From NCBI GenBank assembly GCA_944391515.1, contig CALXTW010000003.1, forward strand, positions 9,102-73,101: 64,000 bases of DNA, written 5' to 3'. The position numbers were made by a program, and so were the translations under genes. The stretch comes from an uncultured Alphaproteobacteria bacterium. GTDB taxonomy: Bacteria > Pseudomonadota > Alphaproteobacteria > RF32 > CAG-239. Under the pieces are notes generated by a model. That model was given only the letters and a program-made list of their open reading frames with translations, ran no database searches and was not told the DNA's origin. Shown here piece by piece: positions 1 to 64,000 of the stretch. Every line of letters starts with the position of its first letter. Position 1 is the stretch's first letter.

Positions 1-1
1 T

Positions 2-718
2 ATTTTGACCAATCGCGAGGATTCAAGCATTGTTCGCTACGGAGATTGTGTTGTTCCGCTTCAAGCCGGAATTGAGGTAAGTGTGGCGGCAACCAAGTCT
101 TATACCGCTCAGCTGGCTGCTCTTTACTGGATGGGGTTGTATTTTGCAGAGCAAAAAACCTCTATTTCCGCTAATCAATTAGCTGTCTTAAAGCAAAATT
201 TAACCGAATTGCCTGCTAAAATGGAAGAGATTTTAAGCAATTCCACTGCAGCGCAAAATTTGGCACAAAAACTGACATCTTATAGTGATTTGGTTTATAT
301 CGGACGCGGAATCAATTTGGCCAGTGCTTTAGAAGGAGCTCTTAAGCTCAAAGAAATCAGCTATATCAATGCCAATGCTTATGCCGCAGGAGAGCTCAAA
401 CATGGCCCAATTGCTCTATTAGATGAAAATATGCCAGTGATTGCTATTTTAGGACCAGGAGTAACATTTGCTAAAATGATTTCAAACTGTGAAGAAGCAA
501 AAGCCAGAAACGCTAAAGTTATTGCCGTTTTGCCTTTGCATTCTGACATTAAGGAAGGACTATTTGATACTTGCTTGTTTACCCCGCAAACCGATGAAAC
601 AACTTTCCCCATGCTTGCAAACATCCAGTTGCAACTTTTAGCCTACTACACGGCTGATGCATTGGGACGAGAAGTGGATCAACCTAGAAACTTAGCTAAG
701 TCAGTCACCGTCGAATAA
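2..718 (+). CDS. glmS: glutamine--fructose-6-phosphate aminotransferase, C-terminal SIS-domain part (5' end lies outside the window)
   Basis: The ORF is open to the window edge. It has SIS-domain sequence and the characteristic GlmS C-terminus ...NLAKSVTVE. Confidence 0.9.
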   Translation: MLTNREDSSIVRYGDCVVPLQAGIEVSVAATKSYTAQLAALYWMGLYFAEQKTSISANQLAVLKQNLTELPAKMEEILSNSTAAQNLAQKLTSYSDLVYIGRGINLASALEGALKLKEISYINANAYAAGELKHGPIALLDENMPVIAILGPGVTFAKMISNCEEAKARNAKVIAVLPLHSDIKEGLFDTCLFTPQTDETTFPMLANIQLQLLAYYTADALGREVDQPRNLAKSVTVE

Positions 719-723
719 GCCAT

Positions 724-752
724 AAAAAAGCTCCCTATTCGGGAGCTTTTTT
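724..752. terminator. bidirectional intrinsic terminator between convergent glmS and 735..1184
   Basis: A-run, GCTCCC / GGGAGC stem with a 5-nt loop, then a T-run. Confidence 0.7.
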
Positions 753-1184
753 ATTACCATCTTCGGCATAAATCGCTAAATCGTGAAATCTTTTAAAAAC
801 TTGAGCCCAAAATCCGGTTTTTTCTTCGCATTGCTCGGTTTGTTCGTTCCACTCTCCGCCTGAGGCTTCACATTGCGAAATTTCGCGGGTGGAATAATCA
901 TGATACAAAGATACCCCATAAGCTATGATGATGGCTAATAATATCAGCTGAAACAAATTGCGAGCAACATACCAAAATATCCAAATAAAAATCAAGCAAA
1001 TCATATATAACTTATTGCCTGTCGGATTTATGTTCAACAAAAAGGCTTGAATACCACAATATAAAAATAAGAGAATTATTGTTGTGCTTAAGGGGGAACG
1101 CAAAGCTGTCATTAATATTCTTTTGTGCCAACTTGGACGTGCCGGTTTTAATTCATCGGGAATATTGGGTCTATCTTCACTCAT
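735..1184 (-). CDS. hypothetical membrane protein
   Basis: 149-aa ORF with 2-3 hydrophobic segments and a Cys-containing acidic C-terminus. It overlaps the stop of the upstream ORF (1181..1582) by 4 nt. No family recognised. Confidence 0.5.
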   Translation of the reverse strand: MSEDRPNIPDELKPARPSWHKRILMTALRSPLSTTIILLFLYCGIQAFLLNINPTGNKLYMICLIFIWIFWYVARNLFQLILLAIIIAYGVSLYHDYSTREISQCEASGGEWNEQTEQCEEKTGFWAQVFKRFHDLAIYAEDGNKKAPE

Positions 1185-1582
1185 GGTTTTACTTTTCTTA
1201 CCTGTTTAATAAAATCTATTTTTTGTTGAATATATTCTTGCAAGTCTTTGCTTTTTGCCGTCTTTTTTACTTCTTGCTCCAACATATCCAAAATATCAAG
1301 TGCCATGCGATCTTCATTGACGGCAATATCTGCTAAGCGATAAATGGCTGCTCGATAGATTGCTTCATCTTGAACTTGTAGCTGTTTGGCTATTTCCTTA
1401 TAAGGTGGTGTAAAAGTTTCTTTGTGATGTGTTTGAGAAACCTCATATGCCGTTCTTTGAATTTTGCGGGCAATATCTTCGGTAATTCCCTTATCTTTAC
1501 CGCTCCAAAAAAACACATTTCCGGTTTTGCGAACAATACTTTTGAGTTTTTTGATTATTCCAAAATTTGTCGTTGAGGGCAT
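1181..1582 (-). CDS. hypothetical protein
   Basis: 133-aa ORF with a GGAGAGGAAA-type RBS just upstream of the ATG. No family recognised. Confidence 0.5.
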   Translation of the reverse strand: MPSTTNFGIIKKLKSIVRKTGNVFFWSGKDKGITEDIARKIQRTAYEVSQTHHKETFTPPYKEIAKQLQVQDEAIYRAAIYRLADIAVNEDRMALDILDMLEQEVKKTAKSKDLQEYIQQKIDFIKQVRKVKP

Positions 1583-1689
1583 TTTCCTCTCCTTTCTGTT
1601 GGTTTTATTTTATATAGGGAAAGTTAATAATGTTTAAATACCTTCAAGCTATAATACCGTTTGTATTTCGAATTTTTAAGGAGAGAAAA

Positions 1690-2091
1690 ATGAATCAGTC
1701 CGTTAAGGCTTATCACGAAAAACGCCGTGCTTTTATCATTATCCCTGAAGTAGGACTTATCTTGGGCGAAAGCGGACAGCCTTTTTCTCATCGAGATATT
1801 TTGTCTCATCTGGGCTTGGATAATGAGCAAACCTCTCACGTTTTGCAAAATTATCCGCGTGGTTATTTTTTAGATAACAACCTGGTGATTTATCAATCAA
1901 ATGATGATACCAAACAAGAATCTTGGGAACTCAAGCCTGAAAATTATTTTTATGTTCGCAAATATTTTCAGGATTTGAAAAATTTATTCCGTATTACCGC
2001 CAAAACAAAAATTTTCTTAGGCGTTAAATGTGCTAAAGAAGGCGAAATTTGGCCTACCATCAATGAGGTCAAGAGCTCATTTTTTGAATAG
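1690..2091 (+). CDS. hypothetical protein
   Basis: The track ORF is 1630..2091. I prefer the internal ATG at 1690 because AAGGAGAG sits 6 nt upstream. No family recognised. Confidence 0.5.
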   Translation: MNQSVKAYHEKRRAFIIIPEVGLILGESGQPFSHRDILSHLGLDNEQTSHVLQNYPRGYFLDNNLVIYQSNDDTKQESWELKPENYFYVRKYFQDLKNLFRITAKTKIFLGVKCAKEGEIWPTINEVKSSFFE

Positions 2092-2178
2092 ACTTGACGT
2101 TTGGCGTTTTTTGCAATAGCTTACAGGCAATAATCTATCTTTATTAAATTATTGTAGAACTTAGAAAATTTTTAATTT

Positions 2179-2790
2179 ATGGAAACTTCTTATTGTAAGT
2201 CAGGTGACGAATATGAAGTGAAACTTTGTGTTCGCAAAATTGTGATTGAACATGTCGGGAATTCTTCCTATCCATTTGCTTGCGATATTGCAACCCAAGA
2301 TGATAAGTTTTTTCGATGTGCAGTGTGCTTTAATGATATTGCCCAATTTGCTTTGGCCAAAGAAAATGATATTCTTAAACTCAAATTAGAGGTCGTTTTT
2401 GAAAAATCTCAAGTCATGGGGGTTATTGAGTGCAAAAACCTTACGCAACAATGGACAGATATCGGACAGCAAGAAATGCTGCATAATAAATGCAGTTATT
2501 TTGAAGCGGAAGTTTGCGTTGAGAATATATTCTTTCTGTCTTTCCCTGAGGAACGTTCTTTGTATCCGCAACGGATATATTATTGCATTCTCTCGCAAGC
2601 TGATGGTACGTTTGTTTGCTTTTATATCAGTCATGACTTTATGCCGGCTCTTCTCGGTGTGCAAAAAGGCGATGAAATTTCACTTAAGGTCGGGAATTGG
2701 TTTTATTGGGGACAGATTGATGTTCTGCAATCTTTTGAAAATAAGTCACGAACGATTAAAACCATCAATCAAGCTGTTCACGAACTCTAA
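2179..2790 (+). CDS. hypothetical Cys-rich protein with an apparent internal two-fold domain duplication
   Basis: 203-aa ORF. Residues ~10-95 and ~105-190 share a pattern (E.E/KVCV..I ... F.C ... DI/EL/ISLKV/L). Confidence 0.5.
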   Translation: METSYCKSGDEYEVKLCVRKIVIEHVGNSSYPFACDIATQDDKFFRCAVCFNDIAQFALAKENDILKLKLEVVFEKSQVMGVIECKNLTQQWTDIGQQEMLHNKCSYFEAEVCVENIFFLSFPEERSLYPQRIYYCILSQADGTFVCFYISHDFMPALLGVQKGDEISLKVGNWFYWGQIDVLQSFENKSRTIKTINQAVHEL

Positions 2791-2793
2791 ACG

Positions 2794-2820
2794 AAAAGGC
2801 GGAAAATTTTCCGCCTTTTA
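2794..2820. terminator. bidirectional intrinsic terminator
   Basis: AAAGGCGG / CCGCCTTT stem flanked by A and T runs, between convergent ORFs. Confidence 0.7.
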
Positions 2821-3345
2821 TCACTTCTTTTTTAGTTTCATGCATGCTACTTTTTTAGCCTCTTGCAAGTAAGATAGATATTGGTCGTTCGTGGTAAATC
2901 CATATTTATCTTTCTTTGTAAAATCTTCGAATGAGATAAGTCTGCATCCGTTTTTACCACAAAATTGCATTCCCATACTGGAGCAACACCCAAAATGCAC
3001 CATTTGCATCACAGGAGCTCTCTCCACCTTTTGAATCTGTTTAAGCATCCTTGTTGCCAGGCCCTGTCTTCTATATTCTTCTATGACAAAAATCCACATC
3101 AGAATTATTTCTTTAGATTTTCTTTTGCTTAGGTCTCTGTCTCTGATTTTTATTCCTGCGCCACCAATGATTTTTTCGTTTTCATCTATGGCAATAATAA
3201 TTTGAGAGTGCGTACCTAAAGATTCTCTAAATAGCTTAAACCATTCTTTAAATTGTGGAGGTGACGGCCATGCTCTAAAGAGCTCTCTTTCCACAGAATC
3301 AAGAATTCCCGCCTTATAATTGCGGATAAAAAAATAATTTTCCAT
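2821..3345 (-). CDS. GNAT-family N-acetyltransferase
   Basis: Motif-A-like segment VIEEYRRQGLATRMLKQI. The size (174 aa) is typical of the family. Confidence 0.65.
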   Translation of the reverse strand: MENYFFIRNYKAGILDSVERELFRAWPSPPQFKEWFKLFRESLGTHSQIIIAIDENEKIIGGAGIKIRDRDLSKRKSKEIILMWIFVIEEYRRQGLATRMLKQIQKVERAPVMQMVHFGCCSSMGMQFCGKNGCRLISFEDFTKKDKYGFTTNDQYLSYLQEAKKVACMKLKKK

Positions 3346-3416
3346 AACTATAATATTAAAAATTAGAAATTATGGCTCATATTAAAGAATTTTTGCATTA
3401 TGTCAATTTGATTTGT

Positions 3417-3491
3417 GACCGAGGTCGCTCATTCTCGCCTTTTCTTCAAAAACAAAAAGCCGTCTTGCGACGGCTTTTAAGTGGCGGGAGT
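3417..3491. repeat. direct repeat copy A: duplicate of the last 10 nt of tRNA-Asp plus its downstream flank and terminator hairpin
   Basis: Aligns with 3664..3741 at roughly 85-90 percent identity by eye. It includes AAAAGCCGTCTTGCGACGGCTTTT and TGGCGGGAGT. Confidence 0.8.
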
Positions 3492-3663
3492 ATTGATGCT
3501 CCTCTAGCTTGGTAAGTTCGCAATACCGCTCACTAACCGCGCGTCGGTCACTCGTTTTTTAAGTCTCGCTTTACAAGCTCACGCTTGTCTTGCTCGACAA
3601 CAAAACTTCGCCTCTTGCGGTAAAATCAACCGGAGCAACGGTTGATTTTATCCTCGAGCTCGC

Positions 3664-3741
3664 GACCGAGGTCGCTCCTTCTCGCCTCTTCTTAAAAAAA
3701 CTAAAAGCCGTCTTGCGACGGCTTTTTTGAATGGCGGGAGT
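3664..3741. repeat. direct repeat copy B (the copy attached to the intact tRNA-Asp)
   Basis: See copy A. Positions 3732..3741 are the tRNA 3' end ACTCCCGCCA on the minus strand. Confidence 0.8.
3703..3728 (-). terminator. intrinsic terminator downstream of tRNA-Asp
   Basis: AAAAGCCGTC / GACGGCTTTT stem followed by a T-rich run on the minus strand. Confidence 0.7.
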
Positions 3742-3808
3742 GACGAGGCTCGAACTCGCGACCTCCTGCGTGACAGGCAGGCGCTCTAACCAACTGAGCT
3801 ACACCCCC
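3732..3808 (-). tRNA. tRNA-Asp (anticodon GUC)
   Basis: The reverse complement reads GGGGGTGTAGCTCAGTTGGTTAGAGCGCCTGCCTGTCACGCAGGAGGTCGCGAGTTCGAGCCTCGTCACTCCCGCCA. It folds as a cloverleaf with a 7-bp acceptor stem, anticodon loop CTGTCAC, a TTCGAGC T-loop and an encoded CCA. Confidence 0.95.
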
Positions 3809-3822
3809 AAGGGACGTTTTAT

Positions 3823-3851
3823 CTTATACCCAACTCTAAAAATAAAAGCAA
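3823..3851 (-). promoter_or_regulatory. sigma70-type promoter candidate for tRNA-Asp
   Basis: The minus strand reads TTGCTT-N17-TATAAG, ending 14 nt before the tRNA 5' end. Confidence 0.4.
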
Positions 3852-4023
3852 GCACTTTTTTTAATTTTTTTATTAATTTTTTCTAAACCACTGTTTTATA
3901 TACTAACTTATACACATTATGGCTAGAAAAATCTTGGCGTTTTTGCTATAATTGAATATATTCGTGTCATTGTTGCGGTTCTTTAGGCGCAATAATTGGG
4001 GTTAACTTTAATGGTATTATACT

Positions 4024-5514
4024 ATGAATTTGTTTCAAAAATATAAAAACATTGATATCCAAAGAATCGCAACTTTGCTCAAAAATCGCGTTGGTCAATT
4101 GCGTTATGTTCGTTTGGTGGTAAAACGCCGCAACAAACACAAAGTTATTGCTTTGGGATATGCCGGAGCTATTGCTATTGCCTTTATTTTGTCTTTGACC
4201 AATAACTCGAACGTTAATGCCTCTATCGCTCCGACAGATTCTATAAATTATATTATCCTTGAAAACGCCTTGGATGATAGCCTCCAGCAAGAAGTTTCTC
4301 CTTCTCTCTATCCGGCAAAATCTATTGAAAATATTCGCTCTCTTCAAGATATGGTTGAAGTTGAAGAAAAAGAGCAACATCTGGAAAAAGAGCTTATTGT
4401 ACAAAAGGGTGATACCTTTATTTCGTTGTTGACAGATTTGGGAATGTCTTATAATGAGGCTCACTCTATTTTTGCAACATTGAAAAAAGTTTATAATCCT
4501 GCGAATTTGAGAATCGGTCAAAAATTGCATGTTTCATTCACTCAAGATACTCAAACAAACACCCTAATTTCGCTAGATTCTTTAGTCATTGAACCCAAAG
4601 TTGATCATCGCTATATTTTGGAGAAAAATGACCAAAACCAATATATTGCAAAAGCCGAAAAAGATGAACTTCTGGAAGAAGTCAATAGCGCAACAGGCAA
4701 AATCTCTGGCTCACTTTCTGTTTCTATGCGTAAACAAGGTGTTCCCGGAAAAATCGTGGCCAAATTCAGCAATCTATTTGGAGCTGCCGTGGATTTCAGA
4801 CGTGACGTCAGAAATGGCGATAAATTTGAAGTGATTTATGAAAATCATATTACCCCCAGCGGTGAAGTGGTTAAAACCGGAAACATCATTTATGCCGGCT
4901 TAATCTTAAGAAAAGATAAATTAGAGCTCTATCGTTTTACCGACTCCAAAGGAAATGTTGATTATTATAATGAAAAAGGTTTGGCTATGAAACGTACCTT
5001 ACACCGCAAACCTTTAGCTTTTCAAAATGCTCGTATTTCCTCTCCTTTTGGAAAAAGAAGACACCCCATCTTAAAGAGAGTTATCATTCACTGGGGCGTA
5101 GATTATGCCGCTCCTAAAGGTACTGCTATTTATGCTGCCGGAGATGGTGTGATTCAGGTGGCTAAATATAACGGAGGATACGGAAATTATATTAAAATTC
5201 GTCATAATTCCGAATACTCCACTGCTTATGGACATATGCAAAAATTTGCTCGTGGTATGCGTCCCGGAGTACGCGTAAAACAGGGACAAGTTATCGGCTA
5301 TGTTGGTAGCACAGGACGCTCAACAGGTCCTCACTTACACTATGAAATCGTTCAAAACGGAAGACGTGTTAATCCTCTCAAAATTAAAGCTGCTGCAGGC
5401 GAAAACTTGAAAGGTAATAACTTAAAGAAATTTAAGACGCAAGTTGCAGAGATTAAAAAAGCATATAACACTATGTTTGCTCAAAACTCTTCTGCCAAAG
5501 TAGCTAAAAAATAA
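4024..5514 (+). CDS. M23-family metallopeptidase with N-terminal membrane anchor and LysM/OapA-like domain
   Basis: HWGVDYAAPKGTAIYAAGDG ... GYGNYIKIRH ... GSTGRSTGPHLHYE are the M23 LytM signature. The GDTFISLL...IGQKLHV segment is LysM-like. Confidence 0.85.
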   Translation: MNLFQKYKNIDIQRIATLLKNRVGQLRYVRLVVKRRNKHKVIALGYAGAIAIAFILSLTNNSNVNASIAPTDSINYIILENALDDSLQQEVSPSLYPAKSIENIRSLQDMVEVEEKEQHLEKELIVQKGDTFISLLTDLGMSYNEAHSIFATLKKVYNPANLRIGQKLHVSFTQDTQTNTLISLDSLVIEPKVDHRYILEKNDQNQYIAKAEKDELLEEVNSATGKISGSLSVSMRKQGVPGKIVAKFSNLFGAAVDFRRDVRNGDKFEVIYENHITPSGEVVKTGNIIYAGLILRKDKLELYRFTDSKGNVDYYNEKGLAMKRTLHRKPLAFQNARISSPFGKRRHPILKRVIIHWGVDYAAPKGTAIYAAGDGVIQVAKYNGGYGNYIKIRHNSEYSTAYGHMQKFARGMRPGVRVKQGQVIGYVGSTGRSTGPHLHYEIVQNGRRVNPLKIKAAAGENLKGNNLKKFKTQVAEIKKAYNTMFAQNSSAKVAKK

Positions 5515-5527
5515 ATACTTTATACCT

Positions 5528-5560
5528 AAAAAAGCTCCTCAGAAAATGAGGAGTTTTTTT
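5528..5560 (+). terminator. intrinsic terminator after the M23 peptidase gene
   Basis: CTCCTC / GAGGAG stem followed by T7. Confidence 0.7.
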
Positions 5561-5596
5561 ATTGGTTACTATTTTCCACAACTTATAGGTGGATAT

Positions 5597-6274
5597 TTAT
5601 AAGTATTGTTGAGAATTTAATTTTTGGAGATTTTGAGTTTCGGTTGATTGCGTGATTGTTTCCAAATCTTCCAAAAACCATTCCATATCATTATCACTTT
5701 GAGCTATCATTTCATAAAAACGACTACGATAAGAGAGAATCAAACTACTTTCTCCTAATTTTAAATCAACAATTCTTAATTTATCGTTCGTTTTATTTAG
5801 GCGAAATTCTACTATTATGTTCTGCAATGTTTGGTTTTGAGATTTTTGGTCCTCTTGATTGAAATGTATATTGGCGCGAACATTGGCATAATTAGGCTCA
5901 ATCCTTACAGACAAAATATCAAAAGTGATTTTTGAAGTATCAAAATCCAACGGAAAACTCTTATAGACACTCAAGGCATAGCGTTGAAAAATTTGCTGAT
6001 AGCGTTGTTGTTGCTCTGCACTCATTTGGCGCCAATATTTACCGACTACAAATTTAGAAATATAGTCTAAATCAATATCTTCCAAAAACATTTTATCTAA
6101 CGCGCGGTAGCGTTTTTCCAAATCTGTTTGTCCGAAGGTATCCAACAATTCTTTTCCTTTGCTTTCGGCCCAAACTTTTGCCTCATTGGATGTTATGACA
6201 GAAGCATTTGCATTCAGACTTAATATTAAGCATAAACTCAATGTGATAAGTCGCAAAAAAATCTTACTTTTCAT
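5597..6274 (-). CDS. MlaC/Ttg2D-family periplasmic lipid-binding protein
   Basis: Signal peptide, plus the pattern ...DLDYISKFVVGKYWRQMSAEQQQRYQQIFQRY... typical of the toluene-tolerance Ttg2D family. Confidence 0.65.
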   Translation of the reverse strand: MKSKIFLRLITLSLCLILSLNANASVITSNEAKVWAESKGKELLDTFGQTDLEKRYRALDKMFLEDIDLDYISKFVVGKYWRQMSAEQQQRYQQIFQRYALSVYKSFPLDFDTSKITFDILSVRIEPNYANVRANIHFNQEDQKSQNQTLQNIIVEFRLNKTNDKLRIVDLKLGESSLILSYRSRFYEMIAQSDNDMEWFLEDLETITQSTETQNLQKLNSQQYL

Positions 6275-6334
6275 AAAATTTGCCTTATATTAATTTTTGA
6301 ATTATTGGTAGTTTAACAAAAATTGGTTAATAAA

Positions 6335-7360
6335 ATGAAACTATTCCGCTTGTTTGCTTGTTTAAGTATTTTTATGAGTTCAGCCAATGGCACTTTGGCT
6401 GCCGGTGATGCCGGTTTGCGCTATATCCAAACTCGCGGGATTGTACGTTGCGGAACAGACCTGCAAACAAAAGCATTTGCCAACAAAGATGAAGACGGCT
6501 TTTGGCATGGTTTTGACGTCGATATCTGCAAAGCTATTTCTTATGGCGTTTTTAATCGTGGCGACCGTTTTCAGATGGTTAACATTGCTCCGGAAAATGT
6601 AACACAGGCCCTTGCTTCCAATAAAATCGACGTCATGCTCAGTGGTAGCAATTTTTCAGCTAGAGATGAAATCTCCTCAAAATTTATGCCGGTTGATATT
6701 CTCTATTATGAACAGCAAACTTTTTTAGCAAAGAAAATTCCTGATGCAACTTCTATGGAGGTCTACAAAGGTGCTAAAGTTTGTGTGATTAATGACACTA
6801 TTGATTACCACAACTTATTAAATTACAGTGATACTTACAAACTTGATTTTAAGCTTTTGTCTTTTAAAACAAAAAAACGCGCAGAAGAGGCCTTCTTACT
6901 CAATCGGTGCCAACTTCTGACCGGTAATGCTCTTGTCTTGCAAGCGCTGAAAGAAAAACGCTTTAGCTCTAAAGATGATGTTGTCTTGTTACCGGAACCC
7001 ATTGCTATTAAACCTATTTATGCTTTGGTTGCAAAAGACAATAATAGTTTACGCATTATCGTAAAATGGATTTTTAATGCTTTGAAACTCTCTGAAGAAC
7101 ATAATATCTCTTCGCAAAACATAAATATTTTCATCGGCGCAAAAGATTTATCTTTGCAAAATCTTTTAGGCGACAATCCCAAACTTTGGGCAAAATTCGG
7201 CCTTTCTCCCAATTGGCTTAGAAATGCTATGAGTGACATTGGAAACTACGGTGAAATTTATGAAAGAAACTTTGGCTCTGGTTCTGACTTAAAGATTGAG
7301 CGCAGAGGAAACAACCTGATTGGAAACGGTGGTTTAATTATTGCAGAACCTTTTATTTAA
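6335..7360 (+). CDS. amino-acid ABC transporter substrate-binding protein
   Basis: Signal peptide MKLFRLFACLSIFMSSANGTLA, then GIVRCGTD...GFDVDICKAI as in AapJ-like binding proteins. I chose the ATG at 6335 rather than the TTG at 6323. Confidence 0.7.
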   Translation: MKLFRLFACLSIFMSSANGTLAAGDAGLRYIQTRGIVRCGTDLQTKAFANKDEDGFWHGFDVDICKAISYGVFNRGDRFQMVNIAPENVTQALASNKIDVMLSGSNFSARDEISSKFMPVDILYYEQQTFLAKKIPDATSMEVYKGAKVCVINDTIDYHNLLNYSDTYKLDFKLLSFKTKKRAEEAFLLNRCQLLTGNALVLQALKEKRFSSKDDVVLLPEPIAIKPIYALVAKDNNSLRIIVKWIFNALKLSEEHNISSQNINIFIGAKDLSLQNLLGDNPKLWAKFGLSPNWLRNAMSDIGNYGEIYERNFGSGSDLKIERRGNNLIGNGGLIIAEPFI

Positions 7361-8051
7361 AACACTGAGTGATAAATTTGGTTGCTGCTTGTAAGCCATC
7401 CTCCGTAATGCGGTGTTGCCCGTCAGGAACTGTGTAAGTTTGCACTGCACACCCAAACTTTTCCAATTTTTCTTTTGAATACTCCATTACGGAATAACGG
7501 ACTAAATTATCTTCTTTTCCATGAATTAATAAAAACGATGGTGTATTGGGCTTGTGTTTGGCAAAAAATTTTGATGCCGTTAACAAACCACTAAAGCTGA
7601 CACAACCAGCTATTTTTTCTTGCATTCGTAGTGCCGTATATATGGCTAACATGGCGCCTTGTGAAAAACCGCACAAACACACATCTTTATATTCCAACCC
7701 ATAAAGATTGAGACAATTCTCTATATAGCGTTGTACAATCGTGCTACTTTCTTCAAAGCCGGGAGTCATCTTTTCATAAAAATCCAGACATTCCTCAAGA
7801 CTTGGTACGGTTTTGCGGTCATCATTAGGGTCAAAACGATGCATTGAAAACCACTGACGTTTTCCTTCATGAATTTCGCACAAAAGCGGAGCTTCGGGAA
7901 TATGAAATGCCGTATTATCAAAACTATCAGCAAAGGCTTCTATACGATGATTTAGACATTCACAGTTATCTATATAACCATGCAAAAAAACAATCACCTT
8001 TTGCGGAATACCGCGTGCGTGAACTATTTCTTCCGTAATATCGCCTTTCAT
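7353..8051 (-). CDS. phospholipase/carboxylesterase-family alpha/beta hydrolase
   Basis: Nucleophile elbow GFSQGA, a later HGKEDNLV, and a His in GQHRI. Confidence 0.7.
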   Translation of the reverse strand: MKGDITEEIVHARGIPQKVIVFLHGYIDNCECLNHRIEAFADSFDNTAFHIPEAPLLCEIHEGKRQWFSMHRFDPNDDRKTVPSLEECLDFYEKMTPGFEESSTIVQRYIENCLNLYGLEYKDVCLCGFSQGAMLAIYTALRMQEKIAGCVSFSGLLTASKFFAKHKPNTPSFLLIHGKEDNLVRYSVMEYSKEKLEKFGCAVQTYTVPDGQHRITEDGLQAATKFITQCFK

Positions 8052-8095
8052 TGTTAACCTTTTTTTTGATTTTTTTTGAAGTTACCCCCATTTTT

Positions 8096-8110
8096 TTAAA
8101 ATTCTCTTAA
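8096..8110. promoter_or_regulatory. TTAA-N7-TTAA (CtrA-type) motif upstream of the esterase gene, at the left edge of the phage-like cluster
   Basis: The sequence TTAAAATTCTCTTAA can be read directly. Confidence 0.25.
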
Positions 8111-8119
8111 TTCCTTACA

Positions 8120-8156
8120 AAAAAAAATAACTCCGCCGTAAAACGGCGGAGTTGCT
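8120..8156 (-). terminator. strong intrinsic terminator ending the phage-like cluster
   Basis: AACTCCGCCG / CGGCGGAGTT stem followed by T8 on the minus strand. Confidence 0.75.
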
Positions 8157-8160
8157 TTTT

Positions 8161-8559
8161 TTATTTGAGTAGGCTTTGGGTCGCATTTAAAATACCATTA
8201 ACCGCATTGCTGCGAATTTTATATTTGGTATTAGCGCGATTGGTTTTATATTGCTGATAATAATCGTAATCATCTTCTGCAATATCTTTATAACCCTGGT
8301 AGGCTTCTCGTTGCTGCTCTGCCAAAGCGGATCCATCTCCACTCAACCCCATCGCTGCAACTCTAGCTCGACGTTGAGCCAAATTTTCTTCCAGAATATT
8401 CGTCTTTTTGGCACGATTTGCTTGTTGTTCATGTGCTAGTTTATTCTGTTCCAAGATGTAGTTTTTACGAATATTTTTATTGTCTTCTACAGTATTATAT
8501 AAGTCCTGTATACTACTCAGGCCCTTACTCGTATTTTCTAGGGTCATCAATCCTCCCAT
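8161..8559 (-). CDS. phage-cluster protein of unknown function, in the position and of the size of T7 gp13
   Basis: 132-aa charged, coiled-coil-like ORF with an AGGAGG RBS. It directly follows the nozzle-like gene. Confidence 0.5.
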   Translation of the reverse strand: MGGLMTLENTSKGLSSIQDLYNTVEDNKNIRKNYILEQNKLAHEQQANRAKKTNILEENLAQRRARVAAMGLSGDGSALAEQQREAYQGYKDIAEDDYDYYQQYKTNRANTKYKIRSNAVNGILNATQSLLK

Positions 8560-8571
8560 CTTTTCCTCCTT

Positions 8572-10473
8572 TTATTCTTTGAGTTTTATTTCTACTACTG
8601 CGGATAAAAGCGTAAAGGCCAAAGGCTCATTACTTTTTATACTCCACATCGGTTTATTCATATCCCTTATCCAACCTAAAGCTCTCATCTGTACATCTCC
8701 TGAGTAAGTCATCGGCGGAGCATCAAAAATCTGATCCTGATGAATTCTTTTTAATGGATATTGGAAATATCCTCCGCCAATATCTATACACAAAGATTTT
8801 GAATTTATAATTCGAAAGCGTGCATTGATTACCCTTAGTGCTTTGGGTGAATATGGCCTTTCACTCTCCACCATGTATGGCAGAGGTTCTATCCAATGTT
8901 CATAGGGAATTCCTACTAAAATTTCTGTGGCTTCATCTAAGAGATGTATTTCTCCATCTTCTACCTGAAATTCACCTAAGCTAAAGCCATTGGCAAGAAC
9001 GACAACCTTCTCTCCTTCCAGATTTTCAAGCCCCCCCCAATCTCTTTGTGCTATTTCAGATGTAAGGCGTATGGCACAATCAGAATAATAATCATCTTCC
9101 AGTTTTTCTAGGAAATAACCATTAGCTCGCTGTACGCAAAAATAAATTTCGGTACCAATTACCGCTACTGATAAAAATTTTCCCGATGTTGTTAATTTAC
9201 TCCACGCTGTTACTTCCTCAGTTCGATAAGTGGTCAGACATGAAATCGTTCCATCTTCCAAAACCAGATATAAAATACAAGCATCTTGGTCAAAGCAAAT
9301 ATCTCGTGGTGCTTGAATAATATCATTGGATAGTATCGTTAAGTCTTTTGCCTGATAGGCTTGTTCAACGTCAGTGTAGAGAAATTCTCTTAATTGTTTA
9401 CCGCTTCTGGAAACAAACACTGTTGCACCATCAATTTGCTGCGGTGCCAAAATTTTCTCTGAATAAATACCAACATTGGTTTGACGTTTGAGTTGGATTT
9501 TTTCAGGAGTTAAAGGCTCTCCTGTTACCATCCACTCTGCTCCGGTGGTAAATACTAACAAGTGTCTGGAAGAAACAACCGCCTTGATAGCATTTACTTG
9601 GTCTGATAGAATTCCAAACTCTATTGCCTCATCATCTAAAGCTTCTCCTAAATCAAAGTTAAATAAATCTGATGATTTGGATAACCATAAACGATTGGGT
9701 AAATCCCTGGAACCTCCTATAACCATTCGGTTTTGGTGGAAAGTTACAGATACAGGCCAACCTCTTGCCTCTGAAAAAGCAGATTCCGACCAATCATTGG
9801 TTTCTGCAGAAGAAGTGAAGTTTTTGAGAACTTGTACCTTAATAACCTTACTATCCGTCACTTCGGTAATTTTTGCCAAACCTTTTTGAAAATTAATGTA
9901 ACTCCCGACATGGCTTGACAACCACACATCCGTATCGCAAGTCATGGTTACAGTTCCGCTACCTCCACTAGCGTGAAGTTTCGGTTTTTTTTGATAGAAA
10001 TTATAGTAAGGCATATAAATCATGCCATCCTTCGTATAATATTCCCAATCTTCAATTTTCCAAACCTCATTATTATTACGCGTGATTTGTTTGGGCGGAA
10101 CATCGGGATGAACTATCAAAAATGTATCGGCACTTTGCGTATAGTTTAATTGAAATAATTGTTCTCCTGCCCATGGTGTTTCTAGCTCAGCAATGACTTT
10201 ATCGTCTTTTAGAACCTCTAATTTATTATCTGTCAAACACAATAAATATATTTGTTCGGTATTAAATTCAAACGGCAAAAGACGCATGGGCTTTTCCACT
10301 TTATTGATGAACTTTAACCCGCGGCGGCGCGAAACCCCTCCTGTCGGATGAATAATTACATTTTCAAGGTGCCTCGCCCCATTGGCATAAACCCGCAAAT
10401 CACCCCGCCCTAACAAATCTATGGAAACTTGACCTGCCGTAAAATTGGTTTTTACAGAACCTAAATTACTCAT
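8572..10473 (-). CDS. tail tubular protein B / nozzle-like protein (T7 gp12-like)
   Basis: From memory of T7 gp12: the N-terminus ...NFTAGQVSIDLLGRGDL...G...RRRG resembles NLKGGISQQPDIL, and an internal FHQNRMVIGGS...LSKSSDLFNF resembles FFRNRLGFLSG...SRTAKYFNF. It sits after the gp11-like gene. Confidence 0.6.
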   Translation of the reverse strand: MSNLGSVKTNFTAGQVSIDLLGRGDLRVYANGARHLENVIIHPTGGVSRRRGLKFINKVEKPMRLLPFEFNTEQIYLLCLTDNKLEVLKDDKVIAELETPWAGEQLFQLNYTQSADTFLIVHPDVPPKQITRNNNEVWKIEDWEYYTKDGMIYMPYYNFYQKKPKLHASGGSGTVTMTCDTDVWLSSHVGSYINFQKGLAKITEVTDSKVIKVQVLKNFTSSAETNDWSESAFSEARGWPVSVTFHQNRMVIGGSRDLPNRLWLSKSSDLFNFDLGEALDDEAIEFGILSDQVNAIKAVVSSRHLLVFTTGAEWMVTGEPLTPEKIQLKRQTNVGIYSEKILAPQQIDGATVFVSRSGKQLREFLYTDVEQAYQAKDLTILSNDIIQAPRDICFDQDACILYLVLEDGTISCLTTYRTEEVTAWSKLTTSGKFLSVAVIGTEIYFCVQRANGYFLEKLEDDYYSDCAIRLTSEIAQRDWGGLENLEGEKVVVLANGFSLGEFQVEDGEIHLLDEATEILVGIPYEHWIEPLPYMVESERPYSPKALRVINARFRIINSKSLCIDIGGGYFQYPLKRIHQDQIFDAPPMTYSGDVQMRALGWIRDMNKPMWSIKSNEPLAFTLLSAVVEIKLKE

Positions 10474-11039
10474 AATCTCGCCTCCATTAATGAATAGTCT
10501 TCCAATGTTCTAGGGGTACCTTGTTGTGCATCAACCAGGCGTGCTTTATTGATGGTTTCTTCGGCTAGTTTTTCTAACAACTCAGCACGGGTGGTACTTT
10601 CGGTTAAGGGCAAGCAAAATTCAGCAGACAGTTTAGCTATCAATGCCTCACAGAAAAATGCAGGGAAAGTACTTTCATGCGGACGAAAGATATAACTCAG
10701 ACTTACATTTTCTGAATTGGTATGAAGTCTGTTTTCGTAAATTCGATATTCTATACCCCTCCCTCTACGTCCGTTACCGGCAGAAATTACTCTTAAAAAA
10801 TCGTTAGGCAATAAGTAAGCATACTGATAATCGGCTACAGGAACATCATTTAATCTGGGCAATGTTTTTTGTGCTTTGGCAAAGCTCCACGGATATGATG
10901 ACAATAAACTATCTCTAATCAAGGGATATAAACTGTAGGCTATTTCTGCTTCCGCCGTGCCGTCTTCAAACGAGGTGATGCCTTCCGCACCAATTTTTAA
11001 TAATGCGTTGGAACAGATTCCTATGTTGGTGTAACTCAT
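10470..11039 (-). CDS. tail tubular protein A / adaptor-like protein (T7 gp11-like)
   Basis: From memory of T7 gp11, CSNALLKIGAEGITSFEDGTAEAEIA...SSYPWSF parallels [27 protein letters not shown]...SRGWTF. The size is ~190 aa. I chose the ATG at 11039 because GGAGA lies upstream. Its stop overlaps the next start by 4 nt. Confidence 0.6.
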   Translation of the reverse strand: MSYTNIGICSNALLKIGAEGITSFEDGTAEAEIAYSLYPLIRDSLLSSYPWSFAKAQKTLPRLNDVPVADYQYAYLLPNDFLRVISAGNGRRGRGIEYRIYENRLHTNSENVSLSYIFRPHESTFPAFFCEALIAKLSAEFCLPLTESTTRAELLEKLAEETINKARLVDAQQGTPRTLEDYSLMEARL

Positions 11040-11054
11040 GAATTTCTCCATTGA

Positions 11055-11092
11055 TAAAAAAGGAGAAACCTTTTAATTAAAAGGTTTCTCCT
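11055..11092 (-). terminator. intrinsic terminator between the head genes and the tail-tube genes
   Basis: 14-bp perfect stem AGGAGAAACCTTTT / AAAAGGTTTCTCCT with loop AATT, followed by T6 on the minus strand. Confidence 0.65.
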
Positions 11093-11119
11093 GCCTTTGC
11101 TATTAATGTGTTGGTGATT

Positions 11120-11377
11120 TTATGCCGCGGCAGAGCCTAACTCTGATACGTTCACAGCTCCGTCTGCAATTGATGTGACCGCTAAAATGGCCGGTGCAAC
11201 GGTGCTTTGATTATTAGCTACCGTCAAAATCATATCTCCTACACGAGCAAAAGGCGCAATATCATCAAAGTAATTTGCACCTTTGATGGTGGCTAACGCA
11301 TCAGATGAAGAATAGTTCCAAAGCGTAAAACCATTGGCGTAGGCCATTACACTAAAATCTTTTGACATAAACGACAT
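11120..11377 (-). CDS. small head-module protein of unknown function
   Basis: 86 aa from the ATG at 11377, which has an AAGGAGA RBS. It immediately follows the capsid candidate. Any decoration role is a guess from position only. Confidence 0.45.
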   Translation of the reverse strand: MSFMSKDFSVMAYANGFTLWNYSSSDALATIKGANYFDDIAPFARVGDMILTVANNQSTVAPAILAVTSIADGAVNVSELGSAAA

Positions 11378-11388
11378 TTTCTTTCTCC

Positions 11389-12228
11389 TTATTCGCTGAT
11401 TGAAGATTCTTCTTTGCACTTAATTCGAACGACACCGGTCGGGTCGATTAAGCATGCCCCTTGGCTCATCATATTATTGACGAAGTGTGCGGCATGGTCA
11501 CCGTGCCAGGTGATATCGCTTTTGACATCTTGTCCGCAGGCATGGCCGACTGCGGTTTTGTGGAAGATAAAGCATTGACGCTCTGTTCCGCTTAAAGGCA
11601 AACCGGTATGCATAATCCAGTTAATGCCCAACCATTTACGGCTCTCGGTTCCTTTTAAGAACGGCAGATTGTCGCCGGCATAATCAGAATTTGAGAACTC
11701 GGCAACGTTGAGCAATGCATTCCATTGATAAGGTCCTACCAAACCAAAACGTTGTCCGTCATCTGGAACATCGTTAGAGTTTAATTTGGCAAAAGCATCC
11801 AAAATATCCTTTTTGCTCATAGCTAAACCATAATCACCGACATCGTTGTCTTCGGGAGCTTTGCTCAAAGCGTCAATAATCAATTCATCGGTTTTGCGCC
11901 CCAAAGCATAAGCTCCGGAATTGGCAATGACACGGCGCTCATCAATGCTTACTTTTAATTCATCCAAAGCATCTACCCAATCGCCGGCATAGTAGTCTTG
12001 AAGTTCGCACTCAATCGGCGTGTGGTCCAAAGACATTACTGGAACCAAGCCGTGGCGTGCCTTTTGTGAAGCCATACCTTTGCCGACTTTTTGGAAGACG
12101 GTGGATGAGCCTTTAACATTGTTTTTGGTGCGAACCGCATTTCTCAATTTTGAGCCGTTTTGTTGGTAAGCCAAGTGAACATCAGCTTCAAATTGTTTGA
12201 TAAAGGATTCGGTTATTTGTGTTGACAT
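11389..12228 (-). CDS. major capsid protein candidate
   Basis: 279-aa ORF directly after the scaffold-like gene, in the T7 gene-10 position. The sequence resembles podovirus capsid families from memory only. Confidence 0.55.
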   Translation of the reverse strand: MSTQITESFIKQFEADVHLAYQQNGSKLRNAVRTKNNVKGSSTVFQKVGKGMASQKARHGLVPVMSLDHTPIECELQDYYAGDWVDALDELKVSIDERRVIANSGAYALGRKTDELIIDALSKAPEDNDVGDYGLAMSKKDILDAFAKLNSNDVPDDGQRFGLVGPYQWNALLNVAEFSNSDYAGDNLPFLKGTESRKWLGINWIMHTGLPLSGTERQCFIFHKTAVGHACGQDVKSDITWHGDHAAHFVNNMMSQGACLIDPTGVVRIKCKEESSISE

Positions 12229-12277
12229 ATTTTCCTCCTATTTGTGATTAACCTATATAAAAAAACCCTGAAAAGGT

Positions 12278-13000
12278 TTATTTTTCAGGGTAGAGTTTTT
12301 CAAATCCGCGCGTAATCTTATTGATATAAGCACTGTCTTTATCGCGCCAGTAACGCGGATCTTCCATCATCTTGCGTAAGGTTTGTTCGTTTAACCCTCC
12401 TTCATAGCCGTTATCTTTGCTAAGCATAGGTTCGTTAGACGACATCATCTTATACAAGGCTATTACGCCTTCGGCGGTGGAGCCCAAAGCGTCATAGACG
12501 TCCCCGCTCAAATTTTGTTTTGCCCAAGCTGAAATTTGGCGAGAAACTTCATCAAATCTCTCTCTGCCCCCAAAGTAATTGGTCAGCTTGGCAAGCTGTT
12601 TTTGAGCCTCAAAGTTTACGGTCAATTGGTCTAGAACCGGAATGACACGTTCATTAGCCAAGTCATAAACAAATTGTGCTTGGTCATTGGTAAAGCCATG
12701 TTCATAAAACTGTTTGAACAATTCTTCATCATGATCCAACAATTCATTTGGGATTTTTATCTGATATTTATCATAGCTTTCCGGCATATTGCGGTTGTGC
12801 GTTTCTATCAGATTTTCATCCCTCATGGCCATAGAGTTATAGTCATCAATCAATTCTTGCAGTTTTATTGTTTGGGTAGCTTCATCCCAGAATTTGGGCG
12901 GCAAATTTGCCGGTTTCCCTTGTTCCGGAGCTGAAGGACCTGAACTCTTAGCTGCTGCACGATTCATTTCGTTGAGATTTTCAACTGGTCTTTCTTTCAT
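12278..13000 (-). CDS. scaffolding protein candidate
   Basis: 240-aa acidic, helix-rich ORF between the portal and capsid genes (the T7 gene-9 position). Confidence 0.45.
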   Translation of the reverse strand: MKERPVENLNEMNRAAAKSSGPSAPEQGKPANLPPKFWDEATQTIKLQELIDDYNSMAMRDENLIETHNRNMPESYDKYQIKIPNELLDHDEELFKQFYEHGFTNDQAQFVYDLANERVIPVLDQLTVNFEAQKQLAKLTNYFGGRERFDEVSRQISAWAKQNLSGDVYDALGSTAEGVIALYKMMSSNEPMLSKDNGYEGGLNEQTLRKMMEDPRYWRDKDSAYINKITRGFEKLYPEK

Positions 13001-13018
13001 GTTTTTTCCTTTCTTTGA

Positions 13019-13240
13019 TTAATTATCGTCTGATATCTTGTTTTGGATTATTGAAACCAGATGTCTTTGTCCTTCCAGATGACGCAATGCATCAGAAGAG
13101 CTTTCGGGTCCCAAATATCGCTCCTGTGTCAGACGTTTTAGGTAAGAGAGGACTATTCTCCCTTCCCTACTCGAAAAGCATTTTACAAATGCTTCACGAA
13201 TCTGTGCTTCCGACATGTGTCGGGTATCATACGGCTGCAT
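13019..13240 (-). CDS. small phage-cluster protein
   Basis: 73-aa ORF between portal and scaffold. Its start overlaps the portal stop region. Confidence 0.4.
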   Translation of the reverse strand: MQPYDTRHMSEAQIREAFVKCFSSREGRIVLSYLKRLTQERYLGPESSSDALRHLEGQRHLVSIIQNKISDDN

Positions 13241-14753
13241 TCTCTTGCTCCGCTACTTCAGCCTCAGAGGCGAGCGGTGTTTCCCTTATCAACTGCGTTG
13301 GCACACAAAGGGTTTTGCCCAGCCATCTGGAAGCTTCTTCCACATTGACTGCCGCCAAGGCATCTGGTCCGAAGGTAGCAAGCATTGACACCCACTCACT
13401 GACGTTGGTAATGTCCTTTCGGGTTTGAGCCAAAGCCAGAGGTGATTTATACTGCAGATCAACTATTTTCCCGTCTAAGTCAAAATTCGGAATATCACCA
13501 CGACGTCGCAAAATTTGAAATGCTCGTTTCAAAAGCGGGGTCAGTAATTCCGATTGCAAACGCCCAAATGTGGCACCTAAAATGCGCGCAACTTCTGCAG
13601 AGCGTTCCAAAACTTCCGTAGCTGTCATATTCGGAGTGGCAATTTGAGCCAGTCTATCTGCCAGCAATGCATGGTTTATTCTTTGACGTAAATCCGAAAG
13701 AATAAGCTGAGAAACATCAAAATTGCCAGGGGCACTCAACGGAGTTAGGCCCTTTGAGCCCACCGCCTTAGGAATGATTGCTCCAGGGACAAGTTTGATG
13801 TTATCAGGATTTAAGATGCCATCGTCATCTGCTTGCCAAATTCCAGTTACCGAAATGGAGGCATTTTTCAAAATTAACTCCACGACTTTGTTGGCAGTCT
13901 TAATATCCGGCAGGGCTTTCATGACCGGTGAACGGCCATAAATTTCACCCGGAGCCTTGAGCCAACGAAAGTTGATAAAGGGAGAGGTTTCAAAAATACC
14001 TTCTTTTAAGATACAACTATCCTCATAACCACTGTTTTCATCCCAAGCAAAAGCTATGTAATCATAGCCACAAGCACCGGCATTGTAATTTCTGGGCAAG
14101 ACAGCTTCTATAATGCTTAACTGATACTCTCGGTCTTGCTCTAGGCGTTCCTGCAAGAAAGATGGCATTTGGGCTTCGGGAAAACGTGTGCGTATGCCTT
14201 CCAAATTAAGTTTGGAGCAACGAAACGTGGTATCAATTTTGCCATCCGAACTTTCCTCTATGGCAATTTCCCGCAGAGGAACCGCGTAAAAGTGAAACGC
14301 CGTAGCCTCTCCAATCGCTGCCTCCTCAAACATTAAACAAGCTGTTCCGACTGTTACCAAATCCAGATAGCATTGATGAACTTCGACTGCAAAATTAGAG
14401 TGCTCAAAGTTTTGCAGCATAATTTCTGAAGATTTATCCAAAATCGGGGCAACTTGCTCTTGCTCGGTCGGGCTCAGCTCATTGCCTGGTCTGAGGCCAA
14501 ACCACTTTGCCCAAGGAGGGGTTAATTCCGACAATAAAGATGAGGCTAATTGGTCAACCGCATCAGGCGCCGTACCATCAAACAAGCATAGATTTTTCTT
14601 AGAACCTTGCGGCGTGTCTACGCCAAAAGAACTTACATTTTCTCTTAGCGGGAAAGCATATTCATAGCATTCACGCCAATGCTCCTCCCAATTTTGTTTT
14701 CTCTCGGCTGCCTTTTTGTAACGGCTAACCAAATTTTCAAGTTGATGTTCCAT
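13227..14753 (-). CDS. portal protein (T7 gp8-type head-to-tail connector)
   Basis: 508 aa. From memory of T7 gp8, GEIYGRSPVMKALPDIK...MTATEVLERSAEVARILGATFGRLQSELLTPLLKRAF parallels GESYGRSYIEEYLGDLR...VTAEEIRYVASELEDTLGGVYSILSQELQLPLVRVLL. Confidence 0.8.
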   Translation of the reverse strand: MEHQLENLVSRYKKAAERKQNWEEHWRECYEYAFPLRENVSSFGVDTPQGSKKNLCLFDGTAPDAVDQLASSLLSELTPPWAKWFGLRPGNELSPTEQEQVAPILDKSSEIMLQNFEHSNFAVEVHQCYLDLVTVGTACLMFEEAAIGEATAFHFYAVPLREIAIEESSDGKIDTTFRCSKLNLEGIRTRFPEAQMPSFLQERLEQDREYQLSIIEAVLPRNYNAGACGYDYIAFAWDENSGYEDSCILKEGIFETSPFINFRWLKAPGEIYGRSPVMKALPDIKTANKVVELILKNASISVTGIWQADDDGILNPDNIKLVPGAIIPKAVGSKGLTPLSAPGNFDVSQLILSDLRQRINHALLADRLAQIATPNMTATEVLERSAEVARILGATFGRLQSELLTPLLKRAFQILRRRGDIPNFDLDGKIVDLQYKSPLALAQTRKDITNVSEWVSMLATFGPDALAAVNVEEASRWLGKTLCVPTQLIRETPLASEAEVAEQENAAV

Positions 14754-14755
14754 TT

Positions 14756-14977
14756 TTATTCTCCCAAGAGATTTTTGCGCTTGAGGGTATCTTCTTTTTC
14801 TCCTAAAATACCATTATAAGATGTGCGAATTGTACCTTCTTGACCTCGACGTTGACGCTCTAAACTTTCTTGTCTTTCTTGTTCTGCTTTCTTTTTAGCC
14901 TCAGCCTCCGTATCAACAACCGGTACGACCGGTTGTTGTGGTTTTGGTGTGCTAAAAATCTTAAATACTCCTCCCAT
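14756..14977 (-). CDS. small Lys/Glu-rich phage-cluster protein
   Basis: 73-aa ORF tightly packed upstream of the portal gene. Confidence 0.4.
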   Translation of the reverse strand: MGGVFKIFSTPKPQQPVVPVVDTEAEAKKKAEQERQESLERQRRGQEGTIRTSYNGILGEKEDTLKRKNLLGE

Positions 14978-14988
14978 TGTTTTTCCTT

Positions 14989-15348
14989 TCAGTTTTCGGG
15001 TGTTTTATTTAACTTTGAAGATGACTTTGAGGTTTGAGATTTTTTCTCGGTGAAATTGGGACTTTTAACCACTGAAATTCCCATAACACCCAAAGCCATA
15101 CTCCAAAGTGATGTTGTTTCAACAAGTGCCATAATAATTTTTTCCGCTCGAGGGTGATTTATCCAGACAACCCAACATATCGTGCTCATTTGCAAAACCC
15201 ATGTCAGACATACCGAATAACCAAAAAGCGGATGCCAATTGCACTCCCAAGACGAACCATGCCTCTTTCGTCTTTCAAGCGCGCTGCCACAAAAAAAATG
15301 ACGCATGATTTTCATCAGCGTCATAGGTGCCTTTGTTTTAAAAAACAT
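14989..15348 (-). CDS. two-TM membrane protein, holin-like by position
   Basis: Two hydrophobic segments and a basic C-terminal tail. It starts immediately after the stop of the SleB-like hydrolase gene. Confidence 0.35.
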   Translation of the reverse strand: MFFKTKAPMTLMKIMRHFFCGSALERRKRHGSSWECNWHPLFGYSVCLTWVLQMSTICWVVWINHPRAEKIIMALVETTSLWSMALGVMGISVVKSPNFTEKKSQTSKSSSKLNKTPEN

Positions 15349-15765
15349 TTATGTCTCAATATCATTGTAAAAGAGATGATGCCCTATCTCAGCACAGGGA
15401 ATTTTTCCCCTTGACCAAGCAGGATTGGTGTTTTTGGTATGATAATGCGTGGCATGCGACGTATTATCCTCCAAAACCCCAGAAATTGCTCTGCCTGCAA
15501 TGCGTTTGCAAATACAAAAAATAATATCTGTATCTGTAACCCTTTGTATCAGAGCATAGTTGGAATCTGACTTGTTCCAACACGAAAATTGGTAGGGACA
15601 ACGACATATGCCTTTAATCGTATTGCCCCACCAATAACGTCCTTTTCTTCGGCTGAAAGCCAAGCGATTTAAAACAACTGAGGCGACAGCTTCCATTCCG
15701 GATATGCTCTCGCCTCGTGCCTCCCCATAAATCGTACGGGCTAATGTATCCAAATCTTCACTCAT
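15349..15765 (-). CDS. cell-wall hydrolase, SleB/Hydrolase_2 family (endolysin candidate)
   Basis: N-terminus LARTIYGEARGES...VASVVLNR and a later YHT..., typical of SleB-type hydrolases. Confidence 0.75.
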   Translation of the reverse strand: MSEDLDTLARTIYGEARGESISGMEAVASVVLNRLAFSRRKGRYWWGNTIKGICRCPYQFSCWNKSDSNYALIQRVTDTDIIFCICKRIAGRAISGVLEDNTSHATHYHTKNTNPAWSRGKIPCAEIGHHLFYNDIET

Positions 15766-16049
15766 CTTGACCTCCCGACTTCATCGAGTTTTTTCTCAAT
15801 TCTCAATAAGTGATTGGTTAAACGATTTTCAACATCTTTCAGGTAGCCCGTGGAAACATAGTTTCTGGCAACATGTAATTTGAAATCTGCTAATGATTCT
15901 TTACAAATATCAACTCTACCCTCCGTATGATTTTGAGTGGCTAGGAGTTGTTCCTCCATTTCTTTTCTTTGTTTGACTAACATTCGAAAAACCGCAACAA
16001 ACAACGGTATTTCAATCATTGCTATCCAATTTATCAATTCATTAAACAT
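15762..16049 (-). CDS. N-terminally anchored coiled-coil protein (holin/spanin-like by position)
   Basis: One N-terminal TM segment (IEIPLFVAVFRMLV) followed by charged helix. It overlaps the hydrolase start by 4 nt. Confidence 0.4.
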   Translation of the reverse strand: MFNELINWIAMIEIPLFVAVFRMLVKQRKEMEEQLLATQNHTEGRVDICKESLADFKLHVARNYVSTGYLKDVENRLTNHLLRIEKKLDEVGRSR

Positions 16050-16060
16050 GGTTTTATTCC

Positions 16061-17584
16061 TTATATGCTAAAATTGGTTTGCGCCTTAAACTGACCGGAA
16101 GTTCCCTGCCAAGAGAAACGTTTATAGTCGCCCATATCAGCATAAGCTTGTGTGAAACGTATCGGCTCAGATGACAAACAACCGGCAACCGCGTCTAACC
16201 CATCATCATGCACACTTCCTTCGGTGTTCCACTCCCGCATTTCTTCAATAAACGGCGTATTCCATATTCGTCGATGCGCATTAAGCGCCCTATCGGCCAG
16301 TAAAACTTCAAACGCCTCTAAAATACGGGCGGCTTTGCTGGTGGATGAATACATCTCTAAAACCGCCGTTCGAATCTTGCGCCTTTGCAGGGTTTGCTTT
16401 AAGATACCGGGTAAGAATTTACCAATACCGTTAGCTTCTACCCGAATAGAAGGCAAGTGATTGCGCTCAATAAAATCAGCGACCTTTTCACATTGAAGCG
16501 AGGCTTGATTGTCTTGCGACTGAGCCGATAGTTTGATATATTCAACATCATGGAGCCAGAACTTACCTTCTTCATCGGTAAAGACACAAGCGATAACACT
16601 ATTGTCTCCCGATGAGGAGGCAAAAGACGGATCCCACCAGCAAGATGCCGAAAGCAATTTTTTATCACCCAAGTGCAAAACCTCTCGACCATTGGCATAA
16701 GTTTGTGTGAGTTCCAAATTGTAAACACACAGTCTTTCCGGATTGAGTACGCAATCTCTGAAATTAACAGGTTGCAACATCATCTGCGACAAAAACTTAT
16801 TTTCTCCCGAACGTTGGCGAAGAGAAGCAATTTTCTCTACCGAAAAACGCTCAGGCCAACTGCTTTGATTTTTCTTATCTAAAATCGGAATTTCCAATTT
16901 TTTGAAATTCAGCAAAAACGGCTCAATCTCCGGACGCGAATTATCATAGTCCACTTGATAAATGGTATAAAACGTGTGCGGTGTTCCGATGTATAACTGC
17001 ATGCCCTCGGGCGTTAGAATATAGTCCAACTCCTCGAGTTTTTCCCTTAGTTCTATCCGTTTGAGCGGTGTATCGCAGTTTTTGGGAACCTCGACATCAT
17101 CACAAATTATCAAGTCGGCACGCAAGCCCGTGATATTAGCCCCTATTCCTTTGGCCAACATTGATGGGTCGCGTAACTCCATATCTCGCCTAATGGTAAA
17201 TTGGTCGGACGCCCATTGCTCCAGTTTTTCTGGTTTGAGCTGTTGGGTTAGCGGATGCTGCTCTATGATGCGTTTGACATTGCGTACCATTTTCTTGGCT
17301 AAAGCGTGGTCTGCGGCCATTACCAAAATTCTGGTTGAGGTTTTGGTATATAAGACCCATGCGCAAAATAGACCGACAATGGTGGATTTGCCGGAGTTGC
17401 GAAATGCCATCAGTAATCCTTGGCGGTCTTGCTCGCTTTGCCAAAGTGAGCTCAGCCATTTGGCTATTTTGCGTTGGTGTTTCGGGACTTTCAGATTTTG
17501 CAGTTTGAACCAGATAAAAATAAACTCGTAAAAACTAATCTGGTTCATCTTCCGCACCATCCAATTCCGCTCTCGCTTCCGCAA
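16061..17584 (-). CDS. terminase large subunit
   Basis: Walker-A-like FRNSGKST, Walker-B-like LIICDDVE, and a C-terminal nuclease-like part with conserved Asp residues. The start is uncertain: ATGs at 17584, 17560 and 17548 all overlap the upstream ORF. Confidence 0.75.
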   Translation of the reverse strand: MRKRERNWMVRKMNQISFYEFIFIWFKLQNLKVPKHQRKIAKWLSSLWQSEQDRQGLLMAFRNSGKSTIVGLFCAWVLYTKTSTRILVMAADHALAKKMVRNVKRIIEQHPLTQQLKPEKLEQWASDQFTIRRDMELRDPSMLAKGIGANITGLRADLIICDDVEVPKNCDTPLKRIELREKLEELDYILTPEGMQLYIGTPHTFYTIYQVDYDNSRPEIEPFLLNFKKLEIPILDKKNQSSWPERFSVEKIASLRQRSGENKFLSQMMLQPVNFRDCVLNPERLCVYNLELTQTYANGREVLHLGDKKLLSASCWWDPSFASSSGDNSVIACVFTDEEGKFWLHDVEYIKLSAQSQDNQASLQCEKVADFIERNHLPSIRVEANGIGKFLPGILKQTLQRRKIRTAVLEMYSSTSKAARILEAFEVLLADRALNAHRRIWNTPFIEEMREWNTEGSVHDDGLDAVAGCLSSEPIRFTQAYADMGDYKRFSWQGTSGQFKAQTNFSI

Positions 17585-17852
17585 GCAATTTTAGAATATC
17601 TTCCGTGCCCGACGAAGTTGTGTTGTCAGACGTTTCGCCTTCGGTCCACTTAGCCAGCTTTAATAATGTTTCTGCATGCGTTACCGCTGATTTGCAGGCG
17701 CTGTGGTGTGCACTAAAGCCTTTGGCATCTTCGGGGATTGGTCTTTCCGAAAATGTTTCATAACTCTCTAACACCTGTGAAACCTTTTCGGGAAGAGTCT
17801 TTTGCAAGTTTTTCTTTAAGGACTTTAAGGTCTTGGCCTTTTTGAAATGCAT
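17535..17852 (-). CDS. small protein upstream of the large terminase (small terminase candidate by position only)
   Basis: 105-aa ORF with an AAGGAG RBS. It is the first gene after the leader terminator. Confidence 0.35.
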   Translation of the reverse strand: MHFKKAKTLKSLKKNLQKTLPEKVSQVLESYETFSERPIPEDAKGFSAHHSACKSAVTHAETLLKLAKWTEGETSDNTTSSGTEDILKLLAEARAELDGAEDEPD

Positions 17853-17882
17853 TTTAACTCCTTTCTTACAGGTTGGGGGTAT

Positions 17883-17917
17883 AAAAAAAATTCGCTAAGA
17901 CCTGATGTCTTGCGAAT
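17883..17917 (-). terminator. intrinsic terminator in the leader of the packaging/structural operon
   Basis: The minus strand reads ATTCGCAAGAC-atcag-GTCTTaGCGAAT (11 bp, one bulged A) followed by T8. It ends 30 nt before the ATG at 17852. Confidence 0.7.
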
Positions 17918-17959
17918 CTAACTTTGCTTTGGACACACTAATAGCAAGTGGCGTTTTTG

Positions 17960-17988
17960 TATGTAGCAAATTTTTTTTCGTTTGTCAA
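17960..17988 (-). promoter_or_regulatory. sigma70-type promoter candidate upstream of the leader terminator
   Basis: The minus strand reads TTGACA-N17-TACATA. The -35 overlaps the TGA stop of ORF 17985..18428. Confidence 0.45.
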
Positions 17989-18428
17989 GAACTTTTTCCT
18001 ACAATTTTTAATATTTTTTTATAAAGTTGCCACGGCGTATGGATGAAACAATCGTGTAACCCTATCACACGCTTGACAAATTCAACACAGGTAAAAAAAG
18101 ATAATGGTGCACATTTGAGTGGGGCTTGCGCTATATCTATCGGGCACAAAATCACATTGCGACTCCTTCGAATATAATCAGCAAAATCAAAAGTATCTGG
18201 ATATTCATAAATAAATATGGCCGTTTGATTTGACAGAGGATTAAGCTCGACCCAGAGCCCGCTTCCTCTAAGCTTTAATAAAATATAGCAGTGTCTAAAT
18301 CCGGGCTTGAGGAGTCTTAGCCACCACAAAGTGGTATTATCGGCAAAAACAACATAACATTGTTCACAAGCCTTAGGAGCAAATACATCTAGCCTCATAG
18401 AGTAATTATTCCCTTTGATAAGAGCCAC
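17985..18428 (-). CDS. phage-cluster early-region protein, unknown function
   Basis: 147-aa ORF. An alternative ATG at 18398 would overlap the upstream stop by 4 nt. Confidence 0.45.
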   Translation of the reverse strand: MALIKGNNYSMRLDVFAPKACEQCYVVFADNTTLWWLRLLKPGFRHCYILLKLRGSGLWVELNPLSNQTAIFIYEYPDTFDFADYIRRSRNVILCPIDIAQAPLKCAPLSFFTCVEFVKRVIGLHDCFIHTPWQLYKKILKIVGKSS

Positions 18429-18730
18429 CCTTCCAGCGCATGTAAACCTTCATCCCAGAGTCTGATTTCGCTCCTTTTGGCGCGATAGTGATAATAAGGC
18501 GAGCACTCAAGCTGCCCCCATTTAACCATCACACGGAGGTGGCGATTGGTAATTTGATGATTTAGCTTCATCTTCTTGATTATACGATAAATATCCGCTA
18601 CTTCACAATTTCTGATTTTTCCTTTGAAATCATTGCAAGAGCGTAAGCCTCCATCTCTTGCCATAATACAACCACAAAACCAAAACCAGACCTCTTCGGC
18701 GTTTTCAAATGGCTCAAAATCCTCTCGCAT
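18395..18730 (-). CDS. phage-cluster early-region protein, possible regulator
   Basis: 111-aa Cys/Trp/Arg-rich ORF. It is the first gene transcribed from the divergent control region. Confidence 0.45.
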   Translation of the reverse strand: MREDFEPFENAEEVWFWFCGCIMARDGGLRSCNDFKGKIRNCEVADIYRIIKKMKLNHQITNRHLRVMVKWGQLECSPYYHYRAKRSEIRLWDEGLHALEGWLLSKGIITL

Positions 18731-18759
18731 TTAGTAACCCCCAGTGTTGATATTCTATT

Positions 18760-18774
18760 TTAACTAATCGTTAA
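18760..18774. promoter_or_regulatory. TTAA-N7-TTAA (CtrA-type) motif in the cluster control region
   Basis: TTAACTAATCGTTAA lies just downstream of the candidate -10 of the minus-strand promoter. Confidence 0.35.
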
Positions 18775-18782
18775 CTTTATCT

Positions 18783-18810
18783 GTTATATATTAGGTTGTA
18801 GGAATTTCAA
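18783..18810 (-). promoter_or_regulatory. promoter candidate for the early ORFs of the cluster
   Basis: The minus strand reads TTGAAA-N16-TATAAC. Confidence 0.45.
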
Positions 18811-18822
18811 CATAAAAAAGAA

Positions 18823-18851
18823 TTGATTCCTAAGATTTTTTATTGTATAGT
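18823..18851 (+). promoter_or_regulatory. promoter candidate for the HTH/S24 regulator gene
   Basis: TTGATT-N17-TATAGT, about 40 nt upstream of the RBS TAAGGAGG. It lies back-to-back with the minus-strand promoter, with the two -35 boxes 12 bp apart. Confidence 0.5.
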
Positions 18852-18892
18852 AGTTTTACTCTCGCAAAAATCTGAGAAAATAAGGAGGAACA

Positions 18893-19513
18893 ATGCAATA
18901 TGAACAAGTTTGGGATGCTGTTGATAAGTTGGCAAAATTACACGGCTTAACCCCTTCAGGATTGGCTAAAAAAGCCGGTCTGGACGCCACAACTTTTAAT
19001 AAGAGCAAAAGAATTCGCAATGACGGGAAACAACGTTGGCCTTCCCTTGACAGCATTAATAAAATTTTGGAAGCCTGCAATGTCTCCTTTGAACAATTCT
19101 ATCAACTCATTGATGAAGATTTAGCCATTAAACCTGCAGGTATTCCCTTTATTACTTATTCGGATTTATCAACTAAAGCGACTATTAAAACATCTAAACT
19201 GGCTACAGAAAAGTGGGATAAGGTGCAATTTCCAGACAGCAGTGTAAACCTCTATGCCATTAATTTAGACACGACCGATTTTGAACCTCTTTACCGCAAA
19301 GGTTGCACTTTGGTGGCTACCAAAGATTTGGAAATCCGAAAAGGAGACCGCGTCATTGTACTTATGCAACAAGAGAAGCCTTTAATCAAAGAATTTAAGC
19401 ACCGGACAACATCTACAATTGTGTTTGGCGATATCTTAAATCCAAACCAAGAAGTCCAAGTGAAAATGACAGATATCAAGCTCATTAACCGAATCGTTTG
19501 GGCTGAACAATAA
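18893..19513 (+). CDS. HTH transcriptional regulator with C-terminal peptidase-S24-like (LexA/CI-type) domain
   Basis: The N-terminus ...LAKLHGLTPSGLAKKAGLDATTFNKSKR...RWPSLDSINKIL matches an alphaproteobacterial repressor-like family as I remember it. The C-terminus (...KGDRVIVLMQ...LIKEFK...) fits an S24 fold. Confidence 0.7.
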   Translation: MQYEQVWDAVDKLAKLHGLTPSGLAKKAGLDATTFNKSKRIRNDGKQRWPSLDSINKILEACNVSFEQFYQLIDEDLAIKPAGIPFITYSDLSTKATIKTSKLATEKWDKVQFPDSSVNLYAINLDTTDFEPLYRKGCTLVATKDLEIRKGDRVIVLMQQEKPLIKEFKHRTTSTIVFGDILNPNQEVQVKMTDIKLINRIVWAEQ

Positions 19514-19740
19514 TGGATAATTTTCAATATTACTTGCATGCCGATTCTTGCAATTTATACGAAAATGAGCTCAGATTTGATGTTCTGCCCAATCATTTTG
19601 AGCTCACTTTTTCGATAGATAAAATCTGTTTTAACTTAACCAGAGATTTGGCTAAGCGGAGATTTAAATCTGACGAGAGCCTGAAACTAGAAAAATACCT
19701 GCGTTTGTATCGGGACTATGCTTTAGCTCATAAATCATAG
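19513..19740 (+). CDS. small hypothetical protein coupled to the regulator gene
   Basis: 75-aa ORF whose ATG overlaps the regulator's TAA (TAATG). Confidence 0.4.
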   Translation: MDNFQYYLHADSCNLYENELRFDVLPNHFELTFSIDKICFNLTRDLAKRRFKSDESLKLEKYLRLYRDYALAHKS

Positions 19741-20241
19741 TTGGCATTCTAACTTTGAGAGCACTCTCTCTAGTTGAATAACTGCTTCTTCCGGCGGTAA
19801 CGACAAGTTCAACTTGTATTTATTATCAAGCAAGCATGTTCCGCTCTTCTCGTCATACTGACAGTAAGGCGTGGAGAAACTTTGCCCGTAAACATCCGAA
19901 TCATCAATATGAATATCTATTTGATATTTTTTACAAAATTTGGCTTTAGCCGTGTTCCATAATTTATCATCAATGTGAAAACTTCCATCCGGGAAAAAAC
20001 AAATTTCTCCTTTGGCTGCATAATAATCCATTATGGCAAACAGCTCATTATAGCAAATTCCCCACCCCTTTAAAAAACAGGATATTTTCTCTGCCGGACC
20101 TCCGGTTATTACATATATCTTGTGTCCGCGCGAGGTAGCAACGGCCGTGAAATCTTTAAAATACGAAGGATGACGATTAATCACGCCATGAAAATCTAAT
20201 CCTATTTTTAAAGAATGCTCAGTTGTCATTACCTGTTCCAA
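19735..20241 (-). CDS. hypothetical protein, weakly HAD-like
   Basis: GLDFHGVI... at the N-terminus and IHIDDS later resemble HAD motifs, but the first motif is not canonical. The start could be 20229. Confidence 0.35.
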   Translation of the reverse strand: MEQVMTTEHSLKIGLDFHGVINRHPSYFKDFTAVATSRGHKIYVITGGPAEKISCFLKGWGICYNELFAIMDYYAAKGEICFFPDGSFHIDDKLWNTAKAKFCKKYQIDIHIDDSDVYGQSFSTPYCQYDEKSGTCLLDNKYKLNLSLPPEEAVIQLERVLSKLECQL

Positions 20242-23200
20242 ACAATTCGTTTAACTTATCTTTTAGTGAGCTCGGACTTAATGCCGATAATGGATTGATG
20301 TTGACATCTGCATCGTCTAAATTACCAGTTACCGCATAGTTTGCGGCAAAAACAGTGCCGTCTTTTCCTACCAACAAACTGCCCACAAAAGGAATTCTGC
20401 CCAACATGGTATTCAGACTATATGCCGGAGCTATCACTCCATTGATATTCATATCATCAAATCGGCGGTCATAAGTTCCTGTAGCGGTGATTCCAACAAC
20501 ATCGCCAAAAGCTTTTGCGTCTTTGAGGCGGAGTTGTTTGTTTTGGTACTCAAACGGGGCATCCAGATGTGAGAACTTTAATCCCTCTCCTTTTAATAAA
20601 TCTACCATACCGCTGAATGAGGCAACAGTCAGCAATTTGGCTATAACCGGAGTGTTATAAATGCTAAAGTTGCGAATCTTGGCATGACCGACGAATGTTT
20701 TATCTTTTGTGCGGCGAGCCTCTATTTGAACAATACCATTTTGCATATTGTCATATACTCGTAAGGCTTTAAGTGTCGCTCCGGCATCATTACTATCTAC
20801 TGAAAGCAAAAACTCATTATTTGGGCGTGGAACATAATCAAACTTGATACGTTTTTGTTGATTATTACTAAAGTTTCCTATCAAGTGAATTTCGTTTACC
20901 CCAATACCGTTTCTGAGCTGAGCCGAACCTGCAAAATTGGTTATCGGCATTGTGGGATTGGTCCAGAGGCTGTTTACGGCAATAAATACATCAGTATCTG
21001 TGACTTTTTCTAACTCATCGTCTTTTTCGGTGCTGGCAACTACCGTATTTTTATCTATCTTGATTTTATTCTCATTTCTTTCAAAAAACGGCGTTAAATC
21101 ATAGCTCGTTCCAGAAACGTTTATCTTGACTTTTTTCTTTGGATCATAACTAAAATCTATTCTGGCTTTGGCCGCCGTTTTGGGGCCTTTTATCTCGCTG
21201 ATATCAACCGTTTTCATGTTACCTTGCTCTGTGAGCTCAACTTTGCCCGAAACTCTAAAATCATCCTTAAAAAGAGAAAATTGAGGAATCGAGACCAACT
21301 TATTGTTATATAAATCCAAATTCATGGTTAAGTTGCCGGACTCATTCAACTCTTTCTTAAAACCTAGGAAAGAAAAATCTACCAGCATCTTATCGAGTTG
21401 AGCATTCAGACTAACTGAGGTTCTGGAAGAATCGTAAACAGTAATTTCAGAATCTATCATCGCATAGCCATCTACATAAGGAGGATTCAAAATTGAAGAA
21501 TCAACTCCTAAGGTTTGTCTGGCTGCATTGTTGAATTTAAATGCCAATTTATAACGACTTTGATATTTCTTGGCTAAGAAATTTTCATTCCATTTCAGTT
21601 GTAAAGGAATATTTTCAAGCTTGGCATCACCTGTTAAAGATAGGCCTTGATTATTCACCTCCAACTTTAAGGCATCCGCTGATAATGTTTTATTTTGAAA
21701 GGCTTTCGGAAATACAACATTTTTTAAATCAGACAAAACGCTTACTTTAACTTCATCCGTGCCTAGGTCATTTTTTAATTCAAAATCTAATTTTAGCTTG
21801 GTATCGGCTTCGCCATTTATCGCATCTGGTTTCAAACCCATTTCCGATGTATAGCCTAACGGCGGATTATCAATTAAGCGCAAGGCATCACTCACACTGG
21901 AATTTAATTCCAAATCAATATCGGCATAATTATTATATTTATCTAAATCATAAAGGCGAACATAGCCCCCCGTTAAAATAACTCCTTTAGATACACCTTT
22001 ATCAACATCTATTTTTATCGTGTCTTTACTAAAGTGAGCTTGACCATACAAATTGGCAATATCTGGCATTCCTCGCAGATAATTCAAATTTGTATCAATA
22101 ATTTTTCCTTGCCCATCCAAATCGGTTAAGCCAAAGGATTTTGTTTTTTCATCCCAACCAAAGGTGAAAGCAAATTTCGCATCTGTTATTTTTCCGCCAT
22201 AGAGGCTGTCTTCACACCAGCTCCAAGCATCTTCAGAAATGTATTTCGGCCAATATTTATAGAGGTCATCAAACTTCATTTCTTTGATTGAAGTAGAAAC
22301 TTTTACCTTTAAATCCTTAAGAGAGCCGGCCAACAGATATTGCTTAAACCCGTTTAATTCGACATCAATTTTGGCTTTTTGCTTACCTAAGTCAAAACTG
22401 GCATTATTAATTCGAATATTATTCAAGCCACCGTTTATATCACCTTCCAATAAAAAGGCTGAAACATCATAATTATACTCTGAATTCTCATTAAAGATGA
22501 TGTTGCCTTGTCCGCCTTCAAACTGAAAAGCAATTTTTTCAAATGCCGTATCAACACTGGTCATAATGTTGTTTTTGTGTTTTATAACCTCATTGAAATC
22601 TATCAGTGTTGAAATGCGACCATTGACGGGTAAATTTATTTTATAGAGTTCTTTGGCTGTTTTGGGCTCCAGAAATGTTTCGGCTAAAGCATCAGGAACC
22701 AAGTCAGAAAAATAAAAATCTAATGCCAACTTGTTGTTTAAGGTACGATATTCCCCTTCAAGTCCTACGGAGGCTATTTGATTGCGCAATTTTATCAGAG
22801 CGTTTACTTCTGTCGTGATATTCGTCAAATTGCGCTCTAAATGATAATTCACATCCGTAAATACCCATTTGCGTCCCAAATCAACTTCATGCAATTCAAC
22901 CGCTGCATTACGAATCGATACCTCATTAATATAACTTTCTGGATACAGATTATCGTTGGAATTAAAGCGCTCGATAAAATCCTCAAAGCCATCAAAATAA
23001 TAGGCGATTTTTTTCTGATTTACTTCCTCGGTTTTAGTCTTATCTACTCCGTAAGTGTTAAAGATATAAACACTCGGATTATTAACGACCATGGAACTCG
23101 GCGCAATGACCCCTCTTAATAAGGCTCTGATACTAAAAGATACTGATGTCTTTGGCGCATTAATTATTAAACTTTCATCTGCTTTTTTATAAACGACATT

Positions 23201-23443
23201 ATTCGCGATAATTTTTATCGGCTGAATTGAACGAACCAACTCAATATTTACACTTTCAACACTAACATGATACTGCGCATCATCATGATTTAGTGCTCGA
23301 ATAATATAGGGTTTTAAAAACGGTAATTCTATCGGTCCGCGATAAAGTTGCCAGATAAACAGCAACAGCAGACTGAGAAATACCACCCCTGTGTAGTCAA
23401 TGATTTTTTGGGTGATGTATAATTTAGTCGAGACTTTCTTCAT
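20219..23443 (-). CDS. AsmA-like / YhdP-family large envelope protein (DUF3971-type)
   Basis: 1074 aa with an N-terminal TM anchor and a long beta-rich body. The conserved C-terminus ...GVIAPAYSLNTMLGRIPFVGSLLVGKDGTVFAANYAVTG is typical of AsmA-like proteins. Confidence 0.7.
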   Translation of the reverse strand: MKKVSTKLYITQKIIDYTGVVFLSLLLLFIWQLYRGPIELPFLKPYIIRALNHDDAQYHVSVESVNIELVRSIQPIKIIANNVVYKKADESLIINAPKTSVSFSIRALLRGVIAPSSMVVNNPSVYIFNTYGVDKTKTEEVNQKKIAYYFDGFEDFIERFNSNDNLYPESYINEVSIRNAAVELHEVDLGRKWVFTDVNYHLERNLTNITTEVNALIKLRNQIASVGLEGEYRTLNNKLALDFYFSDLVPDALAETFLEPKTAKELYKINLPVNGRISTLIDFNEVIKHKNNIMTSVDTAFEKIAFQFEGGQGNIIFNENSEYNYDVSAFLLEGDINGGLNNIRINNASFDLGKQKAKIDVELNGFKQYLLAGSLKDLKVKVSTSIKEMKFDDLYKYWPKYISEDAWSWCEDSLYGGKITDAKFAFTFGWDEKTKSFGLTDLDGQGKIIDTNLNYLRGMPDIANLYGQAHFSKDTIKIDVDKGVSKGVILTGGYVRLYDLDKYNNYADIDLELNSSVSDALRLIDNPPLGYTSEMGLKPDAINGEADTKLKLDFELKNDLGTDEVKVSVLSDLKNVVFPKAFQNKTLSADALKLEVNNQGLSLTGDAKLENIPLQLKWNENFLAKKYQSRYKLAFKFNNAARQTLGVDSSILNPPYVDGYAMIDSEITVYDSSRTSVSLNAQLDKMLVDFSFLGFKKELNESGNLTMNLDLYNNKLVSIPQFSLFKDDFRVSGKVELTEQGNMKTVDISEIKGPKTAAKARIDFSYDPKKKVKINVSGTSYDLTPFFERNENKIKIDKNTVVASTEKDDELEKVTDTDVFIAVNSLWTNPTMPITNFAGSAQLRNGIGVNEIHLIGNFSNNQQKRIKFDYVPRPNNEFLLSVDSNDAGATLKALRVYDNMQNGIVQIEARRTKDKTFVGHAKIRNFSIYNTPVIAKLLTVASFSGMVDLLKGEGLKFSHLDAPFEYQNKQLRLKDAKAFGDVVGITATGTYDRRFDDMNINGVIAPAYSLNTMLGRIPFVGSLLVGKDGTVFAANYAVTGNLDDADVNINPLSALSPSSLKDKLNELFGTGNDN

Positions 23444-24302
23444 TGACCTTTAACCACCCTTTTTCATTAGCCTTCATCCAACTTAAAACATCCAAGTCAT
23501 TGCGGAAATTAAACAAATTGCTGTGCTTGCCATTTTCATAAATAATTATCTGTTTGGGCTCTGAGGCATAATTATACAGATTTTGCGCCAAAACTACCGG
23601 AACTGTCGTGTCTATGCTTCCGCCCATAATCAGAATCGGGGAGTTAATCCCTCCAATCATGGATAAATTATCATATTTATCGCGCATGATTGCCTCAAAA
23701 GGCATCGGAACCGGAACGACCAATTTGGCAACATTAAGCAGGCTATCAAACGGTACTTCCAAAATCAGACCGGCAAACGGATGCTTCTTTTTTTGTAATT
23801 GATAGACACTGTTGACAGCCATGTGCGAACCTAAAGACATTCCGTAAACATAAATATCTTCATTTTCATAGCCTTGTGAGTGAAGATATTGAACGGCGGC
23901 AATGGCATCATTTTCCAAGTTGGTTTGCGTGATAGTACCGGAAAGGCCTCCGAAGCCTCGATATTCGGGCAAGAATGTACCATAACCGGCTTGCTCAAAG
24001 GTTTTTAATTTATGATAGAATTCTTCAATATTATAAGAATTTCCATGCATAAAAATCACCACCTTATTTTGACCGGAATGAGGCTTGGTGTACCACGCAA
24101 ACAAAGGGGTACCGTCTGCGGAATTATAGGTTACTTCACGTGCGGGATAGCCATATTTATGAGCGTGTGTAATATCCGATGGTGTGGATGAGGGATTATA
24201 AAAGAAAAGTTGCGGAACCACCAATACCAATCCACAAGTCAAAAGATAAGCTCCGGCAAAAAGCCCTAAAAGCCAACAACCGATTTTTTTTAATAATTCC
24301 AT
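23424..24302 (-). CDS. membrane-anchored alpha/beta hydrolase
   Basis: N-terminal TM segment, HGNS oxyanion region and nucleophile elbow GMSLGS. Its ATG overlaps the prfB stop (TAATG). Confidence 0.7.
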   Translation of the reverse strand: MELLKKIGCWLLGLFAGAYLLTCGLVLVVPQLFFYNPSSTPSDITHAHKYGYPAREVTYNSADGTPLFAWYTKPHSGQNKVVIFMHGNSYNIEEFYHKLKTFEQAGYGTFLPEYRGFGGLSGTITQTNLENDAIAAVQYLHSQGYENEDIYVYGMSLGSHMAVNSVYQLQKKKHPFAGLILEVPFDSLLNVAKLVVPVPMPFEAIMRDKYDNLSMIGGINSPILIMGGSIDTTVPVVLAQNLYNYASEPKQIIIYENGKHSNLFNFRNDLDVLSWMKANEKGWLKVNEESLD

Positions 24303-25403
24303 TATTTCCCCACTTTGGCTGCTAATGCCGCCGATAAAAACAAATCAATATCTCCATCCAAAACCGCTTTGGTATCTGATGTTTCGGCATCGGTTCGCAA
24401 GTCTTTAACCATTTTATAGGGTTGCAAGACATAAGAACGAATTTGGTTGCCCCAGCCGTTATCTCCCTGAGCATCTCGTATGCCTTGAGCTTCGGCTTCG
24501 CGTTTTTTTAACTCAATTTCATAAAGACGTGCTTTCAACATTTTCCATGCGGCATCTCGGTTTTGAAATTGCGAACGCTGGGTTTGACAAGAGACTACTA
24601 TGCCGGTCGGAATATGGGTAATTCGAACGGCAGAATCGGTTTTGTTAATATGTTGTCCGCCGGCACCTGACGCACGATAAGTATCTATGCGGCAATCGGC
24701 TTCATTGATTTCGATGTGAATTTCATCATCAATTACCGGATAAACCCCTACCGAGGCAAAGCTGGTATGACGGCGAGCATTGCTGTCAAAAGGTGAAATG
24801 CGAACCAAACGATGTACACCGCTTTCGGATTTGAGCCAACCGTAAGCATTGTGTCCGCAAATTTTGATTGTGGCGGATTTTAGCCCTGCAACATCGCCTT
24901 CGGTTTCTTCGACATACTCTACCTTATAATGATGGTCTTCTGCCCAGCGGGTGTACATTCTAAGCAACATCTCTGCCCAATCTTGTGCCTCAGTTCCGCC
25001 ACTGCCGGAGTGGACTTCCAAGAAAGCATCATTCGCATCGACTTCGCCGCAAAGGAGTGCTTCCAGCTCACCTCTTTTGGTTTGCTCCTTGAGGTGGTTG
25101 AGTTGCTGCAAGCATTCTTGAATGGTGGTTTCATCATTCTCGGATTCAGCCATTTCTGCCAAATCAGATAAATCCTGAAGGTTACGTTCCATCTCTTGGA
25201 AGTTAGTTAAATTTTCTTCCAAGGTGTTTTTTTCACTCATCAGCTTTTGAGCTTTGGCGGCATCATTCCACAAATTAGGATCTGAACTGAGAGAGGTTAA
25301 TTCATCCAAACGAATAAGTGCGTTGTCGTAGTCAAAGAGACCTCCTCAGCAGCTCCAATGACTGCTTGATATCATCAATTATCTCCACTAATTCTGCGCG
25401 CAT
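24302..25403 (-). CDS. prfB: peptide chain release factor 2, with programmed +1 ribosomal frameshift
   Basis: Frame 0 runs 25403..25335 (MRAELVEIIDDIKQSLELLRRSL) and ends in CTT TGA C, preceded by AGGAGG. Skipping T 25334 joins it to 25333..24302 (DYDNALIRLDEL...). SPF and GGQ motifs are present. The total is ~366 aa. Confidence 0.95.
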
Positions 25404-25412
25404 TTGTCTTTC

Positions 25413-27875
25413 CTAATACTCTGTTCCCATTTGAAAATCATTACTCTCATCCACCCCAAATACCTTGGCTGTGTCTTCCAAAGAGTGTGCCGGCTTGTCA
25501 CTCTCGCCGATAATTCTTTGTTTGTTACGGTTAAAGTCAAAATCTGGTTTTAAGGCCTCAAAAATTACCGAAGTATCGCTTGGGGTTGCCGGTTTGCCGG
25601 TTTTACTGTTGATACGAACCAATTTGATGCCTTGCGGAATACGGAACGGAATATCGGGTTGGCCTTGGAGAGCTTCTGCCATATAGTCATAGAATATCGG
25701 CAAAGCAACCGAGGCTCCGGTTTCTCTGCGTCCAAGTGAGCGCGGGTTATCGAATCCGACATAAGTTCCGACCACCAAATCAGGAGAAAAGCCCATAAAC
25801 CAACCGTCCTTATTGTCATTGGTGGTTCCGGTCTTTCCTGCCAAATGGCGTTTGAGTTGACGCAAACGTGCACCTGTTCCGCGAACGGCAACACCTTCCA
25901 AAATTGAGGTCATTTGGTAAGCTGACATCGGGTCAACGATTTGTTCTCTGTTGTCGGCAATTTCAGGAATAGGTTGATTATCCCATTTGTCTGCCGTGCA
26001 ACCTTTGCATTCTCTTTGGTCGTGTTTGTAAATGGTTTTACCGTTACGATCTTGAATGCGTTCAATAAAGTAAGGTTCAACCTTTTTGCCACCATTGACC
26101 AAAACAGAATAAGCACTTGCCATATCTATTAAGCGCGTATCTCCTGCCCCCAAAGACATTGACAACAATTCAGGCAAATTCTTGTTTACGCCTATGCGTC
26201 TTGACATTTCGGAAACTTTATCCATTCCGACATCTTGCGCCAGACGTACAGTCATTAAGTTACGAGATTTTTCTATTCCCTCACGCAAGGTCATCAGCCC
26301 ATAAAATTTCTTGGTATAGTTTTCGGGTTTCCAACGCTTTTGTCCGGCACCTTGATCAAGCACAAACGGGGCATCCAAAATCAAATCCGTCGGAGAGTAT
26401 CCGTTTTCAAGAGCGGTCAAATATACAAAAGGCTTGAAAGATGAACCCGTTTGACGATAAGCCTGAGTGGCTCGGTTAAACTGCGATTTGGCAAAAGAAT
26501 AGCCACCAACGACTGCCAAAACTTTGCCCGTGTGCGGATCCATAACAATCAAAGCGCCTTCGACATCCGGAATTTGGCGTAATTCATAGCTGTTTTGTGC
26601 CAAATTTTTTGAGGTTTTGACTTTATCCAATGCAGGCTCGACAAAGATGACATCGCCTTCTTTTAACACTTCCGCTACGGACTTGGGAGCATAGCCTACA
26701 CCTTGTTTGGCTAAATTTTTTCTCGCCCAAGAAAGGAGTTGCAACGGAATTATGCCTTGTTGTCCATCAACGGTTTCGATTGCGGCTTGATTAGGCTCAA
26801 CCTTTAGCACAACAGCCTTTTGCCAGGTTTTATCCGCACCGGCAGGAGCTTTAAATTCCTTCAAAGCTTTTTGATAATCTTCATTTAACTGAATATTGGT
26901 CAGAGGTCCACGCCAACCGTGTCTTAAATCATAATTTTTAATTTGTTTCTGGAAGACTTTGGTCGCAAGCTCTTGAAGTTTCGGATTAATTGTGGTTCGG
27001 ACAATTAGTCCGCCTTCATAGAGGGCATCAGAGCCAAATTTATCACTGATTTCACGCCTGACTTCCTCACTGAAATATTGCGCACTTTTTACAAATTCGG
27101 CATTGCGATTAACGGTAACAAGCGGTTTTTGCTTGGCTATAGCACCTTCATCAGGCGTGATATATTCTTCTTCAACCATACGATCAATAACCCAGTTACG
27201 ACGTGTAACGGCTGCATCATATTTGGTTTTAGGATTATAGTTATTCGGCCCCTTAGGTAAAGCTGCCAAATATGCGATTTCTTCAATTGTAAGGTCATTC
27301 AGTGATTTGCCGAAATAATTCAAAGCCGCCGCTGCCACACCATAAGAACGATTGCCAAGATAGATTTCGTTTAAGTATAATTCCAAAATATGGTCTTTGG
27401 TAAAGGCTTGCTCCATGCGGGTGGCCAAAATAGCTTCTTTGAGTTTACGAATATAAGACAATTCAGAACTCAGCAAAAAGTTCTTGGCTACTTGTTGTGT
27501 GATGGTTGAGGCTCCAGCCGGACGACGTCCCGTTCCAATATTTTTGATATTACCAATAACGGCACGAATAATTCCAACGTAGTCAATCCCTGAGTGAGAA
27601 TAAAACTTTTTATCTTCAGCGGCAATAAAAGCGTTTTTAACCTGATCGGGAATCTTATCTACGGGCACAAAAATTCTCTTTTCTGCGGCATATTCCATCA
27701 ATAATTGACCATCGCCGGCATAAAGACGTGTGGTGACGGCCGGCTCATATTTTGCCAACTGATGATAATCCGGAAGTTGTTCGGAATATTCCCATAAAGT
27801 TGTAATAACCAAGACTACGGCAATAACAGCAAAGAAGAAAAACGTGCTGAGCAGAGATGATAACGTCTTAAACAT
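25413..27875 (-). CDS. mrcA: penicillin-binding protein 1A (bifunctional glycosyltransferase/transpeptidase)
   Basis: GT51 motifs (EDKKFYSHSGID, RKLKE) and transpeptidase motifs (SSFKP, KTGT). Confidence 0.9.
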   Translation of the reverse strand: MFKTLSSLLSTFFFFAVIAVVLVITTLWEYSEQLPDYHQLAKYEPAVTTRLYAGDGQLLMEYAAEKRIFVPVDKIPDQVKNAFIAAEDKKFYSHSGIDYVGIIRAVIGNIKNIGTGRRPAGASTITQQVAKNFLLSSELSYIRKLKEAILATRMEQAFTKDHILELYLNEIYLGNRSYGVAAAALNYFGKSLNDLTIEEIAYLAALPKGPNNYNPKTKYDAAVTRRNWVIDRMVEEEYITPDEGAIAKQKPLVTVNRNAEFVKSAQYFSEEVRREISDKFGSDALYEGGLIVRTTINPKLQELATKVFQKQIKNYDLRHGWRGPLTNIQLNEDYQKALKEFKAPAGADKTWQKAVVLKVEPNQAAIETVDGQQGIIPLQLLSWARKNLAKQGVGYAPKSVAEVLKEGDVIFVEPALDKVKTSKNLAQNSYELRQIPDVEGALIVMDPHTGKVLAVVGGYSFAKSQFNRATQAYRQTGSSFKPFVYLTALENGYSPTDLILDAPFVLDQGAGQKRWKPENYTKKFYGLMTLREGIEKSRNLMTVRLAQDVGMDKVSEMSRRIGVNKNLPELLSMSLGAGDTRLIDMASAYSVLVNGGKKVEPYFIERIQDRNGKTIYKHDQRECKGCTADKWDNQPIPEIADNREQIVDPMSAYQMTSILEGVAVRGTGARLRQLKRHLAGKTGTTNDNKDGWFMGFSPDLVVGTYVGFDNPRSLGRRETGASVALPIFYDYMAEALQGQPDIPFRIPQGIKLVRINSKTGKPATPSDTSVIFEALKPDFDFNRNKQRIIGESDKPAHSLEDTAKVFGVDESNDFQMGTEY

Positions 27876-27996
27876 AAATTATTCCACTTTTCATTTATAA
27901 CTTCACAAAATTAGCTTTAATCTATTACAATTTATAAAAAAAGCAAAAAGAAATTTGCTTTTAACAGGCAAAACTTAACTTTACTGTGAATAGTTT

Positions 27997-29250
27997 TCAG
28001 AATACGGAGGCGTGTTGCATATTATCAAAATATTTTTCAACGGCTTTGCTGGTTGATACCGCTAATTTTTTGCGGTAGCTTTTTTGCTTTAAGAGGCGTT
28101 CTTCGGTGCGATTGGAAAGATACCCCATCTCCAACAATACAGACGGAACATCAGGTGCTTTTAAGACCGCAAAACCTGCAAAACGGTGCGTATTATCTTT
28201 TAACTTAACCGACTTGCGCATTTCTTGAACCATAAATGTTGCAAATTCGGAAGAACGGTTCATGGTTTCTCTTTGCGCTAAGTTAATTAAAATATCGGAA
28301 ACTTCTTTGGAATGCTCCAACAAATTTAAGCCTGCCACAACATCCACTTTGTTTTCACGTTCAGCCAAAGCGGCAGCCTCTTTGTCTGATGCCGTTTCAG
28401 ACAAGGTATAAACAGACAAACCTTTAGCGCTGCGATTAACGGCGCTATCCGCATGGATAGACATAAACAAATCAGCGTTATGTTTGCGTGCAATTTTTAC
28501 CCTATCTCGCAGAGGAATAAAAATATCCGTGCTACGCGTCAGATAAACTTTATAGCCTTCTTTTTCGAGAATCGTTTTAAGCTCTTTAGCCATAGCCAAA
28601 GTGATGTTTTTTTCATAAACACCTGAGTAACCAATAGCTCCTGGGTCTTTTCCACCATGTCCGGGATCAAGCACAACAACTTTCTTTTTATTCGTACTGC
28701 GTGCTTTTTCGCTTTTGCTTGATTTGGAAGAAGAATAACTTCCGGCAAAAGAATTTTCTGCACTGAGAGCATATTTAGAGCCAACTTTAGAAGCAAACTC
28801 TCTTTCTGATGCAATAGCAACATCTACGACAAAGCGCCATCCAAAATTGCTTTGCGGAGCCAGCATAAAAGCCTTTTTGACAATCACCGGCTTTTTCAAA
28901 TCAAACACTATTCTGGTGCCATCCACTCCGACAGTTCCAAGTCTAGGAGATGAAAGCAAGTTGTTTTTATCTTGTTGCTTTTCAATTTTTGAACTGACAG
29001 GAACATTAAATGTATCGACTACCAATCTTTTGGGTTCGCTTAACAAAAATACATTATAATCGAATTTCCGGTCAGCGTCAAAAACGATACGAACATTTCC
29101 CACGCCTTGACCGATACGCATTGAGCTAATGCCCGCAGCCTGAGCCGAATCAACACACAATTGCCCTAATAGAGCTACAAGCACTAGCTTAGCCGTTAGC
29201 GATGTCAGCTTTTTATAGAAACTGACGATATGGGGCAAAAGTTCCTTCAT
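27997..29250 (-). CDS. amiC: N-acetylmuramoyl-L-alanine amidase (AMIN domain + Amidase_3)
   Basis: Signal peptide, an AMIN-like N-terminal domain, and VVLDPGHGGKDPGA ... SIHADS ... E in the amidase_3 domain. Confidence 0.85.
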   Translation of the reverse strand: MKELLPHIVSFYKKLTSLTAKLVLVALLGQLCVDSAQAAGISSMRIGQGVGNVRIVFDADRKFDYNVFLLSEPKRLVVDTFNVPVSSKIEKQQDKNNLLSSPRLGTVGVDGTRIVFDLKKPVIVKKAFMLAPQSNFGWRFVVDVAIASEREFASKVGSKYALSAENSFAGSYSSSKSSKSEKARSTNKKKVVVLDPGHGGKDPGAIGYSGVYEKNITLAMAKELKTILEKEGYKVYLTRSTDIFIPLRDRVKIARKHNADLFMSIHADSAVNRSAKGLSVYTLSETASDKEAAALAERENKVDVVAGLNLLEHSKEVSDILINLAQRETMNRSSEFATFMVQEMRKSVKLKDNTHRFAGFAVLKAPDVPSVLLEMGYLSNRTEERLLKQKSYRKKLAVSTSKAVEKYFDNMQHASVF

Positions 29251-29781
29251 TTCAAATAAAATCCACTTAGTCTACTATGAGATTAGTATAATCGATTACT
29301 TCTTACCAAGAGGTTAAAAGTTTTAATTCTTTTGCAATTTACATTTCTTCCCCAAAACTAGCAAGCAGATTTTTGCAATATGCTTGAAAAAACTTATTGT
29401 GTTTTATACAAAAATGTATATGCTAACGTTAATTATATGCGCTATGCATCGGAATTTTGTTCATTTGAGAGCGTTTTCTCTCTGAACCACGTTGACAGGT
29501 GCGGTCAGTTTTGCTGACGCCATATAAGGGAAAGATTTATACTGGAAGGTTTTACCTGCAAACCCATAAATAACAAAGTAAACAATAAGCGGTTTGCCGG
29601 AAGTAAAAGAAAGATGATATATACTTTGGGGATTTCCCCAAAAAATGAGATTTATGATGGGTGCGTTTGGTCGTTTTAGGGCTTTTGTTTGCGTGCCAAG
29701 AAACATATACTTTCGCTCAGCCTCTCCAGATTGTGACAATCATTTCACAAATGAAAATTTGTGATAAAAGGAGAATTATTT
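29251..29781 (+). promoter_or_regulatory. long non-coding leader / divergent control region upstream of rne
   Basis: 531 bp with no credible CDS and several hairpins. One example is the palindrome GGGGATTTCCCC at about 29629. Confidence 0.4.
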
Positions 29782-32514
29782 ATGACTAAAAGAATGCTGA
29801 TTGATGACACTTGTGCCGAAGAAACTCGTGTCGTCATTGTTAACGGCAATAAGGTTGAAGATGTTGAATTCGAATCGACAACTCGCAAACAAATTAAGGG
29901 AAATATTTATCTTGCTAAAGTTATGAGGGTTGAACCTTCCTTGCAAGCCGCATTCGTTGATTATGGTGGGAATAGGCATGGTTTTTTGGCTTTTGGTGAA
30001 ATTCATCCCGATTATTATAATCTCAGCAAAGAAGAATTAGCTGAAATTGATAATGAAGTTGATGAAATTATTGAAGCAAAAAAACAAGCTCTCAAAGAAC
30101 GTGAATTAGAAAGAGAAAGATATCGCGCCGAAAAAGCGGCTCGTGAAGAAGAACGTCGCGCAAGAGAGGCTGAAGAAAAAGCAAGACTCGAAGCTGAGGC
30201 TCTAAAAGCTGAACAAGATGCACAAACTCAAGAAGTTCAAGAAAATTCAGAGATAAAAACAAGTGAACCTCAACAATTAGCTTTAGAAGAATCCTCACAA
30301 AATTTGGAAGCTGAAGATTCTTCTACCTCACAAGATGAGATAAAAGAGGCTGAGGCGGTTCAAGAGGCTGCAGAATCTGTTTCAGTAGCAGAAGTTGCCG
30401 AAGAACCTGTCAATGATCGCAAACATCCTCGCAAAAAAAGAATTTTGAAAAAACGTGCTCGCAAAGCATTAGAAGCGGCTCATAAAGAAGATGTTAAATC
30501 ATCAGATTCTGAAAACGTTTCTGCTGCAAAAGAGAGCAAAAGTGAAGAAACTGAAGAAGATAAAGAAAAATTAGTCGTTATGTCTGCCGAAATTGAAAAT
30601 TCAGATGAAGTCGTTTCGGAAGAAGTTGAAAATGAGCACAAACAATCAACAACGTCTCAACATTTGGCTGAAGAAGATGTGGCCGAAGAAGGTGATGACG
30701 ACGATGAAGAAGACGACGTTGAAACTGATTTTGAAATTCAACGTAAACTGCTCAGAATCCGCAAAATGTTCCACCGCAGTAAAATTCAAGACGTCATTAA
30801 AGAAGGTCAGACTTTATTGGTACAAGTGGTTAAAGAAGAAAGAGGCAACAAGGGAGCCGCTCTTACTACCTATTTGTCTTTGGCCGGACGTTACTGCGTT
30901 TTAATGCCTAACCGCATTAAAAGTGGCGGTGTTTCTCGCAAAATTACAAATGTTGCAGACAGAAAACGCTTAAAAGGCATTGTTAAAGAACTGCCGTTGA
31001 ATGACGAAATGTCCATGATTGTACGCACCGCCGGTGAGGAAAAAACTAAAGCTGACATTGTACGCGACTATAATTACCTCATCAGAAGTTGGAATCAAAT
31101 TCGACTTGATGCATTAAAGGTAAAAGCCCCTGCTCTCATTCATGAAGAAGGAAATTTAATCAGACGCGCTTTGCGTGATATGTTTACTAAAGATATTTCG
31201 GAAATTATTGTTGATGGTGAGCAAGCTTATAAATCAGCAAGAGAATTTGTAAAAATTTTATCTCCGAATAATCTGAAGAAAATTAAAGAAAACAAAAAGA
31301 ATGAACTGCCTCTTTTCCAAAGATTTCAAGTTGAATCTCAATTGGATAAACTTCATGATACCAATGTTCAATTGGAATCTGGCGGCTATCTCGTTATTAA
31401 CCCGACAGAGGCTCTCGTTTCTATTGACGTAAACTCCGGTCGAGCTACCAAAGAAAAAGATTTGGAGGAAACCGCTCTTAAAACCAATTTGGAAGCAGCC
31501 GATGAAATTGCAAAACAACTCAGAATGCGTAATTTGGCTGGTTTGGTTGTGGTTGACTTTATTGATATGGAAGACCCCAAAAATAATCAAGCCGTTGAAA
31601 AGCGCATGAAAGAGGCTATGAAAAAAGATAGAGCAAGAATCCAAATTGCCAAAATGAGTTGTTTCGGTTTGCTTGAGATTTCAAGACAAAGAATGCATTC
31701 TTCTTTCTTTGAAAGCAACTATCAAGTTTGTCCGCATTGCCATGGTAAAGGTATTGTCAGAACAATTGAGTCTGGTGCTATGTATATTTTGCGCTGCATT
31801 GAAGAAGAAGGCATAAAAAATAAATCTTCCAGAATTAATCTGTACCTCCCAAGCGAATTTGCAGTTTATCTCTTAAATCAAAAGCGCAAAAATCTCTCTG
31901 CCTTAGAAGATAAATATCATATGGAAGTTATTATTTGTGCAGATGATGCAATTAAGAACATTGCCGATTATCGCATTGAGCGCGTAAAGGTCGTTGCTAA
32001 ACCTCAGACAGAAGAGATTAAATCGGAAGAAACAGATACCGTAAGTACTGCTGAAATTACAGATGATAAGCAAAATTCTAAGCCTGAAAAGAAAGGCAAA
32101 AGAGGTCGTCGCAGAAAAGATGAAGCTCCAATTGAGGCTGAAAAATCAGTGCCGGCAGAAGAAAATGAACCGACGACTGAACCCCATGAGGAAGAAGTCC
32201 CTACTGAAGAAACCGTAGTTACCGAAAGCAACGAAATGGCTGAAAATGAGGCTCCGGAAAGAGAACGCCGTTTCAACAATCGTCGCAGAGACAGACGAAA
32301 TCGTTTTGACAGACGGGGCAGAAATAGAGGACGTAGAAATCGTGATAACGATAATGAGCAAACAAATTTCTCTGAGCATAAAAAAGAAAAAAGTGAAGCC
32401 GTTATCTTGTACAACAGTCACGAAGATATCGCTCCTCAACCTCAAGAAGAGCTAAAAGAAGGAAACGAATCTAAAGAAAAGGCAACTTGGTGGAGAAAAC
32501 TCATCAAAAGTTAG
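29782..32514 (+). CDS. rne: ribonuclease E
   Basis: The S1 domain (IYLAKVMRVEPSLQAAFVDYGGNRHGFL) is followed, after the insertion described in the findings, by the conserved core (VKEERGNKGAALTTYLSLAGRYCVLMP, DVNSGR, Zn-link CPHCHGKG). I chose the ATG at 29782 because AAAGGAGAA lies upstream. Confidence 0.9.
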   Translation: MTKRMLIDDTCAEETRVVIVNGNKVEDVEFESTTRKQIKGNIYLAKVMRVEPSLQAAFVDYGGNRHGFLAFGEIHPDYYNLSKEELAEIDNEVDEIIEAKKQALKERELERERYRAEKAAREEERRAREAEEKARLEAEALKAEQDAQTQEVQENSEIKTSEPQQLALEESSQNLEAEDSSTSQDEIKEAEAVQEAAESVSVAEVAEEPVNDRKHPRKKRILKKRARKALEAAHKEDVKSSDSENVSAAKESKSEETEEDKEKLVVMSAEIENSDEVVSEEVENEHKQSTTSQHLAEEDVAEEGDDDDEEDDVETDFEIQRKLLRIRKMFHRSKIQDVIKEGQTLLVQVVKEERGNKGAALTTYLSLAGRYCVLMPNRIKSGGVSRKITNVADRKRLKGIVKELPLNDEMSMIVRTAGEEKTKADIVRDYNYLIRSWNQIRLDALKVKAPALIHEEGNLIRRALRDMFTKDISEIIVDGEQAYKSAREFVKILSPNNLKKIKENKKNELPLFQRFQVESQLDKLHDTNVQLESGGYLVINPTEALVSIDVNSGRATKEKDLEETALKTNLEAADEIAKQLRMRNLAGLVVVDFIDMEDPKNNQAVEKRMKEAMKKDRARIQIAKMSCFGLLEISRQRMHSSFFESNYQVCPHCHGKGIVRTIESGAMYILRCIEEEGIKNKSSRINLYLPSEFAVYLLNQKRKNLSALEDKYHMEVIICADDAIKNIADYRIERVKVVAKPQTEEIKSEETDTVSTAEITDDKQNSKPEKKGKRGRRRKDEAPIEAEKSVPAEENEPTTEPHEEEVPTEETVVTESNEMAENEAPERERRFNNRRRDRRNRFDRRGRNRGRRNRDNDNEQTNFSEHKKEKSEAVILYNSHEDIAPQPQEELKEGNESKEKATWWRKLIKS

Positions 32515-33887
32515 ATTTGCTCACTCGTTTCGAGCAGAATTGTAAAAGGCTAATTATCGGTATTTTACCGATATTAGCCTTTTTGGCTTTAAGTACTCCG
32601 GCTTACGCTCAAATCAGTATTATTTCCGATGAAGAGACTGAACTTTATTTGAGTAAGCTCATTCAACCGATCTTTAAGGCAGCGGGTATTCCCTTTAATC
32701 GTAACAAAATATACATTGTAAATGATGATAGTCTAAATGCTTTTGTGGCTGACGGAAATAACCTGTTTGTACACACGGGAACACTCATTAAAGCTGATAA
32801 TTCAGAGCAACTCAAAGGGGTTTTAGCTCACGAAGTTGGGCATATAACCGGCGGACATATTTTACGCCAAAAGCTTAAAATTCAAGATATTCAAGAAGCA
32901 TCTCTGGCCTCTATGGTATTAGCCGGAGCATTGGGTGCTGCCAGCGGACGCGGAGATGTGGCAATGGCGGTGATGATGGGCTCTCAAAGCTCTCTTCTTT
33001 CCAACTATTTGGCTTATCGAGTGGAGGAAGAAAGAAGTGCCGATGAAGCAGCCATAACCTTCTTAAAAAAAGACAACACCTCCCCGCAAGGGCTTTTAGA
33101 CTTTATGAAAAAATTACAAAAGCAAAATACTCTCAACGGCGTGGAAGAAAGTTTATATTTCAGGACACACCCTCTGACCTCAGAGAGAATCACTTTTTTA
33201 CAACAAGCGGTTAAAGCATCTCCTTACAGACCTGAAACAAATTCGGATGAGGCCTACTTACGCATTAAAGCCAAGCTCAGTGCTTTTTTATATGAACCTA
33301 AGCAGACTTTTTTACGCTATCCCTTAACAAACAGCTCTATCCCTGCACGCTATGCTCAGGCAGTTGCTTTTATGAAAATGTTAGATTTTAAGAATGCACA
33401 TAATATTATAGATGCTTTGATAAAAGCAGAGCCTCATAATCCTTATTTTCATGAAGTGAAGGCGCAAATTTATTTGGAGCAAGGAAAAATCTCTCAAGCC
33501 AAGCAAGAATATGTTCTCATTCTCAAGCTTCGTCCCAATGTGGCTTTGTTTCAACTTGATTGGGCACAAGTGGTTTTAGCCGGAACTCCTAACTCACAAG
33601 AAATCGCAGAAGTTATTAAAGTTCTTAACCAAGCTCTTATTCGTCGCTCTAATTCACAAGGTTGGCTCTTACTCTCTCAAGCCTATTATCAAGCAGGACA
33701 CCTTGCCTATGCCGATTATGCTGCGGCGGAGTATTCTTTGCGTATGGGTAAGCCGGAAGTGGCTTTGCGACAAATACAAAAAGCCCAAAAGGGACTGACG
33801 AATCCAAATCTTGTTCTCAGACTTGAAGACTTAAAGCAGAGAATTAAAAACCTTTACCCTCAGATTGATGAGAAAAAATTCAAGTAA
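32487..33887 (+). CDS. M48-family metalloprotease with C-terminal TPR region (BepA-like)
   Basis: Signal/anchor sequence, HEVGH zinc motif, a later EERSADE, and TPR-like repeats. The start is uncertain (TTG 32487, GTG 32490 or TTG 32517) and overlaps the rne end. Confidence 0.8.
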   Translation: MVEKTHQKLDLLTRFEQNCKRLIIGILPILAFLALSTPAYAQISIISDEETELYLSKLIQPIFKAAGIPFNRNKIYIVNDDSLNAFVADGNNLFVHTGTLIKADNSEQLKGVLAHEVGHITGGHILRQKLKIQDIQEASLASMVLAGALGAASGRGDVAMAVMMGSQSSLLSNYLAYRVEEERSADEAAITFLKKDNTSPQGLLDFMKKLQKQNTLNGVEESLYFRTHPLTSERITFLQQAVKASPYRPETNSDEAYLRIKAKLSAFLYEPKQTFLRYPLTNSSIPARYAQAVAFMKMLDFKNAHNIIDALIKAEPHNPYFHEVKAQIYLEQGKISQAKQEYVLILKLRPNVALFQLDWAQVVLAGTPNSQEIAEVIKVLNQALIRRSNSQGWLLLSQAYYQAGHLAYADYAAAEYSLRMGKPEVALRQIQKAQKGLTNPNLVLRLEDLKQRIKNLYPQIDEKKFK

Positions 33888-33891
33888 GAAC

Positions 33892-34857
33892 TTAGTCTCT
33901 CCTTTGGAGTTCATTGAGAATTTCGGACGTTGGGGCGGCGTATGACAAGTTACTCGGACGAACGAAGCTTGGAATATCATCTTCATCTCGCTCTAACGTG
34001 TCTTTCTGAGCCGTTACCTTTTCAATTTCCAAATTTGGAATTTCGACATTCGGTTTAGCCTGGAATAAGCAATCCATTCCACCTACTGGTTCATAAAAAC
34101 GCTCTAAGCCTTCTATTTTGGCATTCCTGCCTAAATAAAGGAATCCTCCCGAAACTTGGCGACTATATATTTTTGCTATTAATTTTTCTTGGACATCAGG
34201 TGCAAAATATTGCAAAACATAGCGACAGAAGATAACATCATACAAATCGCTATGCGTCAGTTCATCTAATAAATTATAGCGACGAAACTCAACCATTGAA
34301 GCTATATCATCATTTACAACCCATTGTCCGTTTTCTTGATGAAAATTTTCCAAGATTTGGCGCATATTCAAACCCATTTGAACATCAAATTGATTATAAG
34401 CGCCTTTTTGTGCTTTACTTATTGCGTAATTGGAAATATCTGTTCCGATAATATCTATTTTCCAATCATTTATGCCTTTTAGATATTGTTTAAGTGCCAT
34501 TGCTATGGAATAAGTTTCTTGTCCGGTGGAACAACCCAAACTCCATATTCGTAATTTTTTTGAACTCCGATTTATTTCGCGAAGCTGTGGCAACATATAA
34601 GTTTCAAATCCTCTAAAGACAGGATAATCTCTATAAAAATAAGTATAAGAAAGAGTGAGCGCTTCTATTACTTGCCACAACAAAGCTTTTTGTCCTAGTT
34701 TTAGTTCAGCAATCAGCTCTTCTACTGATGGGTAGCCCTTTTCACAAATAAAACTATAAAGTTTTTTATCTACAATAAAATATTTGTCGTTGGATAAATC
34801 CCAACCGGCATGTTGTCTGAGAAGGCTTAATACATATTCAAAATCACTTTTCTTCAT
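33892..34857 (-). CDS. cheR: CheR-type protein-glutamate O-methyltransferase
   Basis: N-terminal CheR helical domain, then TYFYRD, the SAM-binding IWSLGCSTGQETYS, and IFCRYVLQYF. Confidence 0.85.
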   Translation of the reverse strand: MKKSDFEYVLSLLRQHAGWDLSNDKYFIVDKKLYSFICEKGYPSVEELIAELKLGQKALLWQVIEALTLSYTYFYRDYPVFRGFETYMLPQLREINRSSKKLRIWSLGCSTGQETYSIAMALKQYLKGINDWKIDIIGTDISNYAISKAQKGAYNQFDVQMGLNMRQILENFHQENGQWVVNDDIASMVEFRRYNLLDELTHSDLYDVIFCRYVLQYFAPDVQEKLIAKIYSRQVSGGFLYLGRNAKIEGLERFYEPVGGMDCLFQAKPNVEIPNLEIEKVTAQKDTLERDEDDIPSFVRPSNLSYAAPTSEILNELQRRD

Positions 34858-34866
34858 TGTTTTTTC

Positions 34867-35232
34867 CTAGACCAATCCCAGAATTGCTAACTTTGAGGCT
34901 ATAATTTCCTCATCAAAGGGTTTTAGTACATAATCATCTGCTCCGCTATTGAGAGCATCTTTTATGGTATCTATATCATTTAATGATGAACAAAAGATTA
35001 TTTTTGGCTGTTTAGAAATTTTGGAACTTCGAATTTTATACATTGCATCTATTCCATCCAAAACGGGTAAACGATAATCCATTATGATGACATCTGGCTC
35101 ATTTAACTGACAGAGTTCAACGACTTCTTCACCATCTTCAGCCTCAATCACATCAAACCCCAAATTGCCCATAATTTTATTAAATAACATTCGGATTATT
35201 TTAGAATCGTCTGCAACTAAACATTTGGACAT
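34867..35232 (-). CDS. single-domain response regulator (CheY/CpdR-like receiver)
   Basis: 121 aa with the acidic pocket ADD, a phospho-acceptor Asp in IIMDYRLP, and the conserved S and K (YVLKPF). Confidence 0.85.
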   Translation of the reverse strand: MSKCLVADDSKIIRMLFNKIMGNLGFDVIEAEDGEEVVELCQLNEPDVIIMDYRLPVLDGIDAMYKIRSSKISKQPKIIFCSSLNDIDTIKDALNSGADDYVLKPFDEEIIASKLAILGLV

Positions 35233-35238
35233 TTCAAT

Positions 35239-35856
35239 TTACTCCATTATCAAACCCAATGTGGGAGCTTCTATTAATGTGACATGGCAATTTTGATTAG
35301 ATAACAAAGTTTGCATATAAAAGACAGGAGCATATTGTGCAATATTATTTTCTGGCTTATTACCGGCAAGAACCAATTTGATGTTTTTGATTTTTTCTGC
35401 CGACAGAGATGTAGATGTATTAATAATTACAGCCAGTTTATCCCCTACTTCTCGGGCTTCAATTTGGCCTCCTTTTACCAAAGTATCTGCCAAAATCATA
35501 ATGGCCAACATCGCAAGACGAGAAAAACGAGCTGTATGCAACTCTAATGCCAGAGATATCGGATGATTTTGAGAACCTAGCGTTTTGAGATAGTTTTCGG
35601 TTGTGGTTTGAATCGTTGCAAAGTCTTCCAAATTGGAATTATTCAAGCCAAATGCCATGCGAAAAAACTTTAGGCGTGCTGATAAAACCGTGGAACTGAC
35701 TTTGAGAATCGAGCGAATATCATCAATAAAATCCATATCACCTTCTTCCAGAAGCTCAACCGCATTGGAAACAGCTCCGACATTGCCGATAACATCATGG
35801 CTGATACGGGTACAGATTAATTCCGCCAGCTCCGTTTGTGTTAATATTTCGCTCAT
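35239..35856 (-). CDS. chpT: histidine phosphotransferase ChpT
   Basis: From memory, LAELICTRISHDVIGNVGAVSNAVELLEEG ... FFRMAFG parallels Caulobacter ChpT LAARLCHDFISPASAIVSGLDLLEDP ... RVAFG. Confidence 0.8.
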   Translation of the reverse strand: MSEILTQTELAELICTRISHDVIGNVGAVSNAVELLEEGDMDFIDDIRSILKVSSTVLSARLKFFRMAFGLNNSNLEDFATIQTTTENYLKTLGSQNHPISLALELHTARFSRLAMLAIMILADTLVKGGQIEAREVGDKLAVIINTSTSLSAEKIKNIKLVLAGNKPENNIAQYAPVFYMQTLLSNQNCHVTLIEAPTLGLIME

Positions 35857-35865
35857 TTCACCCTC

Positions 35866-37041
35866 TTAAAAACTATATAAATCCGTGTTCATAAACTTTT
35901 GATCTTCCCGCGACATTCGTGTATAGTCCAACTCTCGAAGCATTGGATCTTCTAGCACCAAACGTCCCGTTCCGGCTTGAAGATAAGGCTTATTACCGCC
36001 TAATCCCCAAATCACATCATCTTTGTTGTCGGGTGTACCATACTTTTGGTTAATTTTTTTCCAAAAATCGTAAACTTTTATATTTCTCAGGTAAATATGT
36101 TTTTGGCTATTGCCACTGATATTCGTGGCAGCCTCACTTTTATAAGAAATTCGGTAAGCCTTATTATTCGTAAACGTACTGGTAAAGCGAACTTCTATTT
36201 CCTCACGGGTTTTAAATTTTGAATAAGTCGCACGCTCAATAAATTGATAGCCGTTCTTTTTGGCCATTTGGATGACGCAGTTTTCCAATCGCTCATACCC
36301 CACGACTCCTGAAGCACGGCATTTATCTTCATTACGCCAACGAATAAAATTCGGAATATCCATTTTTTGCATGGTGCGACGAAAACCTCGACGCGTTAAG
36401 GTTTCGTCTATTTGAGCAAATGACATACGCAACATTGCGCCCGAAATATCAAACACAGAAGCATTTGAACGTTTAACCGTTGTTTTGGATTTTTCCATAA
36501 GACTGCTTAAGTTGACTTTTCCTTGCTCTTTTCCAGAGGGAGAGGCTTGTTCGACTGAAGATTTATCATCACTCAACAAAGGATCTTTTATTTTAGACAA
36601 CCAAGTTCCATCGACCTTAGGCACAGAGACGACTTCTCCTTCTGCTGAAGCGGGTTTAGCTTCCAAATTATCGGTTAGAGTTTTATTTTTATCGACCTTG
36701 GGCGTTGTGGTTGCTTGGGATTGAGAGGGTTGAGTCTCTGTCTCAGGCTCTGCCTCTGAGGCTTGAGGAAGATGGGTTTGTGAAACTTCTTCATCTGAGA
36801 CACTTGGCGGCTCAGCATCTAAAGAATCAAAGTCCATATTCTCAAAATTTAAATCTTCATCAGACATTACTTTGGGCAAGGCTAAGGTTTGGCTCTCATT
36901 ATAAGGTATGGGCTCTGAGAGTGGAACAGCCTCTTCTTGCGCCATATCAGGATAGAGCAGCGGGTCATATTCCTCACTACTCCAACAAACTGACGGCACG
37001 AGAATCGCCGTGGTAACACAAAGTAAAATCCTTAATTTCAT
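35866..37041 (-). CDS. secreted hypothetical protein with acidic/Pro-rich N-terminal region
   Basis: Signal peptide, a low-complexity E/P/S/T-rich stretch, then a globular C-terminal half. It is the first gene of the chpT operon. Confidence 0.55.
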   Translation of the reverse strand: MKLRILLCVTTAILVPSVCWSSEEYDPLLYPDMAQEEAVPLSEPIPYNESQTLALPKVMSDEDLNFENMDFDSLDAEPPSVSDEEVSQTHLPQASEAEPETETQPSQSQATTTPKVDKNKTLTDNLEAKPASAEGEVVSVPKVDGTWLSKIKDPLLSDDKSSVEQASPSGKEQGKVNLSSLMEKSKTTVKRSNASVFDISGAMLRMSFAQIDETLTRRGFRRTMQKMDIPNFIRWRNEDKCRASGVVGYERLENCVIQMAKKNGYQFIERATYSKFKTREEIEVRFTSTFTNNKAYRISYKSEAATNISGNSQKHIYLRNIKVYDFWKKINQKYGTPDNKDDVIWGLGGNKPYLQAGTGRLVLEDPMLRELDYTRMSREDQKFMNTDLYSF

Positions 37042-37196
37042 TTTTCAGTACTGATATTTTCTTAAAATTTTTTTTAGTATAACCTGTTTTTCTTATATTT
37101 CAAATTTTAAGCAAAGTTATCCGCCTGTTTTCGGGGGTTTACTTTTTTGTGAATATTGATATAAAGAAACTCAATTAAATTCTGTTAGGAAAAACA

Positions 37197-38540
37197 ATGA
37201 AAACTGTTCATATTATCGGTGCCGGTCTGGCAGGCTCTGAAGCCGCTTGGCAAATTGCTCAAGCCGGAATTAATGTTATTATTCATGAGATGAAGCCTAA
37301 ACGCTTTTCTCCGGCTCACAAAAATCCCGATTGTGCCGAATTGGTCTGCTCCAATTCTCTTCGTTCTGATGATTTTGAACACAATGCCGTCGGCTTATTG
37401 CATGAAGAATTGCGCCGTGCGGGTTCCCTCATCATGGCTTGCGCCGATGAAACAAAAGTTCCCGCCGGCGGCGCTTTGGCCGTGGACAGAGACGGATTTG
37501 CACGCCTTGTTACACAAAAGCTTTCATCTCACCCGCTTATTCAATTTAGCCATGAAGAAATTACAACTTTGCCCGATGAATCTTGGGGCGATGTGATTAT
37601 TGCTACAGGTCCATTGACCAGCGAATCTTTAGCTCACGCTATTTTAGATGAGGTCAATGAACAATCCCTTTCTTTTTACGATGCAATAGCACCGGTGGTT
37701 TATAAAGACAGTATTAATTTTGATAAGGCTTGGTATCAATCCCGCTATGATAAAGGCGATAAATTTGACTACATCAACTGCCCTCTCTCCAAAGAGGAAT
37801 ATTACCATTTTGTTGAGGAGCTCTTAAAAGCCGAAAAAGCCGAATTCCATGATTGGGAAAAGGTCAATTATTTTGATGGTTGTTTGCCTATCGAAGTTAT
37901 GGCTGAGCGCGGAATCGAAACCCTTGTATTCGGCCCAATGAAACCGGTTGGCTTGACTAATCCTCATAGCTCGGAAAAACCTTATGCCGTCGTACAACTC
38001 CGCCAAGACAATAAAGAAGACACTTTGCGCAATATTGTAGGTTTTCAAACCAAAATGAAATATGGCGAGCAAAAGAGAATTTTTCAGATGATTCCGGGAC
38101 TGGAAAATGCTGAATTTGCTCGTTTTGGCGGCATCCACAAAAACACTTTTATCAAAAGCCCGATTTTGCTTGATTCAACTCTACGCCTCAAATCCAAACC
38201 CTATATTAGCTTTGCCGGGCAGATTACCGGTTGCGAGGGTTATGTTGAAAGTACGGCCATCGGGCTGTTGGCGGGATATTTTGCCGTTTGTCGAGCACAG
38301 GGAAAAGAAGCTCTGTTGCCACCTCAAACAACCGCTTTGGGCGCTATGCTGAATCACCTGATTGATGATACGGATATTGAGAACTTTCAGCCTATGAATA
38401 TTAATTTTGGAATTTTTCCAACAATTAAAGGCGAAACCACCGCTAATGGCAAATTCAAAAAGCTCAAAGGAATGGATCGCAAAGAAGCTTATTGCAAACG
38501 TGCACTTGATGACATTAAAACTTGGCTGGAGAATAAATAA
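37197..38540 (+). CDS. trmFO: methylenetetrahydrofolate--tRNA-(uracil54-C5)-methyltransferase
   Basis: N-terminal FAD motif [16 protein letters not shown], with length and sequence typical of TrmFO/Gid. Confidence 0.9.
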
Positions 38541-39398
38541 ATGCCCAATATGCGCCACAAACAACAAAAAGATGAAAATTTTCCGGTTGCCTCTTTTTTA
38601 TTTTCAAAAGACACGCAAAAAGTCGTAACCGCTTATTATGATTTTGCCAGATATTGTGATGACGTGGCTGACAACCCGGCCCTGACTTCTCAACAAAAGT
38701 TGGAACGATTGGAGGCTGCAGAACAAGCTCTCTTTAATGAAAAAGAGGCAAAAAAGAATAAACATGCCGCTCATTTGCGCAAAGTTTTCTTAAAAGAAAA
38801 TTTGAGCTTTTCTTTGGCGGCTGATTTACTCAAAGCCTTTCGCCAAGATTCTGAGGGATTTTTTTATCAGACTTGGGGACAGCTGATTGATTACTGCAAA
38901 AACTCTGCTGCCCCGGTGGGACGTTTTATGCTTGCAATTAATAATGAAAACCCTTCAACCTACTTACCGGCTGATGCGCTTTGCGCCGCTTTGCAAATTG
39001 TTAACCATATTCAAGACGTAAAATATGATTTTCAAGTACTTAAAAGAGTTTATATTCCTGATGAACTTTGGAAACAATTTAACTTACCTGAAAGCATTCT
39101 AGAACAAAACAAAAGTCCCGAGGATTTTCAAAAACTCATTAGCGAAATGCTTAAAAGAGTTAAAGGGTTACTTAAAGATGCTGAAATTTTGCCTTGCATT
39201 GTCAAGAACTTAAGATTAAGATTGGTGCTCTGCGTTATCTTTTCCTTAACCAATATTATGATATATAAAATATTAAAAGGAGATGTTTTAGCCTCGCAAA
39301 TTAAGCTCAATAAATTTGATTGGGCGAGAGCTGTTCTTCTCGGAGTTGGCAAGGGATTGTTTATTCGCCGAAAAACTTTGACGTATAAAGGTTTATAG
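38541..39398 (+). CDS. hpnC: hydroxysqualene synthase HpnC (squalene/phytoene synthase family)
   Basis: N-terminal ENFPVAS motif, a DD-rich motif (YCDDVAD) and a second Asp-rich region. Its ATG directly follows the trmFO stop. Confidence 0.7.
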   Translation: MPNMRHKQQKDENFPVASFLFSKDTQKVVTAYYDFARYCDDVADNPALTSQQKLERLEAAEQALFNEKEAKKNKHAAHLRKVFLKENLSFSLAADLLKAFRQDSEGFFYQTWGQLIDYCKNSAAPVGRFMLAINNENPSTYLPADALCAALQIVNHIQDVKYDFQVLKRVYIPDELWKQFNLPESILEQNKSPEDFQKLISEMLKRVKGLLKDAEILPCIVKNLRLRLVLCVIFSLTNIMIYKILKGDVLASQIKLNKFDWARAVLLGVGKGLFIRRKTLTYKGL

Positions 39399-40232
39399 AT
39401 GAACGACATTAAACAAATTGTAAAGAAATCCGGCACTTCTTTTTTCTGGAGTATGCGTATGCTCCCTAAAGCCAAACGTGAAGCAATGTACACTATTTAT
39501 GCCTTTTGTCGACATATTGATGATATTGTTGACGGGGATGATGATGTGGCTGAAAAGCAAGAACTTCTCAATGCTTGGCGCGAAGAAATGAATAATATTT
39601 ACGATAAAAAAGTACCGGCTACAGAAATCGGGCGTCGTATCTATAAAAATTGTATGCGCTTTAAGCTCCCTAAGGAAGAATTTTTACGCCTGATAAACAG
39701 TATCTCAATGGATGTTCCTGACCCTGTACAAGCTCCGTCTTTAGATAAGTTTTTGGAATATTGTCGCGGGGTCGCCGGTGTTCCGGGAAATTTGTCTTTA
39801 CGCATTTTTGGGTGCAAAGATGAAGAAATTATAAATGAATTATCAACAAATCTCGGTAATGCCTTGCAAATTACAAATATATTGCGAGATGTGAAGGAAG
39901 ATGCCATGAGTAATCGTCTTTATATTCCGAAAGAATTTTTGCTCAAGGCTGATATTTCTTCAAATGACCCAAAGACCGTGGTTGTCGATAAAAATTTAGC
40001 TAAAGCCAGAGAAGAGTTAGCACAATTAGCTGATGAATATTTTAAAAAATCTGAATTTTTAATTCAAAAACTTGATAAGCAAACGGCACGTCCGGTTAAG
40101 ATGATTGCAGCGATTTATCGTAAATACTTTAAAATTATGAAAAATAGAGGTTGGGAAATTATTTCGCCTAAACCCCAAATCAGCAAAATGAAAAAGCTTA
40201 CGCTTGCTTTAAGAGCATATTTTGGAAAATAA
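39399..40232 (+). CDS. hpnD: presqualene diphosphate synthase HpnD
   Basis: SGTSFFWSMRMLP...YAFCRHIDDIVDG and ...ITNILRDVKEDA are typical of HpnD. Its ATG directly follows the hpnC stop. Confidence 0.7.
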   Translation: MNDIKQIVKKSGTSFFWSMRMLPKAKREAMYTIYAFCRHIDDIVDGDDDVAEKQELLNAWREEMNNIYDKKVPATEIGRRIYKNCMRFKLPKEEFLRLINSISMDVPDPVQAPSLDKFLEYCRGVAGVPGNLSLRIFGCKDEEIINELSTNLGNALQITNILRDVKEDAMSNRLYIPKEFLLKADISSNDPKTVVVDKNLAKAREELAQLADEYFKKSEFLIQKLDKQTARPVKMIAAIYRKYFKIMKNRGWEIISPKPQISKMKKLTLALRAYFGK

Positions 40233-40235
40233 GCA

Positions 40236-41291
40236 ATGAAAAATAAGGCATACCATATTATCGGCGCGGGAGTTGCCGGTTTGTGCGCTGCCAAATTTAT
40301 CAAACAAAAATTTCCTCAGGCAAAAGTTTATCTTTATGAAGCGGCTCATCATATCGGCGGCAGAGCTTATTCTTTTTTTGATAAGAATTGGCAGTTAAGT
40401 CTGGATAACGCCACCCATGTTATTCTCAGAGCAAACAAAAATGCTTATCACGTCTTTCCATCTTTCAAAGAATGGCAAAAAGTTTTCTTTATGGAAAAAG
40501 GGCAAAATTCTCTCCAAACAAATAAGTGGAAATTTCGCGATGAAATTGCCGAGGCTGTTTTTAATACCTCTTTTGGAGAGGTTAGCTTTAAGCAATGGCT
40601 TAATATTACGGGGCAACTTTTTCCATTTATGCAAAAGCAATTTAAAGCTTCATTTTCGCAAGGAAATTTAACTCAAGACCTTATGCAAGTTTTGCAACTT
40701 CCTAATATTCATATTAATTATGGCTGTAAACTCCTAAGTATCGAACAACAAGGAAAGCTTATCACCAAACTTATTTTCAATAAACAAACCATTGATATTA
40801 AAGAAGGTGAGCAAGTGATTTCGGCTCTGGATAGCTATAATTTTGGAAAAATATTTGAGCCGACAAATTTTGAATATAATACAATCATCAATATTTATTT
40901 TCACACCAGCATGGCTCTAACCTTACCCCAAAGATTACATTTTATCGGCCTCAAAGGTTATAAGGCGCAATGGGTATTTTCTTTTCCGAATATCTTAGCC
41001 GTAACAATCAGCAATGCCAATGCTTGTACTTTAAGTGACGATGAATTGGCGAGACTTATTTGGGAGGAGATTTGTGCTTTGAGAGGAAGAGCGGCCGCCT
41101 TTATGCCTGAATATAGAGTTTTGCGACACAAGCGTGCTACCATAAAACAAGATAAACTAAACAATGCCTTACGTCCCTCTTCAGCCCAAACAAAATGGGC
41201 AAACTTGCAAATCTGCGGTGATTGGACCATGAAAAATTATCCCTGCTGCTTGGAGAGCGCCATTCTTTCTGCTCGAAGGCTTAAAATTTAA
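40236..41291 (+). CDS. hpnE: FAD-dependent hydroxysqualene dehydroxylase HpnE-like oxidoreductase
   Basis: N-terminal dinucleotide fold IIGAGVAGLCAA...YEA..IGGRA, and its position after hpnCD. At 351 aa it is shorter than I expect for the family. Confidence 0.55.
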   Translation: MKNKAYHIIGAGVAGLCAAKFIKQKFPQAKVYLYEAAHHIGGRAYSFFDKNWQLSLDNATHVILRANKNAYHVFPSFKEWQKVFFMEKGQNSLQTNKWKFRDEIAEAVFNTSFGEVSFKQWLNITGQLFPFMQKQFKASFSQGNLTQDLMQVLQLPNIHINYGCKLLSIEQQGKLITKLIFNKQTIDIKEGEQVISALDSYNFGKIFEPTNFEYNTIINIYFHTSMALTLPQRLHFIGLKGYKAQWVFSFPNILAVTISNANACTLSDDELARLIWEEICALRGRAAAFMPEYRVLRHKRATIKQDKLNNALRPSSAQTKWANLQICGDWTMKNYPCCLESAILSARRLKI

Positions 41292-41292
41292 G

Positions 41293-41328
41293 AAAAACCC
41301 TCGAACATCTAAAGTTCGAGGGTTTTTA
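41293..41328. terminator. bidirectional intrinsic terminator after hpnE
   Basis: AAACCCTCGAAC / GTTCGAGGGTTT 12-bp stem with flanking A and T runs. Confidence 0.75.
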
Positions 41329-41331
41329 GTT

Positions 41332-41910
41332 TTAACGAAACCAAGACAAAAGTTTGTGTTTTAACTTCCGTCCTTTGGAGACAGGGACGGAATCGCAATA
41401 CAAATTCCAATAGAGTTGGTACTTTTTGAGGCTTAACAATGACAAGGTTGTATTTTTGATACCTTTGGTTTGAAAATACAACCTCATAAACTCATCTGGC
41501 TCTTCTGTCGAAATTTTACCATGCTCTAAGCGATAATCTAAGAGCTGTTTTTCATCCTCGGCATCCAGAGCATAAACCTCTAAAAAATCGCGCAATAGCT
41601 TTTCATTACCTGAGGCAATCATTTGCCTTCTAAACTCGGGTAAATTGGCATTGCGTTGCAAAAGTTTGTTTTGCGACATTTTTAAATAGGGTTTGCACAA
41701 GCAAGCATCTCGCTTTATGAGTTCCGTAATCACTGCCGGCGTGTACAAATTCTGAAACAACAGAACTTGAACTTTCATAATGGCATCTTTGCCACCTACC
41801 ATGTAAGGTGCATAAAACTCTCTTTCGACTGAAGAGAGAGCATTTAATTGTTTAACTGCCGGTAGCACAATGCCTTGCAGTACTTTTACGATTTCAGGAT
41901 TTGTTTCCAT
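41332..41910 (-). CDS. hypothetical protein
   Basis: 192-aa ORF. No family recognised. Confidence 0.45.
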   Translation of the reverse strand: METNPEIVKVLQGIVLPAVKQLNALSSVEREFYAPYMVGGKDAIMKVQVLLFQNLYTPAVITELIKRDACLCKPYLKMSQNKLLQRNANLPEFRRQMIASGNEKLLRDFLEVYALDAEDEKQLLDYRLEHGKISTEEPDEFMRLYFQTKGIKNTTLSLLSLKKYQLYWNLYCDSVPVSKGRKLKHKLLSWFR

Positions 41911-41993
41911 AATTTTGATTTTTAAAATAAATAAAGACCCAATAATTGTTATTTGAGTCTTTATTTAAGCTTTAATCCTTACTTTGTAAAGAT

Positions 41994-42422
41994 TTATTTG
42001 AACTGACGGGCAAATTCGTGTTTATCCATACCATTAATCTTAGTTAAGTTCGGATTGGTCAGAATATTCGGCAATTCCATCTTGCAAAATACACTTCTGG
42101 GGTCGGCATTATTTACAAATGCCGTTACTTCACCTTTAGCCTCGCCAATAAACCTTTTGGAGGCAATGCTCCAAATTTCGGCAACTTGCTCCTGACTTAG
42201 GCCGGAATCGTGGCTAAGCAGTCCCATTTCAACCAATTTGGCACCGCAATCCGTATGCTCGATTACCATTTTATCACTGTGTTTACTGGTATAGTCAAAA
42301 GCCTTGTCCCGATTTTCTTTGGTCGGCTGAAAACTAATGCTGTATAGCACAATGCTGTTTTCGGGGGTGGATACACTATAGGTGCGTGCCACCTCCAATG
42401 CTTGCTGAAATAATTTGTTCAT
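41994..42422 (-). CDS. hypothetical protein translationally coupled to clpB
   Basis: 142-aa ORF whose ATG overlaps the clpB TAA (TAATG). No family recognised. Confidence 0.5.
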   Translation of the reverse strand: MNKLFQQALEVARTYSVSTPENSIVLYSISFQPTKENRDKAFDYTSKHSDKMVIEHTDCGAKLVEMGLLSHDSGLSQEQVAEIWSIASKRFIGEAKGEVTAFVNNADPRSVFCKMELPNILTNPNLTKINGMDKHEFARQFK

Positions 42423-45010
42423 TACTTTTTCTTACTCTTTACTATTTCTAATTGTCCGTTGCTGACAATGATGTCCGCCGTATCATTCTCGGCGATTTCA
42501 CCATCCAGAATCTTTAACGCCAATTTATTCTCTATTTGATTTTTTAGCAAGCGTTTTAATGGCCTTGCACCATAAATCGGATCATAACCGTTATTGACAA
42601 TCCATGCTTCAGCCATCTCGTTGACATGTAACTTAATGTTCTTCTCGGCTAAGCGTTTTTCAATGCCTGCTATTTGTATCTTGGCGATTTCTTTTATATT
42701 ACTCTTATCTAGGCGATGGAACAAGCTTATTTCATCTATGCGGTTGATAAATTCCGGACGGAATGAAGCTTTGACAATATCCATTACTCTTGCCTTTATC
42801 TTTTTAGGATCATCTGCTCCCGTGGCATTAGCCAAGATATCTGAGCCTAAGTTTGAGGTCATGATTATCAAAGTATTCTTAAAGTCAACCGTGCGGCCTT
42901 TACCATCTGTCAATCGTCCGTCATCCAAGACTTGCAACAAGACATTAAAAATATCAGGATGCGCTTTTTCAACCTCATCAAACAAAATTACCTGATATGG
43001 ACGGCGACGTACCGCTTCGGTTAAAACACCGCCTTCTTCATAGCCGACATAGCCCGGAGGTGAACCAATTAAACGAGCAACGGCATGTTTTTCCATATAT
43101 TCCGACATATCTATTCGCAACAGAGCATGCTCATCATTGAACAAGAACTCTGCCAAAGCTTTGCTCAATTCGGTTTTACCGACACCGGTCGGCCCTAAGA
43201 ATAAGAACGAACCTATGGGTTGGCTACCATCATTAATACCGGCTCGAGAGCGTCTGACCGCATTGGAAACCGCTGCAATTGCCTCTTTTTGACCAATAAC
43301 TCGTTTGCCGAGGTAGTCTTCCATATGAACCAGCTTCTCACGTTCGCCTTGCAACATCTTATCAACCGGAATACCAGTCCACTTTGAAACAACCGCTGCA
43401 ATATTTTCATCGGTTACGGTTTCGTGAATATGAGCATTGGCTGACGCTGCTTTTTCCTCAATTTGTTTTAGCTGATTTTGCAAGTCAGGAATGACACTAT
43501 ACTGCAACTCCCCTGCTCGCTCAAAACGACCTTCGCGTTGAGCAATTTCTGCCTCAATGCGCGCCTTATCCAATTTATCCTTTAATTCGGTTACATTGGC
43601 AAGACCTTGTTTTTCTGCTTTCCATTTCTCATTTAAGCCTTTGGCTTTGACTTCCAGACCTGAAATTTCATAGCCGATTTGTTCAAGACGTGATTTGGAG
43701 GCCTCGTCGGTTTCTTTTTTGAGGGCTTCACGCTCTATTTTGAGCTGCAAAATTCGGCGGTCAAGTTCATCTAACTCTTCAGGTTTTGAATCTATTGACA
43801 TTCTCAAAGCACTAGCGGCTTCATCCATCAGGTCAATTGCTTTATCAGGCAAGAACCTATCACTAATATATCTATTCGACAAAGTCGCCGCAGCAATCAA
43901 TGCATTATCGGAAATCTTAACCCCATGGTGGAGTTCAAACTTATCCTTAATGCCACGCAGAATCGAAATGGTTTCTTCAACGCTCGGTTCATCAACAAAT
44001 ACCGGTTGGAACCTTCTTGCTAAAGCCGCATCTTTTTCGACGTATTTTTTATATTCATTCAAAGTGGTAGCGCCAAGGCAGTGAAGCTCGCCTCTTGCCA
44101 AGGCCGGTTTCAGCAAGTTAGAGGCATCCATTGAACCTTCACTCGCTCCGGCTCCGACGATGGTGTGCATTTCATCAATAAACAAGATAATATTGCCATC
44201 AGAGGCTTCAACGTCTTTCAGAACGGCTTTTAAGCGTTCCTCAAACTCACCTCTGAACTTGGCGCCTGCTATTAAGGCTCCCATATCCAAAGCCAGTAAT
44301 CTTTTATCGTGCAAGCTTTCAGGAACGTCGTTATTGACAATTCGCATTGCCAAGCCTTCAACAATAGCGGTTTTACCAACACCAGGCTCACCAATCAAAA
44401 CCGGATTGTTTTTGGTTCGACGAGACAAAACCTGTATGGTACGGCGAATTTCATGCTCTCTGCCGACAACAGGGTCAAGTTTTCCTTCTCTGGCTTTGGC
44501 GGTAATGTCGATGGCGTATTTCTTTAAGGCTTCAAAATTTTCTTCCGCGCTTTCCGAATCCGCAACTCGGCCTTTACGGTACTCGTTTATGGCTTGCTCT
44601 AAACGTCCATAGTTGACACCGGCGTTATGCAAAACATCATAAGCCTTGGTTCCCGATGTTGCCGCCAATGCTTGCAAAATACGCTCAGTTGTCACAAATT
44701 GGTCACCTGATTTTTCGGCCAAATCTTCAGCCTCTTGCATAACACGTGTAAAGTCTTGCGACATCAAGCTTTGGACAGCTGCTCCGGAGACTTGCGGAAT
44801 TTTGCGGATAGCATCATCGGTTTGACTGATAACGGTTTCGACATTCCCGCCTGATTTTTGCAGGAGGTCTTTTATCAGTGTATCTTTATCTTCAAGAAGA
44901 ACTTTTAGTATATGTTCAGGCGCGATATATTGGTGCTTCTTGGTCGATGCCAAGTTAACCACATCCTGAACTAATTCTTTAGACTTATTGGTTAGTTTTT
45001 CAAAATCCAT
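42422..45010 (-). CDS. clpB: ATP-dependent chaperone ClpB
   Basis: 862 aa with two AAA+ modules ([16 protein letters not shown]), a middle coiled-coil domain and a Clp N-domain. Confidence 0.95.
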
Positions 45011-45086
45011 TGTCTTATCCCTTCTTTCTACTTCTATAGTAAAATATAGTTACGAAAGGAGGGGTAAATCAAGTTTTTTAGAAAAA

Positions 45087-46241
45087 TTATTTTTGCGGAA
45101 CTAATTTTATCAACGTGATTTCTGATGGAGCAAACAGACGTAACGGAGCTCCCCAATAGCCAGTTCCCCTAGAAACATAAAGTTTGGCTCCTTCAAAATC
45201 ATAAAGTCCTGCTAAATACTTGTTAGCTTGCCATACCAAATAGTGGAACGGGAAAATTTGGCCGCCGTGTGTATGGCCCGAAAGCTGTAAGTCATAGTTT
45301 GGTTTGAACTCATCTTCCTTATAAAACTTGGGAGAGTGCGATAATAAAATTTTATAATCATCAGAGCTAGCATTTTCAAAAGTTTTATCCATATCCAACT
45401 TGAAAAAACGAGCAGCGCGAAGAAAGCTGATATCCGGAATTCCGCCAATATAGAGATTTGTGTCCTTAATTCTGACACCGGAATTAAACAAAGCTGTCCA
45501 GCCTTGTTGAGAATATTTAAACTGCCACCCAGGAAAACCGTTATAAAGTTCATGATTACCATAAACTATATACTCACCATACTTGCTCTTTAAGCCTTTC
45601 AATACTGCCATTTGTGCTTCGACTTTGGAAACTTTGTCATCTCCGATATCACCCGTAAGCAAAATTAAATCAGGATTAAGTGTATTGACTTCTTCGACCA
45701 ATTTTTTCACATGTGATATCGGCATGGTACGATTAACGTGAATGTCACTTAACTGAACAATTGTATAGGCTTGGGTTATTTTGGGGCTGGAAATGGTAAC
45801 TTCCTTAACACTCGGAACCTTTAAGGCCTCATAGCAAGCATAAAAACTCAAGACGAAAGTCAGCCCCAATGTATAGACATTGGCTAGGTTTAATTTGTGA
45901 TTGTCTGAGGGATTAAAAATTGGGGCATGGGCTGATTTCAACATTTTGGCAAGTTCATAAATACCAAACCAAATGAAATCTCGAACTAAAAGCAAAACCA
46001 ATAATATAAATGCCACCCCAAACAAAAAATAAGCAACATTGGAAAAATATGGAAAAACTGCACTATCTCCCCAAGATGTTGCTCGCAAACCACCGACAAT
46101 TACCGGTGCAAACCAAGAAAATATAATCGCCAGAGAGGCTATAATTTTTATAGATAGGCGCAAATCAATATAACCCACCAAAGTCTTGATGGTGATGGCG
46201 GTTGCTGCTATGGCTACAATCAAGGCTCCTATCATAAACAT
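45087..46241 (-). CDS. membrane-bound metallophosphoesterase
   Basis: Four N-terminal TM segments, then the calcineurin-like motifs LSDIHV, GDIGD, GNHE and GHTHGG. Confidence 0.8.
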   Translation of the reverse strand: MFMIGALIVAIAATAITIKTLVGYIDLRLSIKIIASLAIIFSWFAPVIVGGLRATSWGDSAVFPYFSNVAYFLFGVAFILLVLLLVRDFIWFGIYELAKMLKSAHAPIFNPSDNHKLNLANVYTLGLTFVLSFYACYEALKVPSVKEVTISSPKITQAYTIVQLSDIHVNRTMPISHVKKLVEEVNTLNPDLILLTGDIGDDKVSKVEAQMAVLKGLKSKYGEYIVYGNHELYNGFPGWQFKYSQQGWTALFNSGVRIKDTNLYIGGIPDISFLRAARFFKLDMDKTFENASSDDYKILLSHSPKFYKEDEFKPNYDLQLSGHTHGGQIFPFHYLVWQANKYLAGLYDFEGAKLYVSRGTGYWGAPLRLFAPSEITLIKLVPQK

Positions 46242-46268
46242 TATTCCTCCCTTTGAGAGTTACGCCTA

Positions 46269-46874
46269 TTACTCCGATGCGGCTAATTTACGACGATATG
46301 TTCTTTTGGGTTTTACTTCTTCGGGTTGGCTCAAAACTTTGGCTTCAGAAGTAGGAATTTCAATCACTGTAAAAGATTTTTTCTCAGCTGTTGTGGACTT
46401 TTCATCCGGCAATGTGGCTTGAGATTGCGTCTCAGCATCTGCTTCGGCTAAAAAGGTTTCTAACGACGTAACAGAGGCTAAGTGAGGTTCAATATCCTCA
46501 TCTTCACGAATAGCTTGAGAATCACCTTCAGACTGAGGAGCGGTTTGCTCTTGAGAATTTGAGGCGTCAGCTTCTGACTTATTTTCAACCAAAGTCAGTT
46601 GAGCTGCATTCTTAGCATTCTGAGCTTGGGTCTTCTTCTCGTTGATTTCGGTCACGATTTTACGATAGTGTTCGGCATATTGACGGAACACTTCAGCGCT
46701 CACATAGTCATTGTTCGTATGAGCCTCTTTGGCTAACTCATTATAGCGTTTGATTAAGTCTAACGCTGTGCCGCTGATTTTTCCGGCAATCGAGTTGCTG
46801 TCAAACTTATAGTTTAATGAATAAATCTGATTGTTGTAATTATTATTACGAAATTTGTTATTTGTTCTTTTCAT
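46269..46874 (-). CDS. DUF4167-domain protein
   Basis: The N-terminus (...NNNYNNQ...FDSN...GTALDLIKRYNELAKEA...AEVFRQYAEHY) matches the alphaproteobacterial DUF4167 pattern as I remember it. The C-terminus is acidic. Confidence 0.6.
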   Translation of the reverse strand: MKRTNNKFRNNNYNNQIYSLNYKFDSNSIAGKISGTALDLIKRYNELAKEAHTNNDYVSAEVFRQYAEHYRKIVTEINEKKTQAQNAKNAAQLTLVENKSEADASNSQEQTAPQSEGDSQAIREDEDIEPHLASVTSLETFLAEADAETQSQATLPDEKSTTAEKKSFTVIEIPTSEAKVLSQPEEVKPKRTYRRKLAASE

Positions 46875-47026
46875 AAGTTTATACCATAACTGTTACATGA
46901 AAAACGGATAGGTTTTTCACCATCAAAAAAAATTAAAAACTTGCGTTTTTGGAAAAAGTAAAAAGCTCTCCTAACTTTCTTGAGCTATTATGCGCTCATA
47001 ATACTTAAAAAAGTTATAAATGCAAC

Positions 47027-47872
47027 TTATTTTTTCAAAATTACACATCTTGCTATTTGGCCTAAGTCAGAAACGATTTTGACCAAATTAAACCCTGCTT
47101 GGCAAAAGATTTCTGCCACTTCTTGGGCTTGGTAAATTCCCACTTCCAGCAAAATATAGCCACCTTCTTTGAGCAAAGGAGATGATACTTTTGCAATCTG
47201 CCGATAGTGGTGCAGACCATCTTCTCCGCCGTCTAAAGCTAACATGGGATCATAATTTTTTACTTCTTCATCCAAAGACTGAATATCTTGGCTTGGAATA
47301 TACGGCGGATTTGAAACAATCATATCCACCGGAGAATCCAGAGCTAACCCTAAATCAGCATCAAACCAGCCCTTGTTTATCCACCTAACTTGTTGCTCAA
47401 CATCTAAAAGCGCGGCATTTTGTTTGGCGATATCTAAGGCTTTAGGGGAAATGTCCACGCCTTGTCCTTGCCATAATTTATTCTCGGCCAAAAGAGAAAG
47501 TAAAATACATCCCGAACCGGTACCAAAGTCTATTATTTTTTGGGCTTTATCTGAGGTCAACAGTCGAATCGCCTCTTCCACCAAAATTTCCGTATCCGGA
47601 CGCGGCGATAACACATCTTCACTCACAATAAAATCATATTTATAAAACCCTTTGGTTCCTAAAATTTTATCAAGCGGTTTATGGGCTTGTCTTTGACGGA
47701 TAATTTCATTTAATTTTTGAGTTTCTTCTGCGCTCAGCTCTCTATCGAGCAAAGCAACTTCATCCTCACTTTGGTGGCAGATAAAGCTCAAAATTCTTCT
47801 TGCCTCAAGTCTGGGCGAATCTATGTGGCTTTGGCTCAAGGTCAAGGAAATTTTATTTAAGAGTTGATTCAT
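47027..47872 (-). CDS. prmC: release-factor glutamine N5-methyltransferase
   Basis: SAM motif IIDFGTGSGCI and catalytic NPPY (VSNPPYIP). Confidence 0.85.
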   Translation of the reverse strand: MNQLLNKISLTLSQSHIDSPRLEARRILSFICHQSEDEVALLDRELSAEETQKLNEIIRQRQAHKPLDKILGTKGFYKYDFIVSEDVLSPRPDTEILVEEAIRLLTSDKAQKIIDFGTGSGCILLSLLAENKLWQGQGVDISPKALDIAKQNAALLDVEQQVRWINKGWFDADLGLALDSPVDMIVSNPPYIPSQDIQSLDEEVKNYDPMLALDGGEDGLHHYRQIAKVSSPLLKEGGYILLEVGIYQAQEVAEIFCQAGFNLVKIVSDLGQIARCVILKK

Positions 47873-47914
47873 CGGAAATTTTCACACAAGTATTCGCACG
47901 CCTCAAAGTGAGAA

Positions 47915-48112
47915 TTAATTGCGCTCATGAGATACTGCCGGCTTTTCATGCTCAACAGTTTCATTTACGTTTTCTTCCTCATTTTTTTGGGCGCGAATAA
48001 AACTCAAATGCTGATTTATTTTATCGTGCAAAGTTTGAAAATCAAGGTTTTCAGAGAATCTTCCCTGATACATCAAGCCTTGCTTTTCTCCATCTGCAGT
48101 TGATACGTTCAT
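47915..48112 (-). CDS. small hypothetical protein
   Basis: 65-aa ORF between rpoH and prmC. Coding status is uncertain. Confidence 0.3.
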   Translation of the reverse strand: MNVSTADGEKQGLMYQGRFSENLDFQTLHDKINQHLSFIRAQKNEEENVNETVEHEKPAVSHERN

Positions 48113-48149
48113 CTTTGAGTTCCCTTATTGTTTGTGGAGCTTTATTATA

Positions 48150-49049
48150 TCACAATTTTTCCGCCAATGCAAGTTTGACAAGCTCTGACAAGTGCTCAAA
48201 AGCCTTCTTTTCTACCTGACGAACACGCTCACGGCTAACACCAAATTTAGCCCCTAATTCCTCCAGCGTAACTGGCTCATCAACCAACATACGATTGGTG
48301 ATAATATAACGTTCACGCTCATTTAATTTGTTCAAACAATCTTGCAAAATCTTTTGTTTGAATTTGGCTTCTTCTTTATTGGCGATTTTAGCCTCAATGT
48401 TTTGGCGGTTATCTACCAAAAAGTCTATCTGTTCACTTGTTCCGTCATCTCCGGCGGCAACGTTCAAAGACTTATCTCCGCCAAGGCGTTGATTCATCTC
48501 CACAACATCTTGCTCATCTACAACCAATTCTTTTGCAATGGTTTTGACGACTTCAGGCTCAAGGGCTTTATTTTCATACAAGCCTAAACGTGCCTTAATG
48601 CGGCTCAAATTGTAGAACAGCTTCTTTTGCGCTGCAACCGTCCCTATCTTTACCAAGGACCAAGAACGCAAAATATAATCATTAATGGCCGCCTTAATCC
48701 ACCAAATTGCGTAGGTTGAAAGGCGAACCTTTTTATCAAGGTCAAATTTTTTAACAGCTTGCATCAAACCAATGTTTGCTTCAGATACAATATCAGCTAA
48801 AGGAAGGCCATAACGACGATATGTCAGCGCAATTTTGGCTGCCAAACGCAAATGAGAGGTAACCAATTTTTCAGCAGCTTTCAAGTTGCCGTTTTGCTTA
48901 AAATCGACAATCAGATTTTGTTCTTCCGTTTCACTTAATACCGGGATTTTTTTTATGCTTTCAAAATAGGCAAATAAACTGTTTTCTTCAATAACAAGAG
49001 GTAATTTAGCGTTGTTGCTCACAACCATTACATTTGTATTCTCAGACAT
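48150..49049 (-). CDS. rpoH: RNA polymerase sigma-32 factor
   Basis: Sigma70 regions 2-4 and an RpoH-box-like segment AAQKKLFYNLSRIK. Confidence 0.85.
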   Translation of the reverse strand: MSENTNVMVVSNNAKLPLVIEENSLFAYFESIKKIPVLSETEEQNLIVDFKQNGNLKAAEKLVTSHLRLAAKIALTYRRYGLPLADIVSEANIGLMQAVKKFDLDKKVRLSTYAIWWIKAAINDYILRSWSLVKIGTVAAQKKLFYNLSRIKARLGLYENKALEPEVVKTIAKELVVDEQDVVEMNQRLGGDKSLNVAAGDDGTSEQIDFLVDNRQNIEAKIANKEEAKFKQKILQDCLNKLNERERYIITNRMLVDEPVTLEELGAKFGVSRERVRQVEKKAFEHLSELVKLALAEKL

Positions 49050-49156
49050 ATATATTCAACCTTCTTTCTTTATAAAATCTTGCTCTAAAGAATATATTCC
49101 TCTTTAGTGCAGTTTTGAATACTAGTCCTTTTTTTGAAATTTTGCAATAGGCGTTA

Positions 49157-49771
49157 TTAGAAAATATTCGGATAAATTACAGAAAATTCTTCTTGCGGGT
49201 TCTGGGTAAGATTCAGAATGCTGACCTTGGCTTGAACATTCTGGGGATATATCAGAAGGTAAACATCCGAGGCGTTACCATAACCGGCATTCTTGCACAA
49301 TTTGACCTCGTTATCATCGAGCCCAAAATTGATTTTGGTCATGAGCAAGTGATTAGCTACATTATAGTTTTGTTTGGAGGTAAAGCCTGCAGCCGGAACC
49401 TCATTAAACGCGCGTAAATTTTTGAGCAATAATGTCTGACGGCGATATTCTAAAATATTTTCCGCCGGATGGCGTTGGTAATATTCCGCAACTTTGGCTG
49501 AAACCAAAGCTATCAACACATCATTATTACAATCAGGCAGAGTAACGATTGGAACTTGCTCGATATAAGAACCGACTTCAGGTGTTTGGGATAAGTCCAA
49601 CTCTTCAACAGTGTTTTCTTCCTTAAGTCCGTCTTCGGCAATCTCTTTTTCCTCTTCGGTTTGAATTTGCGCAACTTGTTCTTTCAGCTCGCTTTCTTGT
49701 GCCGCACAATAGCCTGAAAAGCTCAAGAATGACAAGAGGCTTGCTAAAAACAACAAATTGCGCATATTCAT
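49157..49771 (-). CDS. secreted hypothetical protein
   Basis: 204-aa ORF with a signal peptide. No family recognised. Confidence 0.5.
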   Translation of the reverse strand: MNMRNLLFLASLLSFLSFSGYCAAQESELKEQVAQIQTEEEKEIAEDGLKEENTVEELDLSQTPEVGSYIEQVPIVTLPDCNNDVLIALVSAKVAEYYQRHPAENILEYRRQTLLLKNLRAFNEVPAAGFTSKQNYNVANHLLMTKINFGLDDNEVKLCKNAGYGNASDVYLLIYPQNVQAKVSILNLTQNPQEEFSVIYPNIF

Positions 49772-49782
49772 CTCCTTAAGAG

Positions 49783-51186
49783 TTAAAAATTAATGCTATT
49801 CGGTGTTCTTGGGAAAGGAATAACGTCACGAATATTAGCAATACCTGTTACCAACATCATCATACGCTCAAATCCCAAACCAAATCCGGCATGCGGAACC
49901 GAACCGTATTTGCGCGAATCCAAATACCAAGAGTAGTCCTCTTCCTTCATGCCCATTTCTTTGATTTTTTGAACCAAAACATCATAGCGCTCTTCACGTT
50001 GAGAACCACCAATCATTTCACCGATGCCCGGAACCAAAACATCCATTGCGGCAACCGTGCGACCATCATCATTCAAGCGCATATAGAAAGCTTTGATTTC
50101 TTTAGGGTAATCTCTGACAATAACTGGACGTTTGAAGTGCGTTTCTGCCAAATAGCGCTCATGTTCGGTTTGCATATCAATCCCAAATTCGGGCTTATAT
50201 TCAAAATTGTGTCCTGATTTTTGCATAATCTCAATAGCTTCTGCATAAGTAATGCGCGCGAATCCATTGTCTACAATATTTTGCAATTTGGCAATTAAGC
50301 CCGGCTCAACAAACTTATCAAACAAAGCTAAGTCATCTGCGCATTTTTCCATCACATGTTTGACGCAAAAACGAACCATATCCTCAGCCAGGTCCATATC
50401 ATCATAAATATCGGCAAAGGCCATTTCCGGCTCAATCATCCAAAACTCAGCGGCATGGCGTGTGGTGTTGGAGTTTTCGGCTCTAAACGTCGGGCCAAAG
50501 GTATAAATATCACCCAATCCCAAAGCATACATTTCACCATTGAGTTGTCCGGAAACGGTTAAGTGCGCAGCTTTACCGAAAAAGTCTTGGCTGTAGTCTA
50601 CTTCACCATTGGGCAGTTTGGGAACGTTGTTCAAATCCAAAGTGGTAACTTGGAACATTTCGCCGGCACCTTCGCAGTCCGAACCGGTGATAATCGGCGT
50701 GTGAACATAACGGAAACCACGATCATTGAAAAATTTATGAATGGCAAAAGACAGCTCTGAACGAACACGGAATGCTGCCCCATATTTGTTTGTGCGCGGT
50801 CTTAAGTGCGCAATCGTGCGCAAATATTCATCGGTGTGTTTTTTCTTTTGCAGAGGATAATCATCAGGAGCAAGAGAGTAAATTTCTACTTCTTGAGCAA
50901 TAATTTCATATTTTTGGTTACCACCTTTAGATTCAACCAAAGCACCGGTAATGGCTACCGATGAACCGGTGGTTAATTTTTTGACTTCCTCATAGTTGTC
51001 TAAATTATTATTGGCAATAACTTGGATATTTTTAAGGCAGGAACCATCATTTATTTCAATAAACGAAAAATCTTTAGAATCACGGCGGGTTCTTACCCAA
51101 CCTTTTACCAAAACTTGGTCAATCGTTTGGTCAGCATTAATAAGGCTGACAATCTTTGTCCTTTTTAACATCTTAAATTTCCTCAA
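49783..51186 (-). CDS. asnS: asparagine--tRNA ligase
   Basis: Class II motifs, including [21 protein letters not shown] and GFGLGFERM. The start may be the ATG at 51171. Confidence 0.9.
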
Positions 51187-51270
51187 TTATTACCTTTATT
51201 CTTGTTTGAGATTTCTTTCTTTTTACGATAATTTCACCATCGCGGAGGCTAATATATATCACTTATCTTT

Positions 51271-51291
51271 AATTGTCCAGCATTGACAATT
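51271..51291. promoter_or_regulatory. inverted repeat AATTGTC-N7-GACAATT in the asnS / lipoprotein divergent region
   Basis: Perfect 7-bp arms. The right arm overlaps a TTGACA hexamer oriented toward the lipoprotein gene. Confidence 0.3.
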
Positions 51292-51343
51292 GTTAATCCA
51301 TGGATAAATATATACCTACTCTCATTTTTGCAAGGAGACTGTT

Positions 51344-51799
51344 ATGAATAAATCTACTCTTTTAATAGCTTTGCCTTTCGCTTTAGCTTCTTTGAGCGGT
51401 TGCGCAAGCGATATTAACTCCAACTATTACAACACAAGTTCAGTCGGTCAAGTGGCTCAATCTCAAGGTTGCACAGTGATTTCTGTCAGACCTATTCAAG
51501 TAGCCACACAAAATGGCGTTGGTACTGCAGTCGGCGGTATTGCTGGTGGTTTGGCCGGCTCGCAAATCGGCGGCGGAAGTACTGCTCACTTGTTAGGCGC
51601 TGTCGGCGGCGCTATCTTGGGCGGTATTGCCGGAGACCTGGCACAAAAAGAAATGACCTCACAATATGGTTATGAATATGTTGTTCGTTTGGATAACGGA
51701 AGCACCGTTTCAACCACTCAAGGTGGAGATGTTTTGCTCAACCCCGGACAACGTTGTCAAATTATCTTTGGTGATAGAGCCAGAGTCATTCCTAACTAG
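51344..51799 (+). CDS. glycine-zipper outer-membrane lipoprotein (SlyB / 17-kDa surface antigen family)
   Basis: Lipobox LSGCAS and a Gly-zipper (GTAVGGIAGGLAGSQIGGG...GAVGGAILGGIAG). Confidence 0.8.
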   Translation: MNKSTLLIALPFALASLSGCASDINSNYYNTSSVGQVAQSQGCTVISVRPIQVATQNGVGTAVGGIAGGLAGSQIGGGSTAHLLGAVGGAILGGIAGDLAQKEMTSQYGYEYVVRLDNGSTVSTTQGGDVLLNPGQRCQIIFGDRARVIPN

Positions 51800-51817
51800 G
51801 TTTAGTTCTAAACTTTA

Positions 51818-51847
51818 AACCCCCGTTTTAGACGGGGGTTATTTTTT
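51818..51847 (+). terminator. intrinsic terminator
   Basis: AACCCCCGT / ACGGGGGTT stem followed by a T-run. Confidence 0.75.
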
Positions 51848-52039
51848 AGTTATCCCAAAATTAGTATTGACCAATAGATTTCCGACTTTTTATTTCACAA
51901 GCTTGCGGCAGTCAAACGCCCCTATAAAGATGACTATCAATAATATAAATATATCACTAACACTTCGTGTTTTTGATTCTTATTGCAAATTTATGAAAAA
52001 AAGGTTATAGAGACCTCATGAACTTATAATTTTTATATT

Positions 52040-52240
52040 ATGTGGATTACAGCTCTTTTGAAATTTTTGCTATGGCTCCTTTTTCAGGCAATTTTACTGG
52101 TGGGGCTAGGAATGTTCGGCGGATGGCTAATCTCTCTTGTTGATCAGATTACCTATTGGCAGCCGGTTTCTGTTATTATTTTAATTGGAATATTGGTAAT
52201 ATTTATAAAGCTCTCAAAAAAATTAGATGAGTATTTATAA
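52040..52240 (+). CDS. small two-TM membrane protein
   Basis: 66-aa hydrophobic ORF followed by a terminator at 52252..52281. Confidence 0.4.
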   Translation: MWITALLKFLLWLLFQAILLVGLGMFGGWLISLVDQITYWQPVSVIILIGILVIFIKLSKKLDEYL

Positions 52241-52251
52241 ATTTCTCTTAT

Positions 52252-52281
52252 AAAAGGCGAAGGTTCACTCCTTCGCCTTTT
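52252..52281 (+). terminator. intrinsic terminator
   Basis: AAAAGGCGAAGG / CCTTCGCCTTTT stem. Confidence 0.7.
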
Positions 52282-52368
52282 ATGGTATAATAACTCTCCT
52301 TTAAAACTAGACGTTTGATTGCAATACTTATAAAGTGTCTTTAGTTTTATGAAAAAGGATGTCTAAAA

Positions 52369-53022
52369 ATGGTTAAAATTGTTGAACCTCATGTTGAAAT
52401 TATCACCCCCTTGGATGGAGAAGCTATCTTAAAACATTTGGAACTTTGCGCTCGCAACTGCTACAAAAGTGAAGATAAAATTACCCCCGATTCAGCCAGA
52501 ACCATGATAAAAAAACTGCTTGAACTCGGGCATGAAGCAATGATTGAGCACTATAATCTTACAGTCAAACTTACTTGTGATATCGGTGTTTATAAAGATT
52601 TAACCAGACATCGCCTTGTCTCTTTTGCGATTGAGAGCACTCGCTACTGCAACTACTCAAAAGGAAAATTCGGTAATGAGCTTTCTGTTATAAAACCGTG
52701 CCATATTAAAGAAAATACACCTGAATATGATTTGTGGCTAAGCACCATGCAAACAATTGAAAAAAATTATAATCAAATGGCTGCATTGGGCTGTCGCCCT
52801 GACCAACTGAGAATGTTGTTGCCACATTCCACAAAAGCCGATGTTATCATGACAGCCAATTTAAGAGAATGGCGCCATATCTTCAAACTACGTTGTGCTC
52901 CGGCAGCTCACCCAACCGTACAAGAAGTGATGGATATGCTTTTAGCTAAATTAAGAAGTGAAATTCCAGTCATTTTTGATGATATTAATTACAATAAAGA
53001 AAACAGCGCACTCTCAGCTTAA
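52369..53022 (+). CDS. thyX: FAD-dependent thymidylate synthase
   Basis: ThyX motif RHRLVSFAIESTRY, with size and N-terminal pattern typical of the family. Confidence 0.85.
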   Translation: MVKIVEPHVEIITPLDGEAILKHLELCARNCYKSEDKITPDSARTMIKKLLELGHEAMIEHYNLTVKLTCDIGVYKDLTRHRLVSFAIESTRYCNYSKGKFGNELSVIKPCHIKENTPEYDLWLSTMQTIEKNYNQMAALGCRPDQLRMLLPHSTKADVIMTANLREWRHIFKLRCAPAAHPTVQEVMDMLLAKLRSEIPVIFDDINYNKENSALSA

Positions 53023-53044
53023 GCTATTGGCTTAATAATCAATA

Positions 53045-53087
53045 GGGAAAATCTATGTTTTTAACATATTGATTTTCCCTGTTTTTT
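53045..53087 (+). terminator. intrinsic terminator after thyX
   Basis: GGGAAAATC / GATTTTCCC stem followed by a T-run. Confidence 0.6.
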
Positions 53088-53128
53088 ATAAATAAATAAA
53101 AAAATTTATTATTTTGGTGTTTTTTTAC

Positions 53129-53157
53129 TTGACCTTATGCAAATTTACAAGTATATA
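53129..53157 (+). promoter_or_regulatory. sigma70-type promoter candidate for tRNA-Glu
   Basis: TTGACC-N17-TATATA, ending 18 nt before the tRNA. Confidence 0.5.
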
Positions 53158-53175
53158 TGCTTTCGTACTTTCGCT

Positions 53176-53251
53176 GGTCCCATCGTCTAGAGGCCTAGGA
53201 CATCGCCCTTTCACGGCGGTAACACGAGTTCGAATCTCGTTGGGATCACCA
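53176..53251 (+). tRNA. tRNA-Glu (anticodon UUC)
   Basis: GGTCCCATCGTCTAGAGGCCTAGGACATCGCCCTTTCACGGCGGTAACACGAGTTCGAATCTCGTTGGGATCACCA. It folds as a cloverleaf with anticodon loop CTTTCAC, a TTCGAAT T-loop and an encoded CCA. Confidence 0.95.
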
Positions 53252-53257
53252 ATTCAA

Positions 53258-53287
53258 ACAGCGCTCTTTTTAGGGCGCTGTTTTGTT
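53258..53287 (+). terminator. intrinsic terminator after tRNA-Glu
   Basis: ACAGCGC / GCGCTGT stem followed by a T-rich run. Confidence 0.65.
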
Positions 53288-53487
53288 ATGTAAACCAAGG
53301 CTTGCGGCGAGTTCGGATGTTTCATTTTCAAAAATCGTCATTTTTTCAATTTGTCCGAACTTTTTTATATAAGTTTTTTTTGTTTTATAATAACTTATAA
53401 AGTCATATTTTCTATTGACAATATTCTTTATCTCTGTTATACGTTTCCTAATTTTTTTATTTTTTTGTTAAATTAAATTTTACAATT

Positions 53488-53865
53488 ATGATTAAAATAC
53501 TTAAAATTATTAGTGCCTTATTCTTTGTATTTATTTTTTTGGGATGCATTGTATTGTTTTTGGTAGCTTGTTCTTCAGAGAAATATATACCAATAGCAAT
53601 ATTCCTTGTATTTATTGTTTGGGGAGTCATTGTTTTGTATTTGGTCGCGGCTTCTTTAGAGAAATATATACCAATATCAATGTATGAGATTTCCAAAATG
53701 TCGTCGGAAAAACTTAGAACGCGTTATGAAGAATTAAAGAAAGAGTTATCTAAAGAAAATTTATCTAAAAAAGATAAAGACAACATAGAACTAGATATGT
53801 ATATAATAAAAGAAGAATATGATAGGAGGCAAGCCTGGAGAATGCAATATTATTGGAGTAATTGA
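53488..53865 (+). CDS. small membrane protein with an internally duplicated TM unit and a charged C-terminal helix
   Basis: 125-aa ORF. A repeat of ~50 bp occurs twice (about 53549-53600 and 53628-53680), encoding LVA.S.EKYIPI. Confidence 0.45.
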   Translation: MIKILKIISALFFVFIFLGCIVLFLVACSSEKYIPIAIFLVFIVWGVIVLYLVAASLEKYIPISMYEISKMSSEKLRTRYEELKKELSKENLSKKDKDNIELDMYIIKEEYDRRQAWRMQYYWSN

Positions 53866-53878
53866 TGTAGTTCTTAGA

Positions 53879-53904
53879 AAAGCGCCATTAAGGCGCTTTT
53901 TTTA
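53879..53904 (+). terminator. intrinsic terminator
   Basis: AAGCGCC / GGCGCTT stem followed by T7. Confidence 0.7.
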
Positions 53905-54066
53905 GTGGTGATGCGCCGACTTGTTAAGCGCCAAGGAATGCAATGGCTTTCCGAGTGTGGTGTTACAAGTCAAGTGCCCGAAGCGCAGTTGGTAAGCCGT
54001 CAGGCGAGACTTACAAAGCAAGACTCCAATTCAAACAGCAGGCATGAAAACGGCTGCTTTTCTTTT
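53905..54066 (+). ncRNA. candidate structured small RNA (family not recognised)
   Basis: A visibly G+C-richer island in very AT-rich surroundings, bracketed by terminators. Long-range complementarity is present (53920-53932 with 54003-54018; GGCTT 53945-53949 with AAGCC 53994-53998). It ends in a hairpin plus T-run at 54037-54066. Confidence 0.3.
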
Positions 54067-54093
54067 ATATTCCACAAAAAAACAGAAGCTGTT

Positions 54094-54447
54094 TTAAGGC
54101 TTCTGTTTTTGTGATCTGATAATGCTGGGCATACAAATGAAAAATATGGTAAAGGCAAATATTGCCAATGCCACGGTTTCAAACAATTTAGTATAAACAC
54201 CCAGCAGTCTTTCTGTTGCTATAAGTGCAAAAAGTACACCGGAAAAAATCCAGCCTAACCCCGTATCAATTAGCTTTTGAGGGGTTCTATAAGCCAAAAG
54301 TATTCCAAAAACACTACTTACACATATAAAGAAAATGATACTCCGCCAATTTAACTCATGTGTTATTGACAATGCTCCTGAAACCACAAGTACAAATAGA
54401 GGCGCCATCAAAACGAACAATAATTTTTTTACATTTTTCATACGCAT
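54094..54447 (-). CDS. small multi-TM membrane protein
   Basis: 117-aa ORF with four hydrophobic segments. Confidence 0.45.
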   Translation of the reverse strand: MRMKNVKKLLFVLMAPLFVLVVSGALSITHELNWRSIIFFICVSSVFGILLAYRTPQKLIDTGLGWIFSGVLFALIATERLLGVYTKLFETVALAIFAFTIFFICMPSIIRSQKQKP

Positions 54448-54545
54448 AAAAATTTATAAGATGATACAATTATATTTATTTCGCGTGCATTATAATTATT
54501 TATTTTGAAAAGTAAATAAAATAGTCTCTCAAACAAGAGAACCTT

Positions 54546-55187
54546 TTAAGATTTTTTGCGAAAAAAGGACATTCGGCAGAAACGCAAAAATATTGACGGG
54601 TGCTTCAAAAAAATCAATATAGATAATCTTACTTTCTTTTTTACACAGTTCAACATATCATTTTGAGATAAAAGCAACTGCTCTTGAATATACAAATATT
54701 TATTTCCCCAAGATACGATCTTTCTTTTAAATGGATGGCAAGATTTCGAAAAAATTACAATATCTGTAAAGTCATCTTGATTAGGAGAATATCTTTCTTC
54801 TTTCATTCCCCGCGATTTATAAAAAGCTAACGTGGCGGCATTGTCCTTTAGATCCGTATAGAGACGGAAATTTTTAAACCCCAAGCGACGCGCATAAGCA
54901 TATGTACGATTAAAAATCTTACGTCCAAAGCCTTTGCGCCGAAATTCGGGAATAACACCAAACCAATTGAGCCATGCATCCTTCGGGTATTGCGGATAAT
55001 AATATATCCCTGTCAGCCCTATAAACTTTTTACCTACTTTCACAAGCCAAAACTGTGACAGATATTCCGGAGATGAATTTAACGAATTTTGTAAAGTATC
55101 ATTTTGATATTCTTTAGGAAAAACTTTTTTTTGTATCTCTTGCGCAAGAGTGAGATTTTCTTTATTAACAGCAACAAATTTGAGCAT
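54546..55187 (-). CDS. GNAT-family N-acetyltransferase with C-terminal extension
   Basis: Motif A region VIPEFRRKGFGRKIFNRTYAYARRLGF. Confidence 0.65.
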   Translation of the reverse strand: MLKFVAVNKENLTLAQEIQKKVFPKEYQNDTLQNSLNSSPEYLSQFWLVKVGKKFIGLTGIYYYPQYPKDAWLNWFGVIPEFRRKGFGRKIFNRTYAYARRLGFKNFRLYTDLKDNAATLAFYKSRGMKEERYSPNQDDFTDIVIFSKSCHPFKRKIVSWGNKYLYIQEQLLLSQNDMLNCVKKKVRLSILIFLKHPSIFLRFCRMSFFRKKS

Positions 55188-55458
55188 TGTCTAAAACCTT
55201 TAACGTGAATTCTCTATAAAGAATAAAGTAAAATAATTAATAAACGGTAATTGAGATAATATAAGAATTTTAAATTGGGGCTTGTATGACTAAGCTTTTA
55301 TCGTGTTTTTTTCTAAGTTCCGTCCGAATAAGAAAAATTGCAAAATTATTAGTTTTTCTTGAAACCGAATTTTTATTTCCTTTCTTGACTTTTTTCTCTA
55401 CATCTTTATATTTTAGGAAAATTTAATTATTTTGTTTAACTTTCAAATATTATTAATT

Positions 55459-55740
55459 ATGGATAAAATTGTTATAATGGGAATTTCCCTGGTTGTTGTA
55501 GGAATATTGCTGTGGGGGTATGGTTTTTATCTCTACCCTAAGGTCTATCGTTGAACCGATAGTTATCAGGATACAGAGACCAATGGTTGGCATGTTCTGA
55601 AATTTATTTTTGGCGTTGCCCCTATTCTGCTCGGGTTGGGGGTTTATATTTTATTTAACCTTCCATCTGAGGCATTCATCGCTTTGATGCTACTCTCTCC
55701 TTTATCAGTTTTTGTTCTTTATCGTCTCAAAAAAGCATAG
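55459..55740 (+). pseudogene. small two-TM membrane protein reading frame interrupted by an in-frame TGA at 55552..55554
   Basis: ATG at 55459, 31 codons, then TGA, then 61 more in-frame sense codons to the TAG at 55738. Both halves are hydrophobic. Confidence 0.4.
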
Positions 55741-55902
55741 AATTCTTTTAGAGGTGCGTTTATACCTATTCAAAAGGCAGTCTTCAAAGGACTGCCTTTT
55801 TTTATTAAAAGTATTTGTCAGATCATTGCAAAAAAAATCTTGACTTAGAGTAAGCTCTAAAAATTATACTTAAATCATATTTTATAATGACGTGAGGAAA
55901 AT

Positions 55903-56337
55903 ATGAGATTATGGCGTTTGTTTTTGGGATTTTGCTTCTCTTTTATTTGTTTTAACTCTTTAGCTCAGGAGAATGTTATGAAAATTAAATTATCTATTGA
56001 AGATCAAGATGTCATTATTCGTTTGCAGCACAATGCCGCAACTGAGCAATTTTTAAAAATGTTACCGGCTCAATTTGAATTCAGAGATTTTGCCGGAGAA
56101 GAAAAAATCACCTACTTTCCGCAACCCATTTCTTTGGATGGTGCTCCCAGAGGGATGATTGCCACCGCCGGAAAGCTATTTATTTACGTCCCTTGGAAAA
56201 ATTTTGGTATTTTCTATAAAACGCACAGCACTAGACCGGATAATAATTTGATTGAACTTGGTGAAGTGGAAAGCGGCTTAAATTACCTCTCCCAACAAAA
56301 AGGTGATTTTACCGCCCAAATTGAAGTGATAAGATAA
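55903..56337 (+). CDS. secreted cyclophilin-like-fold protein
   Basis: Signal peptide, then MKIKLSIEDQDVIIRLQHNAATEQFLKMLP...GKLFIYVPWKNFGIFY. This resembles the cyclophilin-like family from memory. Confidence 0.5.
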   Translation: MRLWRLFLGFCFSFICFNSLAQENVMKIKLSIEDQDVIIRLQHNAATEQFLKMLPAQFEFRDFAGEEKITYFPQPISLDGAPRGMIATAGKLFIYVPWKNFGIFYKTHSTRPDNNLIELGEVESGLNYLSQQKGDFTAQIEVIR

Positions 56338-56478
56338 ACTTCCACTAGCTAACGCAAGTGGTATTACCTGTTCCGAACTACGTTCGCCCTGCCCAAAGGC
56401 TTCGCAAGCCTAACGGCTGGGCAGGTATGTCTACATCTACCTGCTTACGCAGGTAGTGTTACGTTCGAATCATAAACG
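56338..56478. other. G+C-rich intergenic element made of four consecutive stem-loops
   Basis: Stems are CCACT/AGTGG (56342/56357), CGAAC/GTTCG (56374/56382), CCTGCCC/GGGCAGG enclosing AGGCTT/AAGCCT (56388-56425), and CTACCTGC/GCAGGTAG (56437/56449). The octamer TACGTTCG occurs twice. Confidence 0.5.
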
Positions 56479-56510
56479 AAACCCCAAATCCATACAAGAT
56501 TTGGGGTTTT
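56479..56510. terminator. bidirectional intrinsic terminator
   Basis: AAACCCCAAATC / GATTTGGGGTTT 12-bp stem with a T-run. Confidence 0.75.
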
Positions 56511-56522
56511 AACAAAAAGCAA

Positions 56523-57512
56523 TTACTTTAGTGTGTAACGAGTGATAAACTCTTTAATCGTTTGGTCGGAAAATTGTTCGGGCAAAATCAGTGAGTGATA
56601 TTTCAACAGCTCCATACTTTCAAATTGGCGTTGATATTCGCGCTCATTCGTACAAATTCGATTTCCCCAAGCATCGGTTAAATAATGATTACTCAACTTT
56701 TCTAAGTCTCTTGCATAATACCGTAAAATATCTCTTACAGTATAGTTGAGGTAGCGTTTTAGCAACTCATCTTCTATCGGTGGAAGAACTTCAGTTAGAA
56801 GTCTATCAGCCTCATAATAGTCTGCCAAAGTTACATCTGTTTTACTCTTATCATTTACGGCTTGTTCAATTTCTTCTACACGTAATTCATAAGAGGGAAA
56901 AACCTCATTAAACAGCTGAATACCATATTTCAAATAGGCAGAAGTTGTACCCAACAGGCTTTTTTCATCAAAATGGCGATAATAAATTCTCTGCGCTATT
57001 TCACAAAGTTTTGTCATTAGATTCACTTTTTGAACATATTCAAACGCGCTTGGCCCCTTAAAAAGATGAAGTTGAAGATAAGGGCGAAAACAGATTTTAA
57101 GCTCCGAAATTTGACTTTCCAAATGTGGATTTTTAGGCCATGTTTGCAAATAACCATTAAGGGCTTTAACAATGGCTTCTTCATTTTTTTTCTTAGACGC
57201 TTCATAGTCCTTTTCCAGCTTTTGGCCATAGCTCAGTCTTTTTTGGATTTCTTCTGGATAGTTCTTCTCCGGAATTTCAAACAAATTTATGTCATTTATT
57301 GAAACCGATACTTGAAAATCGTCTACTTGAAGAACTTCCAAATTTACTCTTTGCCACGGCCATTTGAAAAACGGCGGCATTTTACCGGCATAATTCTCTC
57401 GACTGATGAATATTGGCTTTTCGTCTTCATCTATAGGATATAAATTCCAACCATTGTCTGTTGGCTTAATCTTTTTAACCCAACAGCTCTTTTTTTTCAT
57501 AAAAATATTCAT
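56523..57512 (-). CDS. hypothetical protein
   Basis: 329-aa ORF. No family recognised. The start may be the ATG at 57500. Confidence 0.5.
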   Translation of the reverse strand: MNIFMKKKSCWVKKIKPTDNGWNLYPIDEDEKPIFISRENYAGKMPPFFKWPWQRVNLEVLQVDDFQVSVSINDINLFEIPEKNYPEEIQKRLSYGQKLEKDYEASKKKNEEAIVKALNGYLQTWPKNPHLESQISELKICFRPYLQLHLFKGPSAFEYVQKVNLMTKLCEIAQRIYYRHFDEKSLLGTTSAYLKYGIQLFNEVFPSYELRVEEIEQAVNDKSKTDVTLADYYEADRLLTEVLPPIEDELLKRYLNYTVRDILRYYARDLEKLSNHYLTDAWGNRICTNEREYQRQFESMELLKYHSLILPEQFSDQTIKEFITRYTLK

Positions 57513-57698
57513 AAGACTTTAATTTAAGTTAATAATATTGTTATGGGCGTTAATGTGGCATACAATTTTGTTTTTGTAAATAAAAATATCTTATGTTTTT
57601 TGCTTTACTTAAATATCTTTGTTTTTTAATCAAGGAATAAAAATATTTTTCTTTCAGAAATAAAAAAAAGTTTTATACTCTCATGTGAGGAGGCAAAC

Positions 57699-58541
57699 AT
57701 GCTTGATAAATTTGAATTTAAGGGAAAAAAAGACGGACTTGGTCTTTTGGTTTTGGCTGCCGTTCACGGAAATGAAACCGCAGGAGTGAATGCTTGCCAC
57801 CGCGTTATTCAAGAATTTCAATCAGGTCGACTCAAGCTAACGCAAGGTTCTTTAACCTTAGTGCCGATTTGTAACCCTGAGGCTTATAAAAAAGATGTGC
57901 GTTGTATTGATGAAAACTTAAATCGGGTGATTGTTCCCCACCCTCATCCACAGACATACGAACAAGGTCTTGCCAATGAGATTTGCGAACTTATACAATC
58001 TCATCGTTTGACTTTGGATTTGCACTCCACTCACTGTATCGGCGATGTGCCGTTTGCTTTTTGCGATTATCCTGATGAATATAATCAAAAACTTATCTCT
58101 GCCTTAGATGTCGATTTTGTGTTAGAAGGTTGGCCCGAAATTTACAGTCAAGACACAACCATTCAAGATTGCTCTACCGAGCAATATGCTCATGTTTGCT
58201 CAAATACCGCAACTACTTTGGAATGTGGCTACCACAAAGAGCCCAAAGCGATTGAAATTTCTTACCGAGCAATCCTTTCTACCTTAGCGGCATTTGAGAT
58301 GATTGATGCCCCTCACCCTGAGGCAAAGAAGAAAACGCATATTAAGCTCAAAAGTTATGTCTTAAAGACAAAGGAAGGAAAACTTTGCAAAAATTATAAG
58401 CATCTCGACCCAATCAAGAAAGGTGAACAAATTGCAATTTATGATGACGGGGAAGTTTTAGTCGCGCCGGAAGATGGTTTTATTTTGCTGCCTAACTTAA
58501 ATGCAAGCATTAATACCGAGTGGTATTATCTGGGAGAGTAA
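57699..58541 (+). CDS. succinylglutamate desuccinylase / aspartoacylase-family zinc hydrolase
   Basis: LAAVHGNETAG zinc-binding motif, a later LDLHS, and TLECG. Confidence 0.7.
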   Translation: MLDKFEFKGKKDGLGLLVLAAVHGNETAGVNACHRVIQEFQSGRLKLTQGSLTLVPICNPEAYKKDVRCIDENLNRVIVPHPHPQTYEQGLANEICELIQSHRLTLDLHSTHCIGDVPFAFCDYPDEYNQKLISALDVDFVLEGWPEIYSQDTTIQDCSTEQYAHVCSNTATTLECGYHKEPKAIEISYRAILSTLAAFEMIDAPHPEAKKKTHIKLKSYVLKTKEGKLCKNYKHLDPIKKGEQIAIYDDGEVLVAPEDGFILLPNLNASINTEWYYLGE

Positions 58542-58550
58542 AAAAACAAA

Positions 58551-58587
58551 AGCCTGAGGACAGCAAGGTCTTCAGGCTTTTTTTTTA
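58551..58587. terminator. bidirectional intrinsic terminator
   Basis: GCCTGAGGA / TCTTCAGGC stem (one G-U pair) followed by T9. Confidence 0.7.
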
Positions 58588-58589
58588 AT

Positions 58590-59066
58590 TTACTTTTTAA
58601 ATAGCAAGACAACCTCATACCCGATTGTAATGATGGTTGCGGCCAGAAATGCCACTGCTATTACAATACATGCCATACAAAGAGGCTCAGGTAATGTTTT
58701 CAGGTTAGGAAATGCAATAGCGGTGCTCAGAACCATAGCAAAAGGAAGCACGATTGCAGCTCCCAAAAATAAATCTTTAATAGAACTTACCACCAAACGT
58801 TTTTTTAAGCATGGTTCACTCACCTGTAAAGCCTTTTTCAGCATATAGACTTTTACCGGAATTACCATGAGGCCAGCGATAATACAAAGTATTGCTATTA
58901 GCCTCTGATATAAATCAAAAAGTGAAAGTACAAAACCTACCAAGATAAGCACTATTGGGATGTCATCCATATGCTTAAATTGTTTGCTCCATTCGACTTC
59001 CTCTTCCATTCTACTCATTGCACGATTAAGAACTTCAATAGTTCGTTTAAATCTTTCCGTGTTCAT
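58590..59066 (-). CDS. multi-TM membrane protein
   Basis: 158-aa ORF with four hydrophobic segments after a charged N-terminus. Confidence 0.5.
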   Translation of the reverse strand: MNTERFKRTIEVLNRAMSRMEEEVEWSKQFKHMDDIPIVLILVGFVLSLFDLYQRLIAILCIIAGLMVIPVKVYMLKKALQVSEPCLKKRLVVSSIKDLFLGAAIVLPFAMVLSTAIAFPNLKTLPEPLCMACIVIAVAFLAATIITIGYEVVLLFKK

Positions 59067-59155
59067 AAGGCATTTGTTTTTAGTTAATAATAAAATATAT
59101 AATATAAAATTGGTTTTATATTATATTGCTTTTCCAAAGATGCAAGGATATTTTT

Positions 59156-59929
59156 TTATAATGAGCTGACTTTTTTGTTAGCAAACCAAGCGAAATCGAG
59201 CGATTTTGTCCGACTGGCAGAGGGCTTTTCCCATATCAGGCTCTTGGTCTCTTTGTTTAGTGATGTGCCTTTATAACCACTTTGAATCAGATATTGCATT
59301 TTGCTGAACAATGTCGGAATTTTGGTATGGATATTGTCCCCTAAATACATACTGTAAACATCGGCATTGTTATTTGCCGGCCGAATGGCTGAATTTGGTT
59401 TGTGGCTAATGGCTTTTTCTAGATAAATCACTTTAGCGTTATCTTCCGGATCGAGGTCAACTTTAGTGATGGACATACCATAGTGAAGAGCATTAATCCA
59501 ACTTGCCGGATTATCAACCGCAATTTGAATGATGGCATGGGTTCTGCCTTGGTCAATGGCGTGCGATTCAATATATTCCAACATCCTTTTCATTAAGCTT
59601 GCGCCCCGATAAGCAGGGTCAACCAAAATGGCTTCATAAATCACCAGGTCTTTATTTTCCATCTCGGATTTGAACTCAGGCATATCCCGTTTTTCGTCAT
59701 TTTGCGGAAGTTTGAAAACTGTTTGAGCAATCAGCTTGTCTTCATCAAAAACACCAAGCATATTGTCACTTTGACTGTCTAAATATTTCATATAATCTTC
59801 GGCTGTTCTGTGCAAGATAAAGTGCTGTTCATCTGGGTGAAGACCTTGGATGATTTTTTCTTGCAAGTGCATAACATCTGCTAAGTGGCTGATATCTAAT
59901 TTTTTGACCGTTAATGTTTTTTTGTTCAT
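59156..59929 (-). CDS. GNAT-family acetyltransferase with C-terminal extension
   Basis: Motif-A-like VDPAYRGASLMKRMLEYIESHA. Confidence 0.55.
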   Translation of the reverse strand: MNKKTLTVKKLDISHLADVMHLQEKIIQGLHPDEQHFILHRTAEDYMKYLDSQSDNMLGVFDEDKLIAQTVFKLPQNDEKRDMPEFKSEMENKDLVIYEAILVDPAYRGASLMKRMLEYIESHAIDQGRTHAIIQIAVDNPASWINALHYGMSITKVDLDPEDNAKVIYLEKAISHKPNSAIRPANNNADVYSMYLGDNIHTKIPTLFSKMQYLIQSGYKGTSLNKETKSLIWEKPSASRTKSLDFAWFANKKVSSL

Positions 59930-60267
59930 TGTATTCCTCTGCTTTGACTTATCTTTAACATAAAAAAAAGATTTGAGAAAAACTCAAACCTTGCGACTAA
60001 CTTAACCTTTATCTCACGGATAAGTCATCGTCGCAATGTAAGTCTGCGCAAACGCAATGATGTCAAATTAAAATTGGTCATTTACCATTACTCTGTTATA
60101 AAAACTATTTGTGATATTATCGATTTATTTTTATTTGTAAAGAATTTTTATCTGATTAGTGGCGAAAAAAAAGAATAATTATGAAAATTGATTTGCAAAC
60201 TTGCGTTTTTTTATATATTTTGTTGCTAAGCAAAATTATAAAAAATTTTATTGATAGAAAGGATTAG

Positions 60268-61329
60268 ATGAAAATGGATGTTATCTTGACCGGAGACAGA
60301 CCTACCGGAAGATTGCACTTGGGTCATTATGTCGGCTCGTTGAAACGCCGTGTGGAAATGCAAAACAGCGGAAAATACCCTACTATTTTTGTGATGATTG
60401 CAGATGCTCAGGCTCTGACAGACAATGCCGACGATATTAACAAAGTTCGCAACAACATCTCAGAAGTTGCCTTGGATTATATGGCTTGCGGATTAGACCC
60501 TCAAAAGACAACCATCTTCATTCAATCGCAAATTCCTGAACTTTGCGAATTGTCTTTTTATTATATGAATTTGGTAACCGTGTCCAGATTACAAAGAAAT
60601 CCTACCGTTAAAAATGAAATTCAACTCAGAGGATTTAAGCAAAGCATTCCGGTCGGGTTCTTCACCTACCCTATCAGCCAAGCCGCTGATATTACCGCAT
60701 TTAAGGCTAACCTCATTCCTGTCGGTGAAGACCAACTGCCGATGATTGAACAAACAAGGGAGATTGTACGCTCATTTAACACTTTATATAAAGAAGTGCT
60801 GGTTGAGCCCACCGCTGTTTTGCCTGAAAACAGTTTGTGTTCTCGTTTACCGGGGTTGGACGGTGCTGCCAAAATGAGTAAATCTTTAGGAAACTGCATC
60901 TATTTGGCTGACAGCGCTAACGATATTAAGAAAAAAGTTCAAAGTATGTTTACCGACCCGACGCACTTGCATGTGGAAGACCCCGGTCATACAGAAAATA
61001 ATCCTGTATTCACTTATTTGGATGCTTTTTGTAAAGATGAACATTTTCAAGCCTTTTTACCAGCTTATCAAAATTTAGATGAGCTCAAAGCACATTACCA
61101 AAGAGGTGGTTTGGGAGACGGAACGGTTAAAAAGTTCTTGAACGAAATTTTGCAAAACGAACTCAAACCTATTCGTGAAAAACGTGAAGAATTGGCTCAA
61201 GATGTCGGCGAAATTTTTGCTCAACTCAAAAAGGGCAGCGAAAGTGCTCGTGAGGTTGCATCTCAGACATTGCACGATGTAAAAGCCGCTATGGGCATTG
61301 ACTACTTTGGTAAGAGCTCTTTGCTCTAA
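60268..61329 (+). CDS. trpS: tryptophan--tRNA ligase
   Basis: Class I HIGH-type motif ([10 protein letters not shown]), KMSKS, and sequence typical of TrpS. Confidence 0.9.
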
Positions 61330-61348
61330 TTGCCTTTTTTTCAAAATA

Positions 61349-61388
61349 AAAATCCCTTTTGACCTGTTAGCCAAAAGGGATTTTCTTT
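61349..61388. terminator. bidirectional intrinsic terminator
   Basis: AAATCCCTTTTG / CAAAAGGGATTT 12-bp stem. Confidence 0.75.
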
Positions 61389-61391
61389 GCC

Positions 61392-62012
61392 TTATTTTAC
61401 CTTATTGCGCATTTTTTTTATTTTTAGCATTATGCCGGTTAACGGTGATTGATGTTTTTGGGGCGTTTCTTTTCTTTCCTCGTCAAACCAATGACCTTCA
61501 AGCGCCGTCAAAAGCTCTGGCTTCGAGGTCATCTTGATATTTTGCGGAGATACAGGCAACTCCACCTTAATGGGGATTAGCTCCATACCATTTTGCTGGA
61601 CATGCGGTACGTCTTTAATTTCTTGATAGCCACACTGTTGCCAACGAGGTAAGAGCTCCTTCTTGCACATTCCATAAACTTGACGATACCCCTTTTCGGC
61701 GGCATAGCGCATGCCATAGAGCATAATATCTTCTGAAATACCTGTCTTGCGGTAGTTTTTGGTAACGGCCATACGCTCAAATTTTACAAAGTCTGAAAAA
61801 AACCTAACACGCATGGTTCCTATCGGCAAAATACGATGGCGCTTTTTGACATAGGCAACAATATGCGCCGCGCAATAGTCATTGCCGTCGAATTCTTTTG
61901 AGGTCGGAATTTTTTGTTCTTTTACAAACACTTGCTTACGAACAGCCATCGCACCTTTGTAAAGAGCTTCCGACGTGGCCAATTCTACCGTTATGTCTTT
62001 TTTATCATACAT
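61392..62012 (-). CDS. GNAT-family acetyltransferase
   Basis: Motif-A-like VTKNYRKTGISEDIMLYGMRYAAEKGY. It is divergent from a LysR-type gene. Confidence 0.6.
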   Translation of the reverse strand: MYDKKDITVELATSEALYKGAMAVRKQVFVKEQKIPTSKEFDGNDYCAAHIVAYVKKRHRILPIGTMRVRFFSDFVKFERMAVTKNYRKTGISEDIMLYGMRYAAEKGYRQVYGMCKKELLPRWQQCGYQEIKDVPHVQQNGMELIPIKVELPVSPQNIKMTSKPELLTALEGHWFDEERKETPQKHQSPLTGIMLKIKKMRNKVK

Positions 62013-62020
62013 AACTAATT

Positions 62021-62066
62021 ATTAGATTGACCAATTCTAATTTAGAATATACTAATTTTAGTATAT
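62021..62066. promoter_or_regulatory. two palindromes in the GNAT / LysR divergent region (LysR-box candidates)
   Basis: ATTAGA-N9-TCTAAT (62021-62041) and ATATACT-N6-AGTATAT (62047-62066). Confidence 0.35.
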
Positions 62067-62107
62067 GGTTATATATTTTTAGGAATAACTAAAAGAGATT
62101 TTAAAAA

Positions 62108-62719
62108 ATGAGCATTAAAGGAGATACCTCTCTTATCCGCGGATTACTTTATCTTTGTGAAGTTATTGAGTACAAAACAATCAATAAAGCCGCTGAGGCA
62201 AACGGAATAAAGCCGTCTAATTTGAGTTTGCTCATTACTGAGTTGGAAAAACAAGTTAACGCCAAACTCCTTATTCGGACACCGCAAGGCTGTATTCCGA
62301 CTGCGACGGGGAAAGTCTTTTGTAATTTGGCTCATGAGCTCAAGAACTTGATTTGGGAAATTAAGGAAAGCTATGTTACCCATACTGAAATTACGATGCT
62401 TTATGTTTTTATTGCACCTAATTTGGATTTTTGTGATTGTTCGGAATTTGAAAAGGAATTTCCCGAAATTAGCCTCAAACCAACAACAAATGAAAACGAA
62501 GCTGATTTTCTTATCTTAAACACCCCTCCTCAGCAAAAAGATGTTTCTTATTCCGAATTTAATATCGGCTCAAACATCAAACAAAAAATTTGGCTTTGTT
62601 GTAGGGATTTGAAACCTGCCGCTTTGTGCTTTTTCGATTTTATCGTGGCGAAGTTACTTCCTGTATGTGATCAATCAGCGCTTTTATCTTCGGAAGATTC
62701 TGATTTTCCTTGTGCGTAA
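62108..62719 (+). CDS. LysR-type HTH protein, short (possibly truncated paralogue)
   Basis: The N-terminal LysR HTH is EYKTINKAAEANGIKPSNLSLLITELEKQVNAKLLIRTPQG. It is only 203 aa, and its last 80 nt overlap the convergent LysR gene. Confidence 0.5.
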   Translation: MSIKGDTSLIRGLLYLCEVIEYKTINKAAEANGIKPSNLSLLITELEKQVNAKLLIRTPQGCIPTATGKVFCNLAHELKNLIWEIKESYVTHTEITMLYVFIAPNLDFCDCSEFEKEFPEISLKPTTNENEADFLILNTPPQQKDVSYSEFNIGSNIKQKIWLCCRDLKPAALCFFDFIVAKLLPVCDQSALLSSEDSDFPCA

Positions 62720-63521
62720 TAATCCAAAAAGAATGTGAAAGCTCCATATTAATTTGTGACAAATGTATGAGTCCGCTTTCTTGCTGTCCTATTCCAATCG
62801 GATGTAAGCCGATACCTACCCCATCTCGGGTCATGCGCAACAACATGGCCGAAGAATTTGTTGTGGCGGAAATATGTTTGGCTCCATCAATAAATTTTTT
62901 CCATTTCGGCCACACACTGACATAATTTACCCTATCGCAAATACGATGATTTTCTTGTAGGTCTTTCAAATTCTTTGGGTAGCCGAATTGGGATAAATAC
63001 TCCATAGATGCAAACAGTCCAAACTTTAATTCATATTTTGAGACAACTTCGCTATCTTCTATATCCGGCTCATTATACACAATCGCCATATCTGTTGCGT
63101 GGATACTATTCGGACTGTCAAGCGAACAAATAATATCTACTTGAACATCCGGGTATTTTCTTAAAAACTCGGGCAGGAATGCCGACAAATAGCCCGTACC
63201 AAGTCCTTCGCTGGTCCAAAGTCTGATTTTGCCAGAAACTAACTTATCCGACACAACAAAATTTTTTACCTTATAAATTGCCTTATCCAAATCGCAAGCC
63301 AGCTTAAAAACTTCTCGCCCGTTTTGCGTCAAGCGTACACCGCTGTGCGTTCTTTCCAACACCTGGCATTTTAAGCGTTCTTCAAAATTTTTTAGGGATT
63401 TTGAGAGATTTGACTGTTTCATGGCATTGGCTTGAGCCGTACCGCTGATGGTGCCGCTCTTGGCTGTTTCTAAAAAACTTAAGATATCTCTTGCCCAAAT
63501 GGATTTGTCCTTTATCCCCAT
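62640..63521 (-). CDS. LysR-family transcriptional regulator
   Basis: Full-length (293 aa) with HTH SGTISGTAQANAMKQSNLSKSLKNFEERLKCQVLERTHSG and a substrate-binding domain. Confidence 0.8.
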   Translation of the reverse strand: MGIKDKSIWARDILSFLETAKSGTISGTAQANAMKQSNLSKSLKNFEERLKCQVLERTHSGVRLTQNGREVFKLACDLDKAIYKVKNFVVSDKLVSGKIRLWTSEGLGTGYLSAFLPEFLRKYPDVQVDIICSLDSPNSIHATDMAIVYNEPDIEDSEVVSKYELKFGLFASMEYLSQFGYPKNLKDLQENHRICDRVNYVSVWPKWKKFIDGAKHISATTNSSAMLLRMTRDGVGIGLHPIGIGQQESGLIHLSQINMELSHSFWIITHKENQNLPKIKALIDHIQEVTSPR

Positions 63522-63628
63522 TTTATATAAACCCTATATGAAATTAGTTTCTTTACAAACCTTAAAATATGAAACAGATAATACAGTAGAATTTTTAATT
63601 AGACAACCCAAGATTATAGGACTACACA

Positions 63629-63841
63629 ATGAGTATTAAAAATAAAGAACATATTATAAATACAAACTCAGAGGCTTATTGCTCACTCGTACATGCCGTT
63701 TATACTCAATTTAAGGGATTATACAAATCACTGAATAAATATGAAATAAGGCAAAGCTGCTTTTATCTTATGCTTGCTTATCTTGCTTTTGAAAAAGAGA
63801 TTGAAAAAGAATTAAAAGAATCAGCCAGAACTAATTATTAA
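63629..63841 (+). CDS. small hypothetical protein
   Basis: 70-aa ORF. It overlaps the 3' end of a minus-strand partial ORF, so only one of the two may be real. Confidence 0.3.
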   Translation: MSIKNKEHIINTNSEAYCSLVHAVYTQFKGLYKSLNKYEIRQSCFYLMLAYLAFEKEIEKELKESARTNY

Positions 63842-64000
63842 AATACTTAAGAAGGAGAGTCAGTTGCTCATCAACATAATCAAGAAGTTTATCATCTGCT
63901 TTTTTGATTTTTTCGATAACCTGATTCTCCTTTCCTAACCTTGATAAACTCTTGGTTTTGGGAATATTATTGCCCAGCATTTCATCAATACTGACCTTAA
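63831..64000 (-). CDS. 3' end of an unidentified minus-strand gene (5' part outside the window)
   Basis: My own translation gives an open frame from the window edge to the TAG (complement of 63831..63833): ...KVSIDEMLGNNIPKTKSLSRLGKENQVIEKIKKADDKLLDYVDEQLTLLLKYFNN. Confidence 0.3.
   Translation of the reverse strand, partial: KVSIDEMLGNNIPKTKSLSRLGKENQVIEKIKKADDKLLDYVDEQLTLLLKYFNN

Follow-up and report, generated by a model that had tools for sequence, protein, structure and literature searches.

A podovirus-like gene transfer agent (GTA) has been reported in Faecalibacterium (PMC12946183). FpGTA is encoded by a 10.5 kb podovirus-like operon and has its fibre genes elsewhere in the genome. 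The PBSX particle packages DNA without delivering it. Among phages with a solved or sequenced virion, those nearest to the cluster are Legionella phage LME-1, Cobetia phage Carin-1 and the HTVC010P-type pelagiphages; LME-1, the nearest solved capsid homolog, has a T=7 head of 60 nm. A search of 50,697 phage records returned no close true phage, the nearest sharing 37% identity in the portal and 44% in the capsid. We also considered BaGTA and RcGTA as identities for the cluster and rejected both. The preliminary description of this locus had spoken of a new architecture. Given the Faecalibacterium system, this does not extend to GTAs generally, but the podovirus-type architecture is new for Alphaproteobacteria and for the present gene set.

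The window that we analysed is a stretch of 64,000 nucleotides from an uncultured alphaproteobacterium. Positions 8161-18730 hold 16 intact, closely packed genes on the minus strand, to which all features below belong unless stated otherwise. The preliminary description had counted about 17; every ORF that it listed lies at the coordinates given there, on the minus strand. Its bounds enclose real genes, but the unit reaches further, to a divergent cI-like repressor (18893-19513, plus strand). The set of podovirus genes, which serve head, short tail, DNA packaging and lysis, measures 11.6 kb. A weakly conserved 75-aa ORF (19513-19740, plus strand), which overlaps the repressor stop codon, is perhaps part of the unit as well. 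The stop/start overlaps noticed earlier are 4 nt long at three junctions (nozzle/adaptor, endolysin/o95 and o111/o147). Judged from homologs, the true starts are likely 18398 for o147, about 17548 for terL and about 11377 for o99. Host genes stand on both sides, with an esterase, a solute-binding protein and MlaC on one flank and YhdP, a hydrolase, RF2, PBP1a, AmiC and RNase E on the other; the remaining ORFs of the window are housekeeping genes. As anticipated from the first inspection, a search for att-like direct repeats found none, and no integrase, polymerase or replication gene turned up among the window ORFs scanned. A receptor-binding fibre gene is absent from the window and from the 10 kb around any gut-clade locus, and gp15/16-like ejection or core proteins are absent from the entire cluster family.

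Profile and structure matches identify most of the packaging and lysis genes. The large terminase (16061-17548) is of the T7 gp19 type (PF17289, PF22530), with T7 gp19/DNA maturase B (PDB 4BIJ, 3e-22) as its best match of solved structure. Overlapping its start is o105 (17535-17852; phrog_31793, 3e-42), which occupies the T7 gene 18 position and always lies directly upstream of terL, distant loci included; from position only, it is a candidate small terminase. The endolysin (15349-15765) is a SleB-type cell-wall hydrolase (PF07486 Hydrolase_2, 2e-20) with a membrane-protein gene on each side. One of these, o95 (15762-16049; phrog_29007, 2e-32), combines an N-terminal transmembrane segment with a coiled coil and is probably a spanin-like or holin-like lysis protein; the other, o119 (14989-15348), adjoins the endolysin and has two transmembrane segments in its sequence, suggestive of a holin.

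The head and tail genes follow. Directly upstream of the portal, at the T7 gene 7.3 position, lies the small protein o73 (14756-14977; phrog_831, 2e-5), whose N-terminal MGG and C-terminal K.LLGE are kept family-wide and whose homolog in distant loci is the first gene past the late terminator. The portal (13227-14753) is of the T7 gp8 type (PF12236, 4e-139) and also matches the PDB portals of LME-1, Carin-1 and T7. It is followed by a Bbp19-like small phage protein (13019-13240; PF25181, 1.7e-12), a T7 gp9-type scaffolding protein (12278-13000; PF05396, 7e-19) and the major capsid protein (11389-12228; PF19821, 2.8e-76), which matches that of LME-1 (9EG4, 1.3e-30) and shows a dN/dS of 0.01-0.02. 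The next gene, o99 (11120-11377), encodes a family-wide conserved small protein, probably of 85 aa, matched by phrog_18004 from residue 15 (4e-19); its place after the capsid gene is that of the head-decoration gene in LME-1. The T7 gp11-type adaptor, or tail tubular protein A (10470-11051), matches the tail protein phrog_394 (5e-50) and, more weakly, Pfam Tube PF17212 and the 8CK1 connector (4e-5). The T7 gp12-type tail nozzle (8572-10473; PF25675, 5e-9) matches the Carin-1 nozzle (8CK1, 4.6e-52) and LME-1 orf18 (8e-31). The last gene, o132 (8161-8559, 132 aa), lies after the nozzle at the T7 gp13/14 position, starts with MGG and has the conserved core LE..LA.RRA..G..G. It is kept in all gut-clade loci, and its HMM retrieves the post-nozzle ORF in distant loci. 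Seven of 18 family members, all distant ones, match the internal virion protein phrog_418 (best 1.6e-9), which supports the gp13-like placement of this small internal-virion-protein-like ORF. Thus the matches agree with what had been read from the letters, namely the portal, adaptor and nozzle, the terminase, the hydrolase between two membrane proteins, the scaffold, the capsid and the 132-aa ORF.

We then examined the control region. The repressor carries a Cro/C1-type HTH (PF13443) and an S24-peptidase-like domain (PF00717) that has neither the catalytic Ser nor the Ala-Gly cleavage site; in an alignment with LexA and family members, distant relatives have kept these motifs intact, and only the gut clade, in all its members, has lost them. 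Between the repressor promoter (18823-18851, plus strand; TTGATT, 17 nt, TATAGT) and the early promoter toward o111 (18783-18810; -35 TTGAAA at 18810-18805, -10 TATAAC at 18788-18783) lies an inverted repeat, TAGGAAT...ATTCCTA (18799-18832), that overlaps the -35 boxes of both. This block is near-invariant in 22 taxa, the intergenic sequence around it is not conserved, and operator and early promoter are conserved in 22/22 sequences. We consider the repeat a candidate operator for the cI-like repressor. A TTAA-N7-TTAAC site (18760-18775, plus strand) lying immediately beyond the early promoter fits the CtrA-box consensus; its TTAA halves are invariant and its spacer variable in 22/22 gut-clade sequences at the same offset, and it is absent from 49 distant loci. 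Counted in the window alone, such sites occur at chance number. Two early genes follow. The first, o111 (18395-18730), encodes by alignment and an AF2 model (pLDDT 85) a four-helix protein whose top Foldseek TM-scores (0.45-0.51) are to phage 21 Q at non-significant E values of 1.4-5, a weak indication of a Q21-like antiterminator. The second, o147 (17985-18398, 137 aa), is a family-wide early protein with invariant GFRHC and FTCVE.VKR motifs and 271 homologs, all unnamed; its AF2 model is confident (pLDDT 85), yet matches nothing in the PDB by fold or sequence.

The late promoter (17960-18001) comprises TAGGAA (18001-17996), a -35 TTGACA (17988-17983), a 17 nt spacer and a -10 TACATA (17965-17960), and TTGAC occurs at its place in 57/72 loci. 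Downstream, all gut-clade loci share the leader motif CACTTGCTATTAGTG (17935-17950), which contains a -10-like TAGTGT; a related motif, CACCACnnnTGCG, occurs in Magnetospirillum, Terasakiella, Telmatospirillum and Caenispirillum loci. The leader motif is a candidate pause or antiterminator-loading element. A tR'-like intrinsic terminator (17883-17918) then separates promoter and first late gene, and a hairpin with a T-run, of differing stem sequence, occupies this position throughout the gut clade and in many of the distant loci; a strict finder detects it in at least 43 of 72 loci. A second intrinsic terminator (11061-11092; 14 bp stem and T-run) lies between head and tail genes at the T7 Tphi position; all gut-clade loci with this interval recovered (20 loci and the window) have a GC-rich hairpin and T-run after the capsid genes, with stems unrelated in sequence. 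Another terminator-like hairpin (12265-12291), overlapping the scaffold stop codon, is present only in nearer relatives. The strong terminator seen earlier at the cluster end was confirmed as a bidirectional one (about 8128-8154). It has a stem of 11-12 bp that includes 7 GC pairs, has T-runs on both strands and lies 110 nt before the host esterase gene. Conservation of the late promoter, leader and terminator, together with the post-capsid terminator, points to lambdoid-style antitermination of the late genes. BaGTA offers a precedent, with a terminator in front of the capsid operon and an antiterminator of Q21-like type. In our model, the cI-like repressor would sit on the inverted repeat that overlaps both divergent promoters. 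Once repression is lifted, o111 and o147 would be made. The late promoter, of the sigma-70 type, is a separate one, and the conserved leader and the intrinsic terminator lie between it and the small-terminase candidate. An early product, for which o111 is a weak candidate, might let RNA polymerase pass the terminators as Q does in lambdoid phages and BrrG in BaGTA, and the terminator between head and tail genes could be a further control point.

The same cluster occurs at the same site beside the same host neighbours in 23 species-level relatives, all uncultured gut Alphaproteobacteria including 'Ca. Scatocola'. ORF lengths are preserved among these loci, and the 16 ORFs are intact in all 23 lineages, between which the flanking housekeeping proteins have diverged by as much as 54%. 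The dN/dS of the cluster (0.01-0.13) equals that of the host flanks, with o119 highest at 0.2-0.46. Protein distances of cluster and flanks correlate over 22 taxa with a Mantel r of 0.975, reached in 0/2000 permutations. The evolutionary rate of the cluster is 0.69 times that of the flanks. The fixed site and this co-divergence indicate that the cluster has not been moving. Anchoring the search on the host esterase, which avoids bias toward cluster-bearing loci, we found the cluster next to it in 10/11 contigs of one species. A counter-example is one contig, L170, in which different genes adjoin the esterase in place of the cluster. Between close strains the most diverged parts are nozzle, o132 and o73, with o132 far beyond its neighbours.

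Distant Rhodospirillales carry an ancestral version of 13-18 kb, also set among host genes, that encodes a fibre of the T7 type and whose S24 repressor is cleavable. By comparison, the gut clade has lost the fibre gene and the catalytic residues of the repressor. The neighbour genes vary from lineage to lineage in the wider family, and in some lineages host-type genes are inserted within the cluster. No recurrent integrase was found among 134 flank ORFs of 51 wider-family loci, which fall into housekeeping families. In 16 loci lysK adjoins the cluster, with LysK distances correlated to those of the portal (r=0.55, 0/5000 permutations).

What, then, is maintained here? All T7-like phage genomes are far larger than the cluster, which has no replication, integration, fibre or core genes, as expected of a functionless stump of a decaying prophage. 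Against this stand 16 ORFs intact in 23 lineages under purifying selection, and conserved promoters, operator and terminators; shared site, co-varying distances and flank-like dN/dS together refute decay, to which we give next to no credence. The preliminary description had leaned toward retention, and the relatives bear it out: none of the 23 gut-clade loci holds a full-length podovirus of ~40 kb, all being compact, and the cluster is neither strain-specific nor under relaxed selection. Satellites that form their own capsids and steal tails are known, and a helper-dependent satellite or defective phage might supply heads and tail hub itself, depend on a T7-like phage that infects the cell for fibres, ejection proteins and replication, and then be mobilised. 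The missing parts are those a helper could supply, and adaptor and nozzle, the fibre-docking surface of T7-like tails, are intact. Yet integrase, att site and replication origin module are all missing, the site is fixed with co-divergence of cluster and host, and the phage records hold no closely related helper-type phage, so we consider this improbable.

A domesticated particle or lysis system serving some purpose other than gene transfer (a PBSX-like particle, competitor killing, or programmed lysis releasing DNA or public goods in the gut) is a more serious contender, though we hold it the less probable account. All evidence of domestication fits it equally, the absent fibre and ejection core suit a non-injecting particle, the lysis cassette is complete, and PBSX and possibly FpGTA are precedents. 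However, portal, terminase, adaptor, nozzle and internal virion protein are under strong purifying selection, which would be surprising if neither DNA packaging nor a working tail channel mattered, and the divergence of nozzle, o132 and o73 between close strains is the pattern expected of parts contacting target cells. The terminase could also act in situ, cutting at a pac site within the cluster, which does not excise, and loading one head after another with adjoining chromosome, as in lateral transduction. Transfer would then favour the genes to one side of the locus over a random sample of the genome. Consistent with this, the element is unable to excise or replicate, T7-type terminases are site-specific in phages, a T=7 head as in LME-1 would take a headful of ~30-40 kb of neighbouring DNA, and BaGTA shows that position-biased packaging can be selected. 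But no pac site was identified, and the changing neighbours in the wider family suggest that no particular cargo is tied to the element; we regard such packaging as unlikely, and it is a sub-variant of the GTA-like explanation rather than a true alternative.

We therefore favour, as the probable though by no means certain account, a temperate podovirus of the T7 supergroup, domesticated and reduced to a remnant that makes GTA-like particles and is fixed and vertically inherited in the gut clade. The absence of replication and mobility genes, the fixed site and purifying selection make a host-kept particle system of this kind most likely. Of the ancestral podovirus, the regulatory switch would remain together with the genes for head, short tail, DNA packaging and lysis. 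Lacking a fibre and a gp15/16 core, the particles would need for delivery either genes elsewhere in the genome, where a fibre gene could sit as in FpGTA, or uptake help from the recipient. If an LME-1-type head is retained, its capacity would exceed the cluster's own length, and the cluster may then depart from the classic mark of a GTA, namely a head that is too small to hold the genes encoding it. A subset of cells would build DNA-filled podovirus-like particles, presumably released by lysis, and, since replication and excision functions are absent, these could carry chromosomal DNA only, which would make them GTA-like.

The sixteen phage-type genes of the locus all lie on the minus strand and run from 18730 down to 8161 with hardly any gaps between them. 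Together they hold the T7-supergroup module, with a gp8-type portal, a gp9-type scaffold, a gp11 adaptor, a gp12 nozzle and a gp19-type terminase all present. With Pfam, the 508-aa portal matched the T7 head-to-tail connector type (PF12236, E = 4e-139), the scaffold the T7 capsid assembly protein family (PF05396), the 279-aa capsid protein PF19821 (2.8e-76) and the nozzle PF25675; the adaptor gave a weak Pfam match and a clear one with PHROGs (phrog_394, 5e-50). The endolysin is a SleB-type Hydrolase_2 protein, flanked on each side by a membrane protein. Among solved structures, the nozzle matched that of Carin-1 (8CK1, 4.6e-52) as well as LME-1 orf18, the capsid protein its LME-1 counterpart (9EG4, 1.3e-30), the portal those of LME-1, Carin-1 and T7, and the terminase T7 gp19 (4BIJ, 3e-22). 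These profile and structure-database searches bear out the names that the preliminary description had given to the portal, scaffold, capsid, adaptor, nozzle and endolysin, and the terminator it had placed at the end of the cluster proved real (8128-8154).

The last ORF, o132, had been singled out as a 132-aa product in the position of T7 gp13. It has no direct database match, but an HMM built from its orthologs recovers the ORF behind the nozzle gene in distant relatives, and 7 of the 18 members of this joint family matched phrog_418, annotated 'internal virion protein', in agreement with that placement. In the gut relatives and the distant loci examined, the nozzle gene is succeeded by just one small gene of the internal-virion type, and large core or ejection proteins of the gp15/gp16 type were found in no family member examined. 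No fibre or ejection-core genes were found at the locus, and the Pfam search of the cluster revealed neither a prohead protease nor tail tube genes. For the small ORFs o73, o99, o105, o111 and o147, Pfam, PHROG and NCBIfam returned no functional name, and no Rfam family matched the cluster. Its GC content (0.40-0.46) is the same as that of the conserved host genes in the window.

On one side the cluster is bordered by an esterase, a solute-binding protein, MlaC and an M23 peptidase, and on the other by a small ORF translationally coupled to YhdP, followed by YhdP itself, a hydrolase, RF2, PBP1a, AmiC and RNase E. We scanned 20 of the larger remaining ORFs between 1.6 and 61 kb and found them to be housekeeping genes, including ClpB, an RpoH-type sigma factor, tRNA synthetases, ThyX and squalene-synthase-like genes, or to have no family match. 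No integrase, polymerase, primase or helicase was found among the window ORFs scanned, no fibre gene or long direct repeat was found around the cluster, and no run-off-replication module adjoins it. The picture of a gene set lacking these functions between core-gene flanks was thus upheld. A gene transfer agent (GTA) is expected to consist of phage-derived particle genes that are chromosomal and have no part in replication, excision or integration, as is the case here.

Three other stretches of the window deserve mention in their own right. A low-GC segment (0.30-0.34) at 53000-56500 adjoins a tRNA-Glu gene (53176-53251) and carries, besides small ORFs without a family match, a GNAT acetyltransferase and a cyclophilin-like protein; possibly a small island, it is unrelated to the cluster. 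At 38541-41291, two squalene/phytoene-synthase-family genes followed by an amine-oxidase-family gene form a hopanoid-type hpnCDE-like arrangement, which is an ordinary host feature. Relatives vary in what separates the repressor operon from the YhdP-coupled small ORF (19517-19764): several close ones carry about 1.3 kb extra there (L001, 3698-5029; L005, 3679-5004) that the window lacks, and it is exactly there that the alignment of the window to L001 breaks.

A portal scan of species-representative genomes yielded at least 474 confirmed matches. The 23 closest relatives, with portal identities from 98% down to 65%, all come from uncultured gut Alphaproteobacteria (hereafter the gut clade); one close relative is 'Candidatus Scatocola faecipullorum', which NCBI places in the Rhodospirillales. 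Wherever the contigs of this clade are long enough, the entire cluster is present in identical order between identical host neighbours. ORF lengths are conserved, the exceptions being contig ends, one short adaptor and one short nozzle. Measured against the four closest relatives, for which dS is not saturated, dN/dS lies between 0.01 and 0.13 for nearly all cluster genes, the holin-like gene being the exception (0.2-0.46), and between 0.03 and 0.13 for the host flank genes. Across 22 taxa, the protein distances found for seven cluster genes closely track those found for five host genes in the flanks (Mantel r = 0.975, with none of 2000 permutations as high), the cluster changing more slowly than its flanks (about 0.69 times their rate). 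We therefore observe descent with the host under purifying selection, as expected of a GTA. The preliminary description had weighed a decaying prophage stump against a retained particle system and had preferred the latter. Since all 16 ORFs stay intact while the neighbouring housekeeping proteins diverge by half, functionless decay is refuted, and the low dN/dS and the conserved site speak against it as well; synteny in 23 taxa, the dN/dS values and the Mantel correlation uphold retention, which passed each of the refuting checks named in that description.

Because all loci so far had been found through the portal, we also ran a search from the host side. Anchored on the esterase, it recovered 11 metagenomic contigs of one species, with the cluster directly upstream in ten. 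The remaining contig (ODVQ01000520.1, L170, human gut, a 'Scatocola'-like species) carries a low-GC block (about 32%) in place of the cluster of its ten siblings. By eye, this block (1-9930) was assigned hldE, gmhA, gmhB, an hldD-like gene and an MBOAT protein, and it ends 70 nt before the esterase. We considered a clean empty site or deletion and rejected it, as heptose/LPS genes abut the esterase; the contig reflects a rearrangement or structural variant, or else a chimeric assembly.

Within the cluster, conservation is uneven. Nucleotide identity between close strains is 94-99% in the head and terminase genes and falls to 83-90% in the nozzle, o132 and o73, the parts that differ most. Compared with the close relative L001, o132 (8161-8559) is 78% and o73 (14756-14977) 85% identical, adjacent genes being 96-100% identical, and dS of o132 reaches 2.7. 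Both proteins begin with Met-Gly-Gly and have conserved C-terminal ends (..LLK in o132, K.LLGE in o73). That they have diverged so much more than their neighbours suggests allele exchange or diversifying pressure, and variation of the nozzle, o132 and o73 is the pattern expected for surfaces that meet a target cell.

Beyond the gut clade, members of the family, at 55-60% portal identity, occur in Magnetospirillum, Azospirillum, Telmatospirillum, Terasakiella, Caenispirillum and many metagenome-assembled genomes, and a common chromosomal neighbourhood is shared by many of the portal matches. Their gene order starts with a divergent repressor and o111, o147 and o73, continues with the portal, a Bbp19-like gene and the scaffold, then, sometimes after inserted host-type genes, with the capsid, o99, adaptor, nozzle and an o132-like gene, and ends with a fibre carrying the T7 gp17 N-terminal domain, an o105-like gene, terL and the lysis genes. 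This is the order of T7 genes 7.3 to 19 minus genes 14-16. The host-type genes between scaffold and capsid are seen in Magnetospirillum, Terasakiella and other distant relatives (L032, 12506-14016; L027, 12698-14204; L063, 3040-5346); an ODP metallo-beta-lactamase, an MCP-signalling fragment and a GGDEF-EAL protein are among them, and some of these genes run on the other strand.

Sixteen of the distant loci adjoin a class I lysyl-tRNA synthetase gene (LysK), with portal distances that correlate with those of LysK (r = 0.55, 0 of 5000 permutations). The 134 flanking ORFs that we scanned from 51 loci encode aminotransferases, FabI, FtsW, NAD kinase and similar proteins, with no recurrent integrase among them. 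Copies from isolate genomes in IMG/VR (L082-L161) are called as proviruses of only about 18 kb. Given the housekeeping surroundings, the lack of a recurrent integrase and the small provirus calls, the whole family looks resident rather than mobile. The literature we consulted describes no T7-like agent from Rhodospirillales, and the family, wide as it is across this order, has apparently not been described so far.

The fibre distinguishes the two layouts. A fibre with the gp17-type N-terminal attachment domain was found in 47 related chromosomal or IMG/VR loci and in pelagiphage Hodr, and gave no match in the window, in L001-L026, in L082-83 or in any gut-clade locus. Relative to the distant layout, the gut clade thus appears to have lost the fibre gene, and the TerS-like/TerL/lysis block now lies between o147 and o73.

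Transcribed divergently from the cluster is a gene on the plus strand (18893-19513) whose product combines, by Pfam, a Cro/C1-type HTH DNA-binding domain (PF13443) with an S24-peptidase-like fold (PF00717). This cI-like repressor goes with the cluster in all relatives, and for that reason we count it as part of the unit. In the alignment, the window protein has LDTTDFEP in place of GDSMEP and lacks AQAG. The catalytic Ser, the Ala-Gly site and often the Lys are missing throughout the gut clade, and all of them are kept in the distant relatives. From these replaced residues, we predict that the window repressor cannot self-cleave.

The spacer that separates the repressor gene from o111 contains a block of some 50 nt that hardly varies in 22 taxa; its remainder is not conserved. 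The block holds an inverted repeat, TAGGAAT (18799-18805) and ATTCCTA (18826-18832), that overlaps the -35 boxes of two predicted promoters: an early promoter on the minus strand toward o111, with TTGAAA at 18810-18805 and TATAAC at 18788-18783, and a plus-strand repressor promoter recognised in the sequence at 18823-18851. Just downstream of the early -10 lies TTAA-N7-TTAAC (18760-18775), which matches the CtrA-box consensus. Its count in the window is that of chance expectation, and the evidence therefore lies in the conservation of both half-sites with a free spacer: TTAA-N7-TTAA is invariant in 22 of 22 gut-clade sequences, versus none of 49 distant loci. We regard it as a candidate CtrA-box-like site. 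An alphaproteobacterial LexA-box (GTTC-N7-GTTC) was seen by eye in a single distant locus, L040. Four changes accordingly mark the gut clade, namely the loss of the fibre, the move of the packaging and lysis block, the loss of the repressor residues and the gain of TTAA-N7-TTAA. Judged by this comparison, the distant layout with a fibre and an SOS-cleavable repressor is probably ancestral and that of the gut clade derived.

A second putative regulatory module, present family-wide, lies on the minus strand between o147 and o105 (18001-17883). It consists of TAGGAA followed by a -35 box TTGACA that overlaps the o147 stop codon (17988-17983), a late -10 box TACATA after a 17-nt spacer, a conserved leader CACTTGCTATTAGTG that contains the -10-like hexamer TAGTGT, and an intrinsic terminator (17918-17883) upstream of the o105 ribosome-binding site and start codon. 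From taxon to taxon the stems of this terminator are wholly different, yet a hairpin and T-run are always present. A strict terminator finder, which misses bulged stems such as the window's own, detected it in at least 43 of 72 loci. The layout of Q-type control, in which a late promoter, a short leader and an intrinsic terminator precede the late genes, is thus found in the gut clade and in several distant genera, and by analogy would follow the lambdoid PR'-tR' logic. The same logic is present in BaGTA, where the Q21-like antiterminator BrrG is thought to overcome the terminator, and is also reported for CcGTA.

Another terminator (11092-11061, minus strand) follows the capsid gene and o99, in the position of T7 Tphi. 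It is present with unrelated stems in all gut-clade loci in which the interval was recovered (20 loci and the window). Directly upstream on the same strand (11093-11111) lies the non-coding motif ACACATTAATAGCAAAGGC, with a consensus of approximately AYAYTWATTAGCAAATGA, which is conserved in most gut-clade loci, next to stems that are unrelated. A role in RNA processing or protein binding, or as a promoter element, is conceivable.

As for the early proteins, o111 gave a confident four-helix model, for which the top TM-scores were to phage 21 Q (0.45-0.51) at non-significant E values of 1.4-5. It has no sequence match, and sequence searches of BFVD and PDB gave nothing usable. We keep a Q-like antiterminator as a lead for o111 because the late promoter-terminator layout fits it. 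The o147 protein has invariant GFRHC and FTCVE.VKR motifs and also gave a confident model, with an invariant His-Cys on a strand and a Cys at a helix start. This arrangement raised the idea of a permuted NlpC/P60 (LRAT-like) Cys/His enzyme, for which a Foldseek search against PDB and a profile search found neither fold nor sequence match, and we retain it as a lead only.

The nearest true phages help to delimit what the cluster is. LME-1, Carin-1 and HTVC010P-type pelagiphages, which are temperate or marine T7-supergroup podoviruses without an RNA polymerase of their own, give the best sequence matches for the portal, capsid, adaptor and nozzle, and share the order portal, scaffold, capsid, small post-capsid gene, adaptor, nozzle and internal protein(s). 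As true phages of 30-35 kb, however, they bring replication or integration genes, a tail fibre and three internal virion proteins, as seen in LME-1, where the cluster has one small internal-virion-like gene; its identity to them is only 31-44%. Among 50,697 phage records, the best true phages were pelagiphages of about 35 kb, with 37% portal and 44% capsid identity, and no close relative turned up in the plasmid collection. The replication genes, integrase or att sites and polymerase of an autonomous phage or prophage were not found here. A capsid-forming satellite of the cf-PICI type would likewise bring an integrase, att sites, a replication module and helper-dependent mobility; none of these was found, and the cluster co-diverges with its host. 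A 5-kb record from human faeces, MT838907.1 ('UNVERIFIED: Bacteriophage sp.'), is a fragment of a relative of the cluster. We rejected it as proof of packaging in virus-like particles: it carries no weight because it is unverified and belongs to a data set that also matched what appears to be a bacterial (MBOAT-like) gene.

The known GTAs resemble the cluster more in principle than in genes. Like the RcGTA type of Rhodobacter and Caulobacter, it is a vertically inherited alphaproteobacterial head-tail cluster with what may be host-wired control, but the HK97-type head with its prohead protease, the siphovirus tail and the gene order that define Rhodogtaviriformidae are absent. RcGTA is under CtrA control, and the parallel here consists of the sequence motif. 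BaGTA (bgtA-K and the ror locus) was considered because of the low GC (38%) and the hint of an alphaproteobacterial host. It too comprises chromosomally fixed, phage-derived capsid, packaging and lysis genes in an alphaproteobacterium that co-diverge with the host, with a terminator ahead of the late operon. Its portal gene, however, measures 1863 nt (about 620 aa) and adjoins a 1344-nt terminase gene (447 aa), and its capsid-related gene is 1119 nt (372 aa), compared with a 279-aa capsid protein here; the T7-type portal, scaffold, adaptor and nozzle of the cluster are unrelated to its genes. As gene sizes and order differ, the bgt set with its adjacent ROR module (Bartogtaviriformidae) is lacking, and the relatives are Rhodospirillales-type gut MAGs rather than Bartonella, we rejected this identity. 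The closest parallel in concept is FpGTA of Faecalibacterium prausnitzii, reported as the first podovirus-like GTA (PMC12946183). It is a gut operon of about 10.5 kb without replication genes, encodes TerS-like, TerL, portal, scaffold, capsid and short-tail-type proteins and is near-ubiquitous in its clade, as the cluster is in its own. This likeness is one of described gene content; the FpGTA host is Gram-positive, its fibre and lysis genes form a second operon 125 kb away whereas lysis genes lie inside the cluster here, and its particles and 8.4-8.9 kb of packaged DNA were shown experimentally. The cluster is thus distinct from RcGTA, BaGTA and FpGTA. In its control, it resembles lambdoid phages, with divergent promoters around a putative operator repeat, a cI-like HTH and S24 repressor and a PR'-qut-tR'-like order of late promoter, short leader and intrinsic terminator ahead of packaging and structural genes; it differs in the predicted non-cleaving repressor, the candidate status of the Q-like protein and the T7-type rather than lambda-type structural genes.

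A further lead comes from Azospirillum. Particles that are induced by mitomycin C and contain about 10 kb of random host DNA have been reported from A. lipoferum and Azospirillum sp. B510, and the genes behind them were never identified (PMC3899980, PMC2818188). Chromosomes of the A. brasilense group (L070-L080) carry the family with an intact self-cleaving repressor. A tie between those particles and the T7-like family is a lead, and a T=7 head would not fit 10 kb.

What the genomes hold is a full, selected set of head, packaging, tail-hub and lysis genes with a conserved switch region and no means of replication or excision. The cluster is best described as a candidate GTA-like system, presumably a domesticated T7-supergroup particle system under lambdoid-type control. 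In most cells, the non-cleavable cI-like protein would shut the early promoter, and late transcripts would end at the leader terminator. A host signal, CtrA being one candidate, would open the early promoter, and an early product would let polymerase pass both the leader terminator and the head/tail terminator. Heads would then be built on the portal with the scaffold, the T7-type terminase would load chromosomal DNA, beginning either at random or at a site within the cluster, the adaptor, nozzle and small internal protein would close the particle, and the holin-like protein, endolysin and spanin-like protein would release it.

Delivery of the DNA is the weakest step of this proposal, because there is no local fibre and gp15/16 channel proteins are absent from every member examined. 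Either additional genes elsewhere would serve, as in FpGTA, or the recipient would import DNA released into the periplasm. RcGTA delivery depends on recipient competence proteins, which take up DNA released into the periplasm. A role other than transfer, as a PBSX-like particle or in programmed lysis, is possible. Head size bears on the classification as well: LME-1, the closest solved capsid homolog, has a T=7 head of 60 nm, and if T=7 is kept the capacity would exceed the 11.6-kb cluster with its repressor, so that the cluster would depart from the classic GTA trait of packaged DNA too short to encode the particle. Even with such a head, the element could not propagate itself. Taking all this together, we tentatively offer a joint reading that we consider possible rather than probable. 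The cluster would be a branch of an old, undescribed T7-like GTA family across Rhodospirillales-type Alphaproteobacteria, controlled in the lambdoid manner by repressor and antitermination. The human and animal gut clade would have gone furthest by losing the SOS-cleavable repressor function and the fibre, shifting its packaging and lysis genes to behind the late terminator and gaining a CtrA-box-like site, and would make fibre-less heads with a nozzle whose delivery depends on the recipient.

To our knowledge, only a handful of independent GTA domestications are known, and each further case reveals what a host can discard of a phage and by what route it gains control. Resident clusters of this kind can be miscounted as phages, as the IMG/VR provirus calls and the 'Bacteriophage sp.' record illustrate. 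The late promoter, leader and terminator would represent a third case of GTA antitermination after BaGTA and CcGTA. The family also raises a mechanistic question, namely by what route DNA gets into a Gram-negative cell if the gp15/16 ejection channel is absent. With a probably ancestral form that has a fibre and an SOS-cleavable repressor and a derived form that has neither, the steps of domestication may be readable from genomes. If the reading is true, common uncultured gut bacteria carry a podovirus-derived GTA of the Alphaproteobacteria that is unrelated to RcGTA and BaGTA.
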